From Deferribacterales bacterium (GTDB taxonomy: Bacteria; Chrysiogenota; Deferribacteres; Deferribacterales; Geovibrionaceae), in the NCBI GenBank assembly GCA_050253075.1, contig JBFWJS010000001.1, positions 660,675-724,674 on the forward strand: DNA of 64,000 bases. Reading direction: 5' to 3'. The translations under genes were made by a program, and so were the position numbers. Positions 1 through 64,000 of this stretch are shown here, piece after piece; positions within the stretch are counted from its first letter, which is position 1; every line of letters starts with the position of its first letter. Under the pieces are notes generated by a model. That model saw only the letters and a list, made by a program, of their open reading frames with translations, was not told the origin of the DNA and made no database searches.

Positions 1-109
1 TTCTGGCTTCAACGATCTCCGCAACATTGATTTTCTTACGCTCAAGAACCTCCTGAGCTTTCCTGCAGGATGTTCAGCCGGCTCGAAAATACATCCAATC
101 AATTGTCAT
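1..109 (-). CDS. ArsC/Spx-like thioredoxin-fold selenoprotein, 5' part (runs off the window start); Sec at codon 12
   Basis: Minus strand: RBS GAGGTG, then MTIDWMYFRAG-UGA-TSCRKAQEVLERKKINVAEIVEAR. UGA (76..74) forms a UxxC motif and is followed by a SECIS-like hairpin. Not in the ORF track. Confidence 0.85.
40..58 (-). promoter_or_regulatory. Putative bacterial SECIS element
   Basis: GCTCAGGA-GGT-TCTTGAGC: 8-bp stem with one G-U pair and a G-first loop 23 nt after the UGA. Confidence 0.7.
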
Positions 110-172
110 AGTACACCTCACTTGTATAATAATACCATATTATCATTAATATACGCATTACGGCTGTAAAAT

Positions 173-1036
173 TTATAAAGAACGCTGAAAAATGCCCATC
201 ATGTTATAAACCAGCTGTGCCGCAGCAAAGTCGAACCCGTGGAAGTGCTCTATCGGGGCATATTCCACCACGTCGAATCCGATGCATTTGCGTGACTGCA
301 TCACCTTTTCGATGAGCTTGTGAGACTGATACCATGTCAGTCCGCCGGGGACAGGTGTTCCCGTTGCGGGCATGATGGAAACGTCGAAAGCGTCAATGTC
401 GAATGTGATAAAGACATTTTCGGGGAAGTAAGGGGGTAGCTCAAACGTGGCATCTCCGCCAGAGCAGAGCTCGTCGGCATCCATATAGTGGACATTGTGC
501 CTGAGGCGCAGATTATGCTCCTCCATGCTGTAGCTGCGTGTGCCTAGCTGATAGAAAGGTATGTCGAGGTCGAATATACGCTTCATCACGCATGCGTGGC
601 TGAATTTTGTACCGTCGTATTCTTCTCTCAGGTCTGCATGTGCGTCGAACTGCACCACACAGAAATCCTTTCCGTATTTATTATACAGTGCCTCTATGGC
701 TCCGTATGTGACAGTGTGCTCACCGCCGAGCAGAACGGGTATCTTGTTCAGCTCGATGGTCTTTGTCACTGCGTTTGTTATGTTTAAAAGGGTCTCTTTT
801 ATCGTACCTGTACAGTCTATTGGCGGATATGTGTATATGCCAAGCTCTGCGGGTACTGTATGGTTGTCGAATGTCTCGAGCTGTGCGGATGCCTCGAGTA
901 TCGCTCTCGGGCCGTCTGCCGTGCCTCCGCCGAAGGAGACAGTGCGTTCATACGGCGCAGGGATAACGTGGAAAAGGGCATTCTCGGGAGCCGAGGGCTC
1001 TACATCGTCTCCGTGAAAGTTGATAATATCGCTCAT
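173..1036 (-). CDS. speB: Agmatinase
   Basis: Ureohydrolase motifs GGEH, DAHADLR, DIDAFD and PATGTPVPGG; last gene of the polyamine operon. Confidence 0.9.
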   Translation of the reverse strand: MSDIINFHGDDVEPSAPENALFHVIPAPYERTVSFGGGTADGPRAILEASAQLETFDNHTVPAELGIYTYPPIDCTGTIKETLLNITNAVTKTIELNKIPVLLGGEHTVTYGAIEALYNKYGKDFCVVQFDAHADLREEYDGTKFSHACVMKRIFDLDIPFYQLGTRSYSMEEHNLRLRHNVHYMDADELCSGGDATFELPPYFPENVFITFDIDAFDVSIMPATGTPVPGGLTWYQSHKLIEKVMQSRKCIGFDVVEYAPIEHFHGFDFAAAQLVYNMMGIFQRSL

Positions 1037-2193
1037 GACACCCTCCCTTTATAGTCTTCGTATCCGAACCTGCGCACTACTTCGATATCCCCTTTGCTGT
1101 CAAACATGGTCAGGTCGGGCAGTTCCACACCGTTGAACGTGGTGTTCTTTACAAAAGAGTAAAGAGCCATGTCGGTGAAGACGAGCCTGTCGCCCCGCTT
1201 CAGCGGTTTGTTGAATGAGTAGGTTCCTATGAAATCCCCTGCGAGGCATGATATCCCGCCGAGTTTATAGTCTATCTTTCTTTCGCCCGGTTCGCCCGCT
1301 CTGATAAGGTGCGGACGGTAAGGCATCGCAAGTACATCGGGCATGTGTGTCTCTGCGGAGCAGTCGAGGACTGCTATGTCCATGCCGTTTTCTATGGTGT
1401 CGAGCACCTGAGTGACGAAAACGCCTGCGTTCAGCACGACAGCCTCCCCCGGTTCGAGGTAGACATTTATGCCGTTGTGCCTCTCACGGAAGTCGAGGAT
1501 GGTCTCCACCAGCAGCTCCACGTCGTAATCCTCACGGGTGATGTGGTGTCCGCCGCCGAAGTTTATCCACTTCATTTTGTCTATCAGATGTCCGAATCTC
1601 TTTTCAAAGCTCTCCAGTACACGGACGAGAACGTCTGCGTTCTGCTCGCACATGGCGTGGAAATGCAGTCCGTCTATCCCTGTGAGGTCTATGCCGTCCA
1701 AATCTGACGGATTTACGCCGAAGCGTGAGCCCGGTATGCATGGGTTGTAAAGGTCAACCTCTACCTCTGCGTGCCCGGGGTTACAGCGGAGCCCGACCTC
1801 TTTACCCGCAGGGATCTTATCCTTGAAAAGGTTCCACTGGGATATAGAGTTAAAGACTATATGGTCGGAGAACCTTACGGTGCGCTCGAACTGTTCGTCT
1901 TTAAATGCGGGGCTGTATGTATGTACTTCTCTACCGAATTCCTCTCTGCCCATCTGCGCCTCGATAGGCCCGCTGGCGCATACTCCGTGCAGGTGTTCGG
2001 ATATGATGTCGAACACTGCGGGCATGGCAAACGCCTTAAGGGCGAGCAGTATCTTTGCCCCCGTACGGTTCTGTACGGAGGAGAGGAGCTCGCAGTTGCG
2101 CTTTATCACCTCTCGGCTGATTAGGTAACAGGGTGTTTCCACCCTGTCTGTTATTTCTGTTGGGAAATCGGCTAAAGCCTTTTTATCTTTCAT
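1033..2193 (-). CDS. nspC: Carboxy(nor)spermidine decarboxylase
   Basis: Motifs LALKAF, GLHFHAMCEQ, NFGGGHHIT, LEPGEA, HMPDVLAMPY and SCLAGD. Confidence 0.92.
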   Translation of the reverse strand: MKDKKALADFPTEITDRVETPCYLISREVIKRNCELLSSVQNRTGAKILLALKAFAMPAVFDIISEHLHGVCASGPIEAQMGREEFGREVHTYSPAFKDEQFERTVRFSDHIVFNSISQWNLFKDKIPAGKEVGLRCNPGHAEVEVDLYNPCIPGSRFGVNPSDLDGIDLTGIDGLHFHAMCEQNADVLVRVLESFEKRFGHLIDKMKWINFGGGHHITREDYDVELLVETILDFRERHNGINVYLEPGEAVVLNAGVFVTQVLDTIENGMDIAVLDCSAETHMPDVLAMPYRPHLIRAGEPGERKIDYKLGGISCLAGDFIGTYSFNKPLKRGDRLVFTDMALYSFVKNTTFNGVELPDLTMFDSKGDIEVVRRFGYEDYKGRVS

Positions 2194-2194
2194 A

Positions 2195-3412
2195 TTATGC
2201 AGGGAGCTCGCCTTCGAAGTCTACGACGTTCCACGGCAGACCGCATCTGTTCAGCTCATCCATGAATGTGTCAGGGTCTAGCTGTTCTACGTTCCATACG
2301 CCTGCACCGCTCCATACGCCCTTCACCATCATCATAGCACCTATCATAGCAGGCACGCCTGTGGTGTAGGAGACTGCCTGAGCCTGTATCTCACGGTAGC
2401 ATTCTGCGTGGTCGCAAACGTTGTATATGTATTTCTTAAGCTGTTTTCCGTCTTTCTGTCCGTCGAATACACATCCGATAACAGCCTTGCCCGTGTAGCC
2501 CACGCCCAGTGTGCCCGGGTCGGGGAGCAGAGCTTTAAGGAACTGTATAGGAACTATCTTGCATCCGTTGAAGTCCACTTCGTCTATGCGTGTCATGCCC
2601 ACGTTTGTCAGCACCTTCAGGTGTGTGATGTAGGGCTGACCGAATGTCATCCAGAATCTGATGCGCTCAAGTCCTTTGATGTTTTCCACAAGGGATTCCA
2701 TCTCTTCGTGATAAAGGAGGTAGCTCTCTTTCGGGCCTGCCTCAGGGTAGTCGAATGTGAAATGTACACAGTCGTCATCGAGGATAGCAGGTGTCTCAAC
2801 CCATTCGCCGTCTTTCCAGTGGCGCACGACCTGTGTCACCTCACGGATGTTTATCTCGGGGTTGAAGTTTGTGGCGAAGGGGTGTCCGTGGTCGCCTGCG
2901 TTACAGTCGAGTATGTCTATGGTCTTTATGCTGTCGTACATGTGCTTCTGGGCGTATGCACAGAAGATGTTTGTCACGCCGGGGTCGAATCCGCATCCGA
3001 GCACAGCCATGAGACCCTTCTCTTTAAATTTGTCCTGATAAGCCCACTGCCAGCTGTATTCAAACTTTGCCTCGTCGAGGGGCTCATAGTTTGCCGTGTC
3101 GAGGTAGTGTACGTTTGCCTCGAGACATGCGTCCATGATGGTGAGGTCCTGATAAGGGAGCGCAACGTTGATGACCATGTAAGGCTTTTCTGCATTGAGC
3201 AGTTTTACCAGCTCAGGTACGTTATCGGCATCCACTGCCGCAGTTTTTATATTGATATCATAAAGTTTCTTAACTTCTGCTGCGATATCGTCGCACTTGC
3301 TTTTAGTACGGCTGGCGAGAACTATCTCTGTGAATACATCAGGGTTCTGCGCACATTTCTTTGCCACAACATTACCGACACCGCCTGCGCCGATGATAAG
3401 AACTTTTGCCAT
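2195..3412 (-). CDS. Carboxy(nor)spermidine dehydrogenase (saccharopine dehydrogenase family)
   Basis: Rossmann motif IIGAGGVG, plus YLDTANYE, GCGFDPG and FATNFNPEIN; adjacent to nspC. Confidence 0.9.
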   Translation of the reverse strand: MAKVLIIGAGGVGNVVAKKCAQNPDVFTEIVLASRTKSKCDDIAAEVKKLYDINIKTAAVDADNVPELVKLLNAEKPYMVINVALPYQDLTIMDACLEANVHYLDTANYEPLDEAKFEYSWQWAYQDKFKEKGLMAVLGCGFDPGVTNIFCAYAQKHMYDSIKTIDILDCNAGDHGHPFATNFNPEINIREVTQVVRHWKDGEWVETPAILDDDCVHFTFDYPEAGPKESYLLYHEEMESLVENIKGLERIRFWMTFGQPYITHLKVLTNVGMTRIDEVDFNGCKIVPIQFLKALLPDPGTLGVGYTGKAVIGCVFDGQKDGKQLKKYIYNVCDHAECYREIQAQAVSYTTGVPAMIGAMMMVKGVWSGAGVWNVEQLDPDTFMDELNRCGLPWNVVDFEGELPA

Positions 3413-3467
3413 TTTTTCTTTCTCCTTTTTAAATCTAAGTCTGTTTTGTATTCTATATACTGTTTAG

Positions 3468-3571
3468 GTCACTGCGAGGAGGTTCGCTGAACCGACGCGG
3501 CAGTCTTCCAAGCTGGTTTAATACAGCAATGAGGGAAGATTGCCACACCCGCTCCGTGGGTTCGCAATGAC
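3468..3571. repeat. Palindromic intergenic repeat, GTCA(T/C)TGCGAG...GCAATGAC family, copy 1
   Basis: Terminal IR GTCACTGCGA/TCGCAATGAC with inner GGCAGTCTT/AAGATTGCC; related to 11294-11362 and 63205-63244. Confidence 0.8.
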
Positions 3572-3574
3572 AAA

Positions 3575-5506
3575 TTATTCCTTTTCGTAGTAGGTGTATC
3601 CTCTGAGACCCTCTTCAAATCCTTCGAGAATCTTCTTTCTCTCTTTCGGTGTGATGAAGCCCTCTTTGATAGAGTTTTCCGCCAGTTGTTTCAGACGGTT
3701 CTTCATAGCTTTCACATCGTATTCCACATAGCTGAGAACATCGGCCACGCTGTCCCCTTCGAGCTCCTGGGAGACTTCGTATGTGCCGTCCTCTTCCACG
3801 TATACGGATACCACGTGAGTATCTCCGAAGAGGTTGTGCAGGTCGCCCAGAGTCTCCTGATATGCACCCACGAGGAAGACGCCGAGGTAGTATTCCTCAT
3901 CTTCTTTCAGGTTGTGGAGCATAACGAGCCCCTTCGGCTGCTCCATATCGGGGAAGCAGTCTATCTTTCCGTCACAGTCGCATGTGATGTCGGATATGAT
4001 AGCAGGGTGGTAAGGCACCTCATTAAGCCTGTGTATAGGCACTACGGGGAAGATCTGGTTTATCGCCCAAACGTCGGGGAGTGACTGGAACAGACTGAAG
4101 TTTCCGTAATATATATCGAAAAGCAGCTTGTCGATGTACTGCACGTCTCTCGGAGGGTGCTTCATCTTTGCCGCCAGTCGGGATATGTGTATCAGTATGT
4201 GACGGACGATGTTTTCCGCCAGCGCCTTTTCTCTCAGTGTTATCTGACCGTGTTTAAAGAGCTGTCTCGACTGGTTGCGGTAAAAGAGGACGTCGTTGCA
4301 GCACTCCTGAATGTTTTTCTCATTCAGCATGTTCAGGGTAGACATAAGGTTCTCGAGTAGGTCGTTTGTGGTCTCGGGGAGCTTTTCAGGGAGCGGATGC
4401 GGGATGAATGATGATACGTCCAGCACGTTGAAAAGCAGAATAGAGTAGTATGCCACTGTGGCACGACCGGACTCTGTGACTATTGTCGGGTGCGGGATAT
4501 TGTTTTTATCCAGCACTGTTATGATGGATTCTACGATGTCGTAGCAGTATTCTTCTGTCGTATAGTTTCGGCTGGAGCTTGTGCTTGTGTTCGAGCCGTC
4601 ATAGTCCACGGCGAGACCCCCGCCGAAGTCGATGATGTGCATGCTCGCACCTTCTTTAACGAGCTCTTCGTAGACACGGCAAGCCTCCATAGCACCAGCT
4701 CGGATGTCGCGGATGTTGGCTATCTGTGAGCCGATGTGATAGTGGAGGAGGTTAAGACAGTCGAGCATCTTCTCCTCTTTCAGCTTGTCTATCACGTCTA
4801 TCATCTGGCTGATGGTCAGTCCGAAGACGCTGTTGTCACCGCCTGATTCAGACCACTGACCCTCTGCCTGTGTCGTCAGTTTTGCACGGAGGCCGAGGAG
4901 CGGACGCACCTTCAGCTTTTTCGCACGTTCGATTATCACATCTATTTCGCCGGGTACTTCTACCACGAAGTAGCATTTGAAGCCCATTTTGACAGCATTC
5001 AGACCGAGGTCGATGAACTCTTCGTCTTTGTATCCGTTGCATATGAGGAATGCATTGCGGTTGTCCAGCATAGAGATAGCAGCCAGAAGCTCAGGCTTGC
5101 TGCCTGCTTCGAGTCCGTGGTTGAACGCTTTGCCGTATCTGGTGATGGTCTCGATGACCTGTTCCTGCTGGTTAACCTTTATGGGGAATACGCCTTTGAA
5201 CTCTCCCTGATAGCCGGTTTCTTTAATGACCTTGCGGAAAGTTTCATGCAGGAGCTTTATCTGTGAGCCGAGGATGTTTTCAATGCGGAGAATGACAGGC
5301 ATAGAGAGGCCTCTGTCTTCGATCTCGCAAGCGATTTCATGGAGGCTGATCTGCGGGCCTTTATTACGTCCGAAAGGTGTGACGACTATGTCGCCTTTTG
5401 CGTTGACGGTAAAATAGTCTGCACCCCATTTATCTATGGCATAGTGCTCTGCCGCTTCTTTTACTGTCCAGTTTCGTGTCTTTTCAGGGTCTCTCCACAT
5501 TTGCAT
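3575..5506 (-). CDS. speA: Biosynthetic arginine decarboxylase
   Basis: Motifs VFPIKVNQ, GLEAGSKPEL, HYHIGSQI, DITCDCDGKID and GAYQETLGDLHNLFG. Confidence 0.95.
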   Translation of the reverse strand: MQMWRDPEKTRNWTVKEAAEHYAIDKWGADYFTVNAKGDIVVTPFGRNKGPQISLHEIACEIEDRGLSMPVILRIENILGSQIKLLHETFRKVIKETGYQGEFKGVFPIKVNQQEQVIETITRYGKAFNHGLEAGSKPELLAAISMLDNRNAFLICNGYKDEEFIDLGLNAVKMGFKCYFVVEVPGEIDVIIERAKKLKVRPLLGLRAKLTTQAEGQWSESGGDNSVFGLTISQMIDVIDKLKEEKMLDCLNLLHYHIGSQIANIRDIRAGAMEACRVYEELVKEGASMHIIDFGGGLAVDYDGSNTSTSSSRNYTTEEYCYDIVESIITVLDKNNIPHPTIVTESGRATVAYYSILLFNVLDVSSFIPHPLPEKLPETTNDLLENLMSTLNMLNEKNIQECCNDVLFYRNQSRQLFKHGQITLREKALAENIVRHILIHISRLAAKMKHPPRDVQYIDKLLFDIYYGNFSLFQSLPDVWAINQIFPVVPIHRLNEVPYHPAIISDITCDCDGKIDCFPDMEQPKGLVMLHNLKEDEEYYLGVFLVGAYQETLGDLHNLFGDTHVVSVYVEEDGTYEVSQELEGDSVADVLSYVEYDVKAMKNRLKQLAENSIKEGFITPKERKKILEGFEEGLRGYTYYEKE

Positions 5507-5891
5507 CTCTCCGTATAAATGGTCGTAAGTGATTCTAACATATTTAAAAGGTAATTTCTAACCTGTCTTGTTTTTGTATTCTATTTTACAAAACCAAGAA
5601 TATTTAAGTAAAATGAGCTCAAATGTCAATATGTTTTTTATATTAAATTGCAGAAATCCCATTGAAATTCAAGGCTTTATCTGTTGTTATATTTGTGTCA
5701 GGAATATGTATAAAATGTTTAATATAGTGCTTTATATTCGTCAATATGAGCCTGTGTAATTGCTATAAGATATGAAAAATGAGAAAACATTAAAAAAATG
5801 GCGTTGGAATGGTATTTTTTTCAGAAGATTTCTTTGGTTTTAATTTCGGTTTTGAACTGTTATTATTGCGTAAGATATACAAGAGGGAGAT

Positions 5892-7649
5892 ATGAGACGC
5901 ATCCTTCGCAGTGCGGTGCTTATTGTTATAGTCGTGATGTCTGTGGCTATGATGTACCTGCCGTATGTAGAGCTCAAAAAGAATGCTGTGGAAGACTTGA
6001 ACGAGAGGCAGGAGCTGATAGTCAATCAGACTGCGCTCAGTATCGAGACATTCTTCGCCGAACAGAGGAAGATGCTGCGGCATTTTGCTATGCATCCCAC
6101 TTTCATCAATTTCAATGCTGACGGCGCCCTCTCTATCCAGAGGGAATATATAAACTCATCGCACTATGTGAAAGCTATCACACGCTATGATTCAGACGGT
6201 ATTATAATGTATTCATACCCATATCCTGAGGATTCTATCGGTAAGGATATATCCGCACAGGCACATGTTAAAAAGATACTGGCAGAGCATAAGCCAAACA
6301 TTAGCGACGTCTTCACCGCCGTGCAGGGGTATGAGACCGTAGCACTGTCCGAGCCGATATTTGACGGTGACGAATTTGTGGGTGTTGTGGCTTTTCTGAT
6401 AGATTTCAAATTTATCGCAAGAAATTTCCTCGAAAATATCCGGATAGGTGAGAACGGCTATGCGTGGATGATAAGCCGTGACGGAACAGAGCTGTACTGC
6501 CCCATCCATGATCATTCCGGCAAAAGCATAAAAGACACTGCCGAATCTTTCCCTTCTGCTATGCGCATGGTAGAGAGCATGATGAGGGGAGAATCGGGCG
6601 TCACTTCTTACATCTTTGACAGGATAAAGGATAAAGAAACAGAGATAATCAAAAAATATGCCGTGTATGCCCCGATAAAGCTCGAAGACACATTCTGGTC
6701 CGTGGCTGTATCCACGCCTGAATCGGATGTGTATGCTGACCTGTATGTTTTTATAAAGAAAATGCTTTTCGCCTTATTAATGCTGGTGTCTGCACTTATG
6801 GTTTATGTGGTGATATCCGTGCACGACTATAATCTGGCGAAGCGGAACGAAGAGCTTCAGAAGCTGGTGGATGCCGAGATAGCAAAGCGGGAAAAGCAGG
6901 AGAAGATAATGCTCCAGCAGGCTCGCTTTTACAGCATGACAGAGACTCTGAACGCCATAGCCCATCAGTGGCGGCAGCCTCTCAATGCCATCGGGCTGTG
7001 TGTGCAGGATCTGGAGGAAGCATACGAAAGCGGAGAGCTGGACAAGCAGTATCTGAGCGAAACAGTGGAAAAGACAATGGAAAGGCTCATGTCCCTTTCA
7101 TCGACCATAGATGATTTCAGGACATTCTTCGTAGAGAGGAAAGAGGCAGCAGAAGTGAACCTGTGCGAAGAGATAATGGACATCTATAACGTGGTAAGGG
7201 TGAAGTATGACGCCATAGGAATATCGTGTAAATTCACCGTGGATAACGCACCGCTAGACCACGCAGAGGTCTGCAGCAAAGAGCAGTATAGGGCAAAGAT
7301 ATACCCTGATAAACTGAAGCAGGCTGTGCTGAACTGTCTGAGCAATTCCCGAGAGGCGATAGAACGACTGCATAATAAGGGGACTATCTATAAAGGCGAG
7401 ATATGGATAAAGCTCGGGGTGAAAGACGGCGTGTACGAGCTGGAGATCATAGATAACGGCGGCGGTATAGACGAGAGCATAAAGGACAGGATATTCGACC
7501 CGTATTTCACCACAAAGGAAACAACCCTCGGTATGGGGCAGGGGCTTTATGTCACAAGGATGCTGGTGGAGGAGAGTCTGGGCGGAAGTATCTCTGTGGA
7601 TAATATAAACAAGGGAGTGCGTGTATCTTTTAAATTCCGCTCCTTATAA
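5892..7649 (+). CDS. Membrane sensor histidine kinase with a periplasmic Cache-type domain
   Basis: Two TM helices; H-box AIAHQWRQPL; DNGGG, FDPYFTTK and GMGQGL boxes. Confidence 0.9.
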   Translation: MRRILRSAVLIVIVVMSVAMMYLPYVELKKNAVEDLNERQELIVNQTALSIETFFAEQRKMLRHFAMHPTFINFNADGALSIQREYINSSHYVKAITRYDSDGIIMYSYPYPEDSIGKDISAQAHVKKILAEHKPNISDVFTAVQGYETVALSEPIFDGDEFVGVVAFLIDFKFIARNFLENIRIGENGYAWMISRDGTELYCPIHDHSGKSIKDTAESFPSAMRMVESMMRGESGVTSYIFDRIKDKETEIIKKYAVYAPIKLEDTFWSVAVSTPESDVYADLYVFIKKMLFALLMLVSALMVYVVISVHDYNLAKRNEELQKLVDAEIAKREKQEKIMLQQARFYSMTETLNAIAHQWRQPLNAIGLCVQDLEEAYESGELDKQYLSETVEKTMERLMSLSSTIDDFRTFFVERKEAAEVNLCEEIMDIYNVVRVKYDAIGISCKFTVDNAPLDHAEVCSKEQYRAKIYPDKLKQAVLNCLSNSREAIERLHNKGTIYKGEIWIKLGVKDGVYELEIIDNGGGIDESIKDRIFDPYFTTKETTLGMGQGLYVTRMLVEESLGGSISVDNINKGVRVSFKFRSL

Positions 7650-7695
7650 TACTTGCGCTATTAGATTTTAACGGTTATTTTACTCACACAAAATC

Positions 7696-8238
7696 ATGCT
7701 TACATTCATAGATATTCTCGGCATTGCCGTGGCGATGAGCATAGATGCTTTCTGCGTTTCCGTATGCATCGGGATGAAATATCACGAGACAAAGCACTAT
7801 CTCAGGCTTGGAACTTCTTTCGGTTTTTTTCAGTTTGCTATGCCTGTTATCGGTGCATTCGCCGGGCGGGTTATGCTGGAATACACCCATAATCTTAAAT
7901 ATCTCGCCGCAGCCATACTCTTCTTTGTCGCTTTTAACATGCTGAAAGAGGGGATATGTCATAAGGAATGTAAGGTCTATACATCTGACCCGACGATAGG
8001 CATGTCTCTCATTATGCTCTCTCTGGCGACCAGCATGGACGCACTGGGTGCGGGCATTTCGCTGGCTCTGTGGGACGGCGGCATAGTATATGCATCTGCC
8101 GTGATAGGCGTTGTCTGCCTGCTGTTTGCTATGGGCGGGGTGCATATGGGGCGCACCAGCAAGAAATACATCGGGCATTATGCCGAGTATGCCGGCTCTC
8201 TCGTTCTCGCTCTTATCGGGTTGAAATTCATTTTCTGA
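7696..8238 (+). CDS. mntP: Manganese efflux pump, MntP family
   Basis: Motifs AMSIDAF, FGFFQ and ATSMDAL; six hydrophobic segments. Confidence 0.85.
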   Translation: MLTFIDILGIAVAMSIDAFCVSVCIGMKYHETKHYLRLGTSFGFFQFAMPVIGAFAGRVMLEYTHNLKYLAAAILFFVAFNMLKEGICHKECKVYTSDPTIGMSLIMLSLATSMDALGAGISLALWDGGIVYASAVIGVVCLLFAMGGVHMGRTSKKYIGHYAEYAGSLVLALIGLKFIF

Positions 8239-8296
8239 TAGAAGCATCAAGTCCTTTCTGTTATTCTGAAATATATTCTTCAAACGGTGATGCTAT

Positions 8297-10132
8297 ATGG
8301 GATACAGGAATCTGCGTTCATGCCTGAACGACCTTGAAAAATTCGGACAGCTCAAAAGAATTACTGCGGAGATAGACCCTTATCTCGAGGCGGGGCTCAT
8401 TCAGCGGCTTACATACCGTGCGGGCGGACCTGCGCTTTTATTTGAAAATGTGAAGGGGTCAAAGTTTCCTATGGCGGGGAACATCTTCGGCACAATGGAG
8501 CGCACCAGATTTATCTTCCGTGATGCTCTGCCTGTCATCGAGGCGATGGTAAAAGCGAAGCTGAACCCGAAGGAACTGCTGAAGGACTACCGAGCCCTTT
8601 TGAAACTGCCGAAGGGCGCATATAACCTACTGCCTAAATCCGTGGCGACAGGTGCCGTTATGGAGAATCACTGCGAACTAGCCGACCTTCCCCGGTTTTA
8701 CAGCTGGCCGATGGACGGAGGCGGATTCATCACCCTGCCGCTTGTATATACCGAGGCTCTCGCAGGGGGGTATAAAAACAGCAATCTGGGCATGTACCGT
8801 GTTCAGATATCAGGCAACGAATACGACTCGAACGAGTGCGGACTGCACTATCAGATACACAGAGGTATAGGCATACACCACAGAGAGGCGGAACAGGCGG
8901 GGGAGAAGCTCCGTGTGAACGTCTTCATCGGCGGTGCGCCTTCTCTTACTCTGGCTGCCGTGATGCCGCTCCCCGAGGGGATGCCCGAGGTTTCCTTTGC
9001 GGGCGTGCTGGGCGGACACCGCATACCTTTCATAAAGCGGAGCGGTATGCTCCCTATGCCTGCCGAGTGTGATTTTGTCATAAGCGGTACGATCAGTCCC
9101 AGCTTTACAAAGCCCGAAGGTCCATTCGGAGACCATGTCGGCTATTACAGCATGAAGCACGACTTCCCCGTTATGAAGGTGGATAAGGTATGGCACAGAA
9201 ACGACGCCATATTCCCTTTCACATCAGTGGGCAGACCTCCGCAGGAGGACACCAGCTTCGGCGATTTCATCCACGAGCTCACGGGGGAGCTCATCCCTGA
9301 TGTTCTGCCGGGCGTAAAGGCTGTGCATGCTGTGGATGCGGCGGGGGTTCATCCTCTCCTGCTGGCTATCGGAAGCGAGCGTTACACGCCTTATCAGGAG
9401 CAGACAGAGCCGAAAGAGATACTCACACAGGCGAACGCCATACTCGGACAGGGTCAGCTTTCTCTGGCGAAATATCTATTTATAGCGAATCATTACGACG
9501 ACGAGTCCCTTGATATACATAAGCCCGAAGTCTTCCTTAAGCATATGCTTGAGCGTGCGGACTGGAGGCGTGACCTGCACTTTCAGACATCTGTCACCAT
9601 CGACACTCTGGACTATACAGGGCACGGGCTGAACAGAGGCTCGAAGCTGACCATAGCAGCAGCGGGTAAGAAAGTGCGGGACCTGCCGAAGGAACTCCCT
9701 GAAAACCTGATACTCCCTGCGGGGTTTGAAAAACCTCGTGTGGTGATGGACGGAGTTATCGCCGTGCAGGGGCCGAAGAGCCTTAATGAAAGGGGCGAAT
9801 CGGACAAGCTGATGGAGCATTTCTGCCAGTCTATAGAGTTGGACAGACCTATAAATAAATTTCCGCTTATAGTCGTTGTGGACGACAGCGAATTTGTTTC
9901 TGCGGATATAGATAACTTTCTCTGGGTGACATTCACCAGATCAAACCCTGCCACGGACGTTTACGGTATCGGTGCACACACCCGGTGCAAGCACTTCGGG
10001 TGTGAGGGCTCTCTTGTGATAGATGCAAGGGTGAAGCCTTTCCATGCGCCTGCGCTGGAACTGCCGAAAGAGGTGGAGCAAAAGGTTTATGACATGGCTG
10101 CGAAGGGCGGACCTTTAGAGGGACTTTTCTGA
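8297..10132 (+). CDS. UbiD-family prFMN decarboxylase, probably menaquinone (futalosine pathway) type
   Basis: Motifs DGGGFITLPLV, NLGMYRVQ, EGPFGDH and GRPPQED; 611 aa. Confidence 0.85.
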   Translation: MGYRNLRSCLNDLEKFGQLKRITAEIDPYLEAGLIQRLTYRAGGPALLFENVKGSKFPMAGNIFGTMERTRFIFRDALPVIEAMVKAKLNPKELLKDYRALLKLPKGAYNLLPKSVATGAVMENHCELADLPRFYSWPMDGGGFITLPLVYTEALAGGYKNSNLGMYRVQISGNEYDSNECGLHYQIHRGIGIHHREAEQAGEKLRVNVFIGGAPSLTLAAVMPLPEGMPEVSFAGVLGGHRIPFIKRSGMLPMPAECDFVISGTISPSFTKPEGPFGDHVGYYSMKHDFPVMKVDKVWHRNDAIFPFTSVGRPPQEDTSFGDFIHELTGELIPDVLPGVKAVHAVDAAGVHPLLLAIGSERYTPYQEQTEPKEILTQANAILGQGQLSLAKYLFIANHYDDESLDIHKPEVFLKHMLERADWRRDLHFQTSVTIDTLDYTGHGLNRGSKLTIAAAGKKVRDLPKELPENLILPAGFEKPRVVMDGVIAVQGPKSLNERGESDKLMEHFCQSIELDRPINKFPLIVVVDDSEFVSADIDNFLWVTFTRSNPATDVYGIGAHTRCKHFGCEGSLVIDARVKPFHAPALELPKEVEQKVYDMAAKGGPLEGLF

Positions 10133-10150
10133 GCGAAGTGAAGAATCTGA

Positions 10151-11185
10151 TTATTTGATGATTATATCGTAGGCCTGTTTTGCCGTGGCTCTGCCTATCT
10201 TCTGTGCGGGGATACCGTTTTCCAGAAGTTCGCTGAGGAGCGCACCGCTCTCAGACTCGGGTATTGCCATGAGCAGACCGCCTGATGTCTGCGGGTCGAA
10301 GAATACCATGTGGGCGTTGTCGCCCTTCTTTTCATAGAGGCATTTGCCTTCCAGATAATCCATGTTTGAATACGCACCTGCGGGGATGATGAAGTTCTTC
10401 GCATATTCGAATGCGCCCTCTAGGGTGTATGTAGCTTTGGAGTCTATCTCTATGGTGACGCCTGAGCCGGATGCCATTTCGTATGAGTGGCCTGCCATAC
10501 CGAAGCCCGTGACGTCTGTACATGCGTGTACATTGTGCTTACGCATAATGCGTGAAGCAGTTCCGTTGCTCATGAGCATAACGTCTGTCACTGCGGCTAT
10601 GTCTGCCTTAGACGCTTCCTGAGCTTTCAGCGCTGTCGATATCAGCCCGATGCCGAGGGGCTTTGTATATATGAGTACGTCCCCTTCCTTAGCGCCGACG
10701 TTTTTATATATCTTTCCGTCTGTTATCTTACCTGTTATGGAGAAGCCGAGCTTGATCTCAGGGTCGTCCACCGTGTGTCCGCCTGCGAGGGCACAGCCCG
10801 CTTTATTGAACTCGTCCACTGCTCCCTGCAGCATTTCTCTGATGACATCACCGCCTATGGAGCAGTTATACAGCAGGACGCTGAGGGCTGTGACAGGGTC
10901 TCCGCCCATTGCGTAGACGTCGCTTATAGAATTGAGCGCAGAGATACGGCCAAAGCTGTACGGGTCGTCCACCACAGGGGTGATGAAGTCCACCGTCTGG
11001 ACAAGGTAAAGCCCGTTGCCCATATCGAACACACCTGCATCGTCACCGGTCTCAAAGCCGACAAGCAGCTCGTCCGGTCTGTTGATCTTCAGGCCATGAA
11101 GTGTTTCTGCGAGGTCCGCCGGACCCATCTTAGCGGCTCAGCCGGCGGCTTTAGCGTATGAGGTCAGCGGTCTATTTGTTCTCAT
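10151..11185 (-). CDS. selD: Selenide, water dikinase, selenocysteine-containing (344 aa)
   Basis: Reads MRTNRPLTSYAKAAG-UGA-AAKMGPADL from ATG 11185 (RBS GGAG), with UGA at 11140..11138. Also DDAGV, QTVDFITP, GGHT, DVTGFG and DPQTSGGLL. The ORF track starts it too late, at 11128. Confidence 0.95.
11112..11126 (-). promoter_or_regulatory. Putative SECIS element of selD
   Basis: GGGTCC-GGC-GGACCT hairpin with a G-first loop 17 nt after the UGA. Confidence 0.6.
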
Positions 11186-11250
11186 TTCCACTCCGGATAA
11201 ATTCATAAATTTTATGCTGTTACGGCAAAAAATTTATCAGACTCTAAAAC

Positions 11251-11279
11251 AAAAGGGCGTACTAAGTGTAGTACGCCCT
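11251..11279 (-). terminator. Intrinsic terminator after the aminotransferase gene
   Basis: GGGCGTACTA-N4-TAGTACGCCC stem with a T tract on the minus strand. Confidence 0.7.
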
Positions 11280-11293
11280 GTCAGATTTATATT

Positions 11294-11362
11294 GTCATTG
11301 CGAGGAGCTAAGGGCGACGTGGCAGCCTTAGTCTAAGACTGCTTCGCTGTGCTCACAGTGAC
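11294..11362. repeat. Palindromic repeat, copy 2
   Basis: GTCATTGCGAGGAG...CGACGTGGCAG...CTGCTTCG...CTCACAGTGAC. Confidence 0.8.
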
Positions 11363-11367
11363 GTTTA

Positions 11368-12675
11368 TTATTTGCTAAGTTCGCCGCAAGCCTGATAGAT
11401 GATTCTGAAAAGGTCATCTGTGTCGGCTTCGTCGAGGCAAGAGAAAGCAAGACGGAAGTCTGTCTTATTAACAGAGATACCGCCCACGCCGTATTTATCG
11501 AGGAGATAAACACGAAGCTCTTCTGCGTCGACTTTGAGCAGCTTAAGGCACATAAAGTAGCCTGAGTTGAAAGGATATGCAACGAACTGGTCGGAGAAGT
11601 CGTTCTCAGCCAGAACTCTTTTAAAGCTCTTCGCACGGCCTCTCATTATCTCAACCTTCGCAGCACGCTCAGCGTCGAACTCTGTGTTTTCCAGAGCACG
11701 GAGCATGATGGACTGTGAGCTGTGAGGACAGTTAGAGATTGTACCTCTGATGAGTCCTGTCACTTTCTTTTCCAGAGCTGCCATCATAGCAGACTGGTCA
11801 GAGCCGTTTGTAGCGCCGAATGTGATGAAGCCTACACGGAGACCCCATACGAAGTGTTCTTTTGTGGAACCGTCGAGTTTAACAGCGAGAAGGTTGTCGC
11901 TTCTGCCTGCGAGCAGACCGAAAACTGACTCAGGGTAAACATCGTCTTCGTAAAAGAGACCGAAGTATGCGTCGTCTGTAACGGCAACAATTTTTGTTCC
12001 TGCTTCAGCGATCTCTACAAGTCCGTCTGCGATAGCTTTTGCTTCGGCTGTTGTCGGAGCGTAGCCTGACGGGTTGTTAGGGAAGTTGAGTATTACTACT
12101 ATCTTTCCGTTGAGTGCTGCGGATTCGCGGCATTTTTCAAGGAGAGCTTCAACATCGAAGCCGCCCTGCTCGTTGAATGTATTGTATGTAGCTATCTCTG
12201 CTCCGCCCATGGTGGAGAATGTCAGCCTGTAGTTGCCCCAGAACATAGCAGGGAGCACAAGTGTGTCGCCTCTGTCGAGGAAAACGTCGCTCACGATCTT
12301 AAGACCGTGTGTCAGTGCGTTTGTGACCACAGGGAGAGATATGCCTGCCTTCAGCGAAGGAGTGTCGTGCTTGATCTTCTCTTTCCATACTTTACGCAGC
12401 TCAGGCTTACCGGAGGACGGTGCGTATGGGAAGATGTCTTTAGGCTCCATATCAGTAAAGCACTGGTAAACGCTGTCGAGGAACATTGGGCCGTTCTTAT
12501 CCGTAGCAATACCGATAGTGACATTATATTTATGAGCTTTTTCTTTAGCTTCTGCAGATTGTGTAATTATGCCTTTAGGCATAAACAGGTTCTTACCCAG
12601 GTCTGAAAGCATGTCCAGAACAGCAGGGTTGTCTTTTGCAATAATCTCGTTTAGCTCTTTCGCTAATGCATTCAC
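11368..12675 (-). CDS. Class I/II PLP-dependent aminotransferase
   Basis: Motifs LNFPNNPSGY, TDDAY, DGSTKE..WGLRVG and PFNSGYF. Confidence 0.88.
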   Translation of the reverse strand: MNALAKELNEIIAKDNPAVLDMLSDLGKNLFMPKGIITQSAEAKEKAHKYNVTIGIATDKNGPMFLDSVYQCFTDMEPKDIFPYAPSSGKPELRKVWKEKIKHDTPSLKAGISLPVVTNALTHGLKIVSDVFLDRGDTLVLPAMFWGNYRLTFSTMGGAEIATYNTFNEQGGFDVEALLEKCRESAALNGKIVVILNFPNNPSGYAPTTAEAKAIADGLVEIAEAGTKIVAVTDDAYFGLFYEDDVYPESVFGLLAGRSDNLLAVKLDGSTKEHFVWGLRVGFITFGATNGSDQSAMMAALEKKVTGLIRGTISNCPHSSQSIMLRALENTEFDAERAAKVEIMRGRAKSFKRVLAENDFSDQFVAYPFNSGYFMCLKLLKVDAEELRVYLLDKYGVGGISVNKTDFRLAFSCLDEADTDDLFRIIYQACGELSK

Positions 12676-12888
12676 AATGCACCTCCATTTAAAAAGGCAA
12701 AAGTACCCTATTAATAGAACAATGGCATAGCCTTGTCTATAGAAATTTCCTGTGTATGAAAGGTATAATGATGTTATTATCGGTAATAGGCATGATAAAT
12801 ATATGACTTGAAATTAATTTTTAAGGAGCAGATATTATTAGCCTATGATATCAGGTATAAAAGTTTTTCATAGTATAAGGAGGTTATA

Positions 12889-13398
12889 ATGAATTTTGCA
12901 CTGATCGGCGCACTCAAGACAGCATACGAGGCTGAAAAAGAGGGGATGCGCTCTTACCTTAAATTCGCTAAAGAAACAAATGTGGCAGGCGGAAAGGATA
13001 TGTTTATCCAACTCGCCCTCGACGAAGTAGACCACATGGAGATCATCCAGAAATTCATGGAAAAAACTCTCACAGGCGAGACATTCACTACTGTAGAAGT
13101 TCCCGCAGGCAGACTTTCTAAAATTATGCCTAATGTTCAGGATGCTTCCCGTCAGAAGATAGACAAAGCGAGCGTCTCCGATGAGCAGGCTCTTAAGATC
13201 GCTATGGAGCAGGAAATCAAAGCGAAGGACTTCTACCTCGCTGAAGCTGCAAAGGCGGAAGATGCTGCTGTTAAAGAGATGTTTGAGAAACTCGCAGGCG
13301 TAGAGCAGAAGCACTACGACATCCTTAAGGCCGAGCTGGACTTCATGGCTGAGGACGGTTTCTGGTTTGATGCGATGGAGTTTTCCCTCGAAAAATAA
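12889..13398 (+). CDS. Rubrerythrin/ferritin-like diiron protein
   Basis: Duplicated E..(Y)..E-x-x-H pattern (AEKEG..DEVDH; QEIKA..VEQKH); RBS AAGGAGG. Confidence 0.8.
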   Translation: MNFALIGALKTAYEAEKEGMRSYLKFAKETNVAGGKDMFIQLALDEVDHMEIIQKFMEKTLTGETFTTVEVPAGRLSKIMPNVQDASRQKIDKASVSDEQALKIAMEQEIKAKDFYLAEAAKAEDAAVKEMFEKLAGVEQKHYDILKAELDFMAEDGFWFDAMEFSLEK

Positions 13399-13423
13399 TT
13401 TCGAAAAATTCTTTGATAAGTTG

Positions 13424-13452
13424 TTGACAAAGGCGGAGAGTATTGATATATT
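13424..13452 (+). promoter_or_regulatory. Sigma70 promoter of tRNA-Asn
   Basis: TTGACA-17 bp-TATATT, preceded by TAAGTTG as in the rrn promoters P2 and P3. Confidence 0.75.
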
Positions 13453-13471
13453 CTCCGTCTGTTACAGATAA

Positions 13472-13544
13472 TCCCCGATAGCTCAATCGGCAGAGCAATT
13501 GACTGTTAATCAATAGGTTGCTGGTTCAAGTCCAGCTCGGGGAG
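13472..13544 (+). tRNA. tRNA-Asn(GTT), CCA not encoded
   Basis: Acceptor stem TCCCCGA/TCGGGGA, D arm GCTC/GAGC, anticodon arm ATTGA-CTGTTAA-TCAAT, T arm GCTGG-TTCAAGT-CCAGC. Confidence 0.97.
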
Positions 13545-13547
13545 TTT
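13499..13547 (+). repeat. att site (tRNA-proximal)
   Basis: TTGACTGTTAATCAATAGGTTGCTGGTTCAAGTCCAGCTCGGGGAGTTT; 47/49 identical to 39092-39140. Confidence 0.95.
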
Positions 13548-13548
13548 T

Positions 13549-13577
13549 AAAAGCCCTTCATTACGAAGGGCTTTTTT
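13549..13577 (+). terminator. Intrinsic terminator for tRNA-Asn supplied by the island (probably bidirectional)
   Basis: AAAAGCCCTTC-ATTAC-GAAGGGCTTTTTT. Confidence 0.85.
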
Positions 13578-13614
13578 ATTTTGTGCAGTGTCTCGGATTT
13601 TATCAAAAAATTTC

Positions 13615-13636
13615 ATGTCAGCACTATGTAAGCAGT
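13615..13636 (+). promoter_or_regulatory. Putative integrase arm-type sites, left
   Basis: Tandem ATGTCAGCACT-ATGTAAGCAGT, matching 38957-38978. Confidence 0.7.
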
Positions 13637-13651
13637 GTTTTTTTAACATTA

Positions 13652-13897
13652 TCATTTTGACCCCATCGCAATCATGCACATGAGCTGGCATTCCCTGAAA
13701 AGCAAGTTGCCTCCTGACTTGGTATGCGGAATCTTATCCTTACTGCTCCAGTTATAAATGGTCTGCGGAGCCTTCCCTAATAATCTTGCCGCATCTTCAG
13801 TTTTCAGCATGTTCTTTTCCATATTCTTATACGGACACACTGAATTGGAACGGTAAATACATTTATCGCAATGGTGTAAAAGTGTCTCACTTTTCAT
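13652..13897 (-). CDS. Helix-turn-helix excisionase-like protein (recombination directionality factor)
   Basis: MLKTEDAARLLGKAPQTIYNW...IPHTKSGGNLLF; next to the att site; RBS GGAGG. Confidence 0.75.
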   Translation of the reverse strand: MKSETLLHHCDKCIYRSNSVCPYKNMEKNMLKTEDAARLLGKAPQTIYNWSSKDKIPHTKSGGNLLFRECQLMCMIAMGSK

Positions 13898-14133
13898 CTG
13901 TACTCGCCTCCTGTTAATAAAAGGCTACTGATTTATTGAAAGTAAAAATGTGGTATTTTGGAATTTCAGTAACTTTTTTTGGCAGGAATATTTTTTTAAT
14001 TTTATGCGGTTTATAGCTTAGAATGCTATATTTTGTATTTGTAACTGTCTGGTGTGTATTCGTAATCTAAGAATGTGGTTTTTTGGAGAAAGAGATGAAA
14101 CGAAGTGCCCCCGTTATGAGGGCACAATTATCT

Positions 14134-15159
14134 TTATTCTTTTCTTTCAAAATTCTGCTTTAAGAATTCATCAATACCTCTGTTCTCATCATTGATTTTT
14201 TCTTGAGGATTGATGTAGTGACCAGGGAGTAGGTGACTCTGATCAACAACTCCTTCTTTCGCAATTATGCTATATGCAGTTTTAAGCTCACCATACTTGT
14301 TTCTGAATTGTCGATGAACTTGAAATTTGACGAAAAATGGGTTTGCGCTAGAGATACACTGCATTATTTGGTTGTCTGGTAGAAATGTACGTACGATTTT
14401 CGATAAAGTATAATTATCGACAAAGACAAAATTACCACCATGATATGCACAATATGCATTCAGGTCGTATATTACTCCCATATCTTTACTGATGTCGGTA
14501 ACTTTACCGTGCTCTTGTACATATTGCTGATAATAAGCTCCGTCATCCTGCTTTCTGGGATGTGATGTTGCCTTGCCGAAGATGAGACCGAATCTTGAGT
14601 CGAGGAACTCAACCAGAGGTTTGTCTTTATCATTTCCGATAGTTTTAAGCTGGTTTTTAGTCAATGCTGGTGGCTCTGCAACAGTTCCTGTCACATTGAC
14701 AAAGAGTTTGTTATGAGATTTGCCAACCTGAGCCTGAGAGCGTGCTCCAGTGACAACTGTATCTACTACGAATTCGTGTTTGCCTCCGGTGCAGAACCAA
14801 TAGGTACTTTGATAATCCGCAGTTTTCTGAAGAGCCTGGCCAGTGAATGAGTCTGTAACTTTTGCGATTGTTTTACCGCCGGAAGCCTCGCATATGTTAT
14901 GCAACTCTTTATTAACACGACCAAACCAGTAGCCATCAGTAAGAATCGTTACAGTTCTGTCACCTAAGTTCAGGTAATCAACCGGGTGGCTTGCATACAA
15001 AAAGCCAACACTGTCTATATTTGCGATTTTAGTCCTGAGTGTGTTCGGAGCGTGAGCCCCATCAGGTGATTTGTCATTATCAAGTATGGATAGATGAGTG
15101 CCTGTTGTAGCGCATCCCGCAAGTGTGAACACTAAAAATAAGATAATTAACCCTCTCAT
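14134..15159 (-). CDS. Hypothetical lipoprotein
   Basis: Lipobox LAGC after a hydrophobic signal peptide; RBS GGAGGA; 341 aa. Confidence 0.75.
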   Translation of the reverse strand: MRGLIILFLVFTLAGCATTGTHLSILDNDKSPDGAHAPNTLRTKIANIDSVGFLYASHPVDYLNLGDRTVTILTDGYWFGRVNKELHNICEASGGKTIAKVTDSFTGQALQKTADYQSTYWFCTGGKHEFVVDTVVTGARSQAQVGKSHNKLFVNVTGTVAEPPALTKNQLKTIGNDKDKPLVEFLDSRFGLIFGKATSHPRKQDDGAYYQQYVQEHGKVTDISKDMGVIYDLNAYCAYHGGNFVFVDNYTLSKIVRTFLPDNQIMQCISSANPFFVKFQVHRQFRNKYGELKTAYSIIAKEGVVDQSHLLPGHYINPQEKINDENRGIDEFLKQNFERKE

Positions 15160-15288
15160 ATAGTCCTCCGTAAATAATTTGAGAACAAAATACCAATATC
15201 TATGATTTACCTCAAGGAAAATATTTACCTATAGGGAAATGTAATCACAAATTAACTAGATGATAATCAGGCAATGTGAGGTTGCTTG

Positions 15289-15528
15289 ATGGATGAGTAT
15301 CAGGGTTTCTTAAAGCGTGTTTCTGACAATGTTAAGAAAATGAGGCTCGAACGTGGTAAAACCACCGAGGAGATAGCTTTTGAAGCTCTTGGGCATAGTT
15401 CTACAGCGTTCGTGAATCAGGCCGAAAACCTCAAAAACGGTAAACATTTTAATCTTAAACATCTGTATCTGCTGGCGAAGTATTATGATTGTACTGTCGA
15501 AGTCTTTTTGTCTGATACCGATATATAA
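15289..15528 (+). CDS. XRE-family HTH regulator
   Basis: NVKKMRLERGKTTEEIA..FVNQAEN..FNLKHLYLLA. Confidence 0.8.
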   Translation: MDEYQGFLKRVSDNVKKMRLERGKTTEEIAFEALGHSSTAFVNQAENLKNGKHFNLKHLYLLAKYYDCTVEVFLSDTDI

Positions 15529-15821
15529 TGGATAGAAAATCAGTTTATTAATCTTAATCTTCATTTTTTTAATGTTCTCATTATTAATTTAGTCTTTAGA
15601 TCTGTCAAACTGACAAGTCGTGCAATCTTGCGCCATCTGCCACTTTGACAGATTCAGTTCACAGTAGAAATACCAGTCAAGATTCCTGTTCGTTTTCTGA
15701 GGCGTATTCAATGATTATATGAAATCAAGCTGAAGTTGTTTTTGTTAAGCAAATATATTGCTTTTTGCTTGTATTTTATTTATGTATAATATACAGTATA
15801 TTTAGAAGGCAGGAGGTATAT

Positions 15822-16037
15822 ATGTCATACAGAACAACAGTGCAGTGTCAGGCTTGCAGCAGTTTTGTGGTCCCAAAGCTGGATACTTATAATGGGCAGC
15901 CAGTGGCTACGCTTTGCCCGATTTGTGGGAATATAATCGAAGATTTTTCACCAGCCTGGGTAAAGTATATTCCGCATTTTATCGGCTTTATGCTTGCTGC
16001 TGCTTTTATATTTTGTGTTAAAGAAACATATTTCTAA
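15822..16037 (+). CDS. Small zinc-ribbon membrane protein
   Basis: CQAC and CPICG plus a C-terminal TM helix; RBS AGGAGG before ATG 15822. Confidence 0.65.
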   Translation: MSYRTTVQCQACSSFVVPKLDTYNGQPVATLCPICGNIIEDFSPAWVKYIPHFIGFMLAAAFIFCVKETYF

Positions 16038-16047
16038 GGCTAGACTT

Positions 16048-16236
16048 ATGGATACTTATGAAGAAGCTGAGTTCGAAAGAAGGTCGAATAATTTGCAGAG
16101 CTTATCAAGGCTTGCTGAGATGCTGTGCAATACGCTGGAGCTATCCAAGGATCCTGCCGATATGGCAATAGATATGGAGAAGGCTCTTGAGAAAAGCCTC
16201 AAGAATCATGGTATAATAAATAATGATAAGGAGTAA
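16048..16236 (+). CDS. Small acidic hypothetical protein
   Basis: ORF MDTYEEAEF... in operon-like spacing. Confidence 0.5.
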   Translation: MDTYEEAEFERRSNNLQSLSRLAEMLCNTLELSKDPADMAIDMEKALEKSLKNHGIINNDKE

Positions 16237-16239
16237 AAA

Positions 16240-16341
16240 ATGACATACGGAACATTTATCGTCTCTTTAACAATTGGCATGACAATAATCGCCGTCAGTA
16301 GTGTGGTAATTGAACACAAAATCAAGAGCAGGAAGAATTAA
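16240..16341 (+). CDS. 33-aa single-TM peptide
   Basis: RBS AAGGAG; MTYGTFIVSLTIGMTIIAVSSVVIEHKIKSRKN; below the ORF-track cutoff. Confidence 0.5.
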   Translation: MTYGTFIVSLTIGMTIIAVSSVVIEHKIKSRKN

Positions 16342-16850
16342 TCTTCCTGCTCATATAGTATAGCTTCATTGAATTTCTGTTGTAGATAACCATGTGAGAT
16401 TTTTGTCTTATGGTATTTGGCAATATATTCTGAGATCTCTCGCCAAGATAATCCCTCGCTGTAATACATATTTTTTATTTCATGAAACAAGGTCTCTTTA
16501 ATCAGTCGTGCTTTCCTGCTATCCTTCTTGCCTCTGCCAGCTTTTATTCTCTCCATACGTAGCTTATGAAGCTTCAGGGCTTCCTCTTCATTGAGGGCAT
16601 CTTTTGTTGCTTGCGCAGTCTCTACTCTCTTCATCGCTCTCAATGCCACTAAGTGCATGCCGTAGTAATACTCTGACGCTTTCTCTTTATCAAACCCGTC
16701 TTTGTTTTGTCTGGCCAGGTCTGTTTGCAGTTTAAATGACTCGATACGAATATTCTCAGGCAGCTTTGAATAGTATTTCACAAGAGAATTTGCCTCAGCG
16801 GTGCTGATTCCCGTTAGTTCCTTTATATATTCAGTATCGTATTTATACAT
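16338..16850 (-). CDS. Hypothetical DNA-binding protein with a TraK-like C-terminal HTH (start uncertain, 16850 or 16901)
   Basis: EIKNMYYSEGLSWREISEYIAKYHKTKISHGYLQQ resembles the TraK-type helical pattern. Confidence 0.5.
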   Translation of the reverse strand: MYKYDTEYIKELTGISTAEANSLVKYYSKLPENIRIESFKLQTDLARQNKDGFDKEKASEYYYGMHLVALRAMKRVETAQATKDALNEEEALKLHKLRMERIKAGRGKKDSRKARLIKETLFHEIKNMYYSEGLSWREISEYIAKYHKTKISHGYLQQKFNEAILYEQED

Positions 16851-17316
16851 GTTTACCAAGCCTTTAATAAAGTTCTTTTTGGATGGTCTTTCTGATGGCA
16901 CATCTAATAGATCATCAACTTTTCGTTAATGTATATTATACATTATTGAGTCAAAATCAATACAATGTTATTATGCACTTATGAGAGGGAGCATAATACA
17001 TCAGGTTCAGGAATTATTCAAGGAGTCCGATATTAACCGAATCGGCATGTAAAAGCAAACTTAGAAATCGAAAATACTGAGCATCTTACGGCAACATATA
17101 CAAGCATACCTATCACTGCAAATACAGTTAAAGCTCCAGAACATCTTTTCGTTTGCTGGATTTGAGCCAGCTCTTTTGTCTCCGCTATTTATTGATTACC
17201 TGCTGATCTATATTAACCGCATAATTTTTCTATTATCTGGCATTTGAATCAAAAAACCACAAAAATACATTTTTATTTCTCCTACATTAAGTAAGAAAAT
17301 ATGAAGGAGATTGAAC

Positions 17317-17811
17317 ATGCATAAAACCCTGACTCTGTATGAGATGACAATTAGGATGGAACATCTATATGACCTGCTTGAAGAGAACACAGACGAGATG
17401 CGTGACTTAGTTGATAACCAGAGTAAAAGATTAAAAAAGCACAGCCTTTATCTTGGGCTTAAATATTGTGTAAAAAGTAATCCTTGTTTACTTTGTCCAC
17501 ACAATTTCGAATGGCGTTATGTAAGAGAAGAATCATACATTAATCCTAAAACTGGACAGAGAAAAGGGATGGAGTTTGGCGTTCTAAAATTAAGCCCTTC
17601 AAGTCGAATAACAAAAAGGGAGCTTAGGATATATAGAGCTCTACATATGCGGGACATATTTAAAGAGCTTGATGATAAAAAAGACGCAATCATGAAAAGA
17701 CGAAAAATCCTCACCAACGCTATGAAAGAAATTTCACAAGTCTTACAAAGTTACGAAACTGCACTAAGAAAAGAATACAAAAAAGAAGAAGGTGAAATCA
17801 TTTTTGAATGA
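17317..17811 (+). CDS. Basic hypothetical protein with a CxxCPH..W motif
   Basis: RBS AAGGAG; followed by a hairpin at about 17837-17866. Confidence 0.65.
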   Translation: MHKTLTLYEMTIRMEHLYDLLEENTDEMRDLVDNQSKRLKKHSLYLGLKYCVKSNPCLLCPHNFEWRYVREESYINPKTGQRKGMEFGVLKLSPSSRITKRELRIYRALHMRDIFKELDDKKDAIMKRRKILTNAMKEISQVLQSYETALRKEYKKEEGEIIFE

Positions 17812-18679
17812 TAATCTTATATAGATGTAAGAAAATGACTGGCTATTTGACACTCTAAATAGCCAGTTCACTTAATATTTCTTAATATTCTCAATAAAAA
17901 ACTATCACATATAGCGTGACCCATTATAGATTTTGGTAAACATAGGTGAGCATGCGTTGATAACGCCAAGAAGTACCACCTAATGTACCATTGTACTATG
18001 ATGCAATATTGCATCAATCTGAACTAGAAAATTACTATAGAAAAATCATAAGACTCTGCAACACACTATGTAAATAAAATTGATCTCAAAAATCTGTGTA
18101 GCTAAAAGATAAGGCTTTTGCAGAAATAAATTTGCAAATGTTATACAAAAATTGCGTATATGGATATTCTTTGCAAAAGTCTTTGCATTTGCTGGACATT
18201 CGTGTCGCTAAAATCAATAATTAATCTTTAAAAATGAATAGTTAATGGTGGTTGACGAAATGTAGAAATTGAGGAAGTTAGGCTCAAAGAACAAGTAGTA
18301 GTAAAAATAACTGCTTCAGTGGCAGTTTTATGGATGCTCCGGTTGCAGGAATCTGAGTTATGACAATCGGTGGGATTCTGACAGACGTGATAGATATGGC
18401 TATAGCGATGCGTAGCGACCCTCTGTTTAGTAAAATTAACCGGACTGTGAGCCTTTGGTGGGCTATCTGGTTAGTGTTGGCATTCCATTTTAGTGTTGGA
18501 CGTTTTAGCGTTTATACGAACATTATTCCCTTTGGCTATATTGCTGTCACCTTTGTTTCCGAGTTTATAATATGTATGCAGTCCGAGCAATTGGATATAT
18601 GTAAACCTGTGATGTTATCTGTATTAGATTATGTAAAACAGATAATCATAATTAGATAATATGTGCTAGGTGTGTTTCG

Positions 18680-18922
18680 TCAAACATTGTACCTGAGTTT
18701 TTCCAGTATGATTTTTTCTATCTCCTCAGCATCAGGGTATCTTCTCTGTTCCAGCCTTGAGAAGGCTAATTTATCGTCAATATACACAGCGAACTCGCTT
18801 TTCTGCTGACCTGGTTTGATTTCTATTATCGCGGAGTCCATTCTGTTTTTCAGTTCTGCGGCGAGACCCGCCGCCAGAGGCTGATGGCCTCAGGAAGGGC
18901 AGAATTCTATTATTACTTTCAT
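18680..18922 (-). CDS. SelT/SelW/SelH (Rdx) family selenoprotein, 80 aa, CxxU
   Basis: RBS AAGGAG; MKVIIEFCPS-UGA-GHQPLAAGLAAELKN...GQQKSEFAVYIDDKLAFSRLEQRRYPDAEEI; UGA at 18892..18890; not in the ORF track. Confidence 0.92.
18855..18878 (-). promoter_or_regulatory. Putative SECIS element of the Rdx gene
   Basis: TCT(G)GCGGCG-GGTCT-CGCCGCAGA; G-first loop 21 nt after the UGA. Confidence 0.75.
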
Positions 18923-18935
18923 GATTTACTCCTTG

Positions 18936-19268
18936 TTATTTATTTTTATCCCGAATGCAGCACTTCGCGGCAGGCTTTGTGTTTTCATAGGATTCATTTC
19001 TCAGCAGATTAATGATACCGACCGCAAGCTGGCTGTCACAGATAAAGTAGCATCTCTGTGAACCATCCTGAGTAAAATCAACGATGCCCGCATTGCGGAG
19101 AACTGTGAGATGCTGCGAAATATTTGACTGTGAGAAAGGCAGTATGTCATGAATATCTGTAACACATTTTGTTCCATTATCCAGGAGCTCTATAACAATC
19201 TGGAGCCGAACAGGATGTCCCAGAGCTTTAAGAAGAGCAGACCAGTTTTTGTCAAATTTTACAGTCAC
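18936..19268 (-). CDS. ArsR/SmtB-family repressor (GTG start at 19268 or 19277)
   Basis: LKALGHPVRLQI, SQSNISQHLTVLRNAGIV and a C-terminal CC pair. Confidence 0.9.
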   Translation of the reverse strand: MTVKFDKNWSALLKALGHPVRLQIVIELLDNGTKCVTDIHDILPFSQSNISQHLTVLRNAGIVDFTQDGSQRCYFICDSQLAVGIINLLRNESYENTKPAAKCCIRDKNK

Positions 19269-19283
19269 AGCTGTCACTCCAGA

Positions 19284-19327
19284 TAATCATATTAGAATAT
19301 TCTAATATGATTAAGGCTTATTGTCAA
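19284..19327 (-). promoter_or_regulatory. Sigma70 promoter with an overlapping ArsR-type operator
   Basis: TTGACA-17 bp-TAGAAT; perfect 30-bp palindrome TAATCATATTAGAAT|ATTCTAATATGATTA at 19284-19313. Confidence 0.85.
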
Positions 19328-19372
19328 ATATCTTTGCTATATTTATTACCCATTTACAAAAAGACGATTGTG

Positions 19373-19765
19373 TTACTTCTGCTCAGCAATCCATTTTAAA
19401 ATAGCTTATTTTATCTCGTTTATCGTTTTCTGGCAAAAGTAAGTTTCTCTTCTTCAGTACCTTCTGCTGATGATGGTTCAGGAAAACTCCAGTGAATTCT
19501 TTTTTAATACTGGGGAAGATATGGCATTTCTCTGCGGCCTCTCTGTTACATACGGTGATGACATAAATTATATCAGAGCCCCTGCTTGAAAAGATCGAAG
19601 ACACTGTCTGTCTGCCTGAGATGTCTATACCATCCTCTTGCATAACCTTTGCCACGTATGGATTCAGTGTGCTTTCTGCCTTAAACTTCTCTGGTGCAAA
19701 TTGGTTCACTTCGTCATCTGACTTCTGGTACTGTTATGGATACAGGCAAAAAGAACTTTTTTCAC
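19373..19765 (-). pseudogene. arsC: Arsenate reductase (LMW-PTP type), multiply frameshifted
   Basis: Pieces in different frames: VKKVLFACIHNSTRSQM / TLNPYVAKVMQEDGIDIS / VFDLFKQG / YVITVC..AEKC.IFP / RIHWSFPEPS. Confidence 0.85.
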
Positions 19766-19889
19766 GATGCTCAACTTTCAAATGAAATGATTTTATAAAA
19801 TGTTGTCTGCAATTGTAAAACAAAATAATATTTTGATGATTGCCGGATCATGTTATAGTTATTTGACATTCGTGTGACTGAAGCGCTTG

Positions 19890-21104
19890 TCAGAAGTATC
19901 TTCTGATGCGCAGTTCAATCCTTGCTGCTGCAGGCTTTTCGCCGTATTCGGTATACTTTTCTCTGGAGAGTGCGGTTGCTTTCAGTTTCAGTTCGTAATT
20001 TGTGAATCCGGTGTATGTCACTTCCGGGGATGCGGAAAAACTGCCGTCATCTGTGTTTAGTATAAGCGTGAGTGCAGGAGTCAGATAAAGCACGTCAAAA
20101 GGTTCTTTAACTGATGCTCTGAAATACAGATAATCCTGCATTGCGAAGTTTCTGAGAACAGCCTTATCCGCCCTGTAGAATTTTTCCATCTCGTTTTCTG
20201 TATAGCCATCAGACCTGTGATAATACTCGCTTATGAAAGTTATTTCGTTTTCTGTAAGATATCTGACACCTATCAGGTAATTATCCGATGTCTCCTTTGA
20301 CGGGCCAAGCGGAGTGTAAAGCTTGTAATCCTGAAATTTTGCATATTCTCCATGCAGCTCAAAAGCTGATGTAAGGTTTTTTGAAAAGTCGAATCCGTAT
20401 TTAATCCCGTCGGATTCCACTGATGTAAACATAAAGTCTATGTCAGTATCGTATAAGAGCAGGTACAGTTTTCCTGCATAGCCTTTGCCGTCTGCGCCGG
20501 ACATACTTCTGTTCATGTCGTCGTTAATGTAATAAATCACAGGAGTTACTGTAAAATTTTTGAGTGCACCTCCGACATTTTTTATATAGTCCGCCGAAAT
20601 CAGGTAATGCCCCTCAAGAACTGCTTCCGGGTCATCAGGATTCTTCTGTCTGTCTATGAGAGCCGCCGGGCTGAAAGCGTAGCCTTTGCCCCATTTAATG
20701 TTTTTTTTGCCTGCATAAAGAGTGAAGTTCGGCGACGCTGACCAGCTTGAGTATCCTTCGAAAAATTTTGTAATCTGACGGTAGTCGCCTGTATCTTCTT
20801 TGTAGCCAGATATGTCTGATATGAAAGCAAAATTAAAATCATTGATTTCATATGAGCCGTTCAGGCGCAGTCTTGCGTCTGCTGACCATGCGGTATCCTG
20901 CGGTTCTTCATTTCTGAATCTTGTGCTGTAGCCGGCTGTATCTTTGTCGTAGTCATATGCCGCAGATATAAACTCAGCGTAGCCTCCAAACATATATGGT
21001 TTTTTTTCTATTTCACTCAGATTAAAAGAGTAATCAGATGCCTGCACTCCTGCTGATAAAAACAGGCTGAGCGATAAAACCCAGCCTGATACGTTTCTTT
21101 TCAT
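19890..21104 (-). CDS. Exported, probable outer-membrane beta-barrel protein
   Basis: Signal peptide, alternating aromatic strands, GKKNIKWGKG and C-terminal RRYF. Confidence 0.7.
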   Translation of the reverse strand: MKRNVSGWVLSLSLFLSAGVQASDYSFNLSEIEKKPYMFGGYAEFISAAYDYDKDTAGYSTRFRNEEPQDTAWSADARLRLNGSYEINDFNFAFISDISGYKEDTGDYRQITKFFEGYSSWSASPNFTLYAGKKNIKWGKGYAFSPAALIDRQKNPDDPEAVLEGHYLISADYIKNVGGALKNFTVTPVIYYINDDMNRSMSGADGKGYAGKLYLLLYDTDIDFMFTSVESDGIKYGFDFSKNLTSAFELHGEYAKFQDYKLYTPLGPSKETSDNYLIGVRYLTENEITFISEYYHRSDGYTENEMEKFYRADKAVLRNFAMQDYLYFRASVKEPFDVLYLTPALTLILNTDDGSFSASPEVTYTGFTNYELKLKATALSREKYTEYGEKPAAARIELRIRRYF

Positions 21105-21829
21105 CTGATTTCCTGCATACGTGACATAAAGTCCATCGTGAATATCTCGTCAGGGAATTCACGGCTTTTCACCTTTGCGAATATCATGACTGATTTATAG
21201 CCTTTGTAAAGCGGTGAATCGGTTTCTATCACAGCGGGGCGTTTTATGCCGTCCCCGAAATCTTTTACATCGCTGAAATGCAGTGTTTTTATCAGCATCT
21301 TTTCATCCGTCAGACAGTCGATAGATATTGGAAGCATGGTTTTTTTGTCTGCTGTTATAGTGACTTTGGCGTATGCCACAGTTTTAGTCTTTGCTTTCAG
21401 ATACAGTACGTATCTGTCACTGGATTCCTCCATCAGCTCCACATCGTACTCCTGCGTATAGTCGAGGCTCATGATGTCTGCATTGTTGAATACGCCGCCT
21501 ATGACAGACTGGAGGCTTGTAATTCTCACAGGCCGCCCGACATTAGGGATATACAGCCACATATTGTCGCCGAGACGGAGAGTGCTGCGTCCGTTTTCGC
21601 TGGCCGGCGATAAAAACAGAGATGATATTTTATCATTGCCTTTTTTAACCGTATAAAGCACAAATTCTTTGCTGTCTCCGTCCGGCTCTATATTTATCAG
21701 TTTCCGGTATGATTCGTAGCTGACAGGAGAGAGGTTTCGGTCAATTATACGCAGTATTTCGGATGGTTCCTTCGCAAGTGCGGAGACGGCAGACAGTGAA
21801 AGAACGATAATTATAAGTATCTTTTTCAT
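21101..21829 (-). CDS. LolA-like outer-membrane lipoprotein-sorting protein
   Basis: Signal peptide; FLSPASENGR..L..GDNMWLYIP, GGVFNNAD and C-terminal FPDEIFT. Confidence 0.8.
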   Translation of the reverse strand: MKKILIIIVLSLSAVSALAKEPSEILRIIDRNLSPVSYESYRKLINIEPDGDSKEFVLYTVKKGNDKISSLFLSPASENGRSTLRLGDNMWLYIPNVGRPVRITSLQSVIGGVFNNADIMSLDYTQEYDVELMEESSDRYVLYLKAKTKTVAYAKVTITADKKTMLPISIDCLTDEKMLIKTLHFSDVKDFGDGIKRPAVIETDSPLYKGYKSVMIFAKVKSREFPDEIFTMDFMSRMQEIR

Positions 21830-21837
21830 ACGTTCAC

Positions 21838-23076
21838 CTACACGTGCCTGAGGGCTTTGATGGGATCCATTTTCGAAGCCTTGAAAGCCGGCTGGATACT
21901 GGCCAGCACGGCTACCAGTATGACTGTTACAGATACGGCTGCAAGCTGCGTGTATTCAACAGCGGCGGTGAGAAGTATATCCTCCTGTCTGCCGAAATTA
22001 AAAGTAATCTTTGAGGCGTTGACCGCTGCCACAGTCATGACGCTTGCGATACTCCCTGCCGCGGCGCCGATTGTGCCAAGCAGGAATCCTTCGGTCAGAA
22101 ACATCATGGTTATCTTTATCGGCCGCGTACCTATGGCCGCTGCCGTGCCTATCTCGCGCATACGCTCGTATACAGCCATTATCATAACGTTCAGTACGGA
22201 GATCATTACTACGGCCACCAGCAGGATTTTCACAAAAAGGGTCATAAGGTCTATCATTCTTACGATATTGGCAAATGGAGAAATTGCCTCCCATGAATGT
22301 ACGTCAAATACACTCTGGCCTTTCGGGTTTATAAATCCGCCCACCTTAGCGGTGAATTCCTTTTCAAAAGAATGGAGTTTATTAAAGTCTTTCAGCCTGA
22401 CAGCTATTTCGCTTATCTCCGGTTCTTCCATGCGGAGTATCTCCGCAGCGTCGTCTATGTGTACATATCCGTCACGTCCGCCCGGACCTGTGGCGCTCTC
22501 CACTATGCCTGAGACTTTGAGCTGTTTTCCGTTGACAGAGCCGTCAGAGTTTGTCGCTATCACAACCACGGTGTCTCCGGTTTTAACCTTCATGGAGTTA
22601 GCGAAGAGTCTGGGTACTATTATTTCACCCCTGCTGAGGGTTTTGGAACCTTCAGATATTCTGTCCGGCAGGATCGGCGTCACTTTGAACTCCCTGTCAG
22701 GGTCTATGCCGTTCAGGCGGATATTCGAAGTTTCTGAAAATGTGGAGAACATACCGCCGAATTTTATTCTGTAGGAGACCGCCTCAATCTCTTCGAAATC
22801 TTTTATGATCTGTTCGAATTTGTTAACCATCATCGGCTTCATATTCATGTGCAGGGGGAGTGTTTCGATAGCGCCCATATATCCCTTGCGGTGCACTTGG
22901 ATGTGGCCTGTCATGGAGTCCGTTATCTGTGAGACCATCATGGATTTGAAAGATCCTGTAACTGAAACAAAGACGGAGACAAACAGCACACCGATGACAA
23001 CAAGCGACACGGTGAGAAGCGTTCTTCTTGAATATCTGAACAGGTTTCTGGACGATATTTTAAGTATGTTCAGCAT
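21838..23076 (-). CDS. ABC transporter permease (MacB/FtsX/LolE type)
   Basis: RNLFRYSRRT, ERMREIG and PAFKASKMDPIKALRH; 1+3 TM topology. Confidence 0.9.
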   Translation of the reverse strand: MLNILKISSRNLFRYSRRTLLTVSLVVIGVLFVSVFVSVTGSFKSMMVSQITDSMTGHIQVHRKGYMGAIETLPLHMNMKPMMVNKFEQIIKDFEEIEAVSYRIKFGGMFSTFSETSNIRLNGIDPDREFKVTPILPDRISEGSKTLSRGEIIVPRLFANSMKVKTGDTVVVIATNSDGSVNGKQLKVSGIVESATGPGGRDGYVHIDDAAEILRMEEPEISEIAVRLKDFNKLHSFEKEFTAKVGGFINPKGQSVFDVHSWEAISPFANIVRMIDLMTLFVKILLVAVVMISVLNVMIMAVYERMREIGTAAAIGTRPIKITMMFLTEGFLLGTIGAAAGSIASVMTVAAVNASKITFNFGRQEDILLTAAVEYTQLAAVSVTVILVAVLASIQPAFKASKMDPIKALRHV

Positions 23077-23750
23077 GACAGCACCCCGTCTTCCATCACA
23101 TAAACCTTTTCCGCAATTTCGACTATCTTCGGGTCATGGGTGGAAAAGATAAAACTTGTGCCGAATTCGTCTCTCATGGATTTCATCAGGTTTATTATTT
23201 TCATGGAGGTGTCATGGTCAAGGTTCGCAGTCGGCTCGTCCGCAAGGATGAGGGCGGGCTCAGTCACAAGCGCCCTTGCCACAGCTGTTCTCTGTTTCTG
23301 ACCGCCTGAGAGCTGTGCGGGCCGTTTAGCCGCATGCTCCAGCATGCCTACGGCAGAGAGAACTTTTTCAACCCGTTTCTTCCGGATATCCGCCGGCAGA
23401 TTCTGCACCAGTATCAGCGGATACTCCACATTTTCGTAAACGCTAAGCACGGGCATCAGGTTAAAATCCTGAAATATGAATCCTATGTTTTCTCCCCTGA
23501 ATTTTGCGCTTTGGCTTCGGTTCATAGCGGATGGATTCTGTCCGCATACGGTTATGTTTCCCTCAGTAGGCCTGTCCAGACATCCTATTATATTCAGCAG
23601 CGTCGTTTTTCCGCTGCCTGAGGGACCCACAAAGCTGACAAAAGACGCCTCTTCGATAGAAAAACTGACATTATTTAATGCGTGAACCGGGTTCGAACCC
23701 CCGCCCATACCGTAAATCTTTGAAATACACTCAGCATTTACCAGTTCCAT
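23070..23750 (-). CDS. ABC transporter ATP-binding protein (LolD-like)
   Basis: GPSGSGKTT, LSGGQKQR and ADEPTANLD; RBS GGAGGTG before ATG 23750. Confidence 0.92.
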   Translation of the reverse strand: MELVNAECISKIYGMGGGSNPVHALNNVSFSIEEASFVSFVGPSGSGKTTLLNIIGCLDRPTEGNITVCGQNPSAMNRSQSAKFRGENIGFIFQDFNLMPVLSVYENVEYPLILVQNLPADIRKKRVEKVLSAVGMLEHAAKRPAQLSGGQKQRTAVARALVTEPALILADEPTANLDHDTSMKIINLMKSMRDEFGTSFIFSTHDPKIVEIAEKVYVMEDGVLSC

Positions 23751-23775
23751 AAACACCTCCAATACAGAAATAATA

Positions 23776-23791
23776 CGCAATTAAGATGCCA
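23776..23791 (-). promoter_or_regulatory. Putative sigma54 promoter
   Basis: TGGCAT-CTTAA-TTGCG with exact GG-N10-GC spacing, 26 bp upstream of the ATG. Confidence 0.7.
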
Positions 23792-23895
23792 TATGTAACT
23801 ATTTGATTAATAAAATAATTAGATATTTACGTGTGCATTTTCTGCTCACTGTATGGAAATATTAACACACCTTTATGATATAAACTTACGCATGT

Positions 23896-24753
23896 TTATT
23901 TCATGATAACTTCTGTATTATGGGTAGAGACAGCTATGCTGTTTTCTCCTGCTTTAACAAGTCTGAGAGTCACTGGGCTGCCATGTCCTGCTGTTTCGCT
24001 CAGAGATGTTATGTAAACCGGTATGCCGCTCCACTCGTATTCAAAAGTCTTGTGAATATGTGCTGCAAATATGGCTTTTACATCATGTTCTTTAATAAGC
24101 TCTGAGAGTTCATCTGTACTATTTCGCCATAGTGCATGGGTTATCCCCTGTTTTTTGTCATAAGGAGGGTGGTGCATGAAAAGAAGAATTTTTCTGTCTC
24201 TGGTCTCTGTAAGCTGTTTTCTCAGCCATCTCAGTTCATCTGCAGGAAAAAATCCAAGGAAAGTGTCAAGGAAAAGGAGTGTATATTCGCCGGCATCAAG
24301 CCTGAAATATGTTTTCCCGAAGTAATGCTTATAAAATGCAGGCTTTAAGCCGTTTATTCTTGCGTTGACCGAGTGCCCGCCCGGGATATGGTAGTATGGC
24401 AGCTGTTGATCCCAATATTGCTCCAGTTCGCTGATGTACTTTTTCCATTCGTCAGCACGTCCGTATTTTGTGACATCTGCCAGGTTTACCATAAAATCCG
24501 GTTTCAGCGACTGCGCATATTCAAGAGCGGCAATCCTTGGCGGACTTTCCCAGCGCATATCACCGAGCACCGCAAAAGTAAAATTATCTTGTGATGTATC
24601 CATATGCAGTTTACGGTCAGATATTATCAGCTGTGGTAAAGGAGAGCTTCCATGTATTGAATCAAAGCCTCCCAGCATCGCCATTGCCGTTATGTATCCG
24701 CCAGAGGACACTGCAGCTGTAATGATTAATATAGAGAATATAATCTTCCTCAT
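23896..24753 (-). CDS. Membrane-anchored calcineurin-like metallophosphoesterase
   Basis: GDMR, ADVT, PGGH (GNH variant), MHHPP and AHIH. Confidence 0.8.
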   Translation of the reverse strand: MRKIIFSILIITAAVSSGGYITAMAMLGGFDSIHGSSPLPQLIISDRKLHMDTSQDNFTFAVLGDMRWESPPRIAALEYAQSLKPDFMVNLADVTKYGRADEWKKYISELEQYWDQQLPYYHIPGGHSVNARINGLKPAFYKHYFGKTYFRLDAGEYTLLFLDTFLGFFPADELRWLRKQLTETRDRKILLFMHHPPYDKKQGITHALWRNSTDELSELIKEHDVKAIFAAHIHKTFEYEWSGIPVYITSLSETAGHGSPVTLRLVKAGENSIAVSTHNTEVIMK

Positions 24754-24757
24754 TTGT

Positions 24758-25927
24758 TTATATGACCTGCTTTAGATACGCAAAAGCTATGCAAAACATT
24801 GCAACCATCCATACAGGGGTTTTCCTGTACATCAGCAGTGCGAATGCCGCTACACACACGGCGAAGTCATAGCCCGAATGCACGCCTTTTACCCACACGG
24901 GGTTATAGAGAGCGGCAAGAAGTATGCCCACAACTCCGGCGTTTACCCCCTTTAACGCGGCGGATGCCCAGCTTCTGGATGAAAGATGATCCCAGAAGGG
25001 TAACACCGCCGGAACCAGCAGGAAAGTGGACATGAAAACACCGATAAGACACATAATACCAGTAATAATGCCTCCTGCGGATGTTCCGACGAACGAAGCG
25101 AATGTGAACAGAGGTCCCGGCACAAGCTGGGCTATGCCGTATCCTGAGAGGAAAATCTCATCAGTGAGATAGTGACCGCCTGCCGTCTCCGCCTGAAGCA
25201 GCGGGAGCACGACATGCCCTCCGCCGAAGACGAGTGAGCCTGCTCTGTAGAATATCTCGAACAGCTTCAGGTTATGATTGTCTGAAGCCGCCGCCAGCAG
25301 AGGAAGCCCGCCCAGGAGCACAAAGAAGACAGTAAGCATGAAGAGCGGTGTGCTGAAAGACAGTTTTGACGCTGGGGTTTCAGATGGTTCAGTATTTCTG
25401 TACATCACGTATCCGGCCGCACCGGCAAGGATTATAACCAACACCTGGACCAGAGGATGACTTAATACAAGAACAGCAGCTGCTGAAGCTGCGGCAAGCA
25501 GTCTGAGTCTGTTTTCACTGCAGAGCTTCACCCCCATAGACCATACGGCCTGCGCGACAACTGCCACTGTAAGCATAAGAAGACCTGGTATCACGAAAGA
25601 ATCCTTTAGAAATCCGAAACTGCCGAGCCCGTATGCCGCCGCAGCCATTACAAAAGCGGAAGGTGCTGTGAAGCCGAGCCACGCGGCAAACGCCCCTGCC
25701 ATTCCTCCTTTTTTGAGCCCAATGGCGAACCCTGTCTGACTGCTGGCCGGCCCGGGGAGGAACTGGCACATTGCGGCGAGATCGGCAAACTCTTTTTCAC
25801 TCAGCCACTTCCGGCTGTCTACAAATTCTCTGTGGAAATAACCCATATGGGCCACAGGACCGCCGAAACTCCGCACTCCCAGAGACAGAAAGACAGAAAA
25901 GATTTCAAACAGATTATTTATTCTCAT
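24758..25927 (-). CDS. chrA: Chromate efflux transporter (long-chain CHR)
   Basis: SFGGP..H, QFLPGPASSQ, VFGGGHVVLP and Q.VPGPLFTF. Confidence 0.93.
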   Translation of the reverse strand: MRINNLFEIFSVFLSLGVRSFGGPVAHMGYFHREFVDSRKWLSEKEFADLAAMCQFLPGPASSQTGFAIGLKKGGMAGAFAAWLGFTAPSAFVMAAAAYGLGSFGFLKDSFVIPGLLMLTVAVVAQAVWSMGVKLCSENRLRLLAAASAAAVLVLSHPLVQVLVIILAGAAGYVMYRNTEPSETPASKLSFSTPLFMLTVFFVLLGGLPLLAAASDNHNLKLFEIFYRAGSLVFGGGHVVLPLLQAETAGGHYLTDEIFLSGYGIAQLVPGPLFTFASFVGTSAGGIITGIMCLIGVFMSTFLLVPAVLPFWDHLSSRSWASAALKGVNAGVVGILLAALYNPVWVKGVHSGYDFAVCVAAFALLMYRKTPVWMVAMFCIAFAYLKQVI

Positions 25928-25987
25928 GCAATATTGCTCCTATGGGCCTCTCGTGTAATAATAGCAGATACTGAACAAGAGGGACGG

Positions 25988-27361
25988 ATGCTCCAGTTTT
26001 TTACATATATTTTTTACGGAATTACTTTTTTCGCTTTGGGGATTGTCATCACCGCAAAGGATCTCAAGATCAGCAAGCTGGCTCTCGCCCGCATACTGTG
26101 GATACTGGCGGTTTTCGGCTTTACCCACGGGGTTTACGAGTGGACCGAGCTTTATGTCATAATAGACGGTGGAGCTCCTTTATGGTTCAGCCGTCTCAGA
26201 CATATTCTCCTTTTCGCTTCGTTTGTTGCGCTGTATTTTTTCGGATTGGAACTGGTATTTATTTCGCTGGTAAAAAAATATAAAAAAGATCTGCCGGTTA
26301 TATACAGCCGTACCGCTTTTGTATTGCTGTCTGCTCTGCTTGTTTTTATCTGGCTTTCGGGAGCTGATGAAAGATATGTTAGGCTTTTTGTCGCTTTCCC
26401 AGGAGCTCTGCTTTCCGGAACCGGTTTGATAATTTACTCAACAACAGTCCGTGGGATGTCGCTAGAGGGTTCATACAATTTTGTATATTCCGGTGCGTTT
26501 ATGGTGCTGTATGCCATTGTTTCGGGGATTATACCCCATGAAGATGTGCCGGATATAATAATTTTAAGAGGGTTGTGCGCGGTAGGCGTGACATTCTTCA
26601 TTTACCGCGGGATGAACGTATTCGATCATGAAAAACTTATGATAATAGAGGAGCGGCTGAACAGATTTGCCATGTCGGAAAAACTCAATTCTATAGGTAA
26701 GCTTGCTGCAGGCATAGCCCATGAAATAAATAATCCTCTCACAAATGTGCTGCTGAAAACTGAGATGCTGAAATCAATGATTGAAAATCCAGAAGCACTG
26801 AGCAAGCTTGAAGGGATAGAAAGGAACGCGGACAGAGCATCAAAGATAGCCAAGGAACTGCTGTATTTTTCCAGAGAAGGAAATGAAAGCAAGTCGGTTA
26901 TCGACATTAATGACGTGATAACAAGCGCAGTCTCTCTCATGGGACAGCACAAGTTGCTGTGCAGAACGGTTCTCGCTTCGCAGCCGATATATATAAGAGG
27001 GGTGTACTGGAAGCTGGAGGAGGTAATTATCAACCTTATACTGAACGCTGCAGATGCCTGCGGTATGAAAGGTGCTATAGATATAGCCTCTTTCGTATAT
27101 GACGAAAGCGCCGCGGTAAGAGTCACGGACAAAGGGTGCGGGATACCACCTGAAAACCTGACTAAAATATTTGATCCGTTCTTTACTACAAAAGAACCTG
27201 GGGAAGGGACCGGACTCGGCCTTTCCATATGCTATAATATCGTAGAACAGCACGGCGGCAGCATTTCTGTGATCAGCAGCCCAGGAAATGGGACTGAAAT
27301 AACGGTGCTGTTACCTATGGAGGCTTCTGATGAGCAGCAGAATACTGTTGACGGACGATGA
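25988..27361 (+). CDS. Multi-TM sensor histidine kinase
   Basis: About 7 N-terminal TMs; [25 protein letters not shown] and GTGLGL; likely ATG at 25988. Confidence 0.9.
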
Positions 27362-27983
27362 CGCGGAATTGCGGGAAACAGTCAGTGAAATCCTCTCAGA
27401 ATGCGGTTTCGAAGTGATGTGCGCGGAGAACTCTGAGGAAGCTCTTAAACTGGCGGAAACATTCAAACCCCATTTGGTGATTACGGATAACATGATGCCG
27501 GGCATAGGCGGCATGGCACTTATCAGTTTGATAAAAAGCAGAATGCCGTCTGTAAAGGTCATTATGATAACTGCGTTTGCTACAGTTGACAACGCTGTAA
27601 ACGCCATGAAAGCCGGGGCGGATGACTACCTTGCCAAACCTTTCAAAAAAGAGGAACTGGCTGTTGCGGTGAGAAAATGCATAGAGGAGGGGAAATTTGC
27701 CAGATGCCTGCTGCAGATGAATATGGATGATACGCTTTCCTGTATATCTAACAGCATAAGGCGGCAGATACTTTTTATGCTGTATGAAGAAGGTAAAATG
27801 CGTTTTATGGACATTACCCGCAAACTGGGGATAGATGATCACACAAAAGTCAATTTTCACCTGAAGGCGCTCAGACAGAATGACATGATTCATCAGAATG
27901 ATGAGAAAGAATATGTATTGAGCTCCGGCGGTATGAATATAATTGACTGCCTTAAAGTGATCTCAGGAAAAGTATCTTATTAA
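27330..27983 (+). CDS. Response regulator with an ArsR-like winged-helix output domain
   Basis: REC motifs (DDD, D.MMP, T, KPF) plus ISNSIRRQIL..KVNFHLKAL. Confidence 0.88.
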   Translation: MSSRILLTDDDAELRETVSEILSECGFEVMCAENSEEALKLAETFKPHLVITDNMMPGIGGMALISLIKSRMPSVKVIMITAFATVDNAVNAMKAGADDYLAKPFKKEELAVAVRKCIEEGKFARCLLQMNMDDTLSCISNSIRRQILFMLYEEGKMRFMDITRKLGIDDHTKVNFHLKALRQNDMIHQNDEKEYVLSSGGMNIIDCLKVISGKVSY

Positions 27984-28003
27984 CCTCTGCAAATATGCCA
28001 TAT

Positions 28004-28029
28004 CAATTGTGAATTTTTATTCACAATTG
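28004..28029. promoter_or_regulatory. Perfect inverted repeat upstream of the cytochrome gene
   Basis: CAATTGTGAAT-TTTT-ATTCACAATTG. Confidence 0.6.
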
Positions 28030-28143
28030 TGTCTTAAATGTCAAATTCTATTATCTGGAACGTTGTTTCATTCGGTTTTATAGTGTTATCAGGATCATAT
28101 CTTAATACGGGATATGTTCAGATTTCATCTATGAGAGGTTAAC

Positions 28144-30051
28144 ATGAAACAGCAGAATTTATTAAAAACCGTTTCAGTCATACTGATGGTCTTTTTAACC
28201 GCTATGCTGACATCAGCCGTCAGTTTTGCGGCTACCGTAAAAGGTACAGTTAAAGATGTTTCAGGTCAGGCTGTTGCTAATGCAGTAGTGTATTTTATTT
28301 CCGCTGCTGATGTAGAAAAGCTGGCATCAGTTCCAACAGAGTTTAAAAGGGATTCATTAAATGATGAACCGCTTGAGGATTTGCTCGCAGCGAACAAATC
28401 TAAATATAAGGCCGCAGTTACAGATACCAGCGGAAAGTTCAGCATAACCGGGGTGGACAGTGCAAAATATTTCGCCTATGTGGCTCCGGCGGGTGCCAAA
28501 TACCTTCCCGGCGGTGATAAATCAAGGAAATCTTTTACCGCTTCAGATATCAAAGGTTCACTTGATATTCTGGTTTCAGGTAATGTGCCTTCGGATGCTG
28601 AATATGTGGGTTCGTCGAAATGCCTTACCTGTCATAAAGAGTATATGAGCACAAAGAAAACACTGCATAAACTCGGAATAAAAAAGGCCGGAGCTGTCAG
28701 CGGACTGCAGGATCTTACAGATTTTGCCGAATTTGACAAAGGGCTTGATTTCCTGAAAAAAGGTCAGAAGATTTATCTGCATAATTACACAAAAGAGAGA
28801 AAATGGGATAAATACCTTATCTCCGCATATGAACCTAAAGATATGTCATCTGTTAGTTTTACTGCATTCTTTTTTACCGCTCCGGACGGTACAATTAAAG
28901 TCAGGATGGAAAATTATAGAAATCCGGCGGATCCCGCCCGCGAGTATCCGGTTGAGCTGACCTACGGAGGCGGACTGTATAAGCAGAGATACCTTCTGCG
29001 TATAGGTGACAACCTCTTCCCGTTCCTGCAGTTCAACCCGAACGGAGATGATTCTTACGGCGACAGAACAAGGCGCCAGTTCAGAGACTACCACGGTGAC
29101 TGGTTCTACGATGAGGAAAAAATGGCGCTCAAAGCTCCTAATACCGAGAAATCATTTGAGAAGAGCTGCGCCTCATGCCACTACAACGGCTACACTCTCA
29201 AAAAGAACGCATCAGGTAATTACATAGCAGGAGCCGCCAACGACCCCAAGGGCGAGGCCGATATTGACGGAGACGGCGTAAATAACGAACTGAACCTCGG
29301 CTGTGAGACATGTCACGGTCCCGGATCAGTACACTCCAAAGCAAAAAAGGCTGACAAAGCCGCCACAATAGTCAGCCCCGGCAAACTTACATCTGAAAGA
29401 GCCTCAGTGCTTTGCGGACAGTGTCATTCCAGACCTCAGGGTAATCTGAATAACGACCAGCCTGTGAACTCAAAATATGAGATGATGCTTCCAGGGACAA
29501 GCCGCAACACTTTTCTGGTGGACTATACAACAAGAGAGGATGCCGCTCAGAGCGACTTCTGGGCCGACGGTCTCCATTCAAAGTCACATCACCAGCAGTA
29601 TACAGATTTTATAAAGTCGTCCAAATACCGTAATGGAGAACAGCTCGTAACCTGCTCCGATTGCCACGACCCTCACGGCGGCACAGAGTTTGCGCATCAG
29701 CTTAAAGGGGACGCGGTTACAGCTAAGGCAACATACTGTCAGTCATGCCATACAGACAGATCAGACATTGAAAAACACACTGAAGAAGCTGTAGGTATGG
29801 CTCACGGAGAGGATACAGGAATCACCTGCACAAGCTGCCATTCCGTCAAAACAGCCCAGACAGGTGCAGGTTTCGGCAGAGGCGCCGAAACTGATGGAAA
29901 AAATTACTGGCAGAACGACATAACGACGCACCTGTTTACAAAACCGCCACGGATGCTGAATAAAGCGGTTGCGGGGGTTGATCCTCTGAAATCTATGCCT
30001 ACACCTTATACCAACGCTTGCGGCACATGCCACGATGTAAGCGGTAAATAA
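28144..30051 (+). CDS. Periplasmic octaheme cytochrome c with an N-terminal carboxypeptidase-regulatory-like beta domain
   Basis: Sec signal; eight CxxCH motifs: CLTCH, CASCH, CETCH, CGQCH, CSDCH, CQSCH, CTSCH, CGTCH. Confidence 0.9.
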   Translation: MKQQNLLKTVSVILMVFLTAMLTSAVSFAATVKGTVKDVSGQAVANAVVYFISAADVEKLASVPTEFKRDSLNDEPLEDLLAANKSKYKAAVTDTSGKFSITGVDSAKYFAYVAPAGAKYLPGGDKSRKSFTASDIKGSLDILVSGNVPSDAEYVGSSKCLTCHKEYMSTKKTLHKLGIKKAGAVSGLQDLTDFAEFDKGLDFLKKGQKIYLHNYTKERKWDKYLISAYEPKDMSSVSFTAFFFTAPDGTIKVRMENYRNPADPAREYPVELTYGGGLYKQRYLLRIGDNLFPFLQFNPNGDDSYGDRTRRQFRDYHGDWFYDEEKMALKAPNTEKSFEKSCASCHYNGYTLKKNASGNYIAGAANDPKGEADIDGDGVNNELNLGCETCHGPGSVHSKAKKADKAATIVSPGKLTSERASVLCGQCHSRPQGNLNNDQPVNSKYEMMLPGTSRNTFLVDYTTREDAAQSDFWADGLHSKSHHQQYTDFIKSSKYRNGEQLVTCSDCHDPHGGTEFAHQLKGDAVTAKATYCQSCHTDRSDIEKHTEEAVGMAHGEDTGITCTSCHSVKTAQTGAGFGRGAETDGKNYWQNDITTHLFTKPPRMLNKAVAGVDPLKSMPTPYTNACGTCHDVSGK

Positions 30052-30063
30052 AACTCAACTATT

Positions 30064-30111
30064 GCCGTCTCTGTTCGTTCCTCATCGCAAGGGTTCAGAG
30101 GCGGCTTTTTT
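30064..30111 (+). terminator. Terminator after the cytochrome gene
   Basis: GCCGTCTCTG...CAGAGGCGGC followed by a T tract. Confidence 0.65.
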
Positions 30112-30239
30112 CTAATGGAAACAGCGGCCTGTTTAGTAGCAGGCTCAACCTATAGGGTAAACTTTTCATAAATGCCTCCTCAAAATAACCGTGCGGATAG
30201 ATACTCCGCACGGTTATTTATTTCCACCTTTAAATATAT

Positions 30240-30264
30240 GGAACATTTACTGCTTTTAGTCGTT
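30240..30264 (+). promoter_or_regulatory. ECF-type autoregulatory promoter 1
   Basis: GGAAC-16 bp-CGTT, 10 bp before the sigma ATG. Confidence 0.7.
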
Positions 30265-30274
30265 AATATATATA

Positions 30275-30835
30275 ATGCACAGCGAAGAATTGATTTTAAA
30301 ACTGCTGGAAACCGGCGACAGAAGAACTTTTGATCTGCTGATAAGCACTTATCAGGGCAGAGTGTTCAGTCTGTGCTATTACATGACTGGAAACCGAGAG
30401 GACGCGGAGGACTGCACACAGGAGACATTCATAAAAGTTTTCCGCGGAATTGATTCCTTCACTCCTGACGCGTCTCTTTACACATGGATACGTAAAATTG
30501 CGGTAAACACCTGCCTTGATCATATGAAAAAGCCGTTTAGGCTGCTGAAATTCATAAACATACACGGCGATAACGCAGTGGACATTACGTCTGGAGCAGA
30601 CCCCGAGAAAGAATGTCTGAACAGCGAGTCGGACAGAATACTCCACCAGGCTGTGATGAAGCTTCCTGTAAAGTTGAGGACGGTCATAATACTGCGTGAG
30701 CTGGAGGAGCTTTCATACAGCGAAATAGCGGCGACGGCCGGGATCTCAGAAGGGACTGTCAAATCAAGAATATCCAGAGCCAGAGAGGAACTGAGGAATC
30801 TGCTCAGAGATTTTACGGAACAAAAATTGAAATAA
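30275..30835 (+). CDS. ECF sigma factor
   Basis: DAEDCTQETF, TWIRKIAVN and LSYSEIA..GTVKSRISRAR. Confidence 0.93.
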   Translation: MHSEELILKLLETGDRRTFDLLISTYQGRVFSLCYYMTGNREDAEDCTQETFIKVFRGIDSFTPDASLYTWIRKIAVNTCLDHMKKPFRLLKFINIHGDNAVDITSGADPEKECLNSESDRILHQAVMKLPVKLRTVIILRELEELSYSEIAATAGISEGTVKSRISRAREELRNLLRDFTEQKLK

Positions 30836-30841
30836 ATCGTT
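30817..30841 (+). promoter_or_regulatory. ECF-type promoter 2, overlapping the 3' end of the sigma gene
   Basis: GGAAC-16 bp-CGTT, upstream of the anti-sigma gene. Confidence 0.65.
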
Positions 30842-30861
30842 TAGTAATTCAGAGGCGTGAA

Positions 30862-31287
30862 ATGGACTGTATAAAAACCAGCGAAAATCTGTCTGCGTAT
30901 CATGACGGAGAACTTAACCGGGAAGAAGAGGAAAATATCCGGCTGCATCTTGATAGCTGTATGACGTGCAGGTCTGAATATGCAGGCATTCAAGACCTCA
31001 GCATGATGTTTAAGGGCGCAGAAAGACCGTCCGCGCCGCCTGAACTGACAGACAGAATACATGAAGCCGTCCGCAAGGGCAGATTGCCTGCCTTTAGTGG
31101 TTATGCAGTGGCAGCAGCGGCGGTGCTGATATTCATCACAGGCGTGTCTGCCGGTCTGTCCCTGCTCAGGCAGGCTGACAGCTACAGTGCTGATGCATCT
31201 GTCAGGGAATATTATTCATTTGCATCTTTTGATCCGCTGCCGGATGAATCTCTTGGCGGCGTATATATATCAATGATGAGGAACTGA
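30862..31287 (+). CDS. Zinc-binding (ZAS) membrane anti-sigma factor
   Basis: MDC..LSAYHDGEL..HLDSCMTC plus one TM helix. Confidence 0.88.
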   Translation: MDCIKTSENLSAYHDGELNREEEENIRLHLDSCMTCRSEYAGIQDLSMMFKGAERPSAPPELTDRIHEAVRKGRLPAFSGYAVAAAAVLIFITGVSAGLSLLRQADSYSADASVREYYSFASFDPLPDESLGGVYISMMRN

Positions 31288-31288
31288 C

Positions 31289-31741
31289 ATGAGAAATAAT
31301 ACACTTAAAGCGATCCTGATACTGTCGGCTGCGCTGAATCTTTCGCTTATAACCGGAATAGGCATCTATTCATTTTCCGGTAACAAAGCTTTTTCATGCG
31401 CTCATTCCGGCGGCGGCTACGTCTTTGAAAAACTGAATCTCAGAGATGAGCAGAAGAAAAAGATAACCGGACTGGCGGAGGATTTTCACAGCAGACTCGA
31501 CAGGATGAGCGGAGAAATAGCGGAATCAAATAAGAAGCTTATAAGGGAAATAGTCTCCTCTGAATACCCGGACGGAGTAACCGACGGGCTCATAGGTGAT
31601 ATAAGCGGCAGACAGAGGGAGATACAGGAACTGATAGTCAGGCATTTATTTGAGATAAAAGCGGAGATGGACAGCGATCAGCGTGAGCAGTTTTTCAGGC
31701 TCATAGAGGACGCTTTCCCATCAGGCAGAGGAGTTTATTAA
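31289..31741 (+). CDS. Periplasmic heavy-metal sensor / CpxP-like protein
   Basis: SAALNL TM anchor, LNLRDEQ and MDSDQREQF. Confidence 0.75.
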   Translation: MRNNTLKAILILSAALNLSLITGIGIYSFSGNKAFSCAHSGGGYVFEKLNLRDEQKKKITGLAEDFHSRLDRMSGEIAESNKKLIREIVSSEYPDGVTDGLIGDISGRQREIQELIVRHLFEIKAEMDSDQREQFFRLIEDAFPSGRGVY

Positions 31742-32394
31742 TGTATCTGTTGAAAGACATAACAAAAAACTACGGCACACAGCAGGTGCTGAAAGGGGTC
31801 TCGCTGGAACTGAACAGGCGGGAAATGGTCTCTGTAATGGGTAAATCCGGCGCAGGGAAAAGCACACTTCTGGGCATCATGGCTGGGCTTGTGAGGCCCG
31901 ACGCCGGAAGAGTGGAGTTTGAGGGGCTTGAGATGGGGGGGCAGAGCGAAGACGCGCTGGCTGACTTCAGAATGAGAAATGTCGGAATCGTGTTTCAGGA
32001 TTTCAGGCTGATCCCCTCGCTGTCTGTAGCAGACAATATTCTTATAGCCGCTTTCCCTGTAAAAGATGTTTCTAAAGCGGAAAAGACGGACCGCATGGAA
32101 ACACTGACCGAAAGAGTGGGGCTTAAGGATATGCTCGGGAAAAAAGCGGACAACCTCAGCGGCGGTGAAAAACAGAGGGTCGCCATAGCCAGAAGCCTGA
32201 TAAACAAGCCCTCGTTTGTTCTTGCGGACGAGCCAACCGGCAACCTGGATGAAAAAACATCCGGCAGCATAATGGAGCTTTTTGCAGAGCTTCACTCTGT
32301 GCTGGATACCACGTTTGTGATAGTGACTCATGACGAGGAGATAGCTGAAAAAACTCAGAAAATATACAGGATGGCAGACGGGAGATTATCATGA
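31741..32394 (+). CDS. ABC transporter ATP-binding protein
   Basis: [17 protein letters not shown] and ADEPTGNLD. Confidence 0.92.
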
Positions 32395-32783
32395 AAAAAG
32401 TATTTATTTCAGTGTTTGTATTTTTAGTATCTTTAACCGCGTTCGCAGCTCCGGTGAATATTGAGATTTTCTTCCTGCCGCACAGACCTGCGGTTGCAGT
32501 TGTGGAAAAGATTGAACAGGCTCTGACCGGTCTTGACTATATAACCATAAAAAAATATTCGTTTGATGATAAGGCGGCCAAAAAGCTGATAGACAAATAC
32601 AACCTCCACGATCATATGCCTGTGGCGGTTTTCATCAACGGCAGCGATACCCACAAAGCGAACGGAAAAGATATAACTTTCAGAAATTTCCCCAAAGGTG
32701 ACGCTTTTGTGCCCTCTTTTGAAGGGGTATGGAGCTATTCAGATATAAGACATGTGGCGGAACGCATCCACGGAGAAAAGTAA
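32391..32783 (+). CDS. Exported thioredoxin-like protein without CxxC
   Basis: Signal peptide; IEIFFLPHRP and HMPVAVFING. Confidence 0.55.
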   Translation: MKKVFISVFVFLVSLTAFAAPVNIEIFFLPHRPAVAVVEKIEQALTGLDYITIKKYSFDDKAAKKLIDKYNLHDHMPVAVFINGSDTHKANGKDITFRNFPKGDAFVPSFEGVWSYSDIRHVAERIHGEK

Positions 32784-33844
32784 TGGAGCTTTTCAGGTGG
32801 GTGCTTTTAAACAGGCTCCATTACAAAGGCAAAACTGTTGTCGTGGGTTTCCTGTGCGGGTTTCTTATGTTTGCGGCCGCTGCCTCTGCCGTTTTAATGA
32901 AGCACGTGGCAAGGCAGGCGGAGAAACCTCTGAAAGCCCTGAACACCGGCCTGATAATGCAGAAAACAGCGGAAACAAAACAGACTGACGGATTTAAAAC
33001 CGGAGGGCTGATAACGCCTTTTGATATGGAGAATTTTTCGGCAGAAGCTTTTCATGAGTCAATCTCTGGCCTGAATGAAGTGAAAGAGTATTCTTCCGCG
33101 CTTTTGCTGTGGAAGCTGGACACCAGAGGAACCCTTGTTATCGCCGGAATAAAAAAAGATGAGCCGGCCGTGGGGTTAAGGAATATTGAGACGATGCTTT
33201 TTAAAGGTGTGTTTTTCAGTGCTGATGATGCAGATGAGGTTATTCTGGAGAGGCACTACGCAGCATTTTTCGGATATGAGATGGGCGGTGTGTTTGAACT
33301 GCAGGGTGTCAAACTGAGGATCGCAGGTATTGTGGACTTTACAGACCAGAGCAATCTGAGCACAGCCTCTGTTTTTCTCCCATACGAAACCGCCGTGAAG
33401 CTCGCAGGTGTGCCGTCCGGCTATGTTAATCAGATATACGCTGCACTCACGTCAGCCTCTGAAACAGAATCATTTGCGGAGAAAGCCGGAGAGATATTCC
33501 CCGGGTTCACAGTTGTCACAAAGGACAGCCTATATAAAAACCTGAAAGGTATCAGCGGACTGATGCTCAGTTTCGGAAAAGCTGTAACGGCTGTTTTGTC
33601 ATCCGTCGGACTGGTTCTTATTGTTTTTCTGCTTAAGATACATTCATATGATTTCCGCAGAAACAGGGATACTCTGAAAATGCTCGGCTGGCCGCCCTCG
33701 CTTGTCAGGAGCTGGCTGGCTGCTGATACGGCTGTGATACTGGGAGCGGCGGTTATTTTCTGCACTTTGCTGACAGTGGTTTTTATTTTTGCTGCGCTCC
33801 CTGCTTTTGATGTTGCGCCGATGGTTCAGGAGGCTGTGCTATGA
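32783..33844 (+). CDS. ABC permease (MacB-type periplasmic domain)
   Basis: N-terminal TM, EVILERHYA and LKMLGW; ATG overlaps the previous stop codon. Confidence 0.8.
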   Translation: MELFRWVLLNRLHYKGKTVVVGFLCGFLMFAAAASAVLMKHVARQAEKPLKALNTGLIMQKTAETKQTDGFKTGGLITPFDMENFSAEAFHESISGLNEVKEYSSALLLWKLDTRGTLVIAGIKKDEPAVGLRNIETMLFKGVFFSADDADEVILERHYAAFFGYEMGGVFELQGVKLRIAGIVDFTDQSNLSTASVFLPYETAVKLAGVPSGYVNQIYAALTSASETESFAEKAGEIFPGFTVVTKDSLYKNLKGISGLMLSFGKAVTAVLSSVGLVLIVFLLKIHSYDFRRNRDTLKMLGWPPSLVRSWLAADTAVILGAAVIFCTLLTVVFIFAALPAFDVAPMVQEAVL

Positions 33845-35088
33845 TGCTTTCGTATGTGTGGGCTTATATAAACGGTAACAGGGTAAAATTCTTTCTGACG
33901 GTTTTCAGTCTGGCGCTGTATTTTACGGCTGTGTCTGCCGCTGTCACTATGAACGGCAGCATAGACGCCGTGGCGGCACTCCCCATGAAGAGCATAGGGG
34001 CGGAGACAGTTGTCCAGAAAAGCGGAAAAATCCCGAACCAGATGACCGGCGCCATCTTCCCCCATTCAAATGCGCCGATCTATGAAGATGAAATTAAGAA
34101 AATCACTTCTGCTCCCTTTGTAACAGGATACGATAAGGCACTCTATTTCTGGTATTTCGACTCCGAGTACTTCAAGTCGGTTCTGGGAGTCAGCCTGAAC
34201 GGAGGGCTGTATGCCGACGTACTGAAGAGCAGCCTTACAGCTGGGGAATATCCGCTGGCGGACAATGAAGTTTTGGTTACTGAGGATTTTATAAAGAAAA
34301 ACGGTATAGGGCTGGATGGTGAGGTTGTTTTAGGAGCGGATTCATTCAGGGTGTCAGGTATCCTGCGCTCACAGTTCAGCGGAAATATCGCACCGGCAGA
34401 TATATATATGAGTATTGGTGCGGCGCAGAGAATAGCCGGAAATTCTCAGGAGATGAAACAGCTTTACGATATTAAAGAGATAAGTTTTTACAATATGGCT
34501 GTGCTGAAAACCGATCCTCTATGGCAGGGGAGCAGGGAGCAGGCCATAAAATCATATGATAAGGATTATCTGATTTTCGGAGAGGAGAGTTTTAAAAATG
34601 AGATAAGAGATCAGCTTCTGCTTATGTCCTCTTCGGCTTCGGCTGCTTTTGCTCTGCTGGGGGTTCTGCTCGCCGCCGGTTTTTCCATGATGGTCTTTTA
34701 TGGTATAAAATCCAGAGAAAATGATATTGCACTCCTTCGTATGCTCGGCTGGAGGTTTTCTGCGCTGAGGAATCATTTTACAGGGGAGAGCGTTATTTCG
34801 GTTCTGCTGGCGCTGTTCATAGGCAATATTCTTTATTTGGTTGCTTTTCTTTATATGTCCGGTATCAGTGTGAGGATGGAGCTTCCATGGGATATTTCCG
34901 CAAGGCCTCATTTTCTGCCGGAGGAAAACAATATAGAACGGGTTGTCACCGCGCAGCTTCCGCTTGATTTTAATATCTGGACACATTCCTTTGTTAATAT
35001 TGCTGTTTTAACCGTGTGCGTTCTGCTCGCATTTCTGGTTCTGCTCAGGATAAAGAATATAAAACCGACAGAATTCTATAAGGGGTGA
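33841..35088 (+). CDS. ABC permease (FtsX/MacB type)
   Basis: SRENDIALLRMLGW, 1+3 TMs and C-terminal IKPTEF. Confidence 0.82.
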   Translation: MMLSYVWAYINGNRVKFFLTVFSLALYFTAVSAAVTMNGSIDAVAALPMKSIGAETVVQKSGKIPNQMTGAIFPHSNAPIYEDEIKKITSAPFVTGYDKALYFWYFDSEYFKSVLGVSLNGGLYADVLKSSLTAGEYPLADNEVLVTEDFIKKNGIGLDGEVVLGADSFRVSGILRSQFSGNIAPADIYMSIGAAQRIAGNSQEMKQLYDIKEISFYNMAVLKTDPLWQGSREQAIKSYDKDYLIFGEESFKNEIRDQLLLMSSSASAAFALLGVLLAAGFSMMVFYGIKSRENDIALLRMLGWRFSALRNHFTGESVISVLLALFIGNILYLVAFLYMSGISVRMELPWDISARPHFLPEENNIERVVTAQLPLDFNIWTHSFVNIAVLTVCVLLAFLVLLRIKNIKPTEFYKG

Positions 35089-35094
35089 GAGGTG

Positions 35095-35540
35095 ATTAAA
35101 CACTCGCACGCAATGAGTAACTTCTTTTTTCAAGAGATCTGCCAAGCAGAACATAGCTTGCCACAACCAAAGGAATAGAAACCGAAAACTTCACGAGAGT
35201 GAAGCCTTTCTCTATGAACGAAGCTACGAAGATTGTAATGGGGATTCGGCAGACGGCGGCTACTCACAGATATGTGAATATCACCTCAAGCCTTGCCTCT
35301 TTGCCATACAGAGACCTCGCCATCGGAAAGGCAACGTACAACCCGCCCATAATTGTTGACGCAAGGAGAATTATCCACAGGTGTCCCTTCAATCCTGTAT
35401 CTCTTTCCATATATTTCTCAACGCTCTCTTTTTTACCCATACCTTAAACAAGTCTATACGTATAAAAAGGCGCATGGGAGCAGTTTAAGCATTTCCGATG
35501 AAATAAAATAGTTGGTGAAAACAGGATTATTGCGTATTTC
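35095..35540 (-). pseudogene. DUF318/ArsP-like small permease, second subunit, decayed
   Basis: VWVKKESVEKYM..TGLKG..GGLYVAFPMA..FTYL*VAAVCRIP; internal stop at 35266..35264, frameshifts, 5' end lost. Confidence 0.65.
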
Positions 35541-35545
35541 ATAGT

Positions 35546-35936
35546 TAACTGAAATATTCCTTTTCCTCCGGAAAAGAAAAAATACCCACCATCATCAGAG
35601 GTTTGCTGAAAGCTGCGAGAATCATATAGCTGATGCCTTTTCCAGCAGTATGCCTCATAGCGGGAAAGCTATGAACCTCTGGAGAAGCGTTACTGATCCG
35701 AAAAATGAGGCGAACAAAAGCGCTGTATATCTGCTTTTTCCTGTGAGGTAGGCTGTTATAAGGATTTCAGGGATGAAATAAAGAATCACATAAGCCATTA
35801 TTATCATTAAAAGGAAGGCCGGTAGAATGTTTACAAACTTTTTTACTGAGATTTTTAACGCCTTTACTGTTTTCTCTCTGCTGAAGACAAAAGAGACCGC
35901 AAGAGCCAGAACCGTCAAAACGTAATACAGGTGCAT
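35546..35936 (-). pseudogene. DUF318/ArsP-like small permease, first subunit, decayed
   Basis: SREKTVKALK..FGSVTL..FIAFPL*GILLE, then a frameshift to GISYMILAAF..LMMVG..FPEEKEYF. Confidence 0.7.
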
Positions 35937-36116
35937 AGTGCCTCCGTCTTGTTATGCCGTTTTCTGCATCAAGGCTATTGCCTGCATATTACACTATATT
36001 GCAATTTCAGAAAGTGCTTCTGATCAGAAAAGCAGTATATGCTATATATGATGTCAGGAGAAGTCTTCCCTCGAATCCGTTAACTCTTGAATTTCATTGT
36101 TAATTTTATTGTGCCA

Positions 36117-36325
36117 AATTCATTAGACGACAATGACATTATTATTCCGGAAAAAATGCGAGAGAGAAATTGGGTTGATTTTGATCAAACAGCCGAGAAG
36201 AACAAAAAACTCATGTGTTGACAAAATGCTCTTTACGCGGGCACTCTAAGTGGACGGTAACAAGTTGATCGTTGAGTTCTCTATGTAGTTGATAGAGAAT
36301 ACGGCAAAGTTGCAGGTCTTAGTTA
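36117..36325 (+). pseudogene. PAS-domain gene remnant
   Basis: DIIIPEKMRERNW and KMLFTRAL*VDGNKLIVEFSM in different frames, with stops. Confidence 0.45.
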
Positions 36326-36456
36326 ATTTCCAATGACCCCTATATGAATTAGATTCCAACTCTCTTTCGCGGTATTATCCATCCCGTTTCAGTTATTGGT
36401 ATTTACGGTTATGATATGTTTGTTATATGAGTGGTGGTGACACAAGAAATAAAGAA

Positions 36457-37683
36457 TTAGTACATCATTCCAAACAGCCATAGTGGTATGCGGTTGCCAT
36501 GACCGATTTCGATATCGTCTGACACTACATAGCTATTTTGCATGTCTTTGATCTGATCGAAACCTTTATTTTTGCCGCCAATTTCAAAAGTGACTCCATC
36601 GGCAATATAGTCACCGGAAGCGGCGTACTCCACTGTGACAGGCAGAAAGTTGTCCTGCATTCTGAAGCAGTTGGTCAGCTGGTTTACAAAGAAGACCTCA
36701 CGAGCTGTTCCACTGTCAACTTTATTGGCGATTGCATATTGGATGTTTGTATTGTTCAGGAGCAGCTTTTCTGATTTTCTTATCGGTTTGTTTCCTGTGC
36801 CCGCCGGCTTAACCAGATTTACAAGACCGGCTTCTCTCAGGTAAATCAGGTATTCATTCAGAGTAACCCTGTCGATGCCTGTGGCAGACGAAAGCTCAGT
36901 CTTTTTCAGCTCGTATGGAGGCGTGGTTGCCAGCATGTACAGAAGTTTCTTAAGCTGATGCATCTTTGCGTATTTGATATCACAAACGAAGCCCATATCG
37001 GTCTCAAGGACTTCATTGATTGTATTAGAGAGTCTCATTTGAAAAGATTGTTTGTCCTGCAAAGAGAATGGGTAGTAGCCTATCTGCAAATATTCCTGAA
37101 AGTATTTCAGCGTTTTGCCTATTGATGCATGAAGTTCTCCGGCAATGGCAACATGATTAGCTATTAATTCGTCATAAGTTATAACTGGAATGTCTATGCT
37201 GTGAGCCAGGGCAAGGTATTCTCTGAAAGATAATCCATCCAGATGATAAACTGCTGCACGTCTGCTTAGATCAGCATCCTGCTTGTTCATTTGCAGCAGA
37301 CTTGAGCCTGAAAAGACAACTTTGAGTTCCGGTCTTGTGTCGATGATAGCCTTGATATGTTTCGACCACTCAGGGTATTTGTGAACCTCATCGAGAAAAA
37401 GGTACTCACCACCCTGTTTATGAAATTCAGCTGCAAACTCGTGCAGGGGCGATTGCTGGAACCTGGGGTTGTCTACAGAGATGTAGAGCGCATTGGTGTT
37501 GCCGTCATAGACAGATTTAAGATATTGGAGCATGAGTGTGGTTTTACCTGTCCCTCTGGCTCCGAGTATCCCTATGCAACCGCTTTTCCAGTCGATCTTA
37601 TCGAAAAGGTATCTTTTGTGCTTTTCGGGCAGTTTTTTTAGTATTAAAGCCTGTTCAGAAAACCAAATGTCAAAGTCGAACAT
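36457..37683 (-). CDS. AAA+ ATPase of AAA_14/DUF4143 type
   Basis: GARGTGKTT, LFLDEVHKY, SGSS, LSFREYL, GYYP and C-terminal FEIGGK..IPLWLFG. Confidence 0.88.
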   Translation of the reverse strand: MFDFDIWFSEQALILKKLPEKHKRYLFDKIDWKSGCIGILGARGTGKTTLMLQYLKSVYDGNTNALYISVDNPRFQQSPLHEFAAEFHKQGGEYLFLDEVHKYPEWSKHIKAIIDTRPELKVVFSGSSLLQMNKQDADLSRRAAVYHLDGLSFREYLALAHSIDIPVITYDELIANHVAIAGELHASIGKTLKYFQEYLQIGYYPFSLQDKQSFQMRLSNTINEVLETDMGFVCDIKYAKMHQLKKLLYMLATTPPYELKKTELSSATGIDRVTLNEYLIYLREAGLVNLVKPAGTGNKPIRKSEKLLLNNTNIQYAIANKVDSGTAREVFFVNQLTNCFRMQDNFLPVTVEYAASGDYIADGVTFEIGGKNKGFDQIKDMQNSYVVSDDIEIGHGNRIPLWLFGMMY

Positions 37684-37694
37684 ATATGCACCTC

Positions 37695-37745
37695 TGTAAA
37701 GTCTACTTTACACGTCTTGGTCGTATCTGTAAAGTGTATTTTACA
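37695..37745. promoter_or_regulatory. Tandem 18-bp palindromes upstream of the ATPase gene
   Basis: TGTAAAGTCTACTTTACA (37695-37712) and TGTAAAGTGTATTTTACA (37728-37745). Confidence 0.65.
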
Positions 37746-37748
37746 GTC

Positions 37749-38942
37749 TTATTTAACTCGTCTTAATCCCTTCCCTGTTTTTCTAGCTGTGGTAATGCTG
37801 GTGGCTATCTTATTAGCAGCCTCGTGCAGCGGATCGTTTTGCACATGGGCATAGTAGTACTCAGTAGTTGTAATACGTTTGTGTCCCAATAGTTTTGAAA
37901 TGAACTCAATGTTGATACCTCCTGAGATAGCTGTTGAGGCAAAAGAGTGACGCAAGTCATGGATTCTTACATCTTCCAGTCCGGCTTCTTTGCGGATACG
38001 TTCCCAAATCTTTTGTAAACCTATTAGGCGGGAGTTTTCGAATTTACCGAAACAGACATACTCATTGACCTTATAAGCGTTCTCGAGCATATCCAAAACC
38101 TCGTGGGATACAGGCACATTCTTCTCGCCGGTTTTCGATTTTGGTATGTGGAGCAAATTAAGCTCATTCTTGATATTTTCCCACTTGAGGGTCAGTATTT
38201 CTTCTTTTCTGCACCCTGTGTACATTAAAAGCCTTAAAGCGAGTACCGCTGAGTAGTATTTTTCTTCATATTTCTCTAGAACATCTTCAAGCCTTTTGGT
38301 CTCATCAGGGGTGAGAAACCTCTGCACCGGAGTTTCTTTGTATTTCTGAGTGTGGACACATGGATTAGAATTTTGAGGTATGTATCTCCATTTCTCAGCC
38401 AGAGTAAACATCTTGCGAAGCAGTGCGTGTACTCTGTTTGCCTGGACAGGGGTTGACTTGCCGATTTTGTGATGAAGCTTTGCAGTGTCTTCAGGTGTAA
38501 TGCTTTTAAGAGGTTTTTTGCCAAACGCTGGCAGAATAAGTCTTTCCAGGTAGCTTTCATTGGTTTTCACGGTGCCGACACTGTTATTAGGTCTTGCATG
38601 GTGCTCCAGATATATTTCAGCAAACTCTGAGAACAACATCGCTTTGCGCTTTTCCTGCTTCTCTTTAAGAATGTCTGTTCCGCCCTGAGCCTCTGTGAGT
38701 TTAGTCCTGGCTTTTTTCCTTGCTTCATCGGCAGTGATATTGGAAGCTCTGAAAAGTGTCATAACCTTCTGTCGGCCTTCTTCATTTCTATACATGATTA
38801 CATATGATTTCGTAGGTTTACCTGTAACACGCAGGGCAAAGCCTTTTAGCTCAGTATCCCAAATGTAGTAATACCCGCTCCCTTGTGTCGCTGGTTTAGC
38901 ATTTCGTACGACAGCGTCAGTGAGCTTCTTCTTTGTGTTCAT
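37749..38942 (-). CDS. int: Tyrosine integrase with an N-terminal arm-binding domain
   Basis: WDTELKGFALRV; catalytic TGCR, KTG, HDLRH and LGH...Y; RBS GGAG before ATG 38942. Confidence 0.95.
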   Translation of the reverse strand: MNTKKKLTDAVVRNAKPATQGSGYYYIWDTELKGFALRVTGKPTKSYVIMYRNEEGRQKVMTLFRASNITADEARKKARTKLTEAQGGTDILKEKQEKRKAMLFSEFAEIYLEHHARPNNSVGTVKTNESYLERLILPAFGKKPLKSITPEDTAKLHHKIGKSTPVQANRVHALLRKMFTLAEKWRYIPQNSNPCVHTQKYKETPVQRFLTPDETKRLEDVLEKYEEKYYSAVLALRLLMYTGCRKEEILTLKWENIKNELNLLHIPKSKTGEKNVPVSHEVLDMLENAYKVNEYVCFGKFENSRLIGLQKIWERIRKEAGLEDVRIHDLRHSFASTAISGGINIEFISKLLGHKRITTTEYYYAHVQNDPLHEAANKIATSITTARKTGKGLRRVK

Positions 38943-38956
38943 CACGGTCTCCAAAA

Positions 38957-39022
38957 ATGTAAGCACTATGTTAGCAGTATTATCGGTAAAACACGGTAAA
39001 AGCTAGTAAGACTGAGTAAGTC
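38957..39022 (+). promoter_or_regulatory. Putative arm-type sites and phased accessory-factor repeats
   Basis: ATGTAAGCACT-ATGTTAGCAGT, then four 10-bp units with a GTAA core (38983-39022). Confidence 0.65.
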
Positions 39023-39091
39023 TTATTTATAAATAATCATAAATCAAAATAGTTTATATGGCAAGTGTGAAATTGCGAAAAGTGCTACTCG

Positions 39092-39140
39092 TTGACTGTT
39101 AATCAATAGGTTACTGGTTCAAGTCCAGTTCGGGGAGTTT
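39092..39140 (+). repeat. att site (displaced 3' half of tRNA-Asn)
   Basis: Direct repeat of 13499-13547 with mismatches at 39113 and 39129. Confidence 0.95.
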
Positions 39141-39141
39141 C

Positions 39142-39171
39142 AAAAGGCCTTACTTCGGTGAGGCCTTTTTT
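39142..39171 (+). terminator. Probable original tRNA terminator
   Basis: AAAAGGCCTTAC-TTCG-GTGAGGCCTTTTTT. Confidence 0.85.
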
Positions 39172-39302
39172 CGTTTAAAACCTTTCTTTTGTTCTTTCGG
39201 CCTCTTGTGGGCTGTCATATTTTTATATTTATTAGCTATTAGGATAGATTTTTTTATCATCTGATGTGTAAAATGTAATATAACCAAACAGCGGAGCCTA
39301 TA

Positions 39303-41225
39303 TTGAAGAAAATCAAGCTTGGCGCACTGATTTATAAAAATTTTATGACTGCAGCCCTGATCCCGATCCTGTTCATAGAGATCGCTCTTATCATAATGTA
39401 TTTTTCCATCAATAATTATATCAGCGACAAGGTTTCCCGTACTTTTGTCAGCCAGTCTCAGCATTCGATAATCAACCTTGTCTCCAAAGAGGCCGAGATA
39501 ATAAATAACCACTTTCTTGAGGTGGAGCGGGCTGTTCTTTCCCTTCAGGATGAGCATCAGGCATTTTTCAATAAGCTGGACAGTATGCCGGTCACCGGCG
39601 GGTATGGAATATTCAAGACCCACACGAACGGCGTTTTTTACAAAGCTGTGGATAACGGCGGCAGTGCTCTGTATTATTCATCGGATACCCCCATGGGTGA
39701 AAAGGAAAAGAGAAAAGCGCTCCTTACCGAACAGCTCGATGAATCTTTCAAGTATCTGGTGAATCATAATCCCCTGATAGCGCAGGTATATATAAACACA
39801 TTCGACAATATGAACAGGATATATCCTTTCATTAAGGACATCCCGAACCAGTACGGGCCAGACCTTAAGATGGAGGACTATAACTTCTATTACGAAGCTG
39901 ACCTTATGCATAACCCTCTGAAAAAACCTGTGTGGACAAGCGCATACCTCGACCCTGCGGGGATGGGATGGCTTATCTCTTGTATTGTGCCTATATATAA
40001 AGGCGGATTCCTCGAGGGCGTGACGGGGATGGATATCACCGTGGCGAAGCTGATAGACCACATTCTTAATCTGAATCTGCCGAATGAGTCCAAGGCATTT
40101 ATGGTGGATGAAAACGGAATGATACTCGCCATGGGGGCTGATATCGAAAAACTGCTCGATCTGCACGAGCTGAAAGAGCACGCATACGACAAAACAATTG
40201 ATATGACAATATATAAGCCTGAAAAGTATAACCTTTATCAGCATCCGAACCCTGAGACCAGAAAGACACTGACAAGTATATTCGGAGCTAATGTTGAATA
40301 CTCTGAGACAAGCATAAAAGGGCACGAATACTTCGTGGTGAACAGGATGATCCCGCAGACGGGCTGGCATCTTTTTGTGGTGACAGACATGGATCAGCTC
40401 GTGGAACCTATCATAGACCTTAAGAAAATGTCTTTTAAGATAGGTATGATAGCAGTTATGGCTATGTTCGGCTTTTACCTCTGCTTCTTCTTCTACTTTA
40501 AGCGTCGCTCCACGAAGCTGTCTGAGATGATCAGTGCACCGATAGTAAGTCTTTCGGAAGATACTAAATATGTAGGTACCGAGTTTTTTGCGTATGATTA
40601 TGACGATTCGGAGATAATAGAGATACAGCAGCTCAACGAAAATTTCGAAGAGATGACAAATCAACTTGAAAAGCGCACAAAGGAGCTTGTGCGTGCTGAG
40701 GTGGAGAAGCTGGAAAGCGAGCAGGAGGCTGAGAAGCTCTTGCTGATATCCATCACTGATCCGCTGACAAAGTTGTATAACAGGCTTAAAGTTGACGAGA
40801 TACTAGACTATGAAGTAGAGCAGGCGAACAGATACGGGAAGAAGCTCTCTGTCGTGATGGGCGACATCGACCACTTTAAACGTGTGAACGACATATTTGG
40901 CCATCAGAAGGGGGACGACGTGCTGAAAGCCTTTGCGGGCATCCTCGCTGAAAATACCAGAAGCAGCGACACCGTTGCCAGGTGGGGCGGGGAGGAATTC
41001 CTTATAGTGTTTACAAACACGGCCGCAGAGGAAGCGTTCGGCATAGCGGAGAAGCTCCGTGTGCTGATCTCGGAGTATGACTTCGGCGTGAATGACAAGA
41101 TGACCGCCAGCTTCGGCGTTGCACAGTTTAAAGACGGCGAGACAAAGGAGTCTCTGATACATCGTGCAGACGAGGCTCTGTATGAGGCAAAGAGGCTCTC
41201 TAGAAATCTTGTTGTTAAAAAATAA
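39303..41225 (+). CDS. Membrane diguanylate cyclase with a Cache-type sensor
   Basis: Two TMs, WTSAYLD, DPLT.LYNR, DIDHFKRVND, RSSD I-site and GGEEF. Confidence 0.92.
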   Translation: MKKIKLGALIYKNFMTAALIPILFIEIALIIMYFSINNYISDKVSRTFVSQSQHSIINLVSKEAEIINNHFLEVERAVLSLQDEHQAFFNKLDSMPVTGGYGIFKTHTNGVFYKAVDNGGSALYYSSDTPMGEKEKRKALLTEQLDESFKYLVNHNPLIAQVYINTFDNMNRIYPFIKDIPNQYGPDLKMEDYNFYYEADLMHNPLKKPVWTSAYLDPAGMGWLISCIVPIYKGGFLEGVTGMDITVAKLIDHILNLNLPNESKAFMVDENGMILAMGADIEKLLDLHELKEHAYDKTIDMTIYKPEKYNLYQHPNPETRKTLTSIFGANVEYSETSIKGHEYFVVNRMIPQTGWHLFVVTDMDQLVEPIIDLKKMSFKIGMIAVMAMFGFYLCFFFYFKRRSTKLSEMISAPIVSLSEDTKYVGTEFFAYDYDDSEIIEIQQLNENFEEMTNQLEKRTKELVRAEVEKLESEQEAEKLLLISITDPLTKLYNRLKVDEILDYEVEQANRYGKKLSVVMGDIDHFKRVNDIFGHQKGDDVLKAFAGILAENTRSSDTVARWGGEEFLIVFTNTAAEEAFGIAEKLRVLISEYDFGVNDKMTASFGVAQFKDGETKESLIHRADEALYEAKRLSRNLVVKK

Positions 41226-41347
41226 ACTATAGTTTTACTAATAATCTAAGCATATTTCTATTTATTATAGTGTTTTACGTGTAGATAATTTAATTTCTTG
41301 TGTTATATTATGTTTGTATATAAATGCGTTTTATAACGGAGGAAATT

Positions 41348-42124
41348 ATGTCTGAAAAAGTAATTCTCACTTCTGTGAAAGATCATATCGGGTATATCAC
41401 CCTTAACCGCCCCGAGGCATTCAACACATTTACCATAGAGTACGCTGAGCTTCTGAATGATGCTTTGATGCGCTTTGATGTGGATAAGAATGTGCGGGTG
41501 GTTGTGATCAACGCAAACGGGAAGAACTTTTCCACGGGTATAGACCTCAAAGAATTCGACGATAAAAGCCACCATGATTTCAGGCATTTCATCGCTCTGA
41601 TGGATAAGCATAACCACACCATAGCAAAGATGAAAACACCGGTAATATCATCTGTGCAGGGCTATTGTCTCGCAAACGGCGCAGGCCTCAGCTTTGCCGC
41701 CGACCTTACCATCGCTGGCGAGAGCGCGAAATTCGGCACTACGGCCGTGAATGTCGGGCTTATATGCACGGGGCCGGGTGTGCCTCTCCTCGCCAACGTG
41801 GGCAGGAAAAAGGCTATGGAGATGGTCTTGCTGGGGGATATGCTGACAGCGGCGCAGGCTATGGAGCTCGGTCTTGTGAACTGGGTAGTGCCTGATGATG
41901 AGCTGGCTGCGAAAACAGACGAGATAGCCCGCAGACTGGCCGAGAAGAGCCCTCTCGCCATAGAGGCGGGGAAACGAGGCCTCAGTGCGGCATATGACGT
42001 CAGCTACAGCGCATCCATCGACTACGGCTCAGAGATGTTTGCCTCACTTTGCACCAGCGGAGATGCGAAAGAGGGCGTTAAGGCATTTCTGGAAAAGCGC
42101 AAGCCTGACTGGCAGCTTAAATGA
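41348..42124 (+). CDS. Enoyl-CoA hydratase/isomerase family protein
   Basis: ITLNRPE, FSTGIDL and DAKEGVKAFLEKRKP. Confidence 0.9.
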   Translation: MSEKVILTSVKDHIGYITLNRPEAFNTFTIEYAELLNDALMRFDVDKNVRVVVINANGKNFSTGIDLKEFDDKSHHDFRHFIALMDKHNHTIAKMKTPVISSVQGYCLANGAGLSFAADLTIAGESAKFGTTAVNVGLICTGPGVPLLANVGRKKAMEMVLLGDMLTAAQAMELGLVNWVVPDDELAAKTDEIARRLAEKSPLAIEAGKRGLSAAYDVSYSASIDYGSEMFASLCTSGDAKEGVKAFLEKRKPDWQLK

Positions 42125-42125
42125 T

Positions 42126-44105
42126 CTAGGAGCCCTTGATCATCCTTACGTCGTATTCCAGAATATGATTCAGCAGCCATGAGATAATATTCTTTTCTAT
42201 GAATGAGAATGAGTCCTCTGTAACACCGTAATTCTTCACGCTGGCGTAGATAGCACGGAAGTTCTGCCTGAATACGTTGTGAGAGTCCACATGCCCCTCT
42301 GTGAGGGGGTCGTCTGTGGCGAGGAGTATCATCTCTTCGGTGGTGAAGTGTTCCTCTATATAGCTTTCAAGGAAGCGGAGCAGATGGAGAACGTCCTCTT
42401 CGCCCTTGCCGGCCATGATAGATTTTATCAGCAGGTTTATCCTGTCGAGGAGTACCTTGTGCTGTTCGTCCACGACAGGTATGCCTACTTCAAGAGCCTC
42501 TGTCCATTCCACTTTCAGTTCTCTGCGGTTGTTTCCGAAAGATGAGTATTCTATGTCTCTGTAAAAGAGGTCATATGTGTCGTGTATCTTTTTAAACTGT
42601 TCGGCGCATGCATTTATGGCGTCTACAACTATGGGGTCAAAGTGTGTGCTGCGTCCTTCGTTTATGATGGTCATAGCCTTGTCATGGCTGAATGGCTTTT
42701 TGTAAACACGTTCAGAGCGGAGTGCGTCATATACGTCACATACGCTGAATATCCTTGCCTCGAGTGGTATCTCTTCCCCTTTTAGTCCATCCGGATATCC
42801 CGTGCCGTCCCATTTTTCATGATGATATACGGCTATGTTGTATCCGAGGTTGAAAAACATGTCGTTTACTTTATGCTTATTTACAAGGTCTTTAAGAACA
42901 CCTTTTGCATATATCGGGTGCTGTTTGATGACGTCGAATTCTTCGTCGGTTAGCTTGCCGGGTTTTTTCAGGATGCTGTCCGGCACTCCCACCTTGCCTA
43001 TGTCGTGAAGGACGGATGCAAAGCCTATGTTGTCGAGATAGTCTCTGTTTATCTGCGAGCGGAACTGCGGATACTGCCTCAGATAGTTAGAGAGCAGGGT
43101 TCCGTAGTGTCTTGTGCGTTCGAGGTGGTCGGCTGTCTCGTTATCTTTGAATTCTGCGAGGTTTGCAAGACATACAACTGTTGCCTTCTGGGTTTCCATA
43201 AGCTGTGCGATCTGATTGTTCCTCAGGTATATGAGCACCATGATGAGACCAAAGAAGCCAGTGAAGAATATCAGAGTGAAAAATGTGCTGTATACCAGAG
43301 TGTTCTTCACATCCAGCATATCTGAAAGAGATGCGAGGAAGTAGTTCCTGTTATTGCTTCTCAGCGGTACGTAGAATACGGACTGAGTATCGTTTATTCT
43401 TATGATATTAGTGCTTTCTGTGTCTTTCGGCAGCTTGAAATCCTGCGGAAAGTCCTTTGATGCAGGTATCCATTGTATCCCCTCGCCCTTCAGGAGGAGC
43501 GCATAGCTCGACGGAAGATATTTAAGGAGCAGCTCTGGCGAAAAGAAGAAGAGGAGGCATTTATCTTCGTGTCCGATGTTGTTTGGTAAAAATTTAACAA
43601 GGTACAGCATTTTCAGCTCTTTGCTGATCACTATATTGTTAGTCTCCTTATTTACAGGGACAAGGTTGAAGAGCTCCTCGCCGGATCTGCTGAGGAAATC
43701 AGAGTATTCTATCGGAGCATTTGGTGAATCTATCTTAAGATATTTGTTGTCGTTATCGTATAGTATCATCGTAAGGTAATGATGATCAAAGAGGAAATCG
43801 CTCACGAATGATTTGATAATGGCAGGGTCGGGCTTTTCAAAAAGGTCTTCGAGTTTCATGACATTGACCAGCCTGCGGAGCTCCAGCTCCACTTCGTCCA
43901 GTCTCTGTTCGAAGTTGCCTCTGGTGATATTCAGCTCAGTAGACTTGCTGTCGTATAGTTTTTGTTTTTCAGACTCATAAATCTGTCGTCCGGTCAGAAG
44001 TATAAGTATCACGAAAACGCCGAAAGTAACAGCTATGGCACTATAGAAGTACTTTGGGCTCTTAATAAAATTAGAAATAGACATAAACCACCCAATAAAA
44101 TACAA
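42126..44105 (-). CDS. Membrane HD-GYP phosphodiesterase with a C-terminal bacteriohemerythrin domain
   Basis: HDIGK and HHEKWDGTGYP; DEQHK, HFTTEE, HVDSH and WLLNHILEYD. Confidence 0.9.
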   Translation of the reverse strand: MYFIGWFMSISNFIKSPKYFYSAIAVTFGVFVILILLTGRQIYESEKQKLYDSKSTELNITRGNFEQRLDEVELELRRLVNVMKLEDLFEKPDPAIIKSFVSDFLFDHHYLTMILYDNDNKYLKIDSPNAPIEYSDFLSRSGEELFNLVPVNKETNNIVISKELKMLYLVKFLPNNIGHEDKCLLFFFSPELLLKYLPSSYALLLKGEGIQWIPASKDFPQDFKLPKDTESTNIIRINDTQSVFYVPLRSNNRNYFLASLSDMLDVKNTLVYSTFFTLIFFTGFFGLIMVLIYLRNNQIAQLMETQKATVVCLANLAEFKDNETADHLERTRHYGTLLSNYLRQYPQFRSQINRDYLDNIGFASVLHDIGKVGVPDSILKKPGKLTDEEFDVIKQHPIYAKGVLKDLVNKHKVNDMFFNLGYNIAVYHHEKWDGTGYPDGLKGEEIPLEARIFSVCDVYDALRSERVYKKPFSHDKAMTIINEGRSTHFDPIVVDAINACAEQFKKIHDTYDLFYRDIEYSSFGNNRRELKVEWTEALEVGIPVVDEQHKVLLDRINLLIKSIMAGKGEEDVLHLLRFLESYIEEHFTTEEMILLATDDPLTEGHVDSHNVFRQNFRAIYASVKNYGVTEDSFSFIEKNIISWLLNHILEYDVRMIKGS

Positions 44106-44394
44106 GTATAGCAGTTAAATTATAAATTACAAATAAATTATACTGGTTAATATTTAACATTAATAAAGACTTAATTTCCATATAATATACTTGTATAATT
44201 AAACTTTATTCAGTAATTTTTTGGTTGATCATGTGTCGATATGTGAAAATTCACATAGGATTTCTATGATGGGATACTATTTTCAGTTAATAAATAGAGA
44301 ACTTTATTAATCTGTTTTATGGTAATAATCACTGTTTTTTGTGATAGCTTTAATTTATCAAAATGCTATAATCGAGCAGAATATCTTGAGAGTA

Positions 44395-44757
44395 ATGATG
44401 GAACTGATTAACAAGAAAATATTAGTTGTAGAGGACGAAGAGATAGCCAGAGATGTTCTGGCGATGATACTTCGTAAGCACTTTACAGACGTTATAGTAG
44501 CAAAAGACGGTAAGCAGGGCTTGGCCTATGTTCAGGAGAATCAGCCTGACCTTATCGTTGCAGACCTTGCTATGCCTGTTCTTGACGGTTTTGTCATGAT
44601 AGATCAGCTCGAGCAGATGGCCTCTGAGATACCTGTGGTGATAGTCACCGCATACAGAGAGGAAGCTGCGAAATTCAGCAAATATCCCGTTCTTTTCAAG
44701 CCTGTCAACAGGGGCGTTGTGATCGATAAGATCAAGGATGTCCTAGGCGTTTCCTAG
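44395..44757 (+). CDS. Single-domain response regulator
   Basis: VVEDE, DLAMP, TA and KPV. Confidence 0.85.
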   Translation: MMELINKKILVVEDEEIARDVLAMILRKHFTDVIVAKDGKQGLAYVQENQPDLIVADLAMPVLDGFVMIDQLEQMASEIPVVIVTAYREEAAKFSKYPVLFKPVNRGVVIDKIKDVLGVS

Positions 44758-46760
44758 CCTTCCACTATTTTCAGCATACAGGCACAGTTTCCCTTTTCGT
44801 TATAGTACAGCCCGTCCAGCAGATTATCAGATATGAATATACCTCTGCCGTTATAGCTGTGTTTATCCACATGACACAGGTTTCCGTCGAAGGTGTGGTA
44901 TTTGAAAAGGTTCGCGGGTGAAAAGCCGCTCCCTTCGTCGGTAATGCTTATGAAGAGTGCGCCCGGGTTGCCGTCTTTCGGTCTCTGGAGGCTGTATTTG
45001 ATGTGTATTTTTTTCTGATAGTTTTCGGTATCGGGGGCGGAGTTTTCCCTTATGTAGTCGTCATATTCGCCGGAGCCTATCAGCATCTGCTTTTTATTAA
45101 AATCGATCTTCAGGTTTCCGTGTTCGAATGCATTCATAAGTATCTCGGAGATAGCATACTCGATGGAGCTGCAGTCGGCTTCAGACAGGCCGTCTTCGTG
45201 CATCTTTTCGCTGAGTTTCACACTTATCCTGAATATCTCTTCGAGAGAAGTGTTGATAGTGTATTCCTCAGTGACGTCACGGTCTTTTGTCACACGCTTT
45301 ATGAAGAAGAATGTAATGTCGTCGTCATTGCTTTTAATATTGTCAGAGACCATATTCAGCAGGTGTTTTTTCGTAAATGCCTTTCTCAGGTGTTCCTGCA
45401 CCATCTCTGAATATATGCCCCCCGTAAGGGTCTCAGACTCTACCAGTCCGTCGGAAAGTAGCAGTATCTTGTCCACATCGGTGAGGGGTATAACCTCTAG
45501 ATTTTTACTGGTGACACAGCGCATAACTGGCAGGTTGTTTGGTCTGTACATCACAGATTCGCCGTTTGTGTTTACTATATACACAGGCGGCAGGCCATAG
45601 TTTGCCACGGTGAGAGTCTCCGCCTCTGTGTCGAGCAGAGCGAAAGCACAGCAGAGCGCCTCTTCCTCCATCAATCTGTCTCTGATGTAGTATAGGAATG
45701 AAGTAAGCAGCTTCGGCATGTCGAAATCATCCTTAAGCAGAGAGAACTCCACAGAGTGATTTATGAAAGAAGTGGACTGTAGAGCAGTGACCGAAGCCGA
45801 AAGCCCCTTGCCCATGGCGTCTATTATATAGAAAAGGTATCTGCCGTCTTTCAGGTTGATACTGCCGTATGAATCTCCGCTGAGGATATCAAGCGGCTTG
45901 AAGTATGTCTCCACGGCAAAGTTTTTAGTTTTTATATTAGACATCTCATCTTTGAGGATGAGCATCTGTTTTTTGAAAGCGAGGTTCTGCTGGGCAGAGT
46001 GATATCTCTGCTGATACTTCAGCAGATCGAGCTCTTTCTGTCTGTTTTCCTGCTCTGAGGATATTTTGTTTAAAATGATTACAGCGCCTGTGAATCCTTC
46101 TTTTTCAATGACGGGTGAGCATGTGCCCGTGACGACTATATGGACTCCTAATGCTGTTTCCAGCTCGAATTCGTCGAATGCCAAGACATTCGTGCAGGTA
46201 ACGTCCATTTGGAAGGGGTGCTTATTGAAAACCTCATCAAGCTCAAGGTTGAGCAGGTCTCTGCGTTCGGCTTTAAGCAGTGCCAGAGCAGATTTATTAA
46301 CATAAGATATCGTCTTATCTTCGTTTAGAATGATCAGGCTGTCGTTTGTGTTGTCAGCCAGCTTGCGCAGTCGGCGCAGGGCTTTTGCCAGTACGGCAGA
46401 TTTGGTTTCAGAGAAAAGAACGTATTCAAAGAACCGGTACAATCCTCTTTTAAGGTTGTTGGAAGATATAAATGTGGTTACGCCGGTATGTATCAGTTTT
46501 GTTACATCTGTGGGACGGCCTTCTTTTACAAGTACTGCCGTGTGCATTTTTCTAAGTATGCCTGAATAGCTCTCTAAAAAGCTGTCGTCAGCATATGTGC
46601 AGCAGACAATGACAGAGTCGGGCCCCTGCTCCAGCTCTTTTTCAAATGCATCGATACTGTCGGTGAAGATGAACTTTATACTTTGGCTGTTGACCAGTCC
46701 GGTAATAATTTTTTGAGCATCCGCATTGCAGAGCATCAGAGCCGTCTTGTATGTTTTCAT
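44754..46760 (-). CDS. PAS + SpoIIE/PP2C phosphatase + anti-sigma-type HATPase fusion
   Basis: LSGDSY, DAMGKG, SDGLVE and DDIT; EILMNAFEHGN, DEGSGF and GRGI. Confidence 0.85.
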   Translation of the reverse strand: MKTYKTALMLCNADAQKIITGLVNSQSIKFIFTDSIDAFEKELEQGPDSVIVCCTYADDSFLESYSGILRKMHTAVLVKEGRPTDVTKLIHTGVTTFISSNNLKRGLYRFFEYVLFSETKSAVLAKALRRLRKLADNTNDSLIILNEDKTISYVNKSALALLKAERRDLLNLELDEVFNKHPFQMDVTCTNVLAFDEFELETALGVHIVVTGTCSPVIEKEGFTGAVIILNKISSEQENRQKELDLLKYQQRYHSAQQNLAFKKQMLILKDEMSNIKTKNFAVETYFKPLDILSGDSYGSINLKDGRYLFYIIDAMGKGLSASVTALQSTSFINHSVEFSLLKDDFDMPKLLTSFLYYIRDRLMEEEALCCAFALLDTEAETLTVANYGLPPVYIVNTNGESVMYRPNNLPVMRCVTSKNLEVIPLTDVDKILLLSDGLVESETLTGGIYSEMVQEHLRKAFTKKHLLNMVSDNIKSNDDDITFFFIKRVTKDRDVTEEYTINTSLEEIFRISVKLSEKMHEDGLSEADCSSIEYAISEILMNAFEHGNLKIDFNKKQMLIGSGEYDDYIRENSAPDTENYQKKIHIKYSLQRPKDGNPGALFISITDEGSGFSPANLFKYHTFDGNLCHVDKHSYNGRGIFISDNLLDGLYYNEKGNCACMLKIVEG

Positions 46761-46807
46761 GTGAATATAATAGGTTAAAATCCAAACAAAAACAATACGT
46801 GATAAAG

Positions 46808-47500
46808 CTACTTGCCCAGTGCGAAATCCACTGCTGCCTTAGAGTGGCACTCCACAGTGTCGAAGAGCGGCATAGGCGCCTCGTCGTCTTTTAATATCAT
46901 GCCTAGCTCCGTACAGCCGAGGATGGCGCATTCGGCACCCTGCTCGTACATATTATCCAGCATCATCAGCATCATATCTCTTGTGTCGTCCTTTACGATC
47001 CCCTTGCACAGCTCTGTGAAGATGGCGTTGTCGATGTATTTGATGTCGTCTTTATCCGGTGTGATGATCTCTATCCCTTTCGCCTCGAACTCCTTCTTCA
47101 TGAAGGTTTCCTCCATGGTGAAGCGTGTGCCGAGGAGTGCCGCTTTCTTATACCCTGCGGTATTTATCTCTGCGGATGTGGCGTCGGCTATGTGTATGAA
47201 AGGTATAGAGACGGATCTGCGTATGTCGGGTGCATTCATGTGCATGGTGTTGGTGCATAGGAGTACACAGCTCGCTCCGCTGCTCATCAGCTTTGTCGCC
47301 GCCCCTGTGAGCACTTTTGCGGTGAGGTCCCAGCGTTCCTTGCGCATGTTTTTTTCTATATCTTCAAAGTTTACGGAGTAGAGGAGCATCTGTGCAGAGT
47401 TCAGCCTGCCGAGTCTCCTGTTTATTTCTTCGTTTATCATTTTGTAATAGAGAGCCGTTGATTCCCAGCTCATTCCGCCTATCAGTCCTATAGTTTTCAT
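46808..47500 (-). CDS. Aspartate/glutamate racemase family protein
   Basis: IGLIGGMSWES, CTNTMH and LGCTE. Confidence 0.9.
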   Translation of the reverse strand: MKTIGLIGGMSWESTALYYKMINEEINRRLGRLNSAQMLLYSVNFEDIEKNMRKERWDLTAKVLTGAATKLMSSGASCVLLCTNTMHMNAPDIRRSVSIPFIHIADATSAEINTAGYKKAALLGTRFTMEETFMKKEFEAKGIEIITPDKDDIKYIDNAIFTELCKGIVKDDTRDMMLMMLDNMYEQGAECAILGCTELGMILKDDEAPMPLFDTVECHSKAAVDFALGK

Positions 47501-48549
47501 TTTCCACCGATGCTTTTCAGATTTGTTATGTATGGGGGCTTTATTATCCCCTTTTCCGTGATGATGCCTGTCACCAGACTGTTCGGGGTGACGTCGAATG
47601 CGGGGTTCAGCACAGAGATATCCTCCGGTGCCGTGCGCTTATCGCCGAAGTGGCAAACCTCGTCTGCGCCCCTCTGCTCTATCACGATGTCTTCGCCTGT
47701 TTCAGTCCCCGGGTCGAATGTGGATGACGGACATGCGACATAAAAAGGTATGCCGTAGTGCTTCGCCAGTATCGCCACGCCCAGCGTGCCTATCTTATTT
47801 GCGACGTCGCCGTTTGCTGCCACTCTGTCTGTACCGACTATCACAAGGTCTATCTTACCGCTTGCCATCGTGCTGGCCGCCATGTTGTCGCATATGAGCG
47901 TGACGTCTAGCCCTGCCCTTTGCAGCTCCCATGCCGTGAGGCGTGAGCCCTGACAAAGCGGGCGTGTCTCGTCTGCGAATATGCGGAACTTGACCCCGTC
48001 TGCGGCAGCCATATACATAGGTGCCGTGGCTGTGCCCAGTCTGGATGTGGCTAGGCTTCCTGCGTTGCAGTGGGTGAGAACTCCGCACCCTTTTTTGATA
48101 AGGGATTTGCCGTGTTCGCCTATCCCCTGACATATGGCGATATCTTCGTTATGTATCTTTACGGCCTCTGTCACGAGGGCTTCGTATATCTTATGAGTGT
48201 CTTTGGATTTGCATGCGTATGCTCTCTTCATCATGCGCTTAAGAGCCCAGCTCAGGTTTACCGCTGTGGGGCGGGAGCTGTTGAGGTAGTGCGCCTCGCT
48301 CTGTACCTCGGCGATGAATGAGCTGTATGACTTATCCATATGTGCCTGAGCGCATATGCACAGCCCGTATGCACCGGCAATGCCGATGGCGGGTGCGCCT
48401 CTTACCTTTAGAGTTTTAATAGCTATGAAGACCTCGTCTCTGGTGGATAGCTGAACCTCTATGAAGTGTTCGGGCAGGACGGTCTGGTCGATGATGAAGA
48501 GCTTGTCGTCCTCCCATCTGAGAGTGTCGGGAAGTTTATCGAAGATCAT
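47497..48549 (-). CDS. mtnA: S-methyl-5-thioribose-1-phosphate isomerase
   Basis: VRGAPAIG, RPTAVNL, THCNAG, ETRP..QG.RLT, NKIGT and NPAFDVTP. Confidence 0.93.
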   Translation of the reverse strand: MIFDKLPDTLRWEDDKLFIIDQTVLPEHFIEVQLSTRDEVFIAIKTLKVRGAPAIGIAGAYGLCICAQAHMDKSYSSFIAEVQSEAHYLNSSRPTAVNLSWALKRMMKRAYACKSKDTHKIYEALVTEAVKIHNEDIAICQGIGEHGKSLIKKGCGVLTHCNAGSLATSRLGTATAPMYMAAADGVKFRIFADETRPLCQGSRLTAWELQRAGLDVTLICDNMAASTMASGKIDLVIVGTDRVAANGDVANKIGTLGVAILAKHYGIPFYVACPSSTFDPGTETGEDIVIEQRGADEVCHFGDKRTAPEDISVLNPAFDVTPNSLVTGIITEKGIIKPPYITNLKSIGGK

Positions 48550-49006
48550 GTATACCCTCCGAGCTAAGGAGTTTTATTTTATTATCAATGCCGCTGGAGA
48601 ATCCGCCCAGCTTATTCCCCGCTGCCGTTACCCTGTGGCAGGGGATAGCTATGAGGAATCTGTTATTAGACATAGCAGAGCCCACTGCTCGTGATGCCTT
48701 CGGACTGCCTGCCAGTGCGGCCAGTTCGCCGTATGTGACGGTTTTTCCGCAGGGGACGAGTGCCAGAGCCTTATATACCCTTAGCTGAAAGTCTGTCGTC
48801 CAGCTAAGGTCGAAGTCTGCGAGAGCTTCGAAAATCATAGGCTGTTTTGTGTGGTCGGCAAGGTATTCGCCAATGTAGCTGAAATGTTCAGGGAGAGCCT
48901 CCAGAAGAACCCCTCGGGGCATTTCGGAGGATATCCCGTATATTTTGTTATCGTCAAAAGACACATACAGGTCGAGACCTGAAATATTCTTTATATGTGT
49001 CCACAT
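48536..49006 (-). CDS. ogt: Methylated-DNA-protein-cysteine methyltransferase
   Basis: TYGELA..SRAVG..IPCHRV. Confidence 0.9.
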   Translation of the reverse strand: MWTHIKNISGLDLYVSFDDNKIYGISSEMPRGVLLEALPEHFSYIGEYLADHTKQPMIFEALADFDLSWTTDFQLRVYKALALVPCGKTVTYGELAALAGSPKASRAVGSAMSNNRFLIAIPCHRVTAAGNKLGGFSSGIDNKIKLLSSEGIHDLR

Positions 49007-49013
49007 TCCAATA

Positions 49014-50132
49014 CTACGCTCCTAATAAAAATGATATGTCCCAGTCCTTCATGACAGGGTCGTAACCTTTAGAGCGTAACATATTACAGAATTCTTCGAC
49101 ACTTCTTTTGTCCTCAACCTCAAATTGCTTCCCTTTATGCTCCTTTGCATATCCGCCTGGCTCAGTCTTTGAGCCTGCGCTCATCTGTGTCACGCCGAGG
49201 GGGAGCAGGTTGTCACGGAAGTCGGCAGACTCCCTTGTGGAGATGTTTATGCCGAGGTCGTGCTGAAACAGCCTGTGTGCCAGTGTCATCTGCACATAGC
49301 TGATGTCGTCTACTATGTTATGCGGCTTGAAATTGCCCGATGCTTTTCTTATCCGTGGGAAAGACACGGAGACGTGCGTCTTCCAGTAGTTTTTCATTAT
49401 ATAGTTCGCATGGAGTGCGAGGAAGAACTGATCCGTGCGGAAATCGTCGAGCCCCATCAGAGCCCCCATCCCTATAGACCTGAAGCCCGCCTCTGCGCCC
49501 CTTTCGGGCCCGCCCAGACGCCAGCCGAAGTCACGTTTTTTACCTGCGGGGTGCATATCTGCGTAGGTGTCACGGTTATATGTTTCCTGAAACATTGTCA
49601 GTCCGTCCACGCCGTGCTTATACATCAGGGCATAGTCCTCCACAGACATAGGATAGACCTCTATGCAGATGGAGCTGAATTTATCCTTCATAAGGTTTAC
49701 GGCGTTGATGAGGTAGTCTGTGCCCACCTGTGCGGGATGTTCGCCCGTTACCAGCAGCATGTGGCGGATGCCCATGTTGTAGACTATCTCTGTTTCCTTG
49801 CTGATCTCTTCGTCATTCAGGATGACCCTCGGTATCTCATTATGCCTGTTGAATCCGCAGTATTTGCAGGAGTTCGAGCAGACATTTGAGAGATACATCG
49901 GTGCGTATATCTTTATGGTTTTGCCGAATCTGCGCAGGGTGATGTCGGATGCCTGCTGAGCCATAGGCTCGAGGTATGCCTCCGCAGCGGGGGATAGGAG
50001 TGCGGCGAGGTCTTCCTCGTCGAGCTTGTCCTTGCCCAGTGCGAATTCCACATCGGCGGCAGTTCGGGAATATATGAAGTCTTTCGTGTCGTTAAAGCCG
50101 TACTTGTCCAGTTCCTTTTCAAAACTCATCAT
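49014..50132 (-). CDS. thiH: 2-iminoacetate synthase (radical SAM)
   Basis: CSNSCKYCGF, FQETY, ISTRE and SAGSKTEPGGY; directly follows thiG. Confidence 0.9.
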   Translation of the reverse strand: MMSFEKELDKYGFNDTKDFIYSRTAADVEFALGKDKLDEEDLAALLSPAAEAYLEPMAQQASDITLRRFGKTIKIYAPMYLSNVCSNSCKYCGFNRHNEIPRVILNDEEISKETEIVYNMGIRHMLLVTGEHPAQVGTDYLINAVNLMKDKFSSICIEVYPMSVEDYALMYKHGVDGLTMFQETYNRDTYADMHPAGKKRDFGWRLGGPERGAEAGFRSIGMGALMGLDDFRTDQFFLALHANYIMKNYWKTHVSVSFPRIRKASGNFKPHNIVDDISYVQMTLAHRLFQHDLGINISTRESADFRDNLLPLGVTQMSAGSKTEPGGYAKEHKGKQFEVEDKRSVEEFCNMLRSKGYDPVMKDWDISFLLGA

Positions 50133-50908
50133 CAGCTCCTGAGGAATCCTGTCAGCGGGCTGGACGCCTCTGCTTTTTCCTTGCGTCCGGGCATGCCTGC
50201 GTCTCTGGCTGTGACGGCTGCTTCCACGCTGAGTTTGAATGCGAGAGCCATCTTCACAGGGTCTTTCGCCGTGGCTATTGCAGTGTTCACCAGCACGGAG
50301 TCGGCTCCCATTTCGATAGCTTTCGCTGCGTGGGATGGTGCGCCAATCCCTGCGTCGACCACCACGGGCACCTTTGCCTGTTCGATGATGATGCGCAGGT
50401 TGTCCTCTGTGGTTATGCCTCTGTTGCTGCCTATCGGTGCGCCGAGGGGCATAACTGTCACAGTGCCTATCTCCTCAAGTCGTTTGCAGAGGATAGGGTC
50501 TGCATTTATGTATGGCAGCACTTTGAAGCCGTCTTTGACGAGTATCTCGGCTGCTTTGAATGTTTCTATCGGGTCGGGGAGCAGATAGTATGGGTCGGGG
50601 GTGACTTCGAGCTTCACCCACGGCTCACATCCTGCGGCTCGGGCTATGCGGGCGAGGCGGACTGCTTCTTCCGCATCTCTGGCTCCGGATGTATTGGGGA
50701 GCAGAAGGTATTTGTCTGATGTGATGTGTCTGAGGATGTCGTCTGCGGGATTGTTTATGTCTACTCTGCGCATGGCAACAGTGACAATCTCGGCTCCGGA
50801 TGCTTCGATGGCCTCTGCCATTTTGTCGGAACTGCTGAACTTACCCGTACCTACCATCAGACGGCTTCTGAATTTTCTTCCGTCAATTACAAGCTCATTG
50901 CTAAACAT
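50132..50908 (-). CDS. thiG: Thiazole synthase
   Basis: [32 protein letters not shown] and SSPLTG; RBS GGAG before ATG 50908. Confidence 0.95.
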
Positions 50909-50965
50909 GGACGTACTCCAAAATATTAAGATTATATTGTAAATGTGTGACTCGCCAAAACACAT

Positions 50966-51074
50966 AACTGCATGGATGCAGTTCGGTTTGAGCCTCGGTG
51001 AAAACCGTAGACCTTGACTGATACTTGTTCAGGCAAGTCGACTTTAAAAACGCCACGGATGGCTGTTTTTAAAG
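50966..51074 (+). repeat. Four-hairpin GGA-loop structured element, copy A
   Basis: Same hairpin order and TACTTGTTCA motif as 63011-63122. Confidence 0.6.
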
Positions 51075-51245
51075 AAATTACTAGGGGTAGGTAGGGCTAT
51101 ATTAACGCTTTTTGAGCATGTGTCAATTAATACTTTCTAAACGCTCAATATGAGGGTAGTTTATGTATCAGTAAAAAAGTGCGATACCCCATAGGGCTTT
51201 ATGTGCTAATGAAAATATACCGCTCGCCGGTATCAGGAATATAAT

Positions 51246-52403
51246 ATGAAAACAAATAACAAATTCAGATTTGCCGATGTCACAGTGCTTTCGCTGGCAC
51301 ATCTGGCACATGATACATTCTCTGCCTTTCTTGCGCCCCTGCTCCCACTGCTGATAACAAAGCTGGGCATGTCGCTCTCCATGACTGCATTTCTGGATAT
51401 AGCAAGGCGCATCCCCGCTCTCTTCAATCCTTTGCTGGGACTGATGGCGGAGCGTACGGGCGGGAAATATATAGTGATACTCACACCCGCTGTCACAGCC
51501 GTGAGCATGTGCTTCATCGGTCTGGCTAACTCGTTTACCATGCTGCTCATACTGCTCTTTGTGGCGGGGATTTCTGCGGCGCTGTTTCACATACCGACAC
51601 CGGTGATAATAAAAGAGGCGTCGGGCGACCGCATAGGCCGAGGCATGAGCTTCTTTATGGTAGGGGGCGAGCTGGCGAGGACTCTCGGGCCTCTGCTGGC
51701 GATAGCTGCCGTTTCTGCATGGGGGCTGGAGGGGATATATATGCTGATCCCGCTGCCGCTGGCGTCATCTTTCATGCTTTATCTGAAACTGCGCAACTAT
51801 GATGTCAAAACGAACCGAAAGCCGAAAGAGAAGGGGGACACGAGGAAGATAGTCAATATGTACTGGCCGCTTTTCGTATCTCTCGGTGCTTTCATCTTTT
51901 TCCAGTCGGGGATGAAGAGTGCGCTGACCTTGTATCTGCCTGTGTATCTCACCGGGCAGGGTGCGTCTTTGTGGTTTGCTGGGATATCTCTGTCTGTATT
52001 ACAGTTCTTTGGCGTGGTGGGCACATTCATGGCGGGGAGCATCTCTGACAGAATAGGGCGCAGGGCTACACTTGTGATATCCAGTATCTGTTCGTTCGTT
52101 TTCATGATGATATTCATCTACACTCAGAACATCGTGGTGCTAAGTGTTCTCGGGCTTTTCCTCTTTGCTTCTGGGCCTGTGCTGATGGCGGGTATGCAGG
52201 ACACGAAGTCGAGCATGCCGACATTCATGAACAGCATGTACATGTTCATAAACTTTGGCGCAAGCTCCATAATAGTCTTCGTCCTCGGCATGATGGGCGA
52301 CCGCCTAGGGCTGGAGCGTACATACTTCCTCTGCACACTTTTTGCACTGGGAACTATCCCTGCGGGATTCTTCTTCGCTCATTTTATAAAACGCATGGAT
52401 TAA
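51246..52403 (+). CDS. MFS transporter (Fsr-like)
   Basis: About 12 TMs; AHLAHD, ALFHIP and GSISDRIGRR. Confidence 0.88.
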   Translation: MKTNNKFRFADVTVLSLAHLAHDTFSAFLAPLLPLLITKLGMSLSMTAFLDIARRIPALFNPLLGLMAERTGGKYIVILTPAVTAVSMCFIGLANSFTMLLILLFVAGISAALFHIPTPVIIKEASGDRIGRGMSFFMVGGELARTLGPLLAIAAVSAWGLEGIYMLIPLPLASSFMLYLKLRNYDVKTNRKPKEKGDTRKIVNMYWPLFVSLGAFIFFQSGMKSALTLYLPVYLTGQGASLWFAGISLSVLQFFGVVGTFMAGSISDRIGRRATLVISSICSFVFMMIFIYTQNIVVLSVLGLFLFASGPVLMAGMQDTKSSMPTFMNSMYMFINFGASSIIVFVLGMMGDRLGLERTYFLCTLFALGTIPAGFFFAHFIKRMD

Positions 52404-52441
52404 AAGGAATAAGCCCCGCATTTAGACAGGGCTTGTATATT

Positions 52442-52837
52442 TTATCCGCAGCCGCAGGTTGCGCCTGTGGAGGATTTGCTTTCGGAGCCTTCTGTGGGGT
52501 GCCCGTCACGCTTCCACCAGTCGAGCCCGCCCATAAGCTCTTTCACTCTGAAGCCGAGCTTTGTCATTTTCAGTGCGCCCTTTGTGGATGCATTACAGCC
52601 TATGCCGTCGCAGTATGTTACTATCAGTGCTTTCTTATCAATGTTTTCGGTGGTGTCCTTATCCATCAGAGAGTGGTGCAGGTTTATTGCACCCGGGATA
52701 TGTTCTTTCTCGTATGCATTGACTGCACGGGCATCTATCACGATAACGTTTTCCTTGTTTGACATCGCCACCATAAGATCCCATGAGTCTGTCTCGTATG
52801 TCAGTTTGTCTTCGTAATGCTTGAGCTGATCTTTCAT
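52442..52837 (-). CDS. Rhodanese-domain protein
   Basis: IDAR..HIPGA, TYCDGIGCN and GGLDWW; ends in CGCG. Confidence 0.88.
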   Translation of the reverse strand: MKDQLKHYEDKLTYETDSWDLMVAMSNKENVIVIDARAVNAYEKEHIPGAINLHHSLMDKDTTENIDKKALIVTYCDGIGCNASTKGALKMTKLGFRVKELMGGLDWWKRDGHPTEGSESKSSTGATCGCG

Positions 52838-52954
52838 TATTAGCCTCCGATGAGTAATAAAATAATAATCTAAGGTAAAATCAGATTATAGCTAATAATA
52901 TAATACGCAAGAATAGATGTAAATAAGAAAATTAGGCATATTTAAAGAATGGGC

Positions 52955-53359
52955 TTATAAAGTAAGGTTATAGATGAATATGAACGATAATATAAAGACA
53001 AGTGGGGTAAATATGAGGGTATCCATAAGTCCGAAGTCTGTTCTGGCGACTTTTTTGAAGATTCCCATGTGTTTGAAATCGCCTATGCCTCTGATAAAGA
53101 AGACTGCGGCGTAAAACATCGTAAGGCCGACGGTCAGCTTAGACGGTGAAAGATTATGCTTCACCAGCACCATAGCCCCGATGAGGAGAAATACTGCAAC
53201 GGCGAGGGTTGCTGCGAATCCGGGCTTAAAGATGGGTTCGCCCGCCTCTGTGGTGGGGATCACTGCTCCGGTGAGTAATTTCCCGCCGAAAGCCCAGTAA
53301 ATATGAAGAGCCGCTACCACGCAAAGGGCTGCAGCAGCTATATAAATAATAAAGTCCAT
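52955..53359 (-). CDS. DUF3995-like membrane protein
   Basis: LHIYWAFGG, RGIGDF and D..IFTPL. Confidence 0.75.
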   Translation of the reverse strand: MDFIIYIAAAALCVVAALHIYWAFGGKLLTGAVIPTTEAGEPIFKPGFAATLAVAVFLLIGAMVLVKHNLSPSKLTVGLTMFYAAVFFIRGIGDFKHMGIFKKVARTDFGLMDTLIFTPLVFILSFIFIYNLTL

Positions 53360-53399
53360 AACAAGTAAATAGCCTATCGGGTGAGCCGTGTCAACAACA

Positions 53400-54335
53400 T
53401 CAGGAGGGCTCGTATATCGAAAGCATCCTTCTTACCCTCTGCGCCACCTCGTCCCTGACATACTGTGGCGAGACGCATTCGCACCATGCCCCCATGGAGA
53501 GGATAATGCCGTAGCTGTAGTTATCTCCCATAAAGGGTACATCTGTCGAGTATCTGCCGTCGGACTGCAGTGTGTATGTCAGGTCGCCGAATACCTCTGT
53601 CAGGTAGCCACGCTGTGAGCTGTCTATAAGCAGGCGCACCTGTGTCAGCCTGTCTCGGATGTCGGGGTCAAAGCCTATGGGGGCTGGCTCACCCTCCCTG
53701 GGGGTGAAAGTGTCTTTCAGCATAGTGATGTCTGTCATGCGGGAGAGTTTGAAAGTACGGTAGTCGTTGCGCATGGTGCAGTATGCCTGCATATACCAGC
53801 TGCCCGCTTTGGAAACCAGCTTGTATGGTTCTACCTTCCTTGCGGAGATTTCCCCGCCTGAATCCATATATCCGAATGTGATAAGACGGTTCTTTTCAAA
53901 TGCTTCACGTATGATGTTCAGTATGTGTCTGTAGTCTTTGTTGCTTATCCACGGGGCTGCGTCTATGGATATCTTTTCAGCGAACTGTTCGATCTTCTGC
54001 GCTTGCTCTGCAGGTATCAGCCCCTTTATCTTTTCCAGTATGCCTGTCAGCTCGCTTGTGGAGAGGGCATTGGAGACGCTGTTCAGCCCTATCATCAGCT
54101 TTTGCAGGTCGTCGGATGTGAAGACACGTTTGTCGACCTTATACTGCTTCATTATGCTGATACCGCCGTTTACCCCTGTTTCGGTGACGATGGGTATGCC
54201 CGCCAGCTCTATGCTCTCCAGGTCACGGTATATGGTGCGCCTGCTCACCTCAAACATCTCTGCCAGCCTGCCTGCGCTCACCCTTTCGTGATTCAGCAAG
54301 ACCATAATGATGGATATCAGTCTGTCTGTCTTCAA
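53400..54335 (-). CDS. YafY-family HTH-WYL transcriptional regulator
   Basis: FEVSRRTIYRD, RKVEPYKL and WYMQAYC.MRNDYRTFKLSRM. Confidence 0.92.
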   Translation of the reverse strand: MKTDRLISIIMVLLNHERVSAGRLAEMFEVSRRTIYRDLESIELAGIPIVTETGVNGGISIMKQYKVDKRVFTSDDLQKLMIGLNSVSNALSTSELTGILEKIKGLIPAEQAQKIEQFAEKISIDAAPWISNKDYRHILNIIREAFEKNRLITFGYMDSGGEISARKVEPYKLVSKAGSWYMQAYCTMRNDYRTFKLSRMTDITMLKDTFTPREGEPAPIGFDPDIRDRLTQVRLLIDSSQRGYLTEVFGDLTYTLQSDGRYSTDVPFMGDNYSYGIILSMGAWCECVSPQYVRDEVAQRVRRMLSIYEPS

Positions 54336-54364
54336 ATGTGCCTCCGAAATTAAATTTAAAACTA

Positions 54365-54380
54365 TGACATAAGGATGTCA
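54365..54380. promoter_or_regulatory. Probable operator of the WYL regulator
   Basis: Palindrome TGACAT-AAGG-ATGTCA between divergent genes. Confidence 0.65.
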
Positions 54381-54421
54381 ACATTACTGTGTTACAGTTC
54401 TAAAAATTGCGGAGGTGCAGT

Positions 54422-54844
54422 ATGGAATTTATTGATCATATGAAGCAGATATTAAGCGAACAGAAGGACATAGCCCTTGCCACCAGTGTGGATAACAAGG
54501 CAAATGTGCGGATACTTGAATTTTGCACAGACGACGAAAAGGACGGCGTCCTGTATTTCGCTACATTCATGGGTACGCAGAAGACTAAGGAATTCGCAGT
54601 GAATGACAAAGCCGCCTTTACAACCATCCCCTATGGAGAGCCAAAGCATGTCAGAGTGCACGAGGCAAAGGTTGTGAAGAGTGCAAAGACTGTCTATGAC
54701 CTGCTGGAAAAGTTTGCGGCTAAAAACCCGATGTATAGAGAGCTTGTGGAGCAGGCCGGCGCTGCCATGGAGGTATATGAGGTGCATTTCAGCGAAGCGT
54801 TTGTCGCTATTGATCATGAAGTTCAGGAAACAGTGAAGCTGTAG
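54422..54844 (+). CDS. Pyridoxamine 5'-phosphate oxidase-like flavoprotein
   Basis: IALATSVDNKANVR..LYFAT..KTKE. Confidence 0.8.
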   Translation: MEFIDHMKQILSEQKDIALATSVDNKANVRILEFCTDDEKDGVLYFATFMGTQKTKEFAVNDKAAFTTIPYGEPKHVRVHEAKVVKSAKTVYDLLEKFAAKNPMYRELVEQAGAAMEVYEVHFSEAFVAIDHEVQETVKL

Positions 54845-54848
54845 AAAC

Positions 54849-54881
54849 AAAAAAGCCCTGCCGTTTGACCGACAGGGCTTT
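54849..54881. terminator. Bidirectional terminator
   Basis: AAAAAAGCCCTG...CAGGGCTTT between convergent genes. Confidence 0.75.
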
Positions 54882-54942
54882 GTTTATTGTTTGATTTTGC
54901 TTAGGGCTTTGAAAGCCACGGAAACTGCGCAACAGGGGTTTA

Positions 54943-55818
54943 TTAGCCCTTGATCTGTCTCGCAACTTCCTCTGCAAAGTTCTCCTGCTTTTTTTCGATG
55001 CCTTCTCCCATCTCATAACGTGTGTATGTTATGATCTTAGCGCCTTTGCCGGCGAGAAGTTTCTCGATTGTAGTATCAGGATCTTTAACGAAAGGCTGGC
55101 TAACGAGGCAAACTTCTTTAAGAAGTTTAGCAACCTGACCTTTGATGATGTTAGGAATCATGTTTTCAGGTTTGCCCTGCTCAGCGAGCTTCGCAGCGAA
55201 TATCTCTTTCTCTTTTTCGATGTATGCAGCATCTACGAAAGATTCGTCGAGGTATCTAGGGTTGCTTGCTGCGATGTGGAGGCAAAGGTCTTTAGCGAGC
55301 TCTTCGTCTCCGCCGTCGAGGTTAACTATAACGCCTATCTTACCGCCCATGTGGATGTAAGTAGAGACGTTGTTACCGTCGAGCTTTGTAAATCTTCTGA
55401 TGCTGAGTTTCTCACCGATCTTAGCAACGTTAGCGTTGAGGAATTCCTCAACTGTCTGACCGCCTGCAGTTTTAACAGTCATGAAAGCGTCAACATCTGC
55501 AGGGCTCTCAGCGATGATAAGCTCTGCGAGTTCCTGTGCGAAATTTTTGAATGCGTCGTTTTTAGCTACGAAGTCAGTTTCAGAGTTAACTTCGAGGATA
55601 ACGCCGGATTTATTATCTTTAAGGGCAGCGACAACAGCGCCTTCTGCAGCGATACGGTCGGATTTTTTAGCAGCAGCAGCAAGACCCTTCTTACGAAGGA
55701 ACTCGATAGCCTCTTCCATATTTCCGTCTGTTTCGCCGAGTGCCTTTTTACAGTCCATCATACCGGCTCCGGTTCTTTCGCGGAGCTCTTTTACCATTGC
55801 GGCAGTGATCTGTGCCAT
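54943..55818 (-). CDS. tsf: Elongation factor Ts
   Basis: VKELRERTGAGMMDCKKAL and NSETDFVA. Confidence 0.98.
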   Translation of the reverse strand: MAQITAAMVKELRERTGAGMMDCKKALGETDGNMEEAIEFLRKKGLAAAAKKSDRIAAEGAVVAALKDNKSGVILEVNSETDFVAKNDAFKNFAQELAELIIAESPADVDAFMTVKTAGGQTVEEFLNANVAKIGEKLSIRRFTKLDGNNVSTYIHMGGKIGVIVNLDGGDEELAKDLCLHIAASNPRYLDESFVDAAYIEKEKEIFAAKLAEQGKPENMIPNIIKGQVAKLLKEVCLVSQPFVKDPDTTIEKLLAGKGAKIITYTRYEMGEGIEKKQENFAEEVARQIKG

Positions 55819-55839
55819 TTATTAATTCTCCTCTGTTGA

Positions 55840-56625
55840 TTATTCTGCTGGTGTTTCAGCAGCTTCTTCCTCTACGATCTGCTCTACAGGAACATCCTCG
55901 CCTTCAGCAGCTTCGCCCTGCTGACCTGATTGCTCTTCGTCTCTCATCTGGTTTCCTTCGATGATAGCATCAGCGATGCGTCCGGCGATGAGCTGACATG
56001 CACGGATAGCGTCGTCGTTACCAGGGATAGGGAAGTCAACGAGGTCAGGGTCGCAGTTTGTATCCACGATAGCAACTATTGGGATATCGAGTTTTTTAGC
56101 TTCTGCAACTGCGTTCTGCTCCATTTTGATGTCGATGATAAACATAACATCGGGGATGCCTGGCATCTCTTTGATACCGCCGAGGTTTTTAGAAAGTTTA
56201 TCAAGCTCTTTTTTGAGTTTTGACTGCTCTTTCTTAGTGTATTTGTTTACGTAGCCGGACTCGAACATCTCTTCGAGTTCTTTAAGTCTCTGGATACGTG
56301 ATTTGATAGTCTGGAAGTTTGTGAGTGTACCACCGAGCCAGCGCTCGTTCATGTAGTAAGCTCCGCATTTTTCAGCAGCTTCTTTGATAGCTTCCTGAGC
56401 CTGCTTTTTTGTACCTACGAAAAGGAAGTTGCTTCCGCTTTTCGCTGCGTCTCTTGTAAACTCGTATGCAGTGTTGAAACACTGAACAGTTTTCTGCAGG
56501 TCAAGGATATAGATACCGTTTCTAGCTCCGAAAACGTATTTGGACATTTTCGGGTTCCAGCGCTTAGTCTGGTGTCCGAAGTGTACACCTGCTTCGAGCA
56601 GGTTTTTCATTGAAATGTAAGACAT
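55840..56625 (-). CDS. rpsB: 30S ribosomal protein S2
   Basis: [19 protein letters not shown] and RWLGGTLTN. Confidence 0.98.
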
Positions 56626-56670
56626 TGCTCCTCCAATATTTGGTATTTCCCAAGATACCGATTTTTATTT

Positions 56671-56752
56671 GTTTTTCCTCCGCCCTTGCAAACCGCCACC
56701 CGAAAGGTTTTCAGGCACTTGCCGGTTTTGCACGCAATAAGGGCGTGTGTAG
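56671..56752 (-). promoter_or_regulatory. rpsB (S2) leader structure
   Basis: ACACAC-GCCCTT..GCAAAACCG..CGGTTTGC-AAGGGC-GGAGG, the layout typical of S2 autoregulatory leaders. Confidence 0.65.
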
Positions 56753-56969
56753 TGGGGCTATACTTATAGCAACGTGAATATAAAATTGCAAGAAATTTCT
56801 CGGCACAGGCTCTGTAAAATAGTTGTGAAAGGAAAGTCTCTAAACAATGCGGGTATTTTTTGTTGTAAAAAAATATGAAAAGTTAGCAATTTATGCTAAA
56901 CTTACGTACTTGTATGGTATCTATGTGTAGAGATTATCTTACAGATTCTATTTTCATCGGGAGGAACGA

Positions 56970-58580
56970 ATGCGTCTTTCATATAATTATACAAAAATAC
57001 TGACAGTATTGCTGACGGTATTTTGTCTGACATCGGCATATGCGTATGATTATCCGGTAGTCGGCGAGTTTAATTCTAATTACGAAAAGGTCTTTTCAAA
57101 TATTAAAGAGGGGAGCTGCGGCTCAATGGATGCTTCACTGAAGCAGCTTGAGGAAGCAGAAGGTATTTCAGGTAACATATATAAGGCTATATGCTACTTT
57201 GAAAACAACGACAGTGCAGCAGCCATGAAGACACTCGACGATATGATCCTGCTTCAGGAATTCGACGAGGTTCTTTATGTTGTACAGACACAGATGGACA
57301 AGGGGAACAGCGCATCAGGGCTTAAGAAATACAGAGGTCTCGCATATTATAATGTGGGCGCTCTCGACCCTGCACTCACAGACCTCGAGTCTTACGTTTC
57401 AGAGACACAGGACGAAGACGTGACATATGTCATCACAGATATATACATAACAAAGCGCGACTTTGCCTCTGCCTCTGCATCGATCGAAAAATCACCCGTA
57501 AAAGAAGCCAGATATAACTATAGAAAGGGACGTATCGCTCTCCGCAGCGGAAATGTGAATACTGCCCTTGAGTATCTCCGCACCATAAAGCCGGAGAATA
57601 CAAGAGTGTATCCTAGTGCGAAAATGCTCATCGGCGAGATATGCGCAGGTTCAAAACGTTTCAACTGTGCTGAAAAAGAATATGCCGAAGCAGCGAAATC
57701 AGAAGACTATTCCGACATGGCAAAGGAGAAAGCTGCTAAGCTCGAAGAGAGAAAGAAGCTGTTTTCAGGTTTCATGAGCGTCGGTCTTCAGTATGACTCA
57801 AACGTAACATCAGTGGACGAGAACGAAGTACCGGGCGCATCCGAGGTTTCCAGCGCACGTATATACGGTCTGGCAGACCTCAGGGTTAACTTCTACCCTT
57901 CATTCGCTGAGAGCATCTCAATCGGTACAACACACTACGGCACTTCAAACGAAAACTATCATGACTATGACATGAGCACCCATAAAGTATATGTAATGAT
58001 GAAAAAGTCCTATGACGATTTCGAATTCACACTGCCTAAGATATCCGTGGGCGTCACATACTTCGGCGGGGAGAAATACTCCACATCCGTAACGGGCGAG
58101 ATGTCCGGTACATATAAGATGGACACATGGTCATTCACCGTCCCTCTGAAAGTGGCAAGGTATAACTTTACCGATGAAGACAGCCAGGAGTACAGCAAAG
58201 ACGGATATAAGTACGAGGGCGGGCTCACTGTCAGCAAGAGATTCCTCGATATATACACAGCAAAGGTTAAAGCCGTGATCGCACATGACGATGTGGACGG
58301 CGAATATAAAGTTAAAAACGACAAAACGATCGGAGCATCCATCAGTGCGAGATACTTTGAAAAACTCATCCCTACATTCGCAGTGGACTATTCCAAATAT
58401 GACTACAGCAACATCGACAGGGACGACGACTTCGTCAGTGTCAGTCTGAAAGCAGTGTATGTCTTCACACCGAACATCTTCTTCGGCGGCGGCGTGACAT
58501 ATACATCCACAGACTCCAGTGAAGATGCATACGACTATAATAAGACAGTTACCGATCTATCTGTCAGCTACACATTCTAA
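56970..58580 (+). CDS. TPR + C-terminal outer-membrane beta-barrel protein
   Basis: Signal peptide, TPR-like helices, VGLQYDSNV and terminal SVSYTF. Confidence 0.75.
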   Translation: MRLSYNYTKILTVLLTVFCLTSAYAYDYPVVGEFNSNYEKVFSNIKEGSCGSMDASLKQLEEAEGISGNIYKAICYFENNDSAAAMKTLDDMILLQEFDEVLYVVQTQMDKGNSASGLKKYRGLAYYNVGALDPALTDLESYVSETQDEDVTYVITDIYITKRDFASASASIEKSPVKEARYNYRKGRIALRSGNVNTALEYLRTIKPENTRVYPSAKMLIGEICAGSKRFNCAEKEYAEAAKSEDYSDMAKEKAAKLEERKKLFSGFMSVGLQYDSNVTSVDENEVPGASEVSSARIYGLADLRVNFYPSFAESISIGTTHYGTSNENYHDYDMSTHKVYVMMKKSYDDFEFTLPKISVGVTYFGGEKYSTSVTGEMSGTYKMDTWSFTVPLKVARYNFTDEDSQEYSKDGYKYEGGLTVSKRFLDIYTAKVKAVIAHDDVDGEYKVKNDKTIGASISARYFEKLIPTFAVDYSKYDYSNIDRDDDFVSVSLKAVYVFTPNIFFGGGVTYTSTDSSEDAYDYNKTVTDLSVSYTF

Positions 58581-58590
58581 GGAGAAGGGC

Positions 58591-59622
58591 ATGTTTAAGA
58601 AATTAATTATATTAGCATCTGTAGCGGCCTTTGCTTTCAATGGCTATGCAGCCGAAAAGGCGGCTGAGGTCACAGAGGCAAAAGGTAAGGTAGAGATCGT
58701 TCACGGCGATGCCGTTATGGGTAAAAAAGCCGAGAAGGGCTCTGAGCTCGTTTTCGAAGATATCCTCAGGACAAAGCGCAGGGGATATGCCGAAGTCGGC
58801 TTCATCGACGGTACAAACGTTAAGGTATTTGAAAAATCAAGACTCACCATCAATGGCATAGAGAGAACGACAGACGGATACAACGCAGAGATCCAGAAGG
58901 GCAAGGTGCTCTTCAGCGTTGAGAAGATGCACGATGTCGCAGGTGATTTCAGAGTGAAGACCACAAACTCCGTTATCGGTGTTAAGGGTACTACATTCGC
59001 TATCGTCACAGGCGGTCTCGTTACCGTCGTAGAGGTGTACAACGGTAAGGTCGAGTTCCTCGGGCTCGTCAGTGCTGCCGATGTCGCATCAGGTAAAGTA
59101 GACCCCACAAAGATGCAGGGTGCAGGTAAAGGCGGCGACGCAGGTGCGAACTCTCAGCAGCTCCTTGCTACTCTGACATCAGGTCAGGGTGCTGTTCTCT
59201 CCGGTGAAGGCGTACAAGTTTATGAACTGGGTGAAGACGGCGGCGGTTCGCTCATCTTCGGCGAAGTTTCCACAGGAGACAGAGAGCCGGCACAGGGTGA
59301 AGGCGAAGGTACAAACGGCGGAAGCACAGACGAAGAACTCTTCGGCACTATCGGTACAGGTGAAGAGGGCGGCGAAGGCGAAGGCGTGGATATGAACGAA
59401 GAACTCTCAAGCGCAGAGTTTGACCTCGGAAATATCGAAGCAGCACAGGAGCTTGCTCAGTCACTCGGCTATAACGGAACAGAAGAGGAGTTCAACGATA
59501 TGGTTCAGGAAGCTGTGGGCGATGCCCTCGACTTCTACACTGACCCGAATGCCACTCCTGATCTGGAAGAGCAGATCGACCAGGCGAGAGGCTCTGTAAA
59601 CATTATAATAGACTTTAACTAA
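58591..59622 (+). CDS. Exported FecR-domain protein with an acidic Gly-rich tail
   Basis: F.DGT.V, FRVKTTNSVIGVKGTTF and VYNGKV. Confidence 0.8.
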   Translation: MFKKLIILASVAAFAFNGYAAEKAAEVTEAKGKVEIVHGDAVMGKKAEKGSELVFEDILRTKRRGYAEVGFIDGTNVKVFEKSRLTINGIERTTDGYNAEIQKGKVLFSVEKMHDVAGDFRVKTTNSVIGVKGTTFAIVTGGLVTVVEVYNGKVEFLGLVSAADVASGKVDPTKMQGAGKGGDAGANSQQLLATLTSGQGAVLSGEGVQVYELGEDGGGSLIFGEVSTGDREPAQGEGEGTNGGSTDEELFGTIGTGEEGGEGEGVDMNEELSSAEFDLGNIEAAQELAQSLGYNGTEEEFNDMVQEAVGDALDFYTDPNATPDLEEQIDQARGSVNIIIDFN

Positions 59623-59630
59623 GAACAGTA

Positions 59631-59660
59631 AGGTCGGGGCAAAAGCTCCGGCCTTTTTTT
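59631..59660. terminator. Terminator between convergent genes
   Basis: AGGTCGGGGC-AAAA-GCTCCGGCCT followed by a T tract. Confidence 0.75.
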
Positions 59661-61410
59661 ATTTGAATGAAACGGTATCTTTCGAAAGGCTTATCTTCTT
59701 GTCCTTTAACAGCAGGTCGGCGAACCTTGCTCCGCTGAATAAAGGCTTTTCTGTCACGGCACAGTATTCTGTTATAAATGAGAACATGCTGCCTACCTCT
59801 GTTATCACGGCATTCTTATCTGCCGCTTCATGGATGTTCAGCAGGTTCCAGCTTTTTCTGACCGCAGGTTCTGCATCGGCTTTGTTATTATAGAAGTACG
59901 ACAGGCATGTGATGCTTCCGGCCTTTTCTGAGTTTTTTATCTGCTGGTTTGCGATGGTGGATGCTTCCTGCACGTCTCTCTCATATATATTGTACGGCAT
60001 GCACATTGCGCTGAATCTTGCCCCCTGCCATTTTCTGAAATTGACCGTGAAGGGGATGTTGCCGTAGAAACTGTCGTTTATAATATTGTTTATCTCTTTC
60101 AGCTCAAAGTTGAAAATGTCGCTCGCATCGGTCACCATGCTGTCTTCGACCATCTTCTTCCCGTAGTCGCCGAGGAAGCCTCTCAGCTTCGCCGTCAGCT
60201 TCATAAATGACAGATATGTGTCGTCACGCATTTTAAGGTATGTATGACATTCCTCAAGTTTGTCGGTGTATTTGGCTTTATTAGTGGTCAGTCTCTTTGC
60301 GCTGCCCAGTGTTTTATACATTTCATCTATAGACAGATGCGCCAGACCTAGCCCTTTAAAGTCGCCGTGTGCAGATGCAGGGTCTATGTCTGCAGAGACG
60401 TCTGCGATGTCGAGATTGAGCAGGGTGTCGCCCCGTGTCTTATATATATGTGTGAGAGTATCATCGATGCTTTTGCCCAGAAACTTATGAAAAGATGCAA
60501 ACGCTTTCCACAGGCGGATGTATACCATCTCCCATGTCATGGTGAGCAGGGCTGTCATCTCGAGGAAGTTTTCACCGAAAATATCTTCAGGCTTCAGCTC
60601 TTCGATAGCTTTTGCCACGTCCTGTGCCGCCTCTTCTATCTCTGTATCGGATATTTTAAGGTCGGAGTCGTCGGGAATGCCGAAGACAGGCTTTTTAACA
60701 GACCTGAACAATGTCGGTGCGAAGTTCATCATGAACAGGTCGGACGTCTGCTTAAATGCAGGGAGTATCGTCTCAACATTTGCCATGTTCATGTACAGCC
60801 TGCCGAAGAGCAGTTTGATCGACGGAGACTGAGTCTTTATGCTGCAGCTGATGAAAAGAGGATTGAGAACATCGGGTATACCCGCAAGGAGCGACATAGC
60901 AACCGGACTGAGCACCTCAGGGGCTATCTCTGCGAATGGTGTGCGGATAAACAGGTGTCTGTCTGCAATCCCCTCGCCTTTACCCAAAGAGCGCTCCACG
61001 GCTGTCAGCGGGGCTGTTATCTGAGGATCTCTTTTCAGGCTGAATTCACCCTCGAACTTTTCGGCCTCAGACACATAGAACTTCTCTTCGTGTTCGTACA
61101 GCTTGAGTATGACTTGCTGTCTCAGGTTTCTTTCCGTGTCGGCGAGTATCTGGGCAAGAACGTTTATCACTTTCTGCTCAAAGGGGCACTTGCCGCTTAT
61201 TATGCGGGTGCTGTCTTTGTATACTCCCTTGATGAGGAATATCTCCCAGTCTGTTCCGCACACATGGAAGAATCCGCTGTTCCCTCTGTAGTGGGGGATA
61301 GCGGTTATGTCTGCGGGCTTTTCCGTGCCGGTCTTTATGCCTGATTCAATCAGCTGTTCTATCAGTGTTCTCATATGCGGATTATGTATAAAATTCTCTG
61401 TGTCTGTCAA
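59659..61410 (-). CDS. Hypothetical protein resembling a degenerate PEP-utilising dikinase
   Basis: AEIAPEVLSP, FGRLYMNM, DIFNFELKEI and AVITEVGSMFSF. Confidence 0.6.
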   Translation of the reverse strand: MTDTENFIHNPHMRTLIEQLIESGIKTGTEKPADITAIPHYRGNSGFFHVCGTDWEIFLIKGVYKDSTRIISGKCPFEQKVINVLAQILADTERNLRQQVILKLYEHEEKFYVSEAEKFEGEFSLKRDPQITAPLTAVERSLGKGEGIADRHLFIRTPFAEIAPEVLSPVAMSLLAGIPDVLNPLFISCSIKTQSPSIKLLFGRLYMNMANVETILPAFKQTSDLFMMNFAPTLFRSVKKPVFGIPDDSDLKISDTEIEEAAQDVAKAIEELKPEDIFGENFLEMTALLTMTWEMVYIRLWKAFASFHKFLGKSIDDTLTHIYKTRGDTLLNLDIADVSADIDPASAHGDFKGLGLAHLSIDEMYKTLGSAKRLTTNKAKYTDKLEECHTYLKMRDDTYLSFMKLTAKLRGFLGDYGKKMVEDSMVTDASDIFNFELKEINNIINDSFYGNIPFTVNFRKWQGARFSAMCMPYNIYERDVQEASTIANQQIKNSEKAGSITCLSYFYNNKADAEPAVRKSWNLLNIHEAADKNAVITEVGSMFSFITEYCAVTEKPLFSGARFADLLLKDKKISLSKDTVSFK

Positions 61411-61480
61411 TGGATTAAATTATGAAATACTAGTTGAAAGTAACCCTGTGTACGGCTAAAATATCATGGTGGGGGCTATT

Positions 61481-62017
61481 ATGAATGTGGTGCTTATAAA
61501 CGCTGCCCCGGGCAGTGATGTTAATTCAACATATATCGCAGACAGACTTCAGGCGAAGTATGAGGACTGTAAAAGGTTCGACCTCTGCGATCTTGTCTTT
61601 GATGCTTCTTATCCCATCAAAAAGTGTAAAGAGGGCTTTCAGCCTGATGCCGTAGAGGAAGGTCTGAGGGATGCTATGTCTGCCGTATATGACGCAGACC
61701 TTATAATATTCCTTTCGCCGAACTACTTCAGTTTTGTCACAGGCACGGCGAAGCTCTTTATGGATAAGTTTTTCGTCTTTCTTAATCAAAGCGGAGTACC
61801 TATGTTTGAAAGAGAGAAGAAGTTCTTCTTTATTCTTGCTCAGGCATCGCTGAACAGGTCGCACGGTCAGACCGCTCAGGACTGGGTGAAGGGATTCTGT
61901 GCCGTCTTCCGCATGAAATATTTCGGCATTACAGTGCCCAACTGTAAAGGGAAAGAGCCCGAAGGCGCACGGATGAAGATGGACGAGATCAGTATGTCAT
62001 TAAATATGTTTGTATAA
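61481..62017 (+). CDS. Flavodoxin-like NAD(P)H-dependent oxidoreductase
   Basis: ADLIIFLSPNYF..VTG.AKLFMD. Confidence 0.75.
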   Translation: MNVVLINAAPGSDVNSTYIADRLQAKYEDCKRFDLCDLVFDASYPIKKCKEGFQPDAVEEGLRDAMSAVYDADLIIFLSPNYFSFVTGTAKLFMDKFFVFLNQSGVPMFEREKKFFFILAQASLNRSHGQTAQDWVKGFCAVFRMKYFGITVPNCKGKEPEGARMKMDEISMSLNMFV

Positions 62018-62031
62018 ATTTGGAGGTTCTA

Positions 62032-63000
62032 ATGGGAGTCAGCTATAAAGAACTCGGTCTGGTGAACACTAAGGATATGTTTGCCAAAGCGATGGAGGGC
62101 AAGTATGCCATCCCCGCATATAACTTTAATAATATGGAACAGCTTCAGGCTATCATCACTGCGTGTGTTGAGTCTAAGTCCCCTGTTATTCTTCAGGTGT
62201 CTAAGGGCGCACGTGAGTATGCCAATGCGACAATGCTCCGCCACATGGCTATGGGCGCTGTCGAATTTGCCAAGGAACTCGGATGTGAGATACCTATCGC
62301 TCTGCACCTCGACCACGGCGATTCTTTCGAAACATGTAAGAGCTGTGTTGACGCAGGCTTTTCAAGCGTTATGATAGACGGTTCCCACCACTCGTTCGAA
62401 GAGAATGTCGCACTTACCAAAAAGGTAGTGGACTATGCACACCAGTTCGGCGTGACTGTCGAAGGTGAGCTCGGCGTGCTCGCAGGGATAGAGGATGATG
62501 TTGTCGCAGAGAACTCTACATATACTAATCCCGATCAGGTAGTGGAATTCGTAGAGAGGACAGGTTGCGACTCCCTCGCCATATCTATAGGGACTTCCCA
62601 CGGCGCATTTAAATTTAAGCCCGGTCAGCCTGTGCCTCCGCTCCGCTTTGATATACTCGAAGAGTGCGAACGCAGGATACCTGGATTTCCTATTGTCCTT
62701 CATGGTGCTTCCAGCGTTGTGCAGGACTATGTGGATATGATCAACCAATACGGCGGAAAACTCGAGGGTGCTGTGGGTGTTCCTGAGGAACAGCTTAGAA
62801 AGGCAGCAGCAAGCGCCGTGTGTAAGATCAATATAGATTCAGACGGACGCCTTGTATTCACTGCAAAGATACGTGAATACCTCGCAAACAACCCTGACCA
62901 TTTCGACCCGCGCCAATACCTTAAGCCTGCCAGAGCAGAGCTCATCAAGATGTATAAGGCGAAGAACGAGAACGTACTTGGCTCAGCCAACAGGGTCTAG
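62032..63000 (+). CDS. fba: Class II fructose-1,6-bisphosphate aldolase
   Basis: LHLDHG, SVMIDGS, IGTSHGA, VLHGAS, KINIDSD and FDPR. Confidence 0.95.
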   Translation: MGVSYKELGLVNTKDMFAKAMEGKYAIPAYNFNNMEQLQAIITACVESKSPVILQVSKGAREYANATMLRHMAMGAVEFAKELGCEIPIALHLDHGDSFETCKSCVDAGFSSVMIDGSHHSFEENVALTKKVVDYAHQFGVTVEGELGVLAGIEDDVVAENSTYTNPDQVVEFVERTGCDSLAISIGTSHGAFKFKPGQPVPPLRFDILEECERRIPGFPIVLHGASSVVQDYVDMINQYGGKLEGAVGVPEEQLRKAAASAVCKINIDSDGRLVFTAKIREYLANNPDHFDPRQYLKPARAELIKMYKAKNENVLGSANRV

Positions 63001-63010
63001 CCTTATACAC

Positions 63011-63122
63011 AGGTGCAGGATGCACCTCACGGAGAGCTCTGAAAGAGCAAGCGGAGTGTGAGGTAGCTTGTACTTGTTCAAGCGGACGAATAGTAAAAAA
63101 CTTCAGGACGAATGTTTTTTAC
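63011..63122 (+). repeat. Four-hairpin GGA-loop structured element, copy B
   Basis: GGTGCA-GGA-TGCACC; GCTC-TGAAA-GAGC; GCTTG-TACTTGTT-CAAGC; GTAAAAAACTTC-AGGAC-GAA(T)GTTTTTTAC. Confidence 0.6.
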
Positions 63123-63136
63123 CTGCTTAAACGGTC

Positions 63137-63183
63137 ATAAGGCGAAGAACGAGAACATACTCGGCTCAGCCAACAGGGTCTGA
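63137..63183 (+). repeat. Duplicated 3' end of fba
   Basis: 63137-63181 is 43/45 identical to 62954-62998 and encodes KAKNENILGSANRV*. Confidence 0.92.
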
Positions 63184-63204
63184 AAGGATAAACTACAATA
63201 TTGA

Positions 63205-63244
63205 GTCATTGCGAGGAAGGATCCCACCTGACGAAGCAGTCTCT
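63205..63244. repeat. Palindromic repeat, half copy 3
   Basis: GTCATTGCGAGGAAGG...GACGAAGCAGTCTC. Confidence 0.7.
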
Positions 63245-63260
63245 GGTTAGTCTAAAATAT

Positions 63261-63286
63261 AAAGCCCCTCATTACGAGGGGCTTTT
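63261..63286 (+). terminator. Intrinsic terminator after the fba region
   Basis: AAAGCCCCTC-ATTAC-GAGGGGCTTTT. Confidence 0.8.
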
Positions 63287-63350
63287 CTGTTTTCTAAATC
63301 ACTTATAATACACGCCTAAAAGTTTTTGTTAAAAAAAGATGAAAAACCTG

Positions 63351-63885
63351 TTGACTCTACTCATGCGATTAGGTATAACTTCCATCCGCTCAGAAATGAA
63401 CGGAAGCTGTTTGAAAGGATAATATGTTGTACAGAAAGAAATTTTTAAATTCTGAATTAAGTTGTTGACACAACGCTTCAGCTTCTGTATAACCTCCTTC
63501 TGCTCAGAAATGAGCAGGGCTGTTTGAAAGGATAATATGTTGTGCAGAAAGAAATTTTTAAATGCTGAAATAAGTTGTTGACACAACGCCTCAGCTTCTG
63601 TATAACCACCTTCTGCTCAAAAATGAGCAGGCGTTGTTTGAAAGGATAATATGTTGTACGGTAAGAGATTTTAAAAAGTTGAAAAAACCTGTTGACACAG
63701 AGATTCAACTTCGGTATAACAACCCTCCCGCCTGTAACGGCGGGTTACTTTTGAAAAGGGTTTTATACGGCCTTGAAAAAGATTTTAAAAAGTTAAAAAA
63801 AACTTGTTGACACAAGAAAACAACTTCTGTATAACTATCCTCCGTTGCTCTGGTAACGGAAGCAACAAAAACTGATGTTTGACAT
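63351..63885 (+). promoter_or_regulatory. Five tandem rrn promoter units
   Basis: TTGAC(T/A)-17 bp-TATAAC with -35 boxes at 63351, 63465, 63578, 63692 and 63807. Confidence 0.9.
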
Positions 63886-63958
63886 ATGAATAAGGTCGAT
63901 ATGTGATAATGGAGACAGTGATGTTCTTAAACCCGCGAGGGTTTATATAAAGAGTTTG

Positions 63959-64000
63959 GATGGAGAGTTTGATCCTGGCTCAGAACGAACGCTGGCGGCG
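63959..64000 (+). rRNA. rrs: 16S rRNA, 5' end (partial; start approximate)
   Basis: AGAGTTTGATCCTGGCTCAGAACGAACGCTGGCGGCG. Confidence 0.97.

Follow-up and report, generated by a model that had tools for sequence, protein, structure and literature searches.

A predicted Rdx/SelW-family selenoprotein gene behind an ArsR-type repressor on an integrative island of a Deferribacterales bacterium

The window analysed here, a stretch of 64,000 nucleotides from the genome of a Deferribacterales bacterium, carries on its minus strand two adjoining genes that encode an ArsR/SmtB-family repressor of 110 aa (18936..19268) and an 80-aa protein of the Rdx/SelW family with a CxxU motif (18680..18922). Judged from its sequence, the Rdx gene is a real selenoprotein gene of an ordinary family that lies in a new clade and operon context, and the pair represents a conserved modular operon, ArsR-(DsrE)-(TrxB)-Rdx-(methyltransferase), in reduced form. 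Sequence and comparison give the gene identities, the conservation of the TGA codon and of the SECIS element, the Sec machinery, the island, the operator and the linkage to trxB. SelW-like proteins are a known prokaryotic selenoprotein family and, in marine data, one of the most abundant, according to the accessible parts of PMC9312934, PMC2398784 and PMC13188914, and such proteins are already listed for Geobacter sulfurreducens in this literature (in the portions available of PMC13188914, PMC9312934, PMC2398784 and PMC1794560). The hidden Rdx gene by itself is ordinary, and Rdx selenoproteins are common.

The region 18680..19327 had been singled out in an earlier note as a selenoprotein operon, and all the sequence features described there were found in place. 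These include an ArsR gene with a C-terminal CC, the Rdx ORF 13 bp downstream with a strong ribosome-binding site, and a TTGACA-17-TAGAAT promoter whose -10 box lies in a perfect 30-bp palindrome, more precisely in its upstream arm.

The Rdx gene and its recoding signals

The Rdx ORF begins 13 nt past the ArsR stop codon and is preceded, within the spacer between the two genes, by the ribosome-binding site AAGGAG (18929..18934, minus strand), 6 nt ahead of the ATG. Its residues 8-11 read C-P-S-TGA, the TGA lying at 18892-18890, and the 65-aa entry that represents this protein in the protein collection starts after the TGA. When U is read as C, the product matches both family profiles above their cut-offs, namely PF10262 (55.9 bits, E 5e-15, cut-off 22.6) and TIGR02174 (39.1 bits, cut-off 34.2). 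The U column is occupied by Cys in two solved Rdx-family chains, 3dex and 2ljk, and by TGA in 159 of 160 homologous loci, the remaining one being interrupted by a contig end. These 160 loci combine the best 80 of 361 from species genomes with the best 80 of 223 from a scan of part of the metagenomes, and the search patterns contained the SECIS-coded peptide, so that the sample is biased to Sec forms. The proposed assignment to the Rdx/SelW family, with Cys or Sec aligned at the UGA, is thus borne out.

A predicted bacterial SECIS hairpin lies inside the gene (18857..18875, minus strand), with a 6-bp stem and a 5-nt GGUCU loop, 21 nt past the UGA. It satisfies the bacterial consensus quoted in the available text of PMC13188914, which asks for a loop of 3-9 nt, a stem of 4-16 bp, a distance of 16-37 nt from the UGA and a G within the first two loop positions. 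The fold of the single sequence was not taken as proof, since its z-scores are weak (-2.08, -1.18 and -0.24 for 48, 63 and 93 nt, respectively), and the support is comparative. Among 35 distinct rows of 38, 95.1% of the stem cells are paired and 3 of 7 pairs are changed on both sides. The pairing or covariation score was reached by none of 500 shuffles and the two pair-type counts by 101 and 228 of the 500; the rows are related to one another. Codon choice in the stem is narrow, e.g. AGT for Ser in 33 of 33 cases. The SECIS-like hairpin of the earlier note hence holds on covariation and consensus fit, its single fold remaining marginal.

The host genome encodes selA, selB, tRNA-Sec (selC) and selD, so the Sec-decoding host that the note had called for is present, and selA was found in all five carrier genomes checked. 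By every test applied the window Rdx gene is that of a selenoprotein, with Sec insertion predicted. Another Rdx gene with a TGA is located elsewhere in the host genome (G000:C4:237324-237530); its product is 27% identical to the window Rdx, and it adjoins a Sel1-repeat-like gene, a context common to the same-genus genomes G001 and G003. At the other end of the window gene, a promoter-like site TTGACG-16-TATTAT (18640-18683, minus strand) overlaps the Rdx stop, and 12 nt from the operator end are repeated behind it; as an operator this site was rejected, its score being -15 bits.

The island and the host genome

The pair is carried by an integrative element, as the earlier note had proposed. 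The island spans about 13,500-39,150 (25.6 kb) and is delimited by att repeats, an integrase and low GC at 14-20 kb. Its left att copy (13499-13558) lies within a tRNA-Asn gene (13472..13558, plus strand), and its right copy (39092..39151, plus strand) is a 60-bp repeat 93% identical to the 3' part of that gene. The tyrosine integrase is encoded at 37749..38966 on the minus strand. In the relative G003 the genes flanking the island are 0.74 kb apart, corresponding to an empty site. A second relative, G002, bears an island of about 43 kb with the same integrase (98%) at the tRNA-Asn site, with which the window island has its backbone in common and not its cargo. The island ORFs that were scanned included no recognisable conjugation genes.

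Upstream of the ArsR promoter, an arsC-like pseudogene is spread over three reading frames (19383..19765, minus strand), in agreement with the decay noticed earlier. This decay can be explained by the two intact arsC-like genes that the host keeps elsewhere in its genome, both of which score below the TIGR02691 cut-off. The cargo at 19890-35088 comprises LolA-like/MacB/ABC sets, a metallophosphoesterase, a chromate efflux transporter of the ChrA type (24758..25927, minus strand), a two-component pair, a multiheme cytochrome c, an ECF sigma factor with a zf-HC2 anti-sigma factor and a Metal_resist gene; chrA and the ECF set also flank the ArsR-Rdx module in L048/L123. An element at 18115-18310 borders the variable cargo on the left, and a 10-nt core of it recurs at 19865. 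This element occurs twice, in inverted orientation, around a restriction-modification-like block in the G002 island, and once at C5:14127 of the host; it is possibly a cargo recombination site. The segment 35100-35950 (minus strand) has no ORF of 100 aa or more, and its sequence suggests a broken permease-like membrane-protein gene.

The host selD gene (10151..11185, minus strand) contains an in-frame TGA upstream of the ATG used by ORF callers, so that SelD is itself a predicted selenoprotein. The gene is separated from the tRNA-Asn att site by 2.3 kb, the distance given in the earlier note. The functional meaning that the note had attached to this nearness was rejected, because selD is a core gene beyond attL, and relatives have either nothing or other DNA at the site; the proximity is incidental.

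The conserved operon and its repressor

The window Rdx belongs to a clade of 39 loci, mostly from Geobacteraceae/Desulfuromonadaceae records, whose SH-aLRT support is 100 in a quickly computed tree of 86 rows (79 genome loci and 7 others). The clade is marked by the sequences Cx[SP]U-G-[HQ]..P, KSEFAV and FSRL, and the window branch is long (1.2 in this tree). The neighbourhood survey that the earlier note had suggested found an ArsR ortholog at 26 of the 39 loci, a full trxB at 18, DsrE at 10, a 205-aa methyltransferase at 26 and a DnaJ-like gene at 11. It also found chrA at three, acr3 at two and, by tblastn, arsC at two. The remaining 121 Rdx loci contained none of these eight genes; upstream sequence of more than 2.2 kb was available for 72 of them. 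The 39 loci are related and partly duplicated (L119 = L040, L123 = L048 and L127 near L051), and two genomes are represented by two loci each. At 7 of the 39, as well as in L241 and L242, Rdx comes directly after ArsR, so the layout of the window recurs. In L043 a broken trxB lies between the two genes.

The window copy is without trxB, dsrE and methyltransferase. Among 61 genomes of the host order, the ArsR ortholog was found in the window genome and in G006 only. The latter, from the same family, has the arrangement ArsR (64% identical)-DsrE-TrxB-Rdx(TGA), adjoining transfer-type genes whose names were read from the ORFs alone. A search of the plasmid collection at E 1e-15 gave no ArsR ortholog. 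G006, G061 and G062 have trxB elsewhere as well as in the operon; in G063 no second copy was found. The TrxB of the window host shares just 38% identity with the TrxB of the operon type. Since no Thioredoxin Pfam match was found among the 145 neighbour ORFs scanned, Rdx is the recurrent thioredoxin-like neighbour of the operon trxB.

The reverse search with the ArsR profile gave hits in 24 of the 151 genomes of the class of G061. Rdx lies downstream at 10 of these 24 ArsR loci and a full trxB at 8, 7 of them together with Rdx, while 13 have neither. This co-occurrence corresponds to a Fisher p of 0.002, for related loci that are not independent; four of them lie on contigs that the forward set also contains, and in one case the contig stops 1.9 kb downstream. 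The 14 loci without Rdx in the region examined carry phosphorylase-like, DsrE, other methyltransferase, CGGC, DnaJ-like, NifS-like or YeeE genes, which indicates that the ArsR regulon is wider than the reductant pair. A 316-aa open frame in L235 (G151:C93) joins the ArsR ortholog to a methyltransferase as an in-frame fusion.

The window ArsR matches PF01022 (HTH_5, E 5.9e-13) and the metalloregulator profile NF033788 (76.4 bits, cut-off 55), and its modelled winged-helix fold, together with a structure search, is consistent with the ArsR/SmtB family. Its start is more likely GTG 19268, from which residues are numbered here, than GTG 19277, because the latter runs into its own GGAG and the former is where a homolog with 89% identity starts. 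The sigma-70-type promoter TTGACA-17-TAGAAT (19299..19327, minus strand) matches at 11 of 12 positions and ranks first among the 12 promoter-like sites in 18000-20000, where shuffles gave 6.4 sites. The palindrome at 19284..19313, the predicted ArsR operator, is one of only two perfect 30-bp palindromes in the 3.04-Mb genome, the other being located at G000:C2:128297-128326. A core of about 22 bp, ATATTAG-AATATT-CGAATAT, is kept in relatives. Together with the -35 box it stands upstream of all 28 ArsR genes of the forward set, and the operator pattern is present in 47 of 50 regions overall. The copies in relatives are imperfect palindromes, so perfection, which is peculiar to the window copy, is not required. 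A matrix made without the window site ranked the window operator first genome-wide; its score is 34.5-37.5 bits, and 37 of the 38 training sites score 28-46. These features make autorepression of ArsR at the palindrome probable, in line with the prediction of the earlier note.

Two further sites in the host resemble the operator. One, at G000:C2:250300-250319, matches 19 of 20 positions of the core just upstream of a TsoY-family gene. A weaker motif with 3-6 mismatches precedes tsoY in three relatives that have no ArsR ortholog; the motif is probably the site of a host regulator, and the island ArsR might bind there too. The other site (G000:C7:79910-79939, 22.6 bits) lies over a TTGACA promoter ahead of an acr3-like gene that scores below the TIGR00832 cut-off.

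The ArsR subfamily comprises at least 676 proteins, of which the best 120 were compared. C35 and C73 are invariant (120/120), the tail CC (C103, C104) is present in 104 and missing from 16, and C77 occurs in 43 of the 121 alignment rows. In the structure model (mean pLDDT 77), C35 is on strand 34-36 and C73 on strand 71-76. The tail CC falls in a low-confidence tail about 14 residues beyond the last predicted helix, past the part that aligns with 6j05. The two strands that carry C35 and C73 are neighbours in winged-helix folds, so that a joint sensing site of these residues is plausible. C35 aligns with CadC C58, while the second alpha-3 Cys is replaced by Thr (K-C-V-T-D against L-C-V-C-D in CadC), so the Cys-x-Cys of the EcArsR/CadC type is absent in the alignment. 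The alpha-4 Cys pair of CmtR, the alpha-2/alpha-5 pair of SqrR/BigR and the vicinal alpha-3 pair of RexT, where the window ArsR has a single Cys, are likewise absent. The invariant pair fits none of the four characterised sites compared.

Function of the module

The best explanation of these data, to which we give an even chance, is that the pair encodes a thiol-stress-inducible, ArsR-controlled selenoprotein reductant that is recycled by thioredoxin reductase. ArsR would repress its own promoter by binding the palindrome over the -10 box, and thiol-reactive stress would alter its cysteines and release it from the DNA. Sensing could proceed through C35 and C73, aided by the tail CC where present. 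The co-transcribed Rdx, made with Sec, would then act as a small thioredoxin-like reductant, and the gene linkage suggests an electron flow from NADPH through TrxB to Rdx, for which the island copy would use the TrxB of its host. More specifically, the clade may be the dedicated Sec partner of TrxB, the two forming a mobile NADPH-TrxB-Rdx(Sec) system in anaerobes, with a repressor that senses thiol stress via a Cys pair of a new kind, C35 ahead of alpha-3 and C73 in the wing; this is a tentative proposal, rather less likely than not.

A precedent for redox sensing by an ArsR-family repressor comes from RexT of Nostoc PCC 7120, which controls the thioredoxin gene trxA2, is released by oxidation and is reset by its own product, as described in the accessible part of PMC8960804. 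RexT resembles the window ArsR in having a Cys in the alpha-3 region and in controlling a thioredoxin-fold gene, and differs from it in its vicinal C40-C41, the window ArsR having a single Cys there plus an invariant wing Cys. Unlike trxA2, the window target is a predicted selenoprotein gene, and the sequence match between the repressors is distant (E 6.6e-6).

Several points weaken the thiol-stress reading. The window copy is without trxB and the host TrxB is distant from the operon type; the window Rdx branch is long, the loci have common ancestry and in part are duplicates, and G063 seems to have no trxB other than that of the operon. A full adjacent trxB is missing from 21 of the 39 clade loci (some contigs are short), Rdx is missing from 14 of the 24 ArsR loci in the region examined, and the methyltransferase is linked more often (26/39) than trxB (18/39).

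The earlier note had placed its emphasis on metalloids, pointing to the vicinal C-terminal Cys residues that bind As(III) in some ArsRs. Arsenic, antimony or other metalloid resistance, in which the tail CC would bind As(III), methylarsenite or Sb(III) and induce Rdx as a reductant, appears unlikely to us. In its favour are the arsC remnant beside the promoter, chrA on the same island, the frequency of the tail CC among ArsR homologs, and the binding of arsenite or methylarsenite by C-terminal Cys residues of AfArsR and SpArsR, as given in the available part of PMC8960804. The window ArsR shares its ArsR/SmtB fold with EcArsR, AfArsR, SpArsR, CadC and CmtR, C35 corresponds to CadC C58, and its C-terminal Cys pair is alike in kind to that of AfArsR and SpArsR. 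The window pair apparently lies further out than that of AfArsR; in sensors of the AfArsR/SpArsR type the vicinal Cys residues stand at the end of alpha-5. One independent locus, recorded as L048, L123 and L223, carries an arsR-arsC-acr3 set of its own next to the module, with chrA upstream, a glycosyltransferase above the TIGR04283 arsenosugar cut-off is encoded about 4.5 kb downstream in L065, and the 22.6-bit site precedes the host acr3-like gene. Against this, the two clade loci with arsC/acr3 and the one such case among 22 ArsR-first loci are all the same locus, where these genes are on the opposite strand under a separate ArsR; no co-oriented ars operon was found, and the operon differs in this from those of known As(III)/MAs(III) sensors. 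In addition, Thr stands in place of the second alpha-3 Cys, the tail CC is not invariant and lies in the low-confidence tail, and the host keeps its two intact arsC-like genes. An ArsM identity of the linked methyltransferases was rejected, their score of 49.3 being far below the cut-off of 263. The metalloid evidence is real but thin, and the case for arsenic is weak: the CC is present, but the invariant cysteines are C35 and C73, and the recurrent partners of Rdx are TrxB, DsrE and methyltransferases.

A function in sulfur or selenium handling is likewise improbable. Here ArsR would respond to persulfide or to species of selenium, and the chalcogen compounds that DsrE, YeeE, NifS-like proteins and methyltransferases traffic or methylate would be reduced by Rdx together with TrxB. 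Persulfide sensors such as SqrR, BigR, HlyU and YgaV control regulons with sulfur-carrier genes, and they are the closest folds to the window ArsR in the structure search. DsrE is found at 10 of the 39 clade loci, YeeE/YedE genes in L224, NifS-like genes directly behind ArsR in L238 and L240, and TehB-like methyltransferases in L065 and L230, and the 19/20 core match lies ahead of the host TsoY-family gene. The alpha-2/alpha-5 Cys pair, which all known persulfide-sensing ArsRs have according to the part of PMC11672702 available, is however absent, and the BigR model gives 48 bits, its cut-off being 155. Of 22 loci, only one has YeeE and two have NifS, the related tsoY motif is found in three relatives without an ArsR ortholog, and the DsrE, YeeE, NifS-like and methyltransferase genes are all absent beside the window copy. 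The pair might also be a decaying hitch-hiker, left after the loss of trxB, dsrE and methyltransferase and of little use to its host. The broken arsC next to it, partners missing from the host genome except for a distant TrxB, the broken trxB of L043, the long Rdx branch and the other Rdx selenoprotein gene of the host fit this account. It seems very unlikely nonetheless, as both frames, the ribosome-binding site, the SECIS, the promoter and the operator are intact, the operator score is inside the training range, and direct ArsR-Rdx adjacency recurs at other loci.

With respect to known selenoprotein systems, the window Rdx is like other bacterial SelW/Rdx proteins (PF10262, TIGR02174) in its length of about 80 aa, its N-terminal CxxU and its in-gene SECIS. 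Its clade is separate and is tied to one ArsR subfamily and TrxB rather than to peroxiredoxin, the SelW-like neighbour reported, as Prx/SelW gene pairs, in the accessible text of PMC13188914 and PMC2398784. The former, a 2026 review, counts SelW-like proteins in its available part among the families known almost only from bioinformatics, and describes the SAO and Tso selenoprotein operons. The Tso/SAO operons of Haft and colleagues also group selenoprotein genes, with an ArsR/SmtB regulator, TsoR (NCBIfam); the window ArsR scores 31.5 bits with the TsoR model against 115, and its operon has one selenoprotein gene and other partners. No report of an ArsR-TrxB-Rdx operon was found in full-text searches of the open literature, and the novelty of the ArsR/TrxB-Rdx linkage is provisional.

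The significance of the finding rests on the TrxB link and the C35/C73 pair of ArsR, not on arsenic. An Rdx clade with a fixed regulator, a fixed operator and an adjacent trxB offers a direct test of the Rdx reductant and of the inducing stress. If TrxB is indeed the partner of Rdx and C35-C73 the sensor, a physiological reductant of a SelW/Rdx protein would be known, and the ArsR family would gain a new sensing site.
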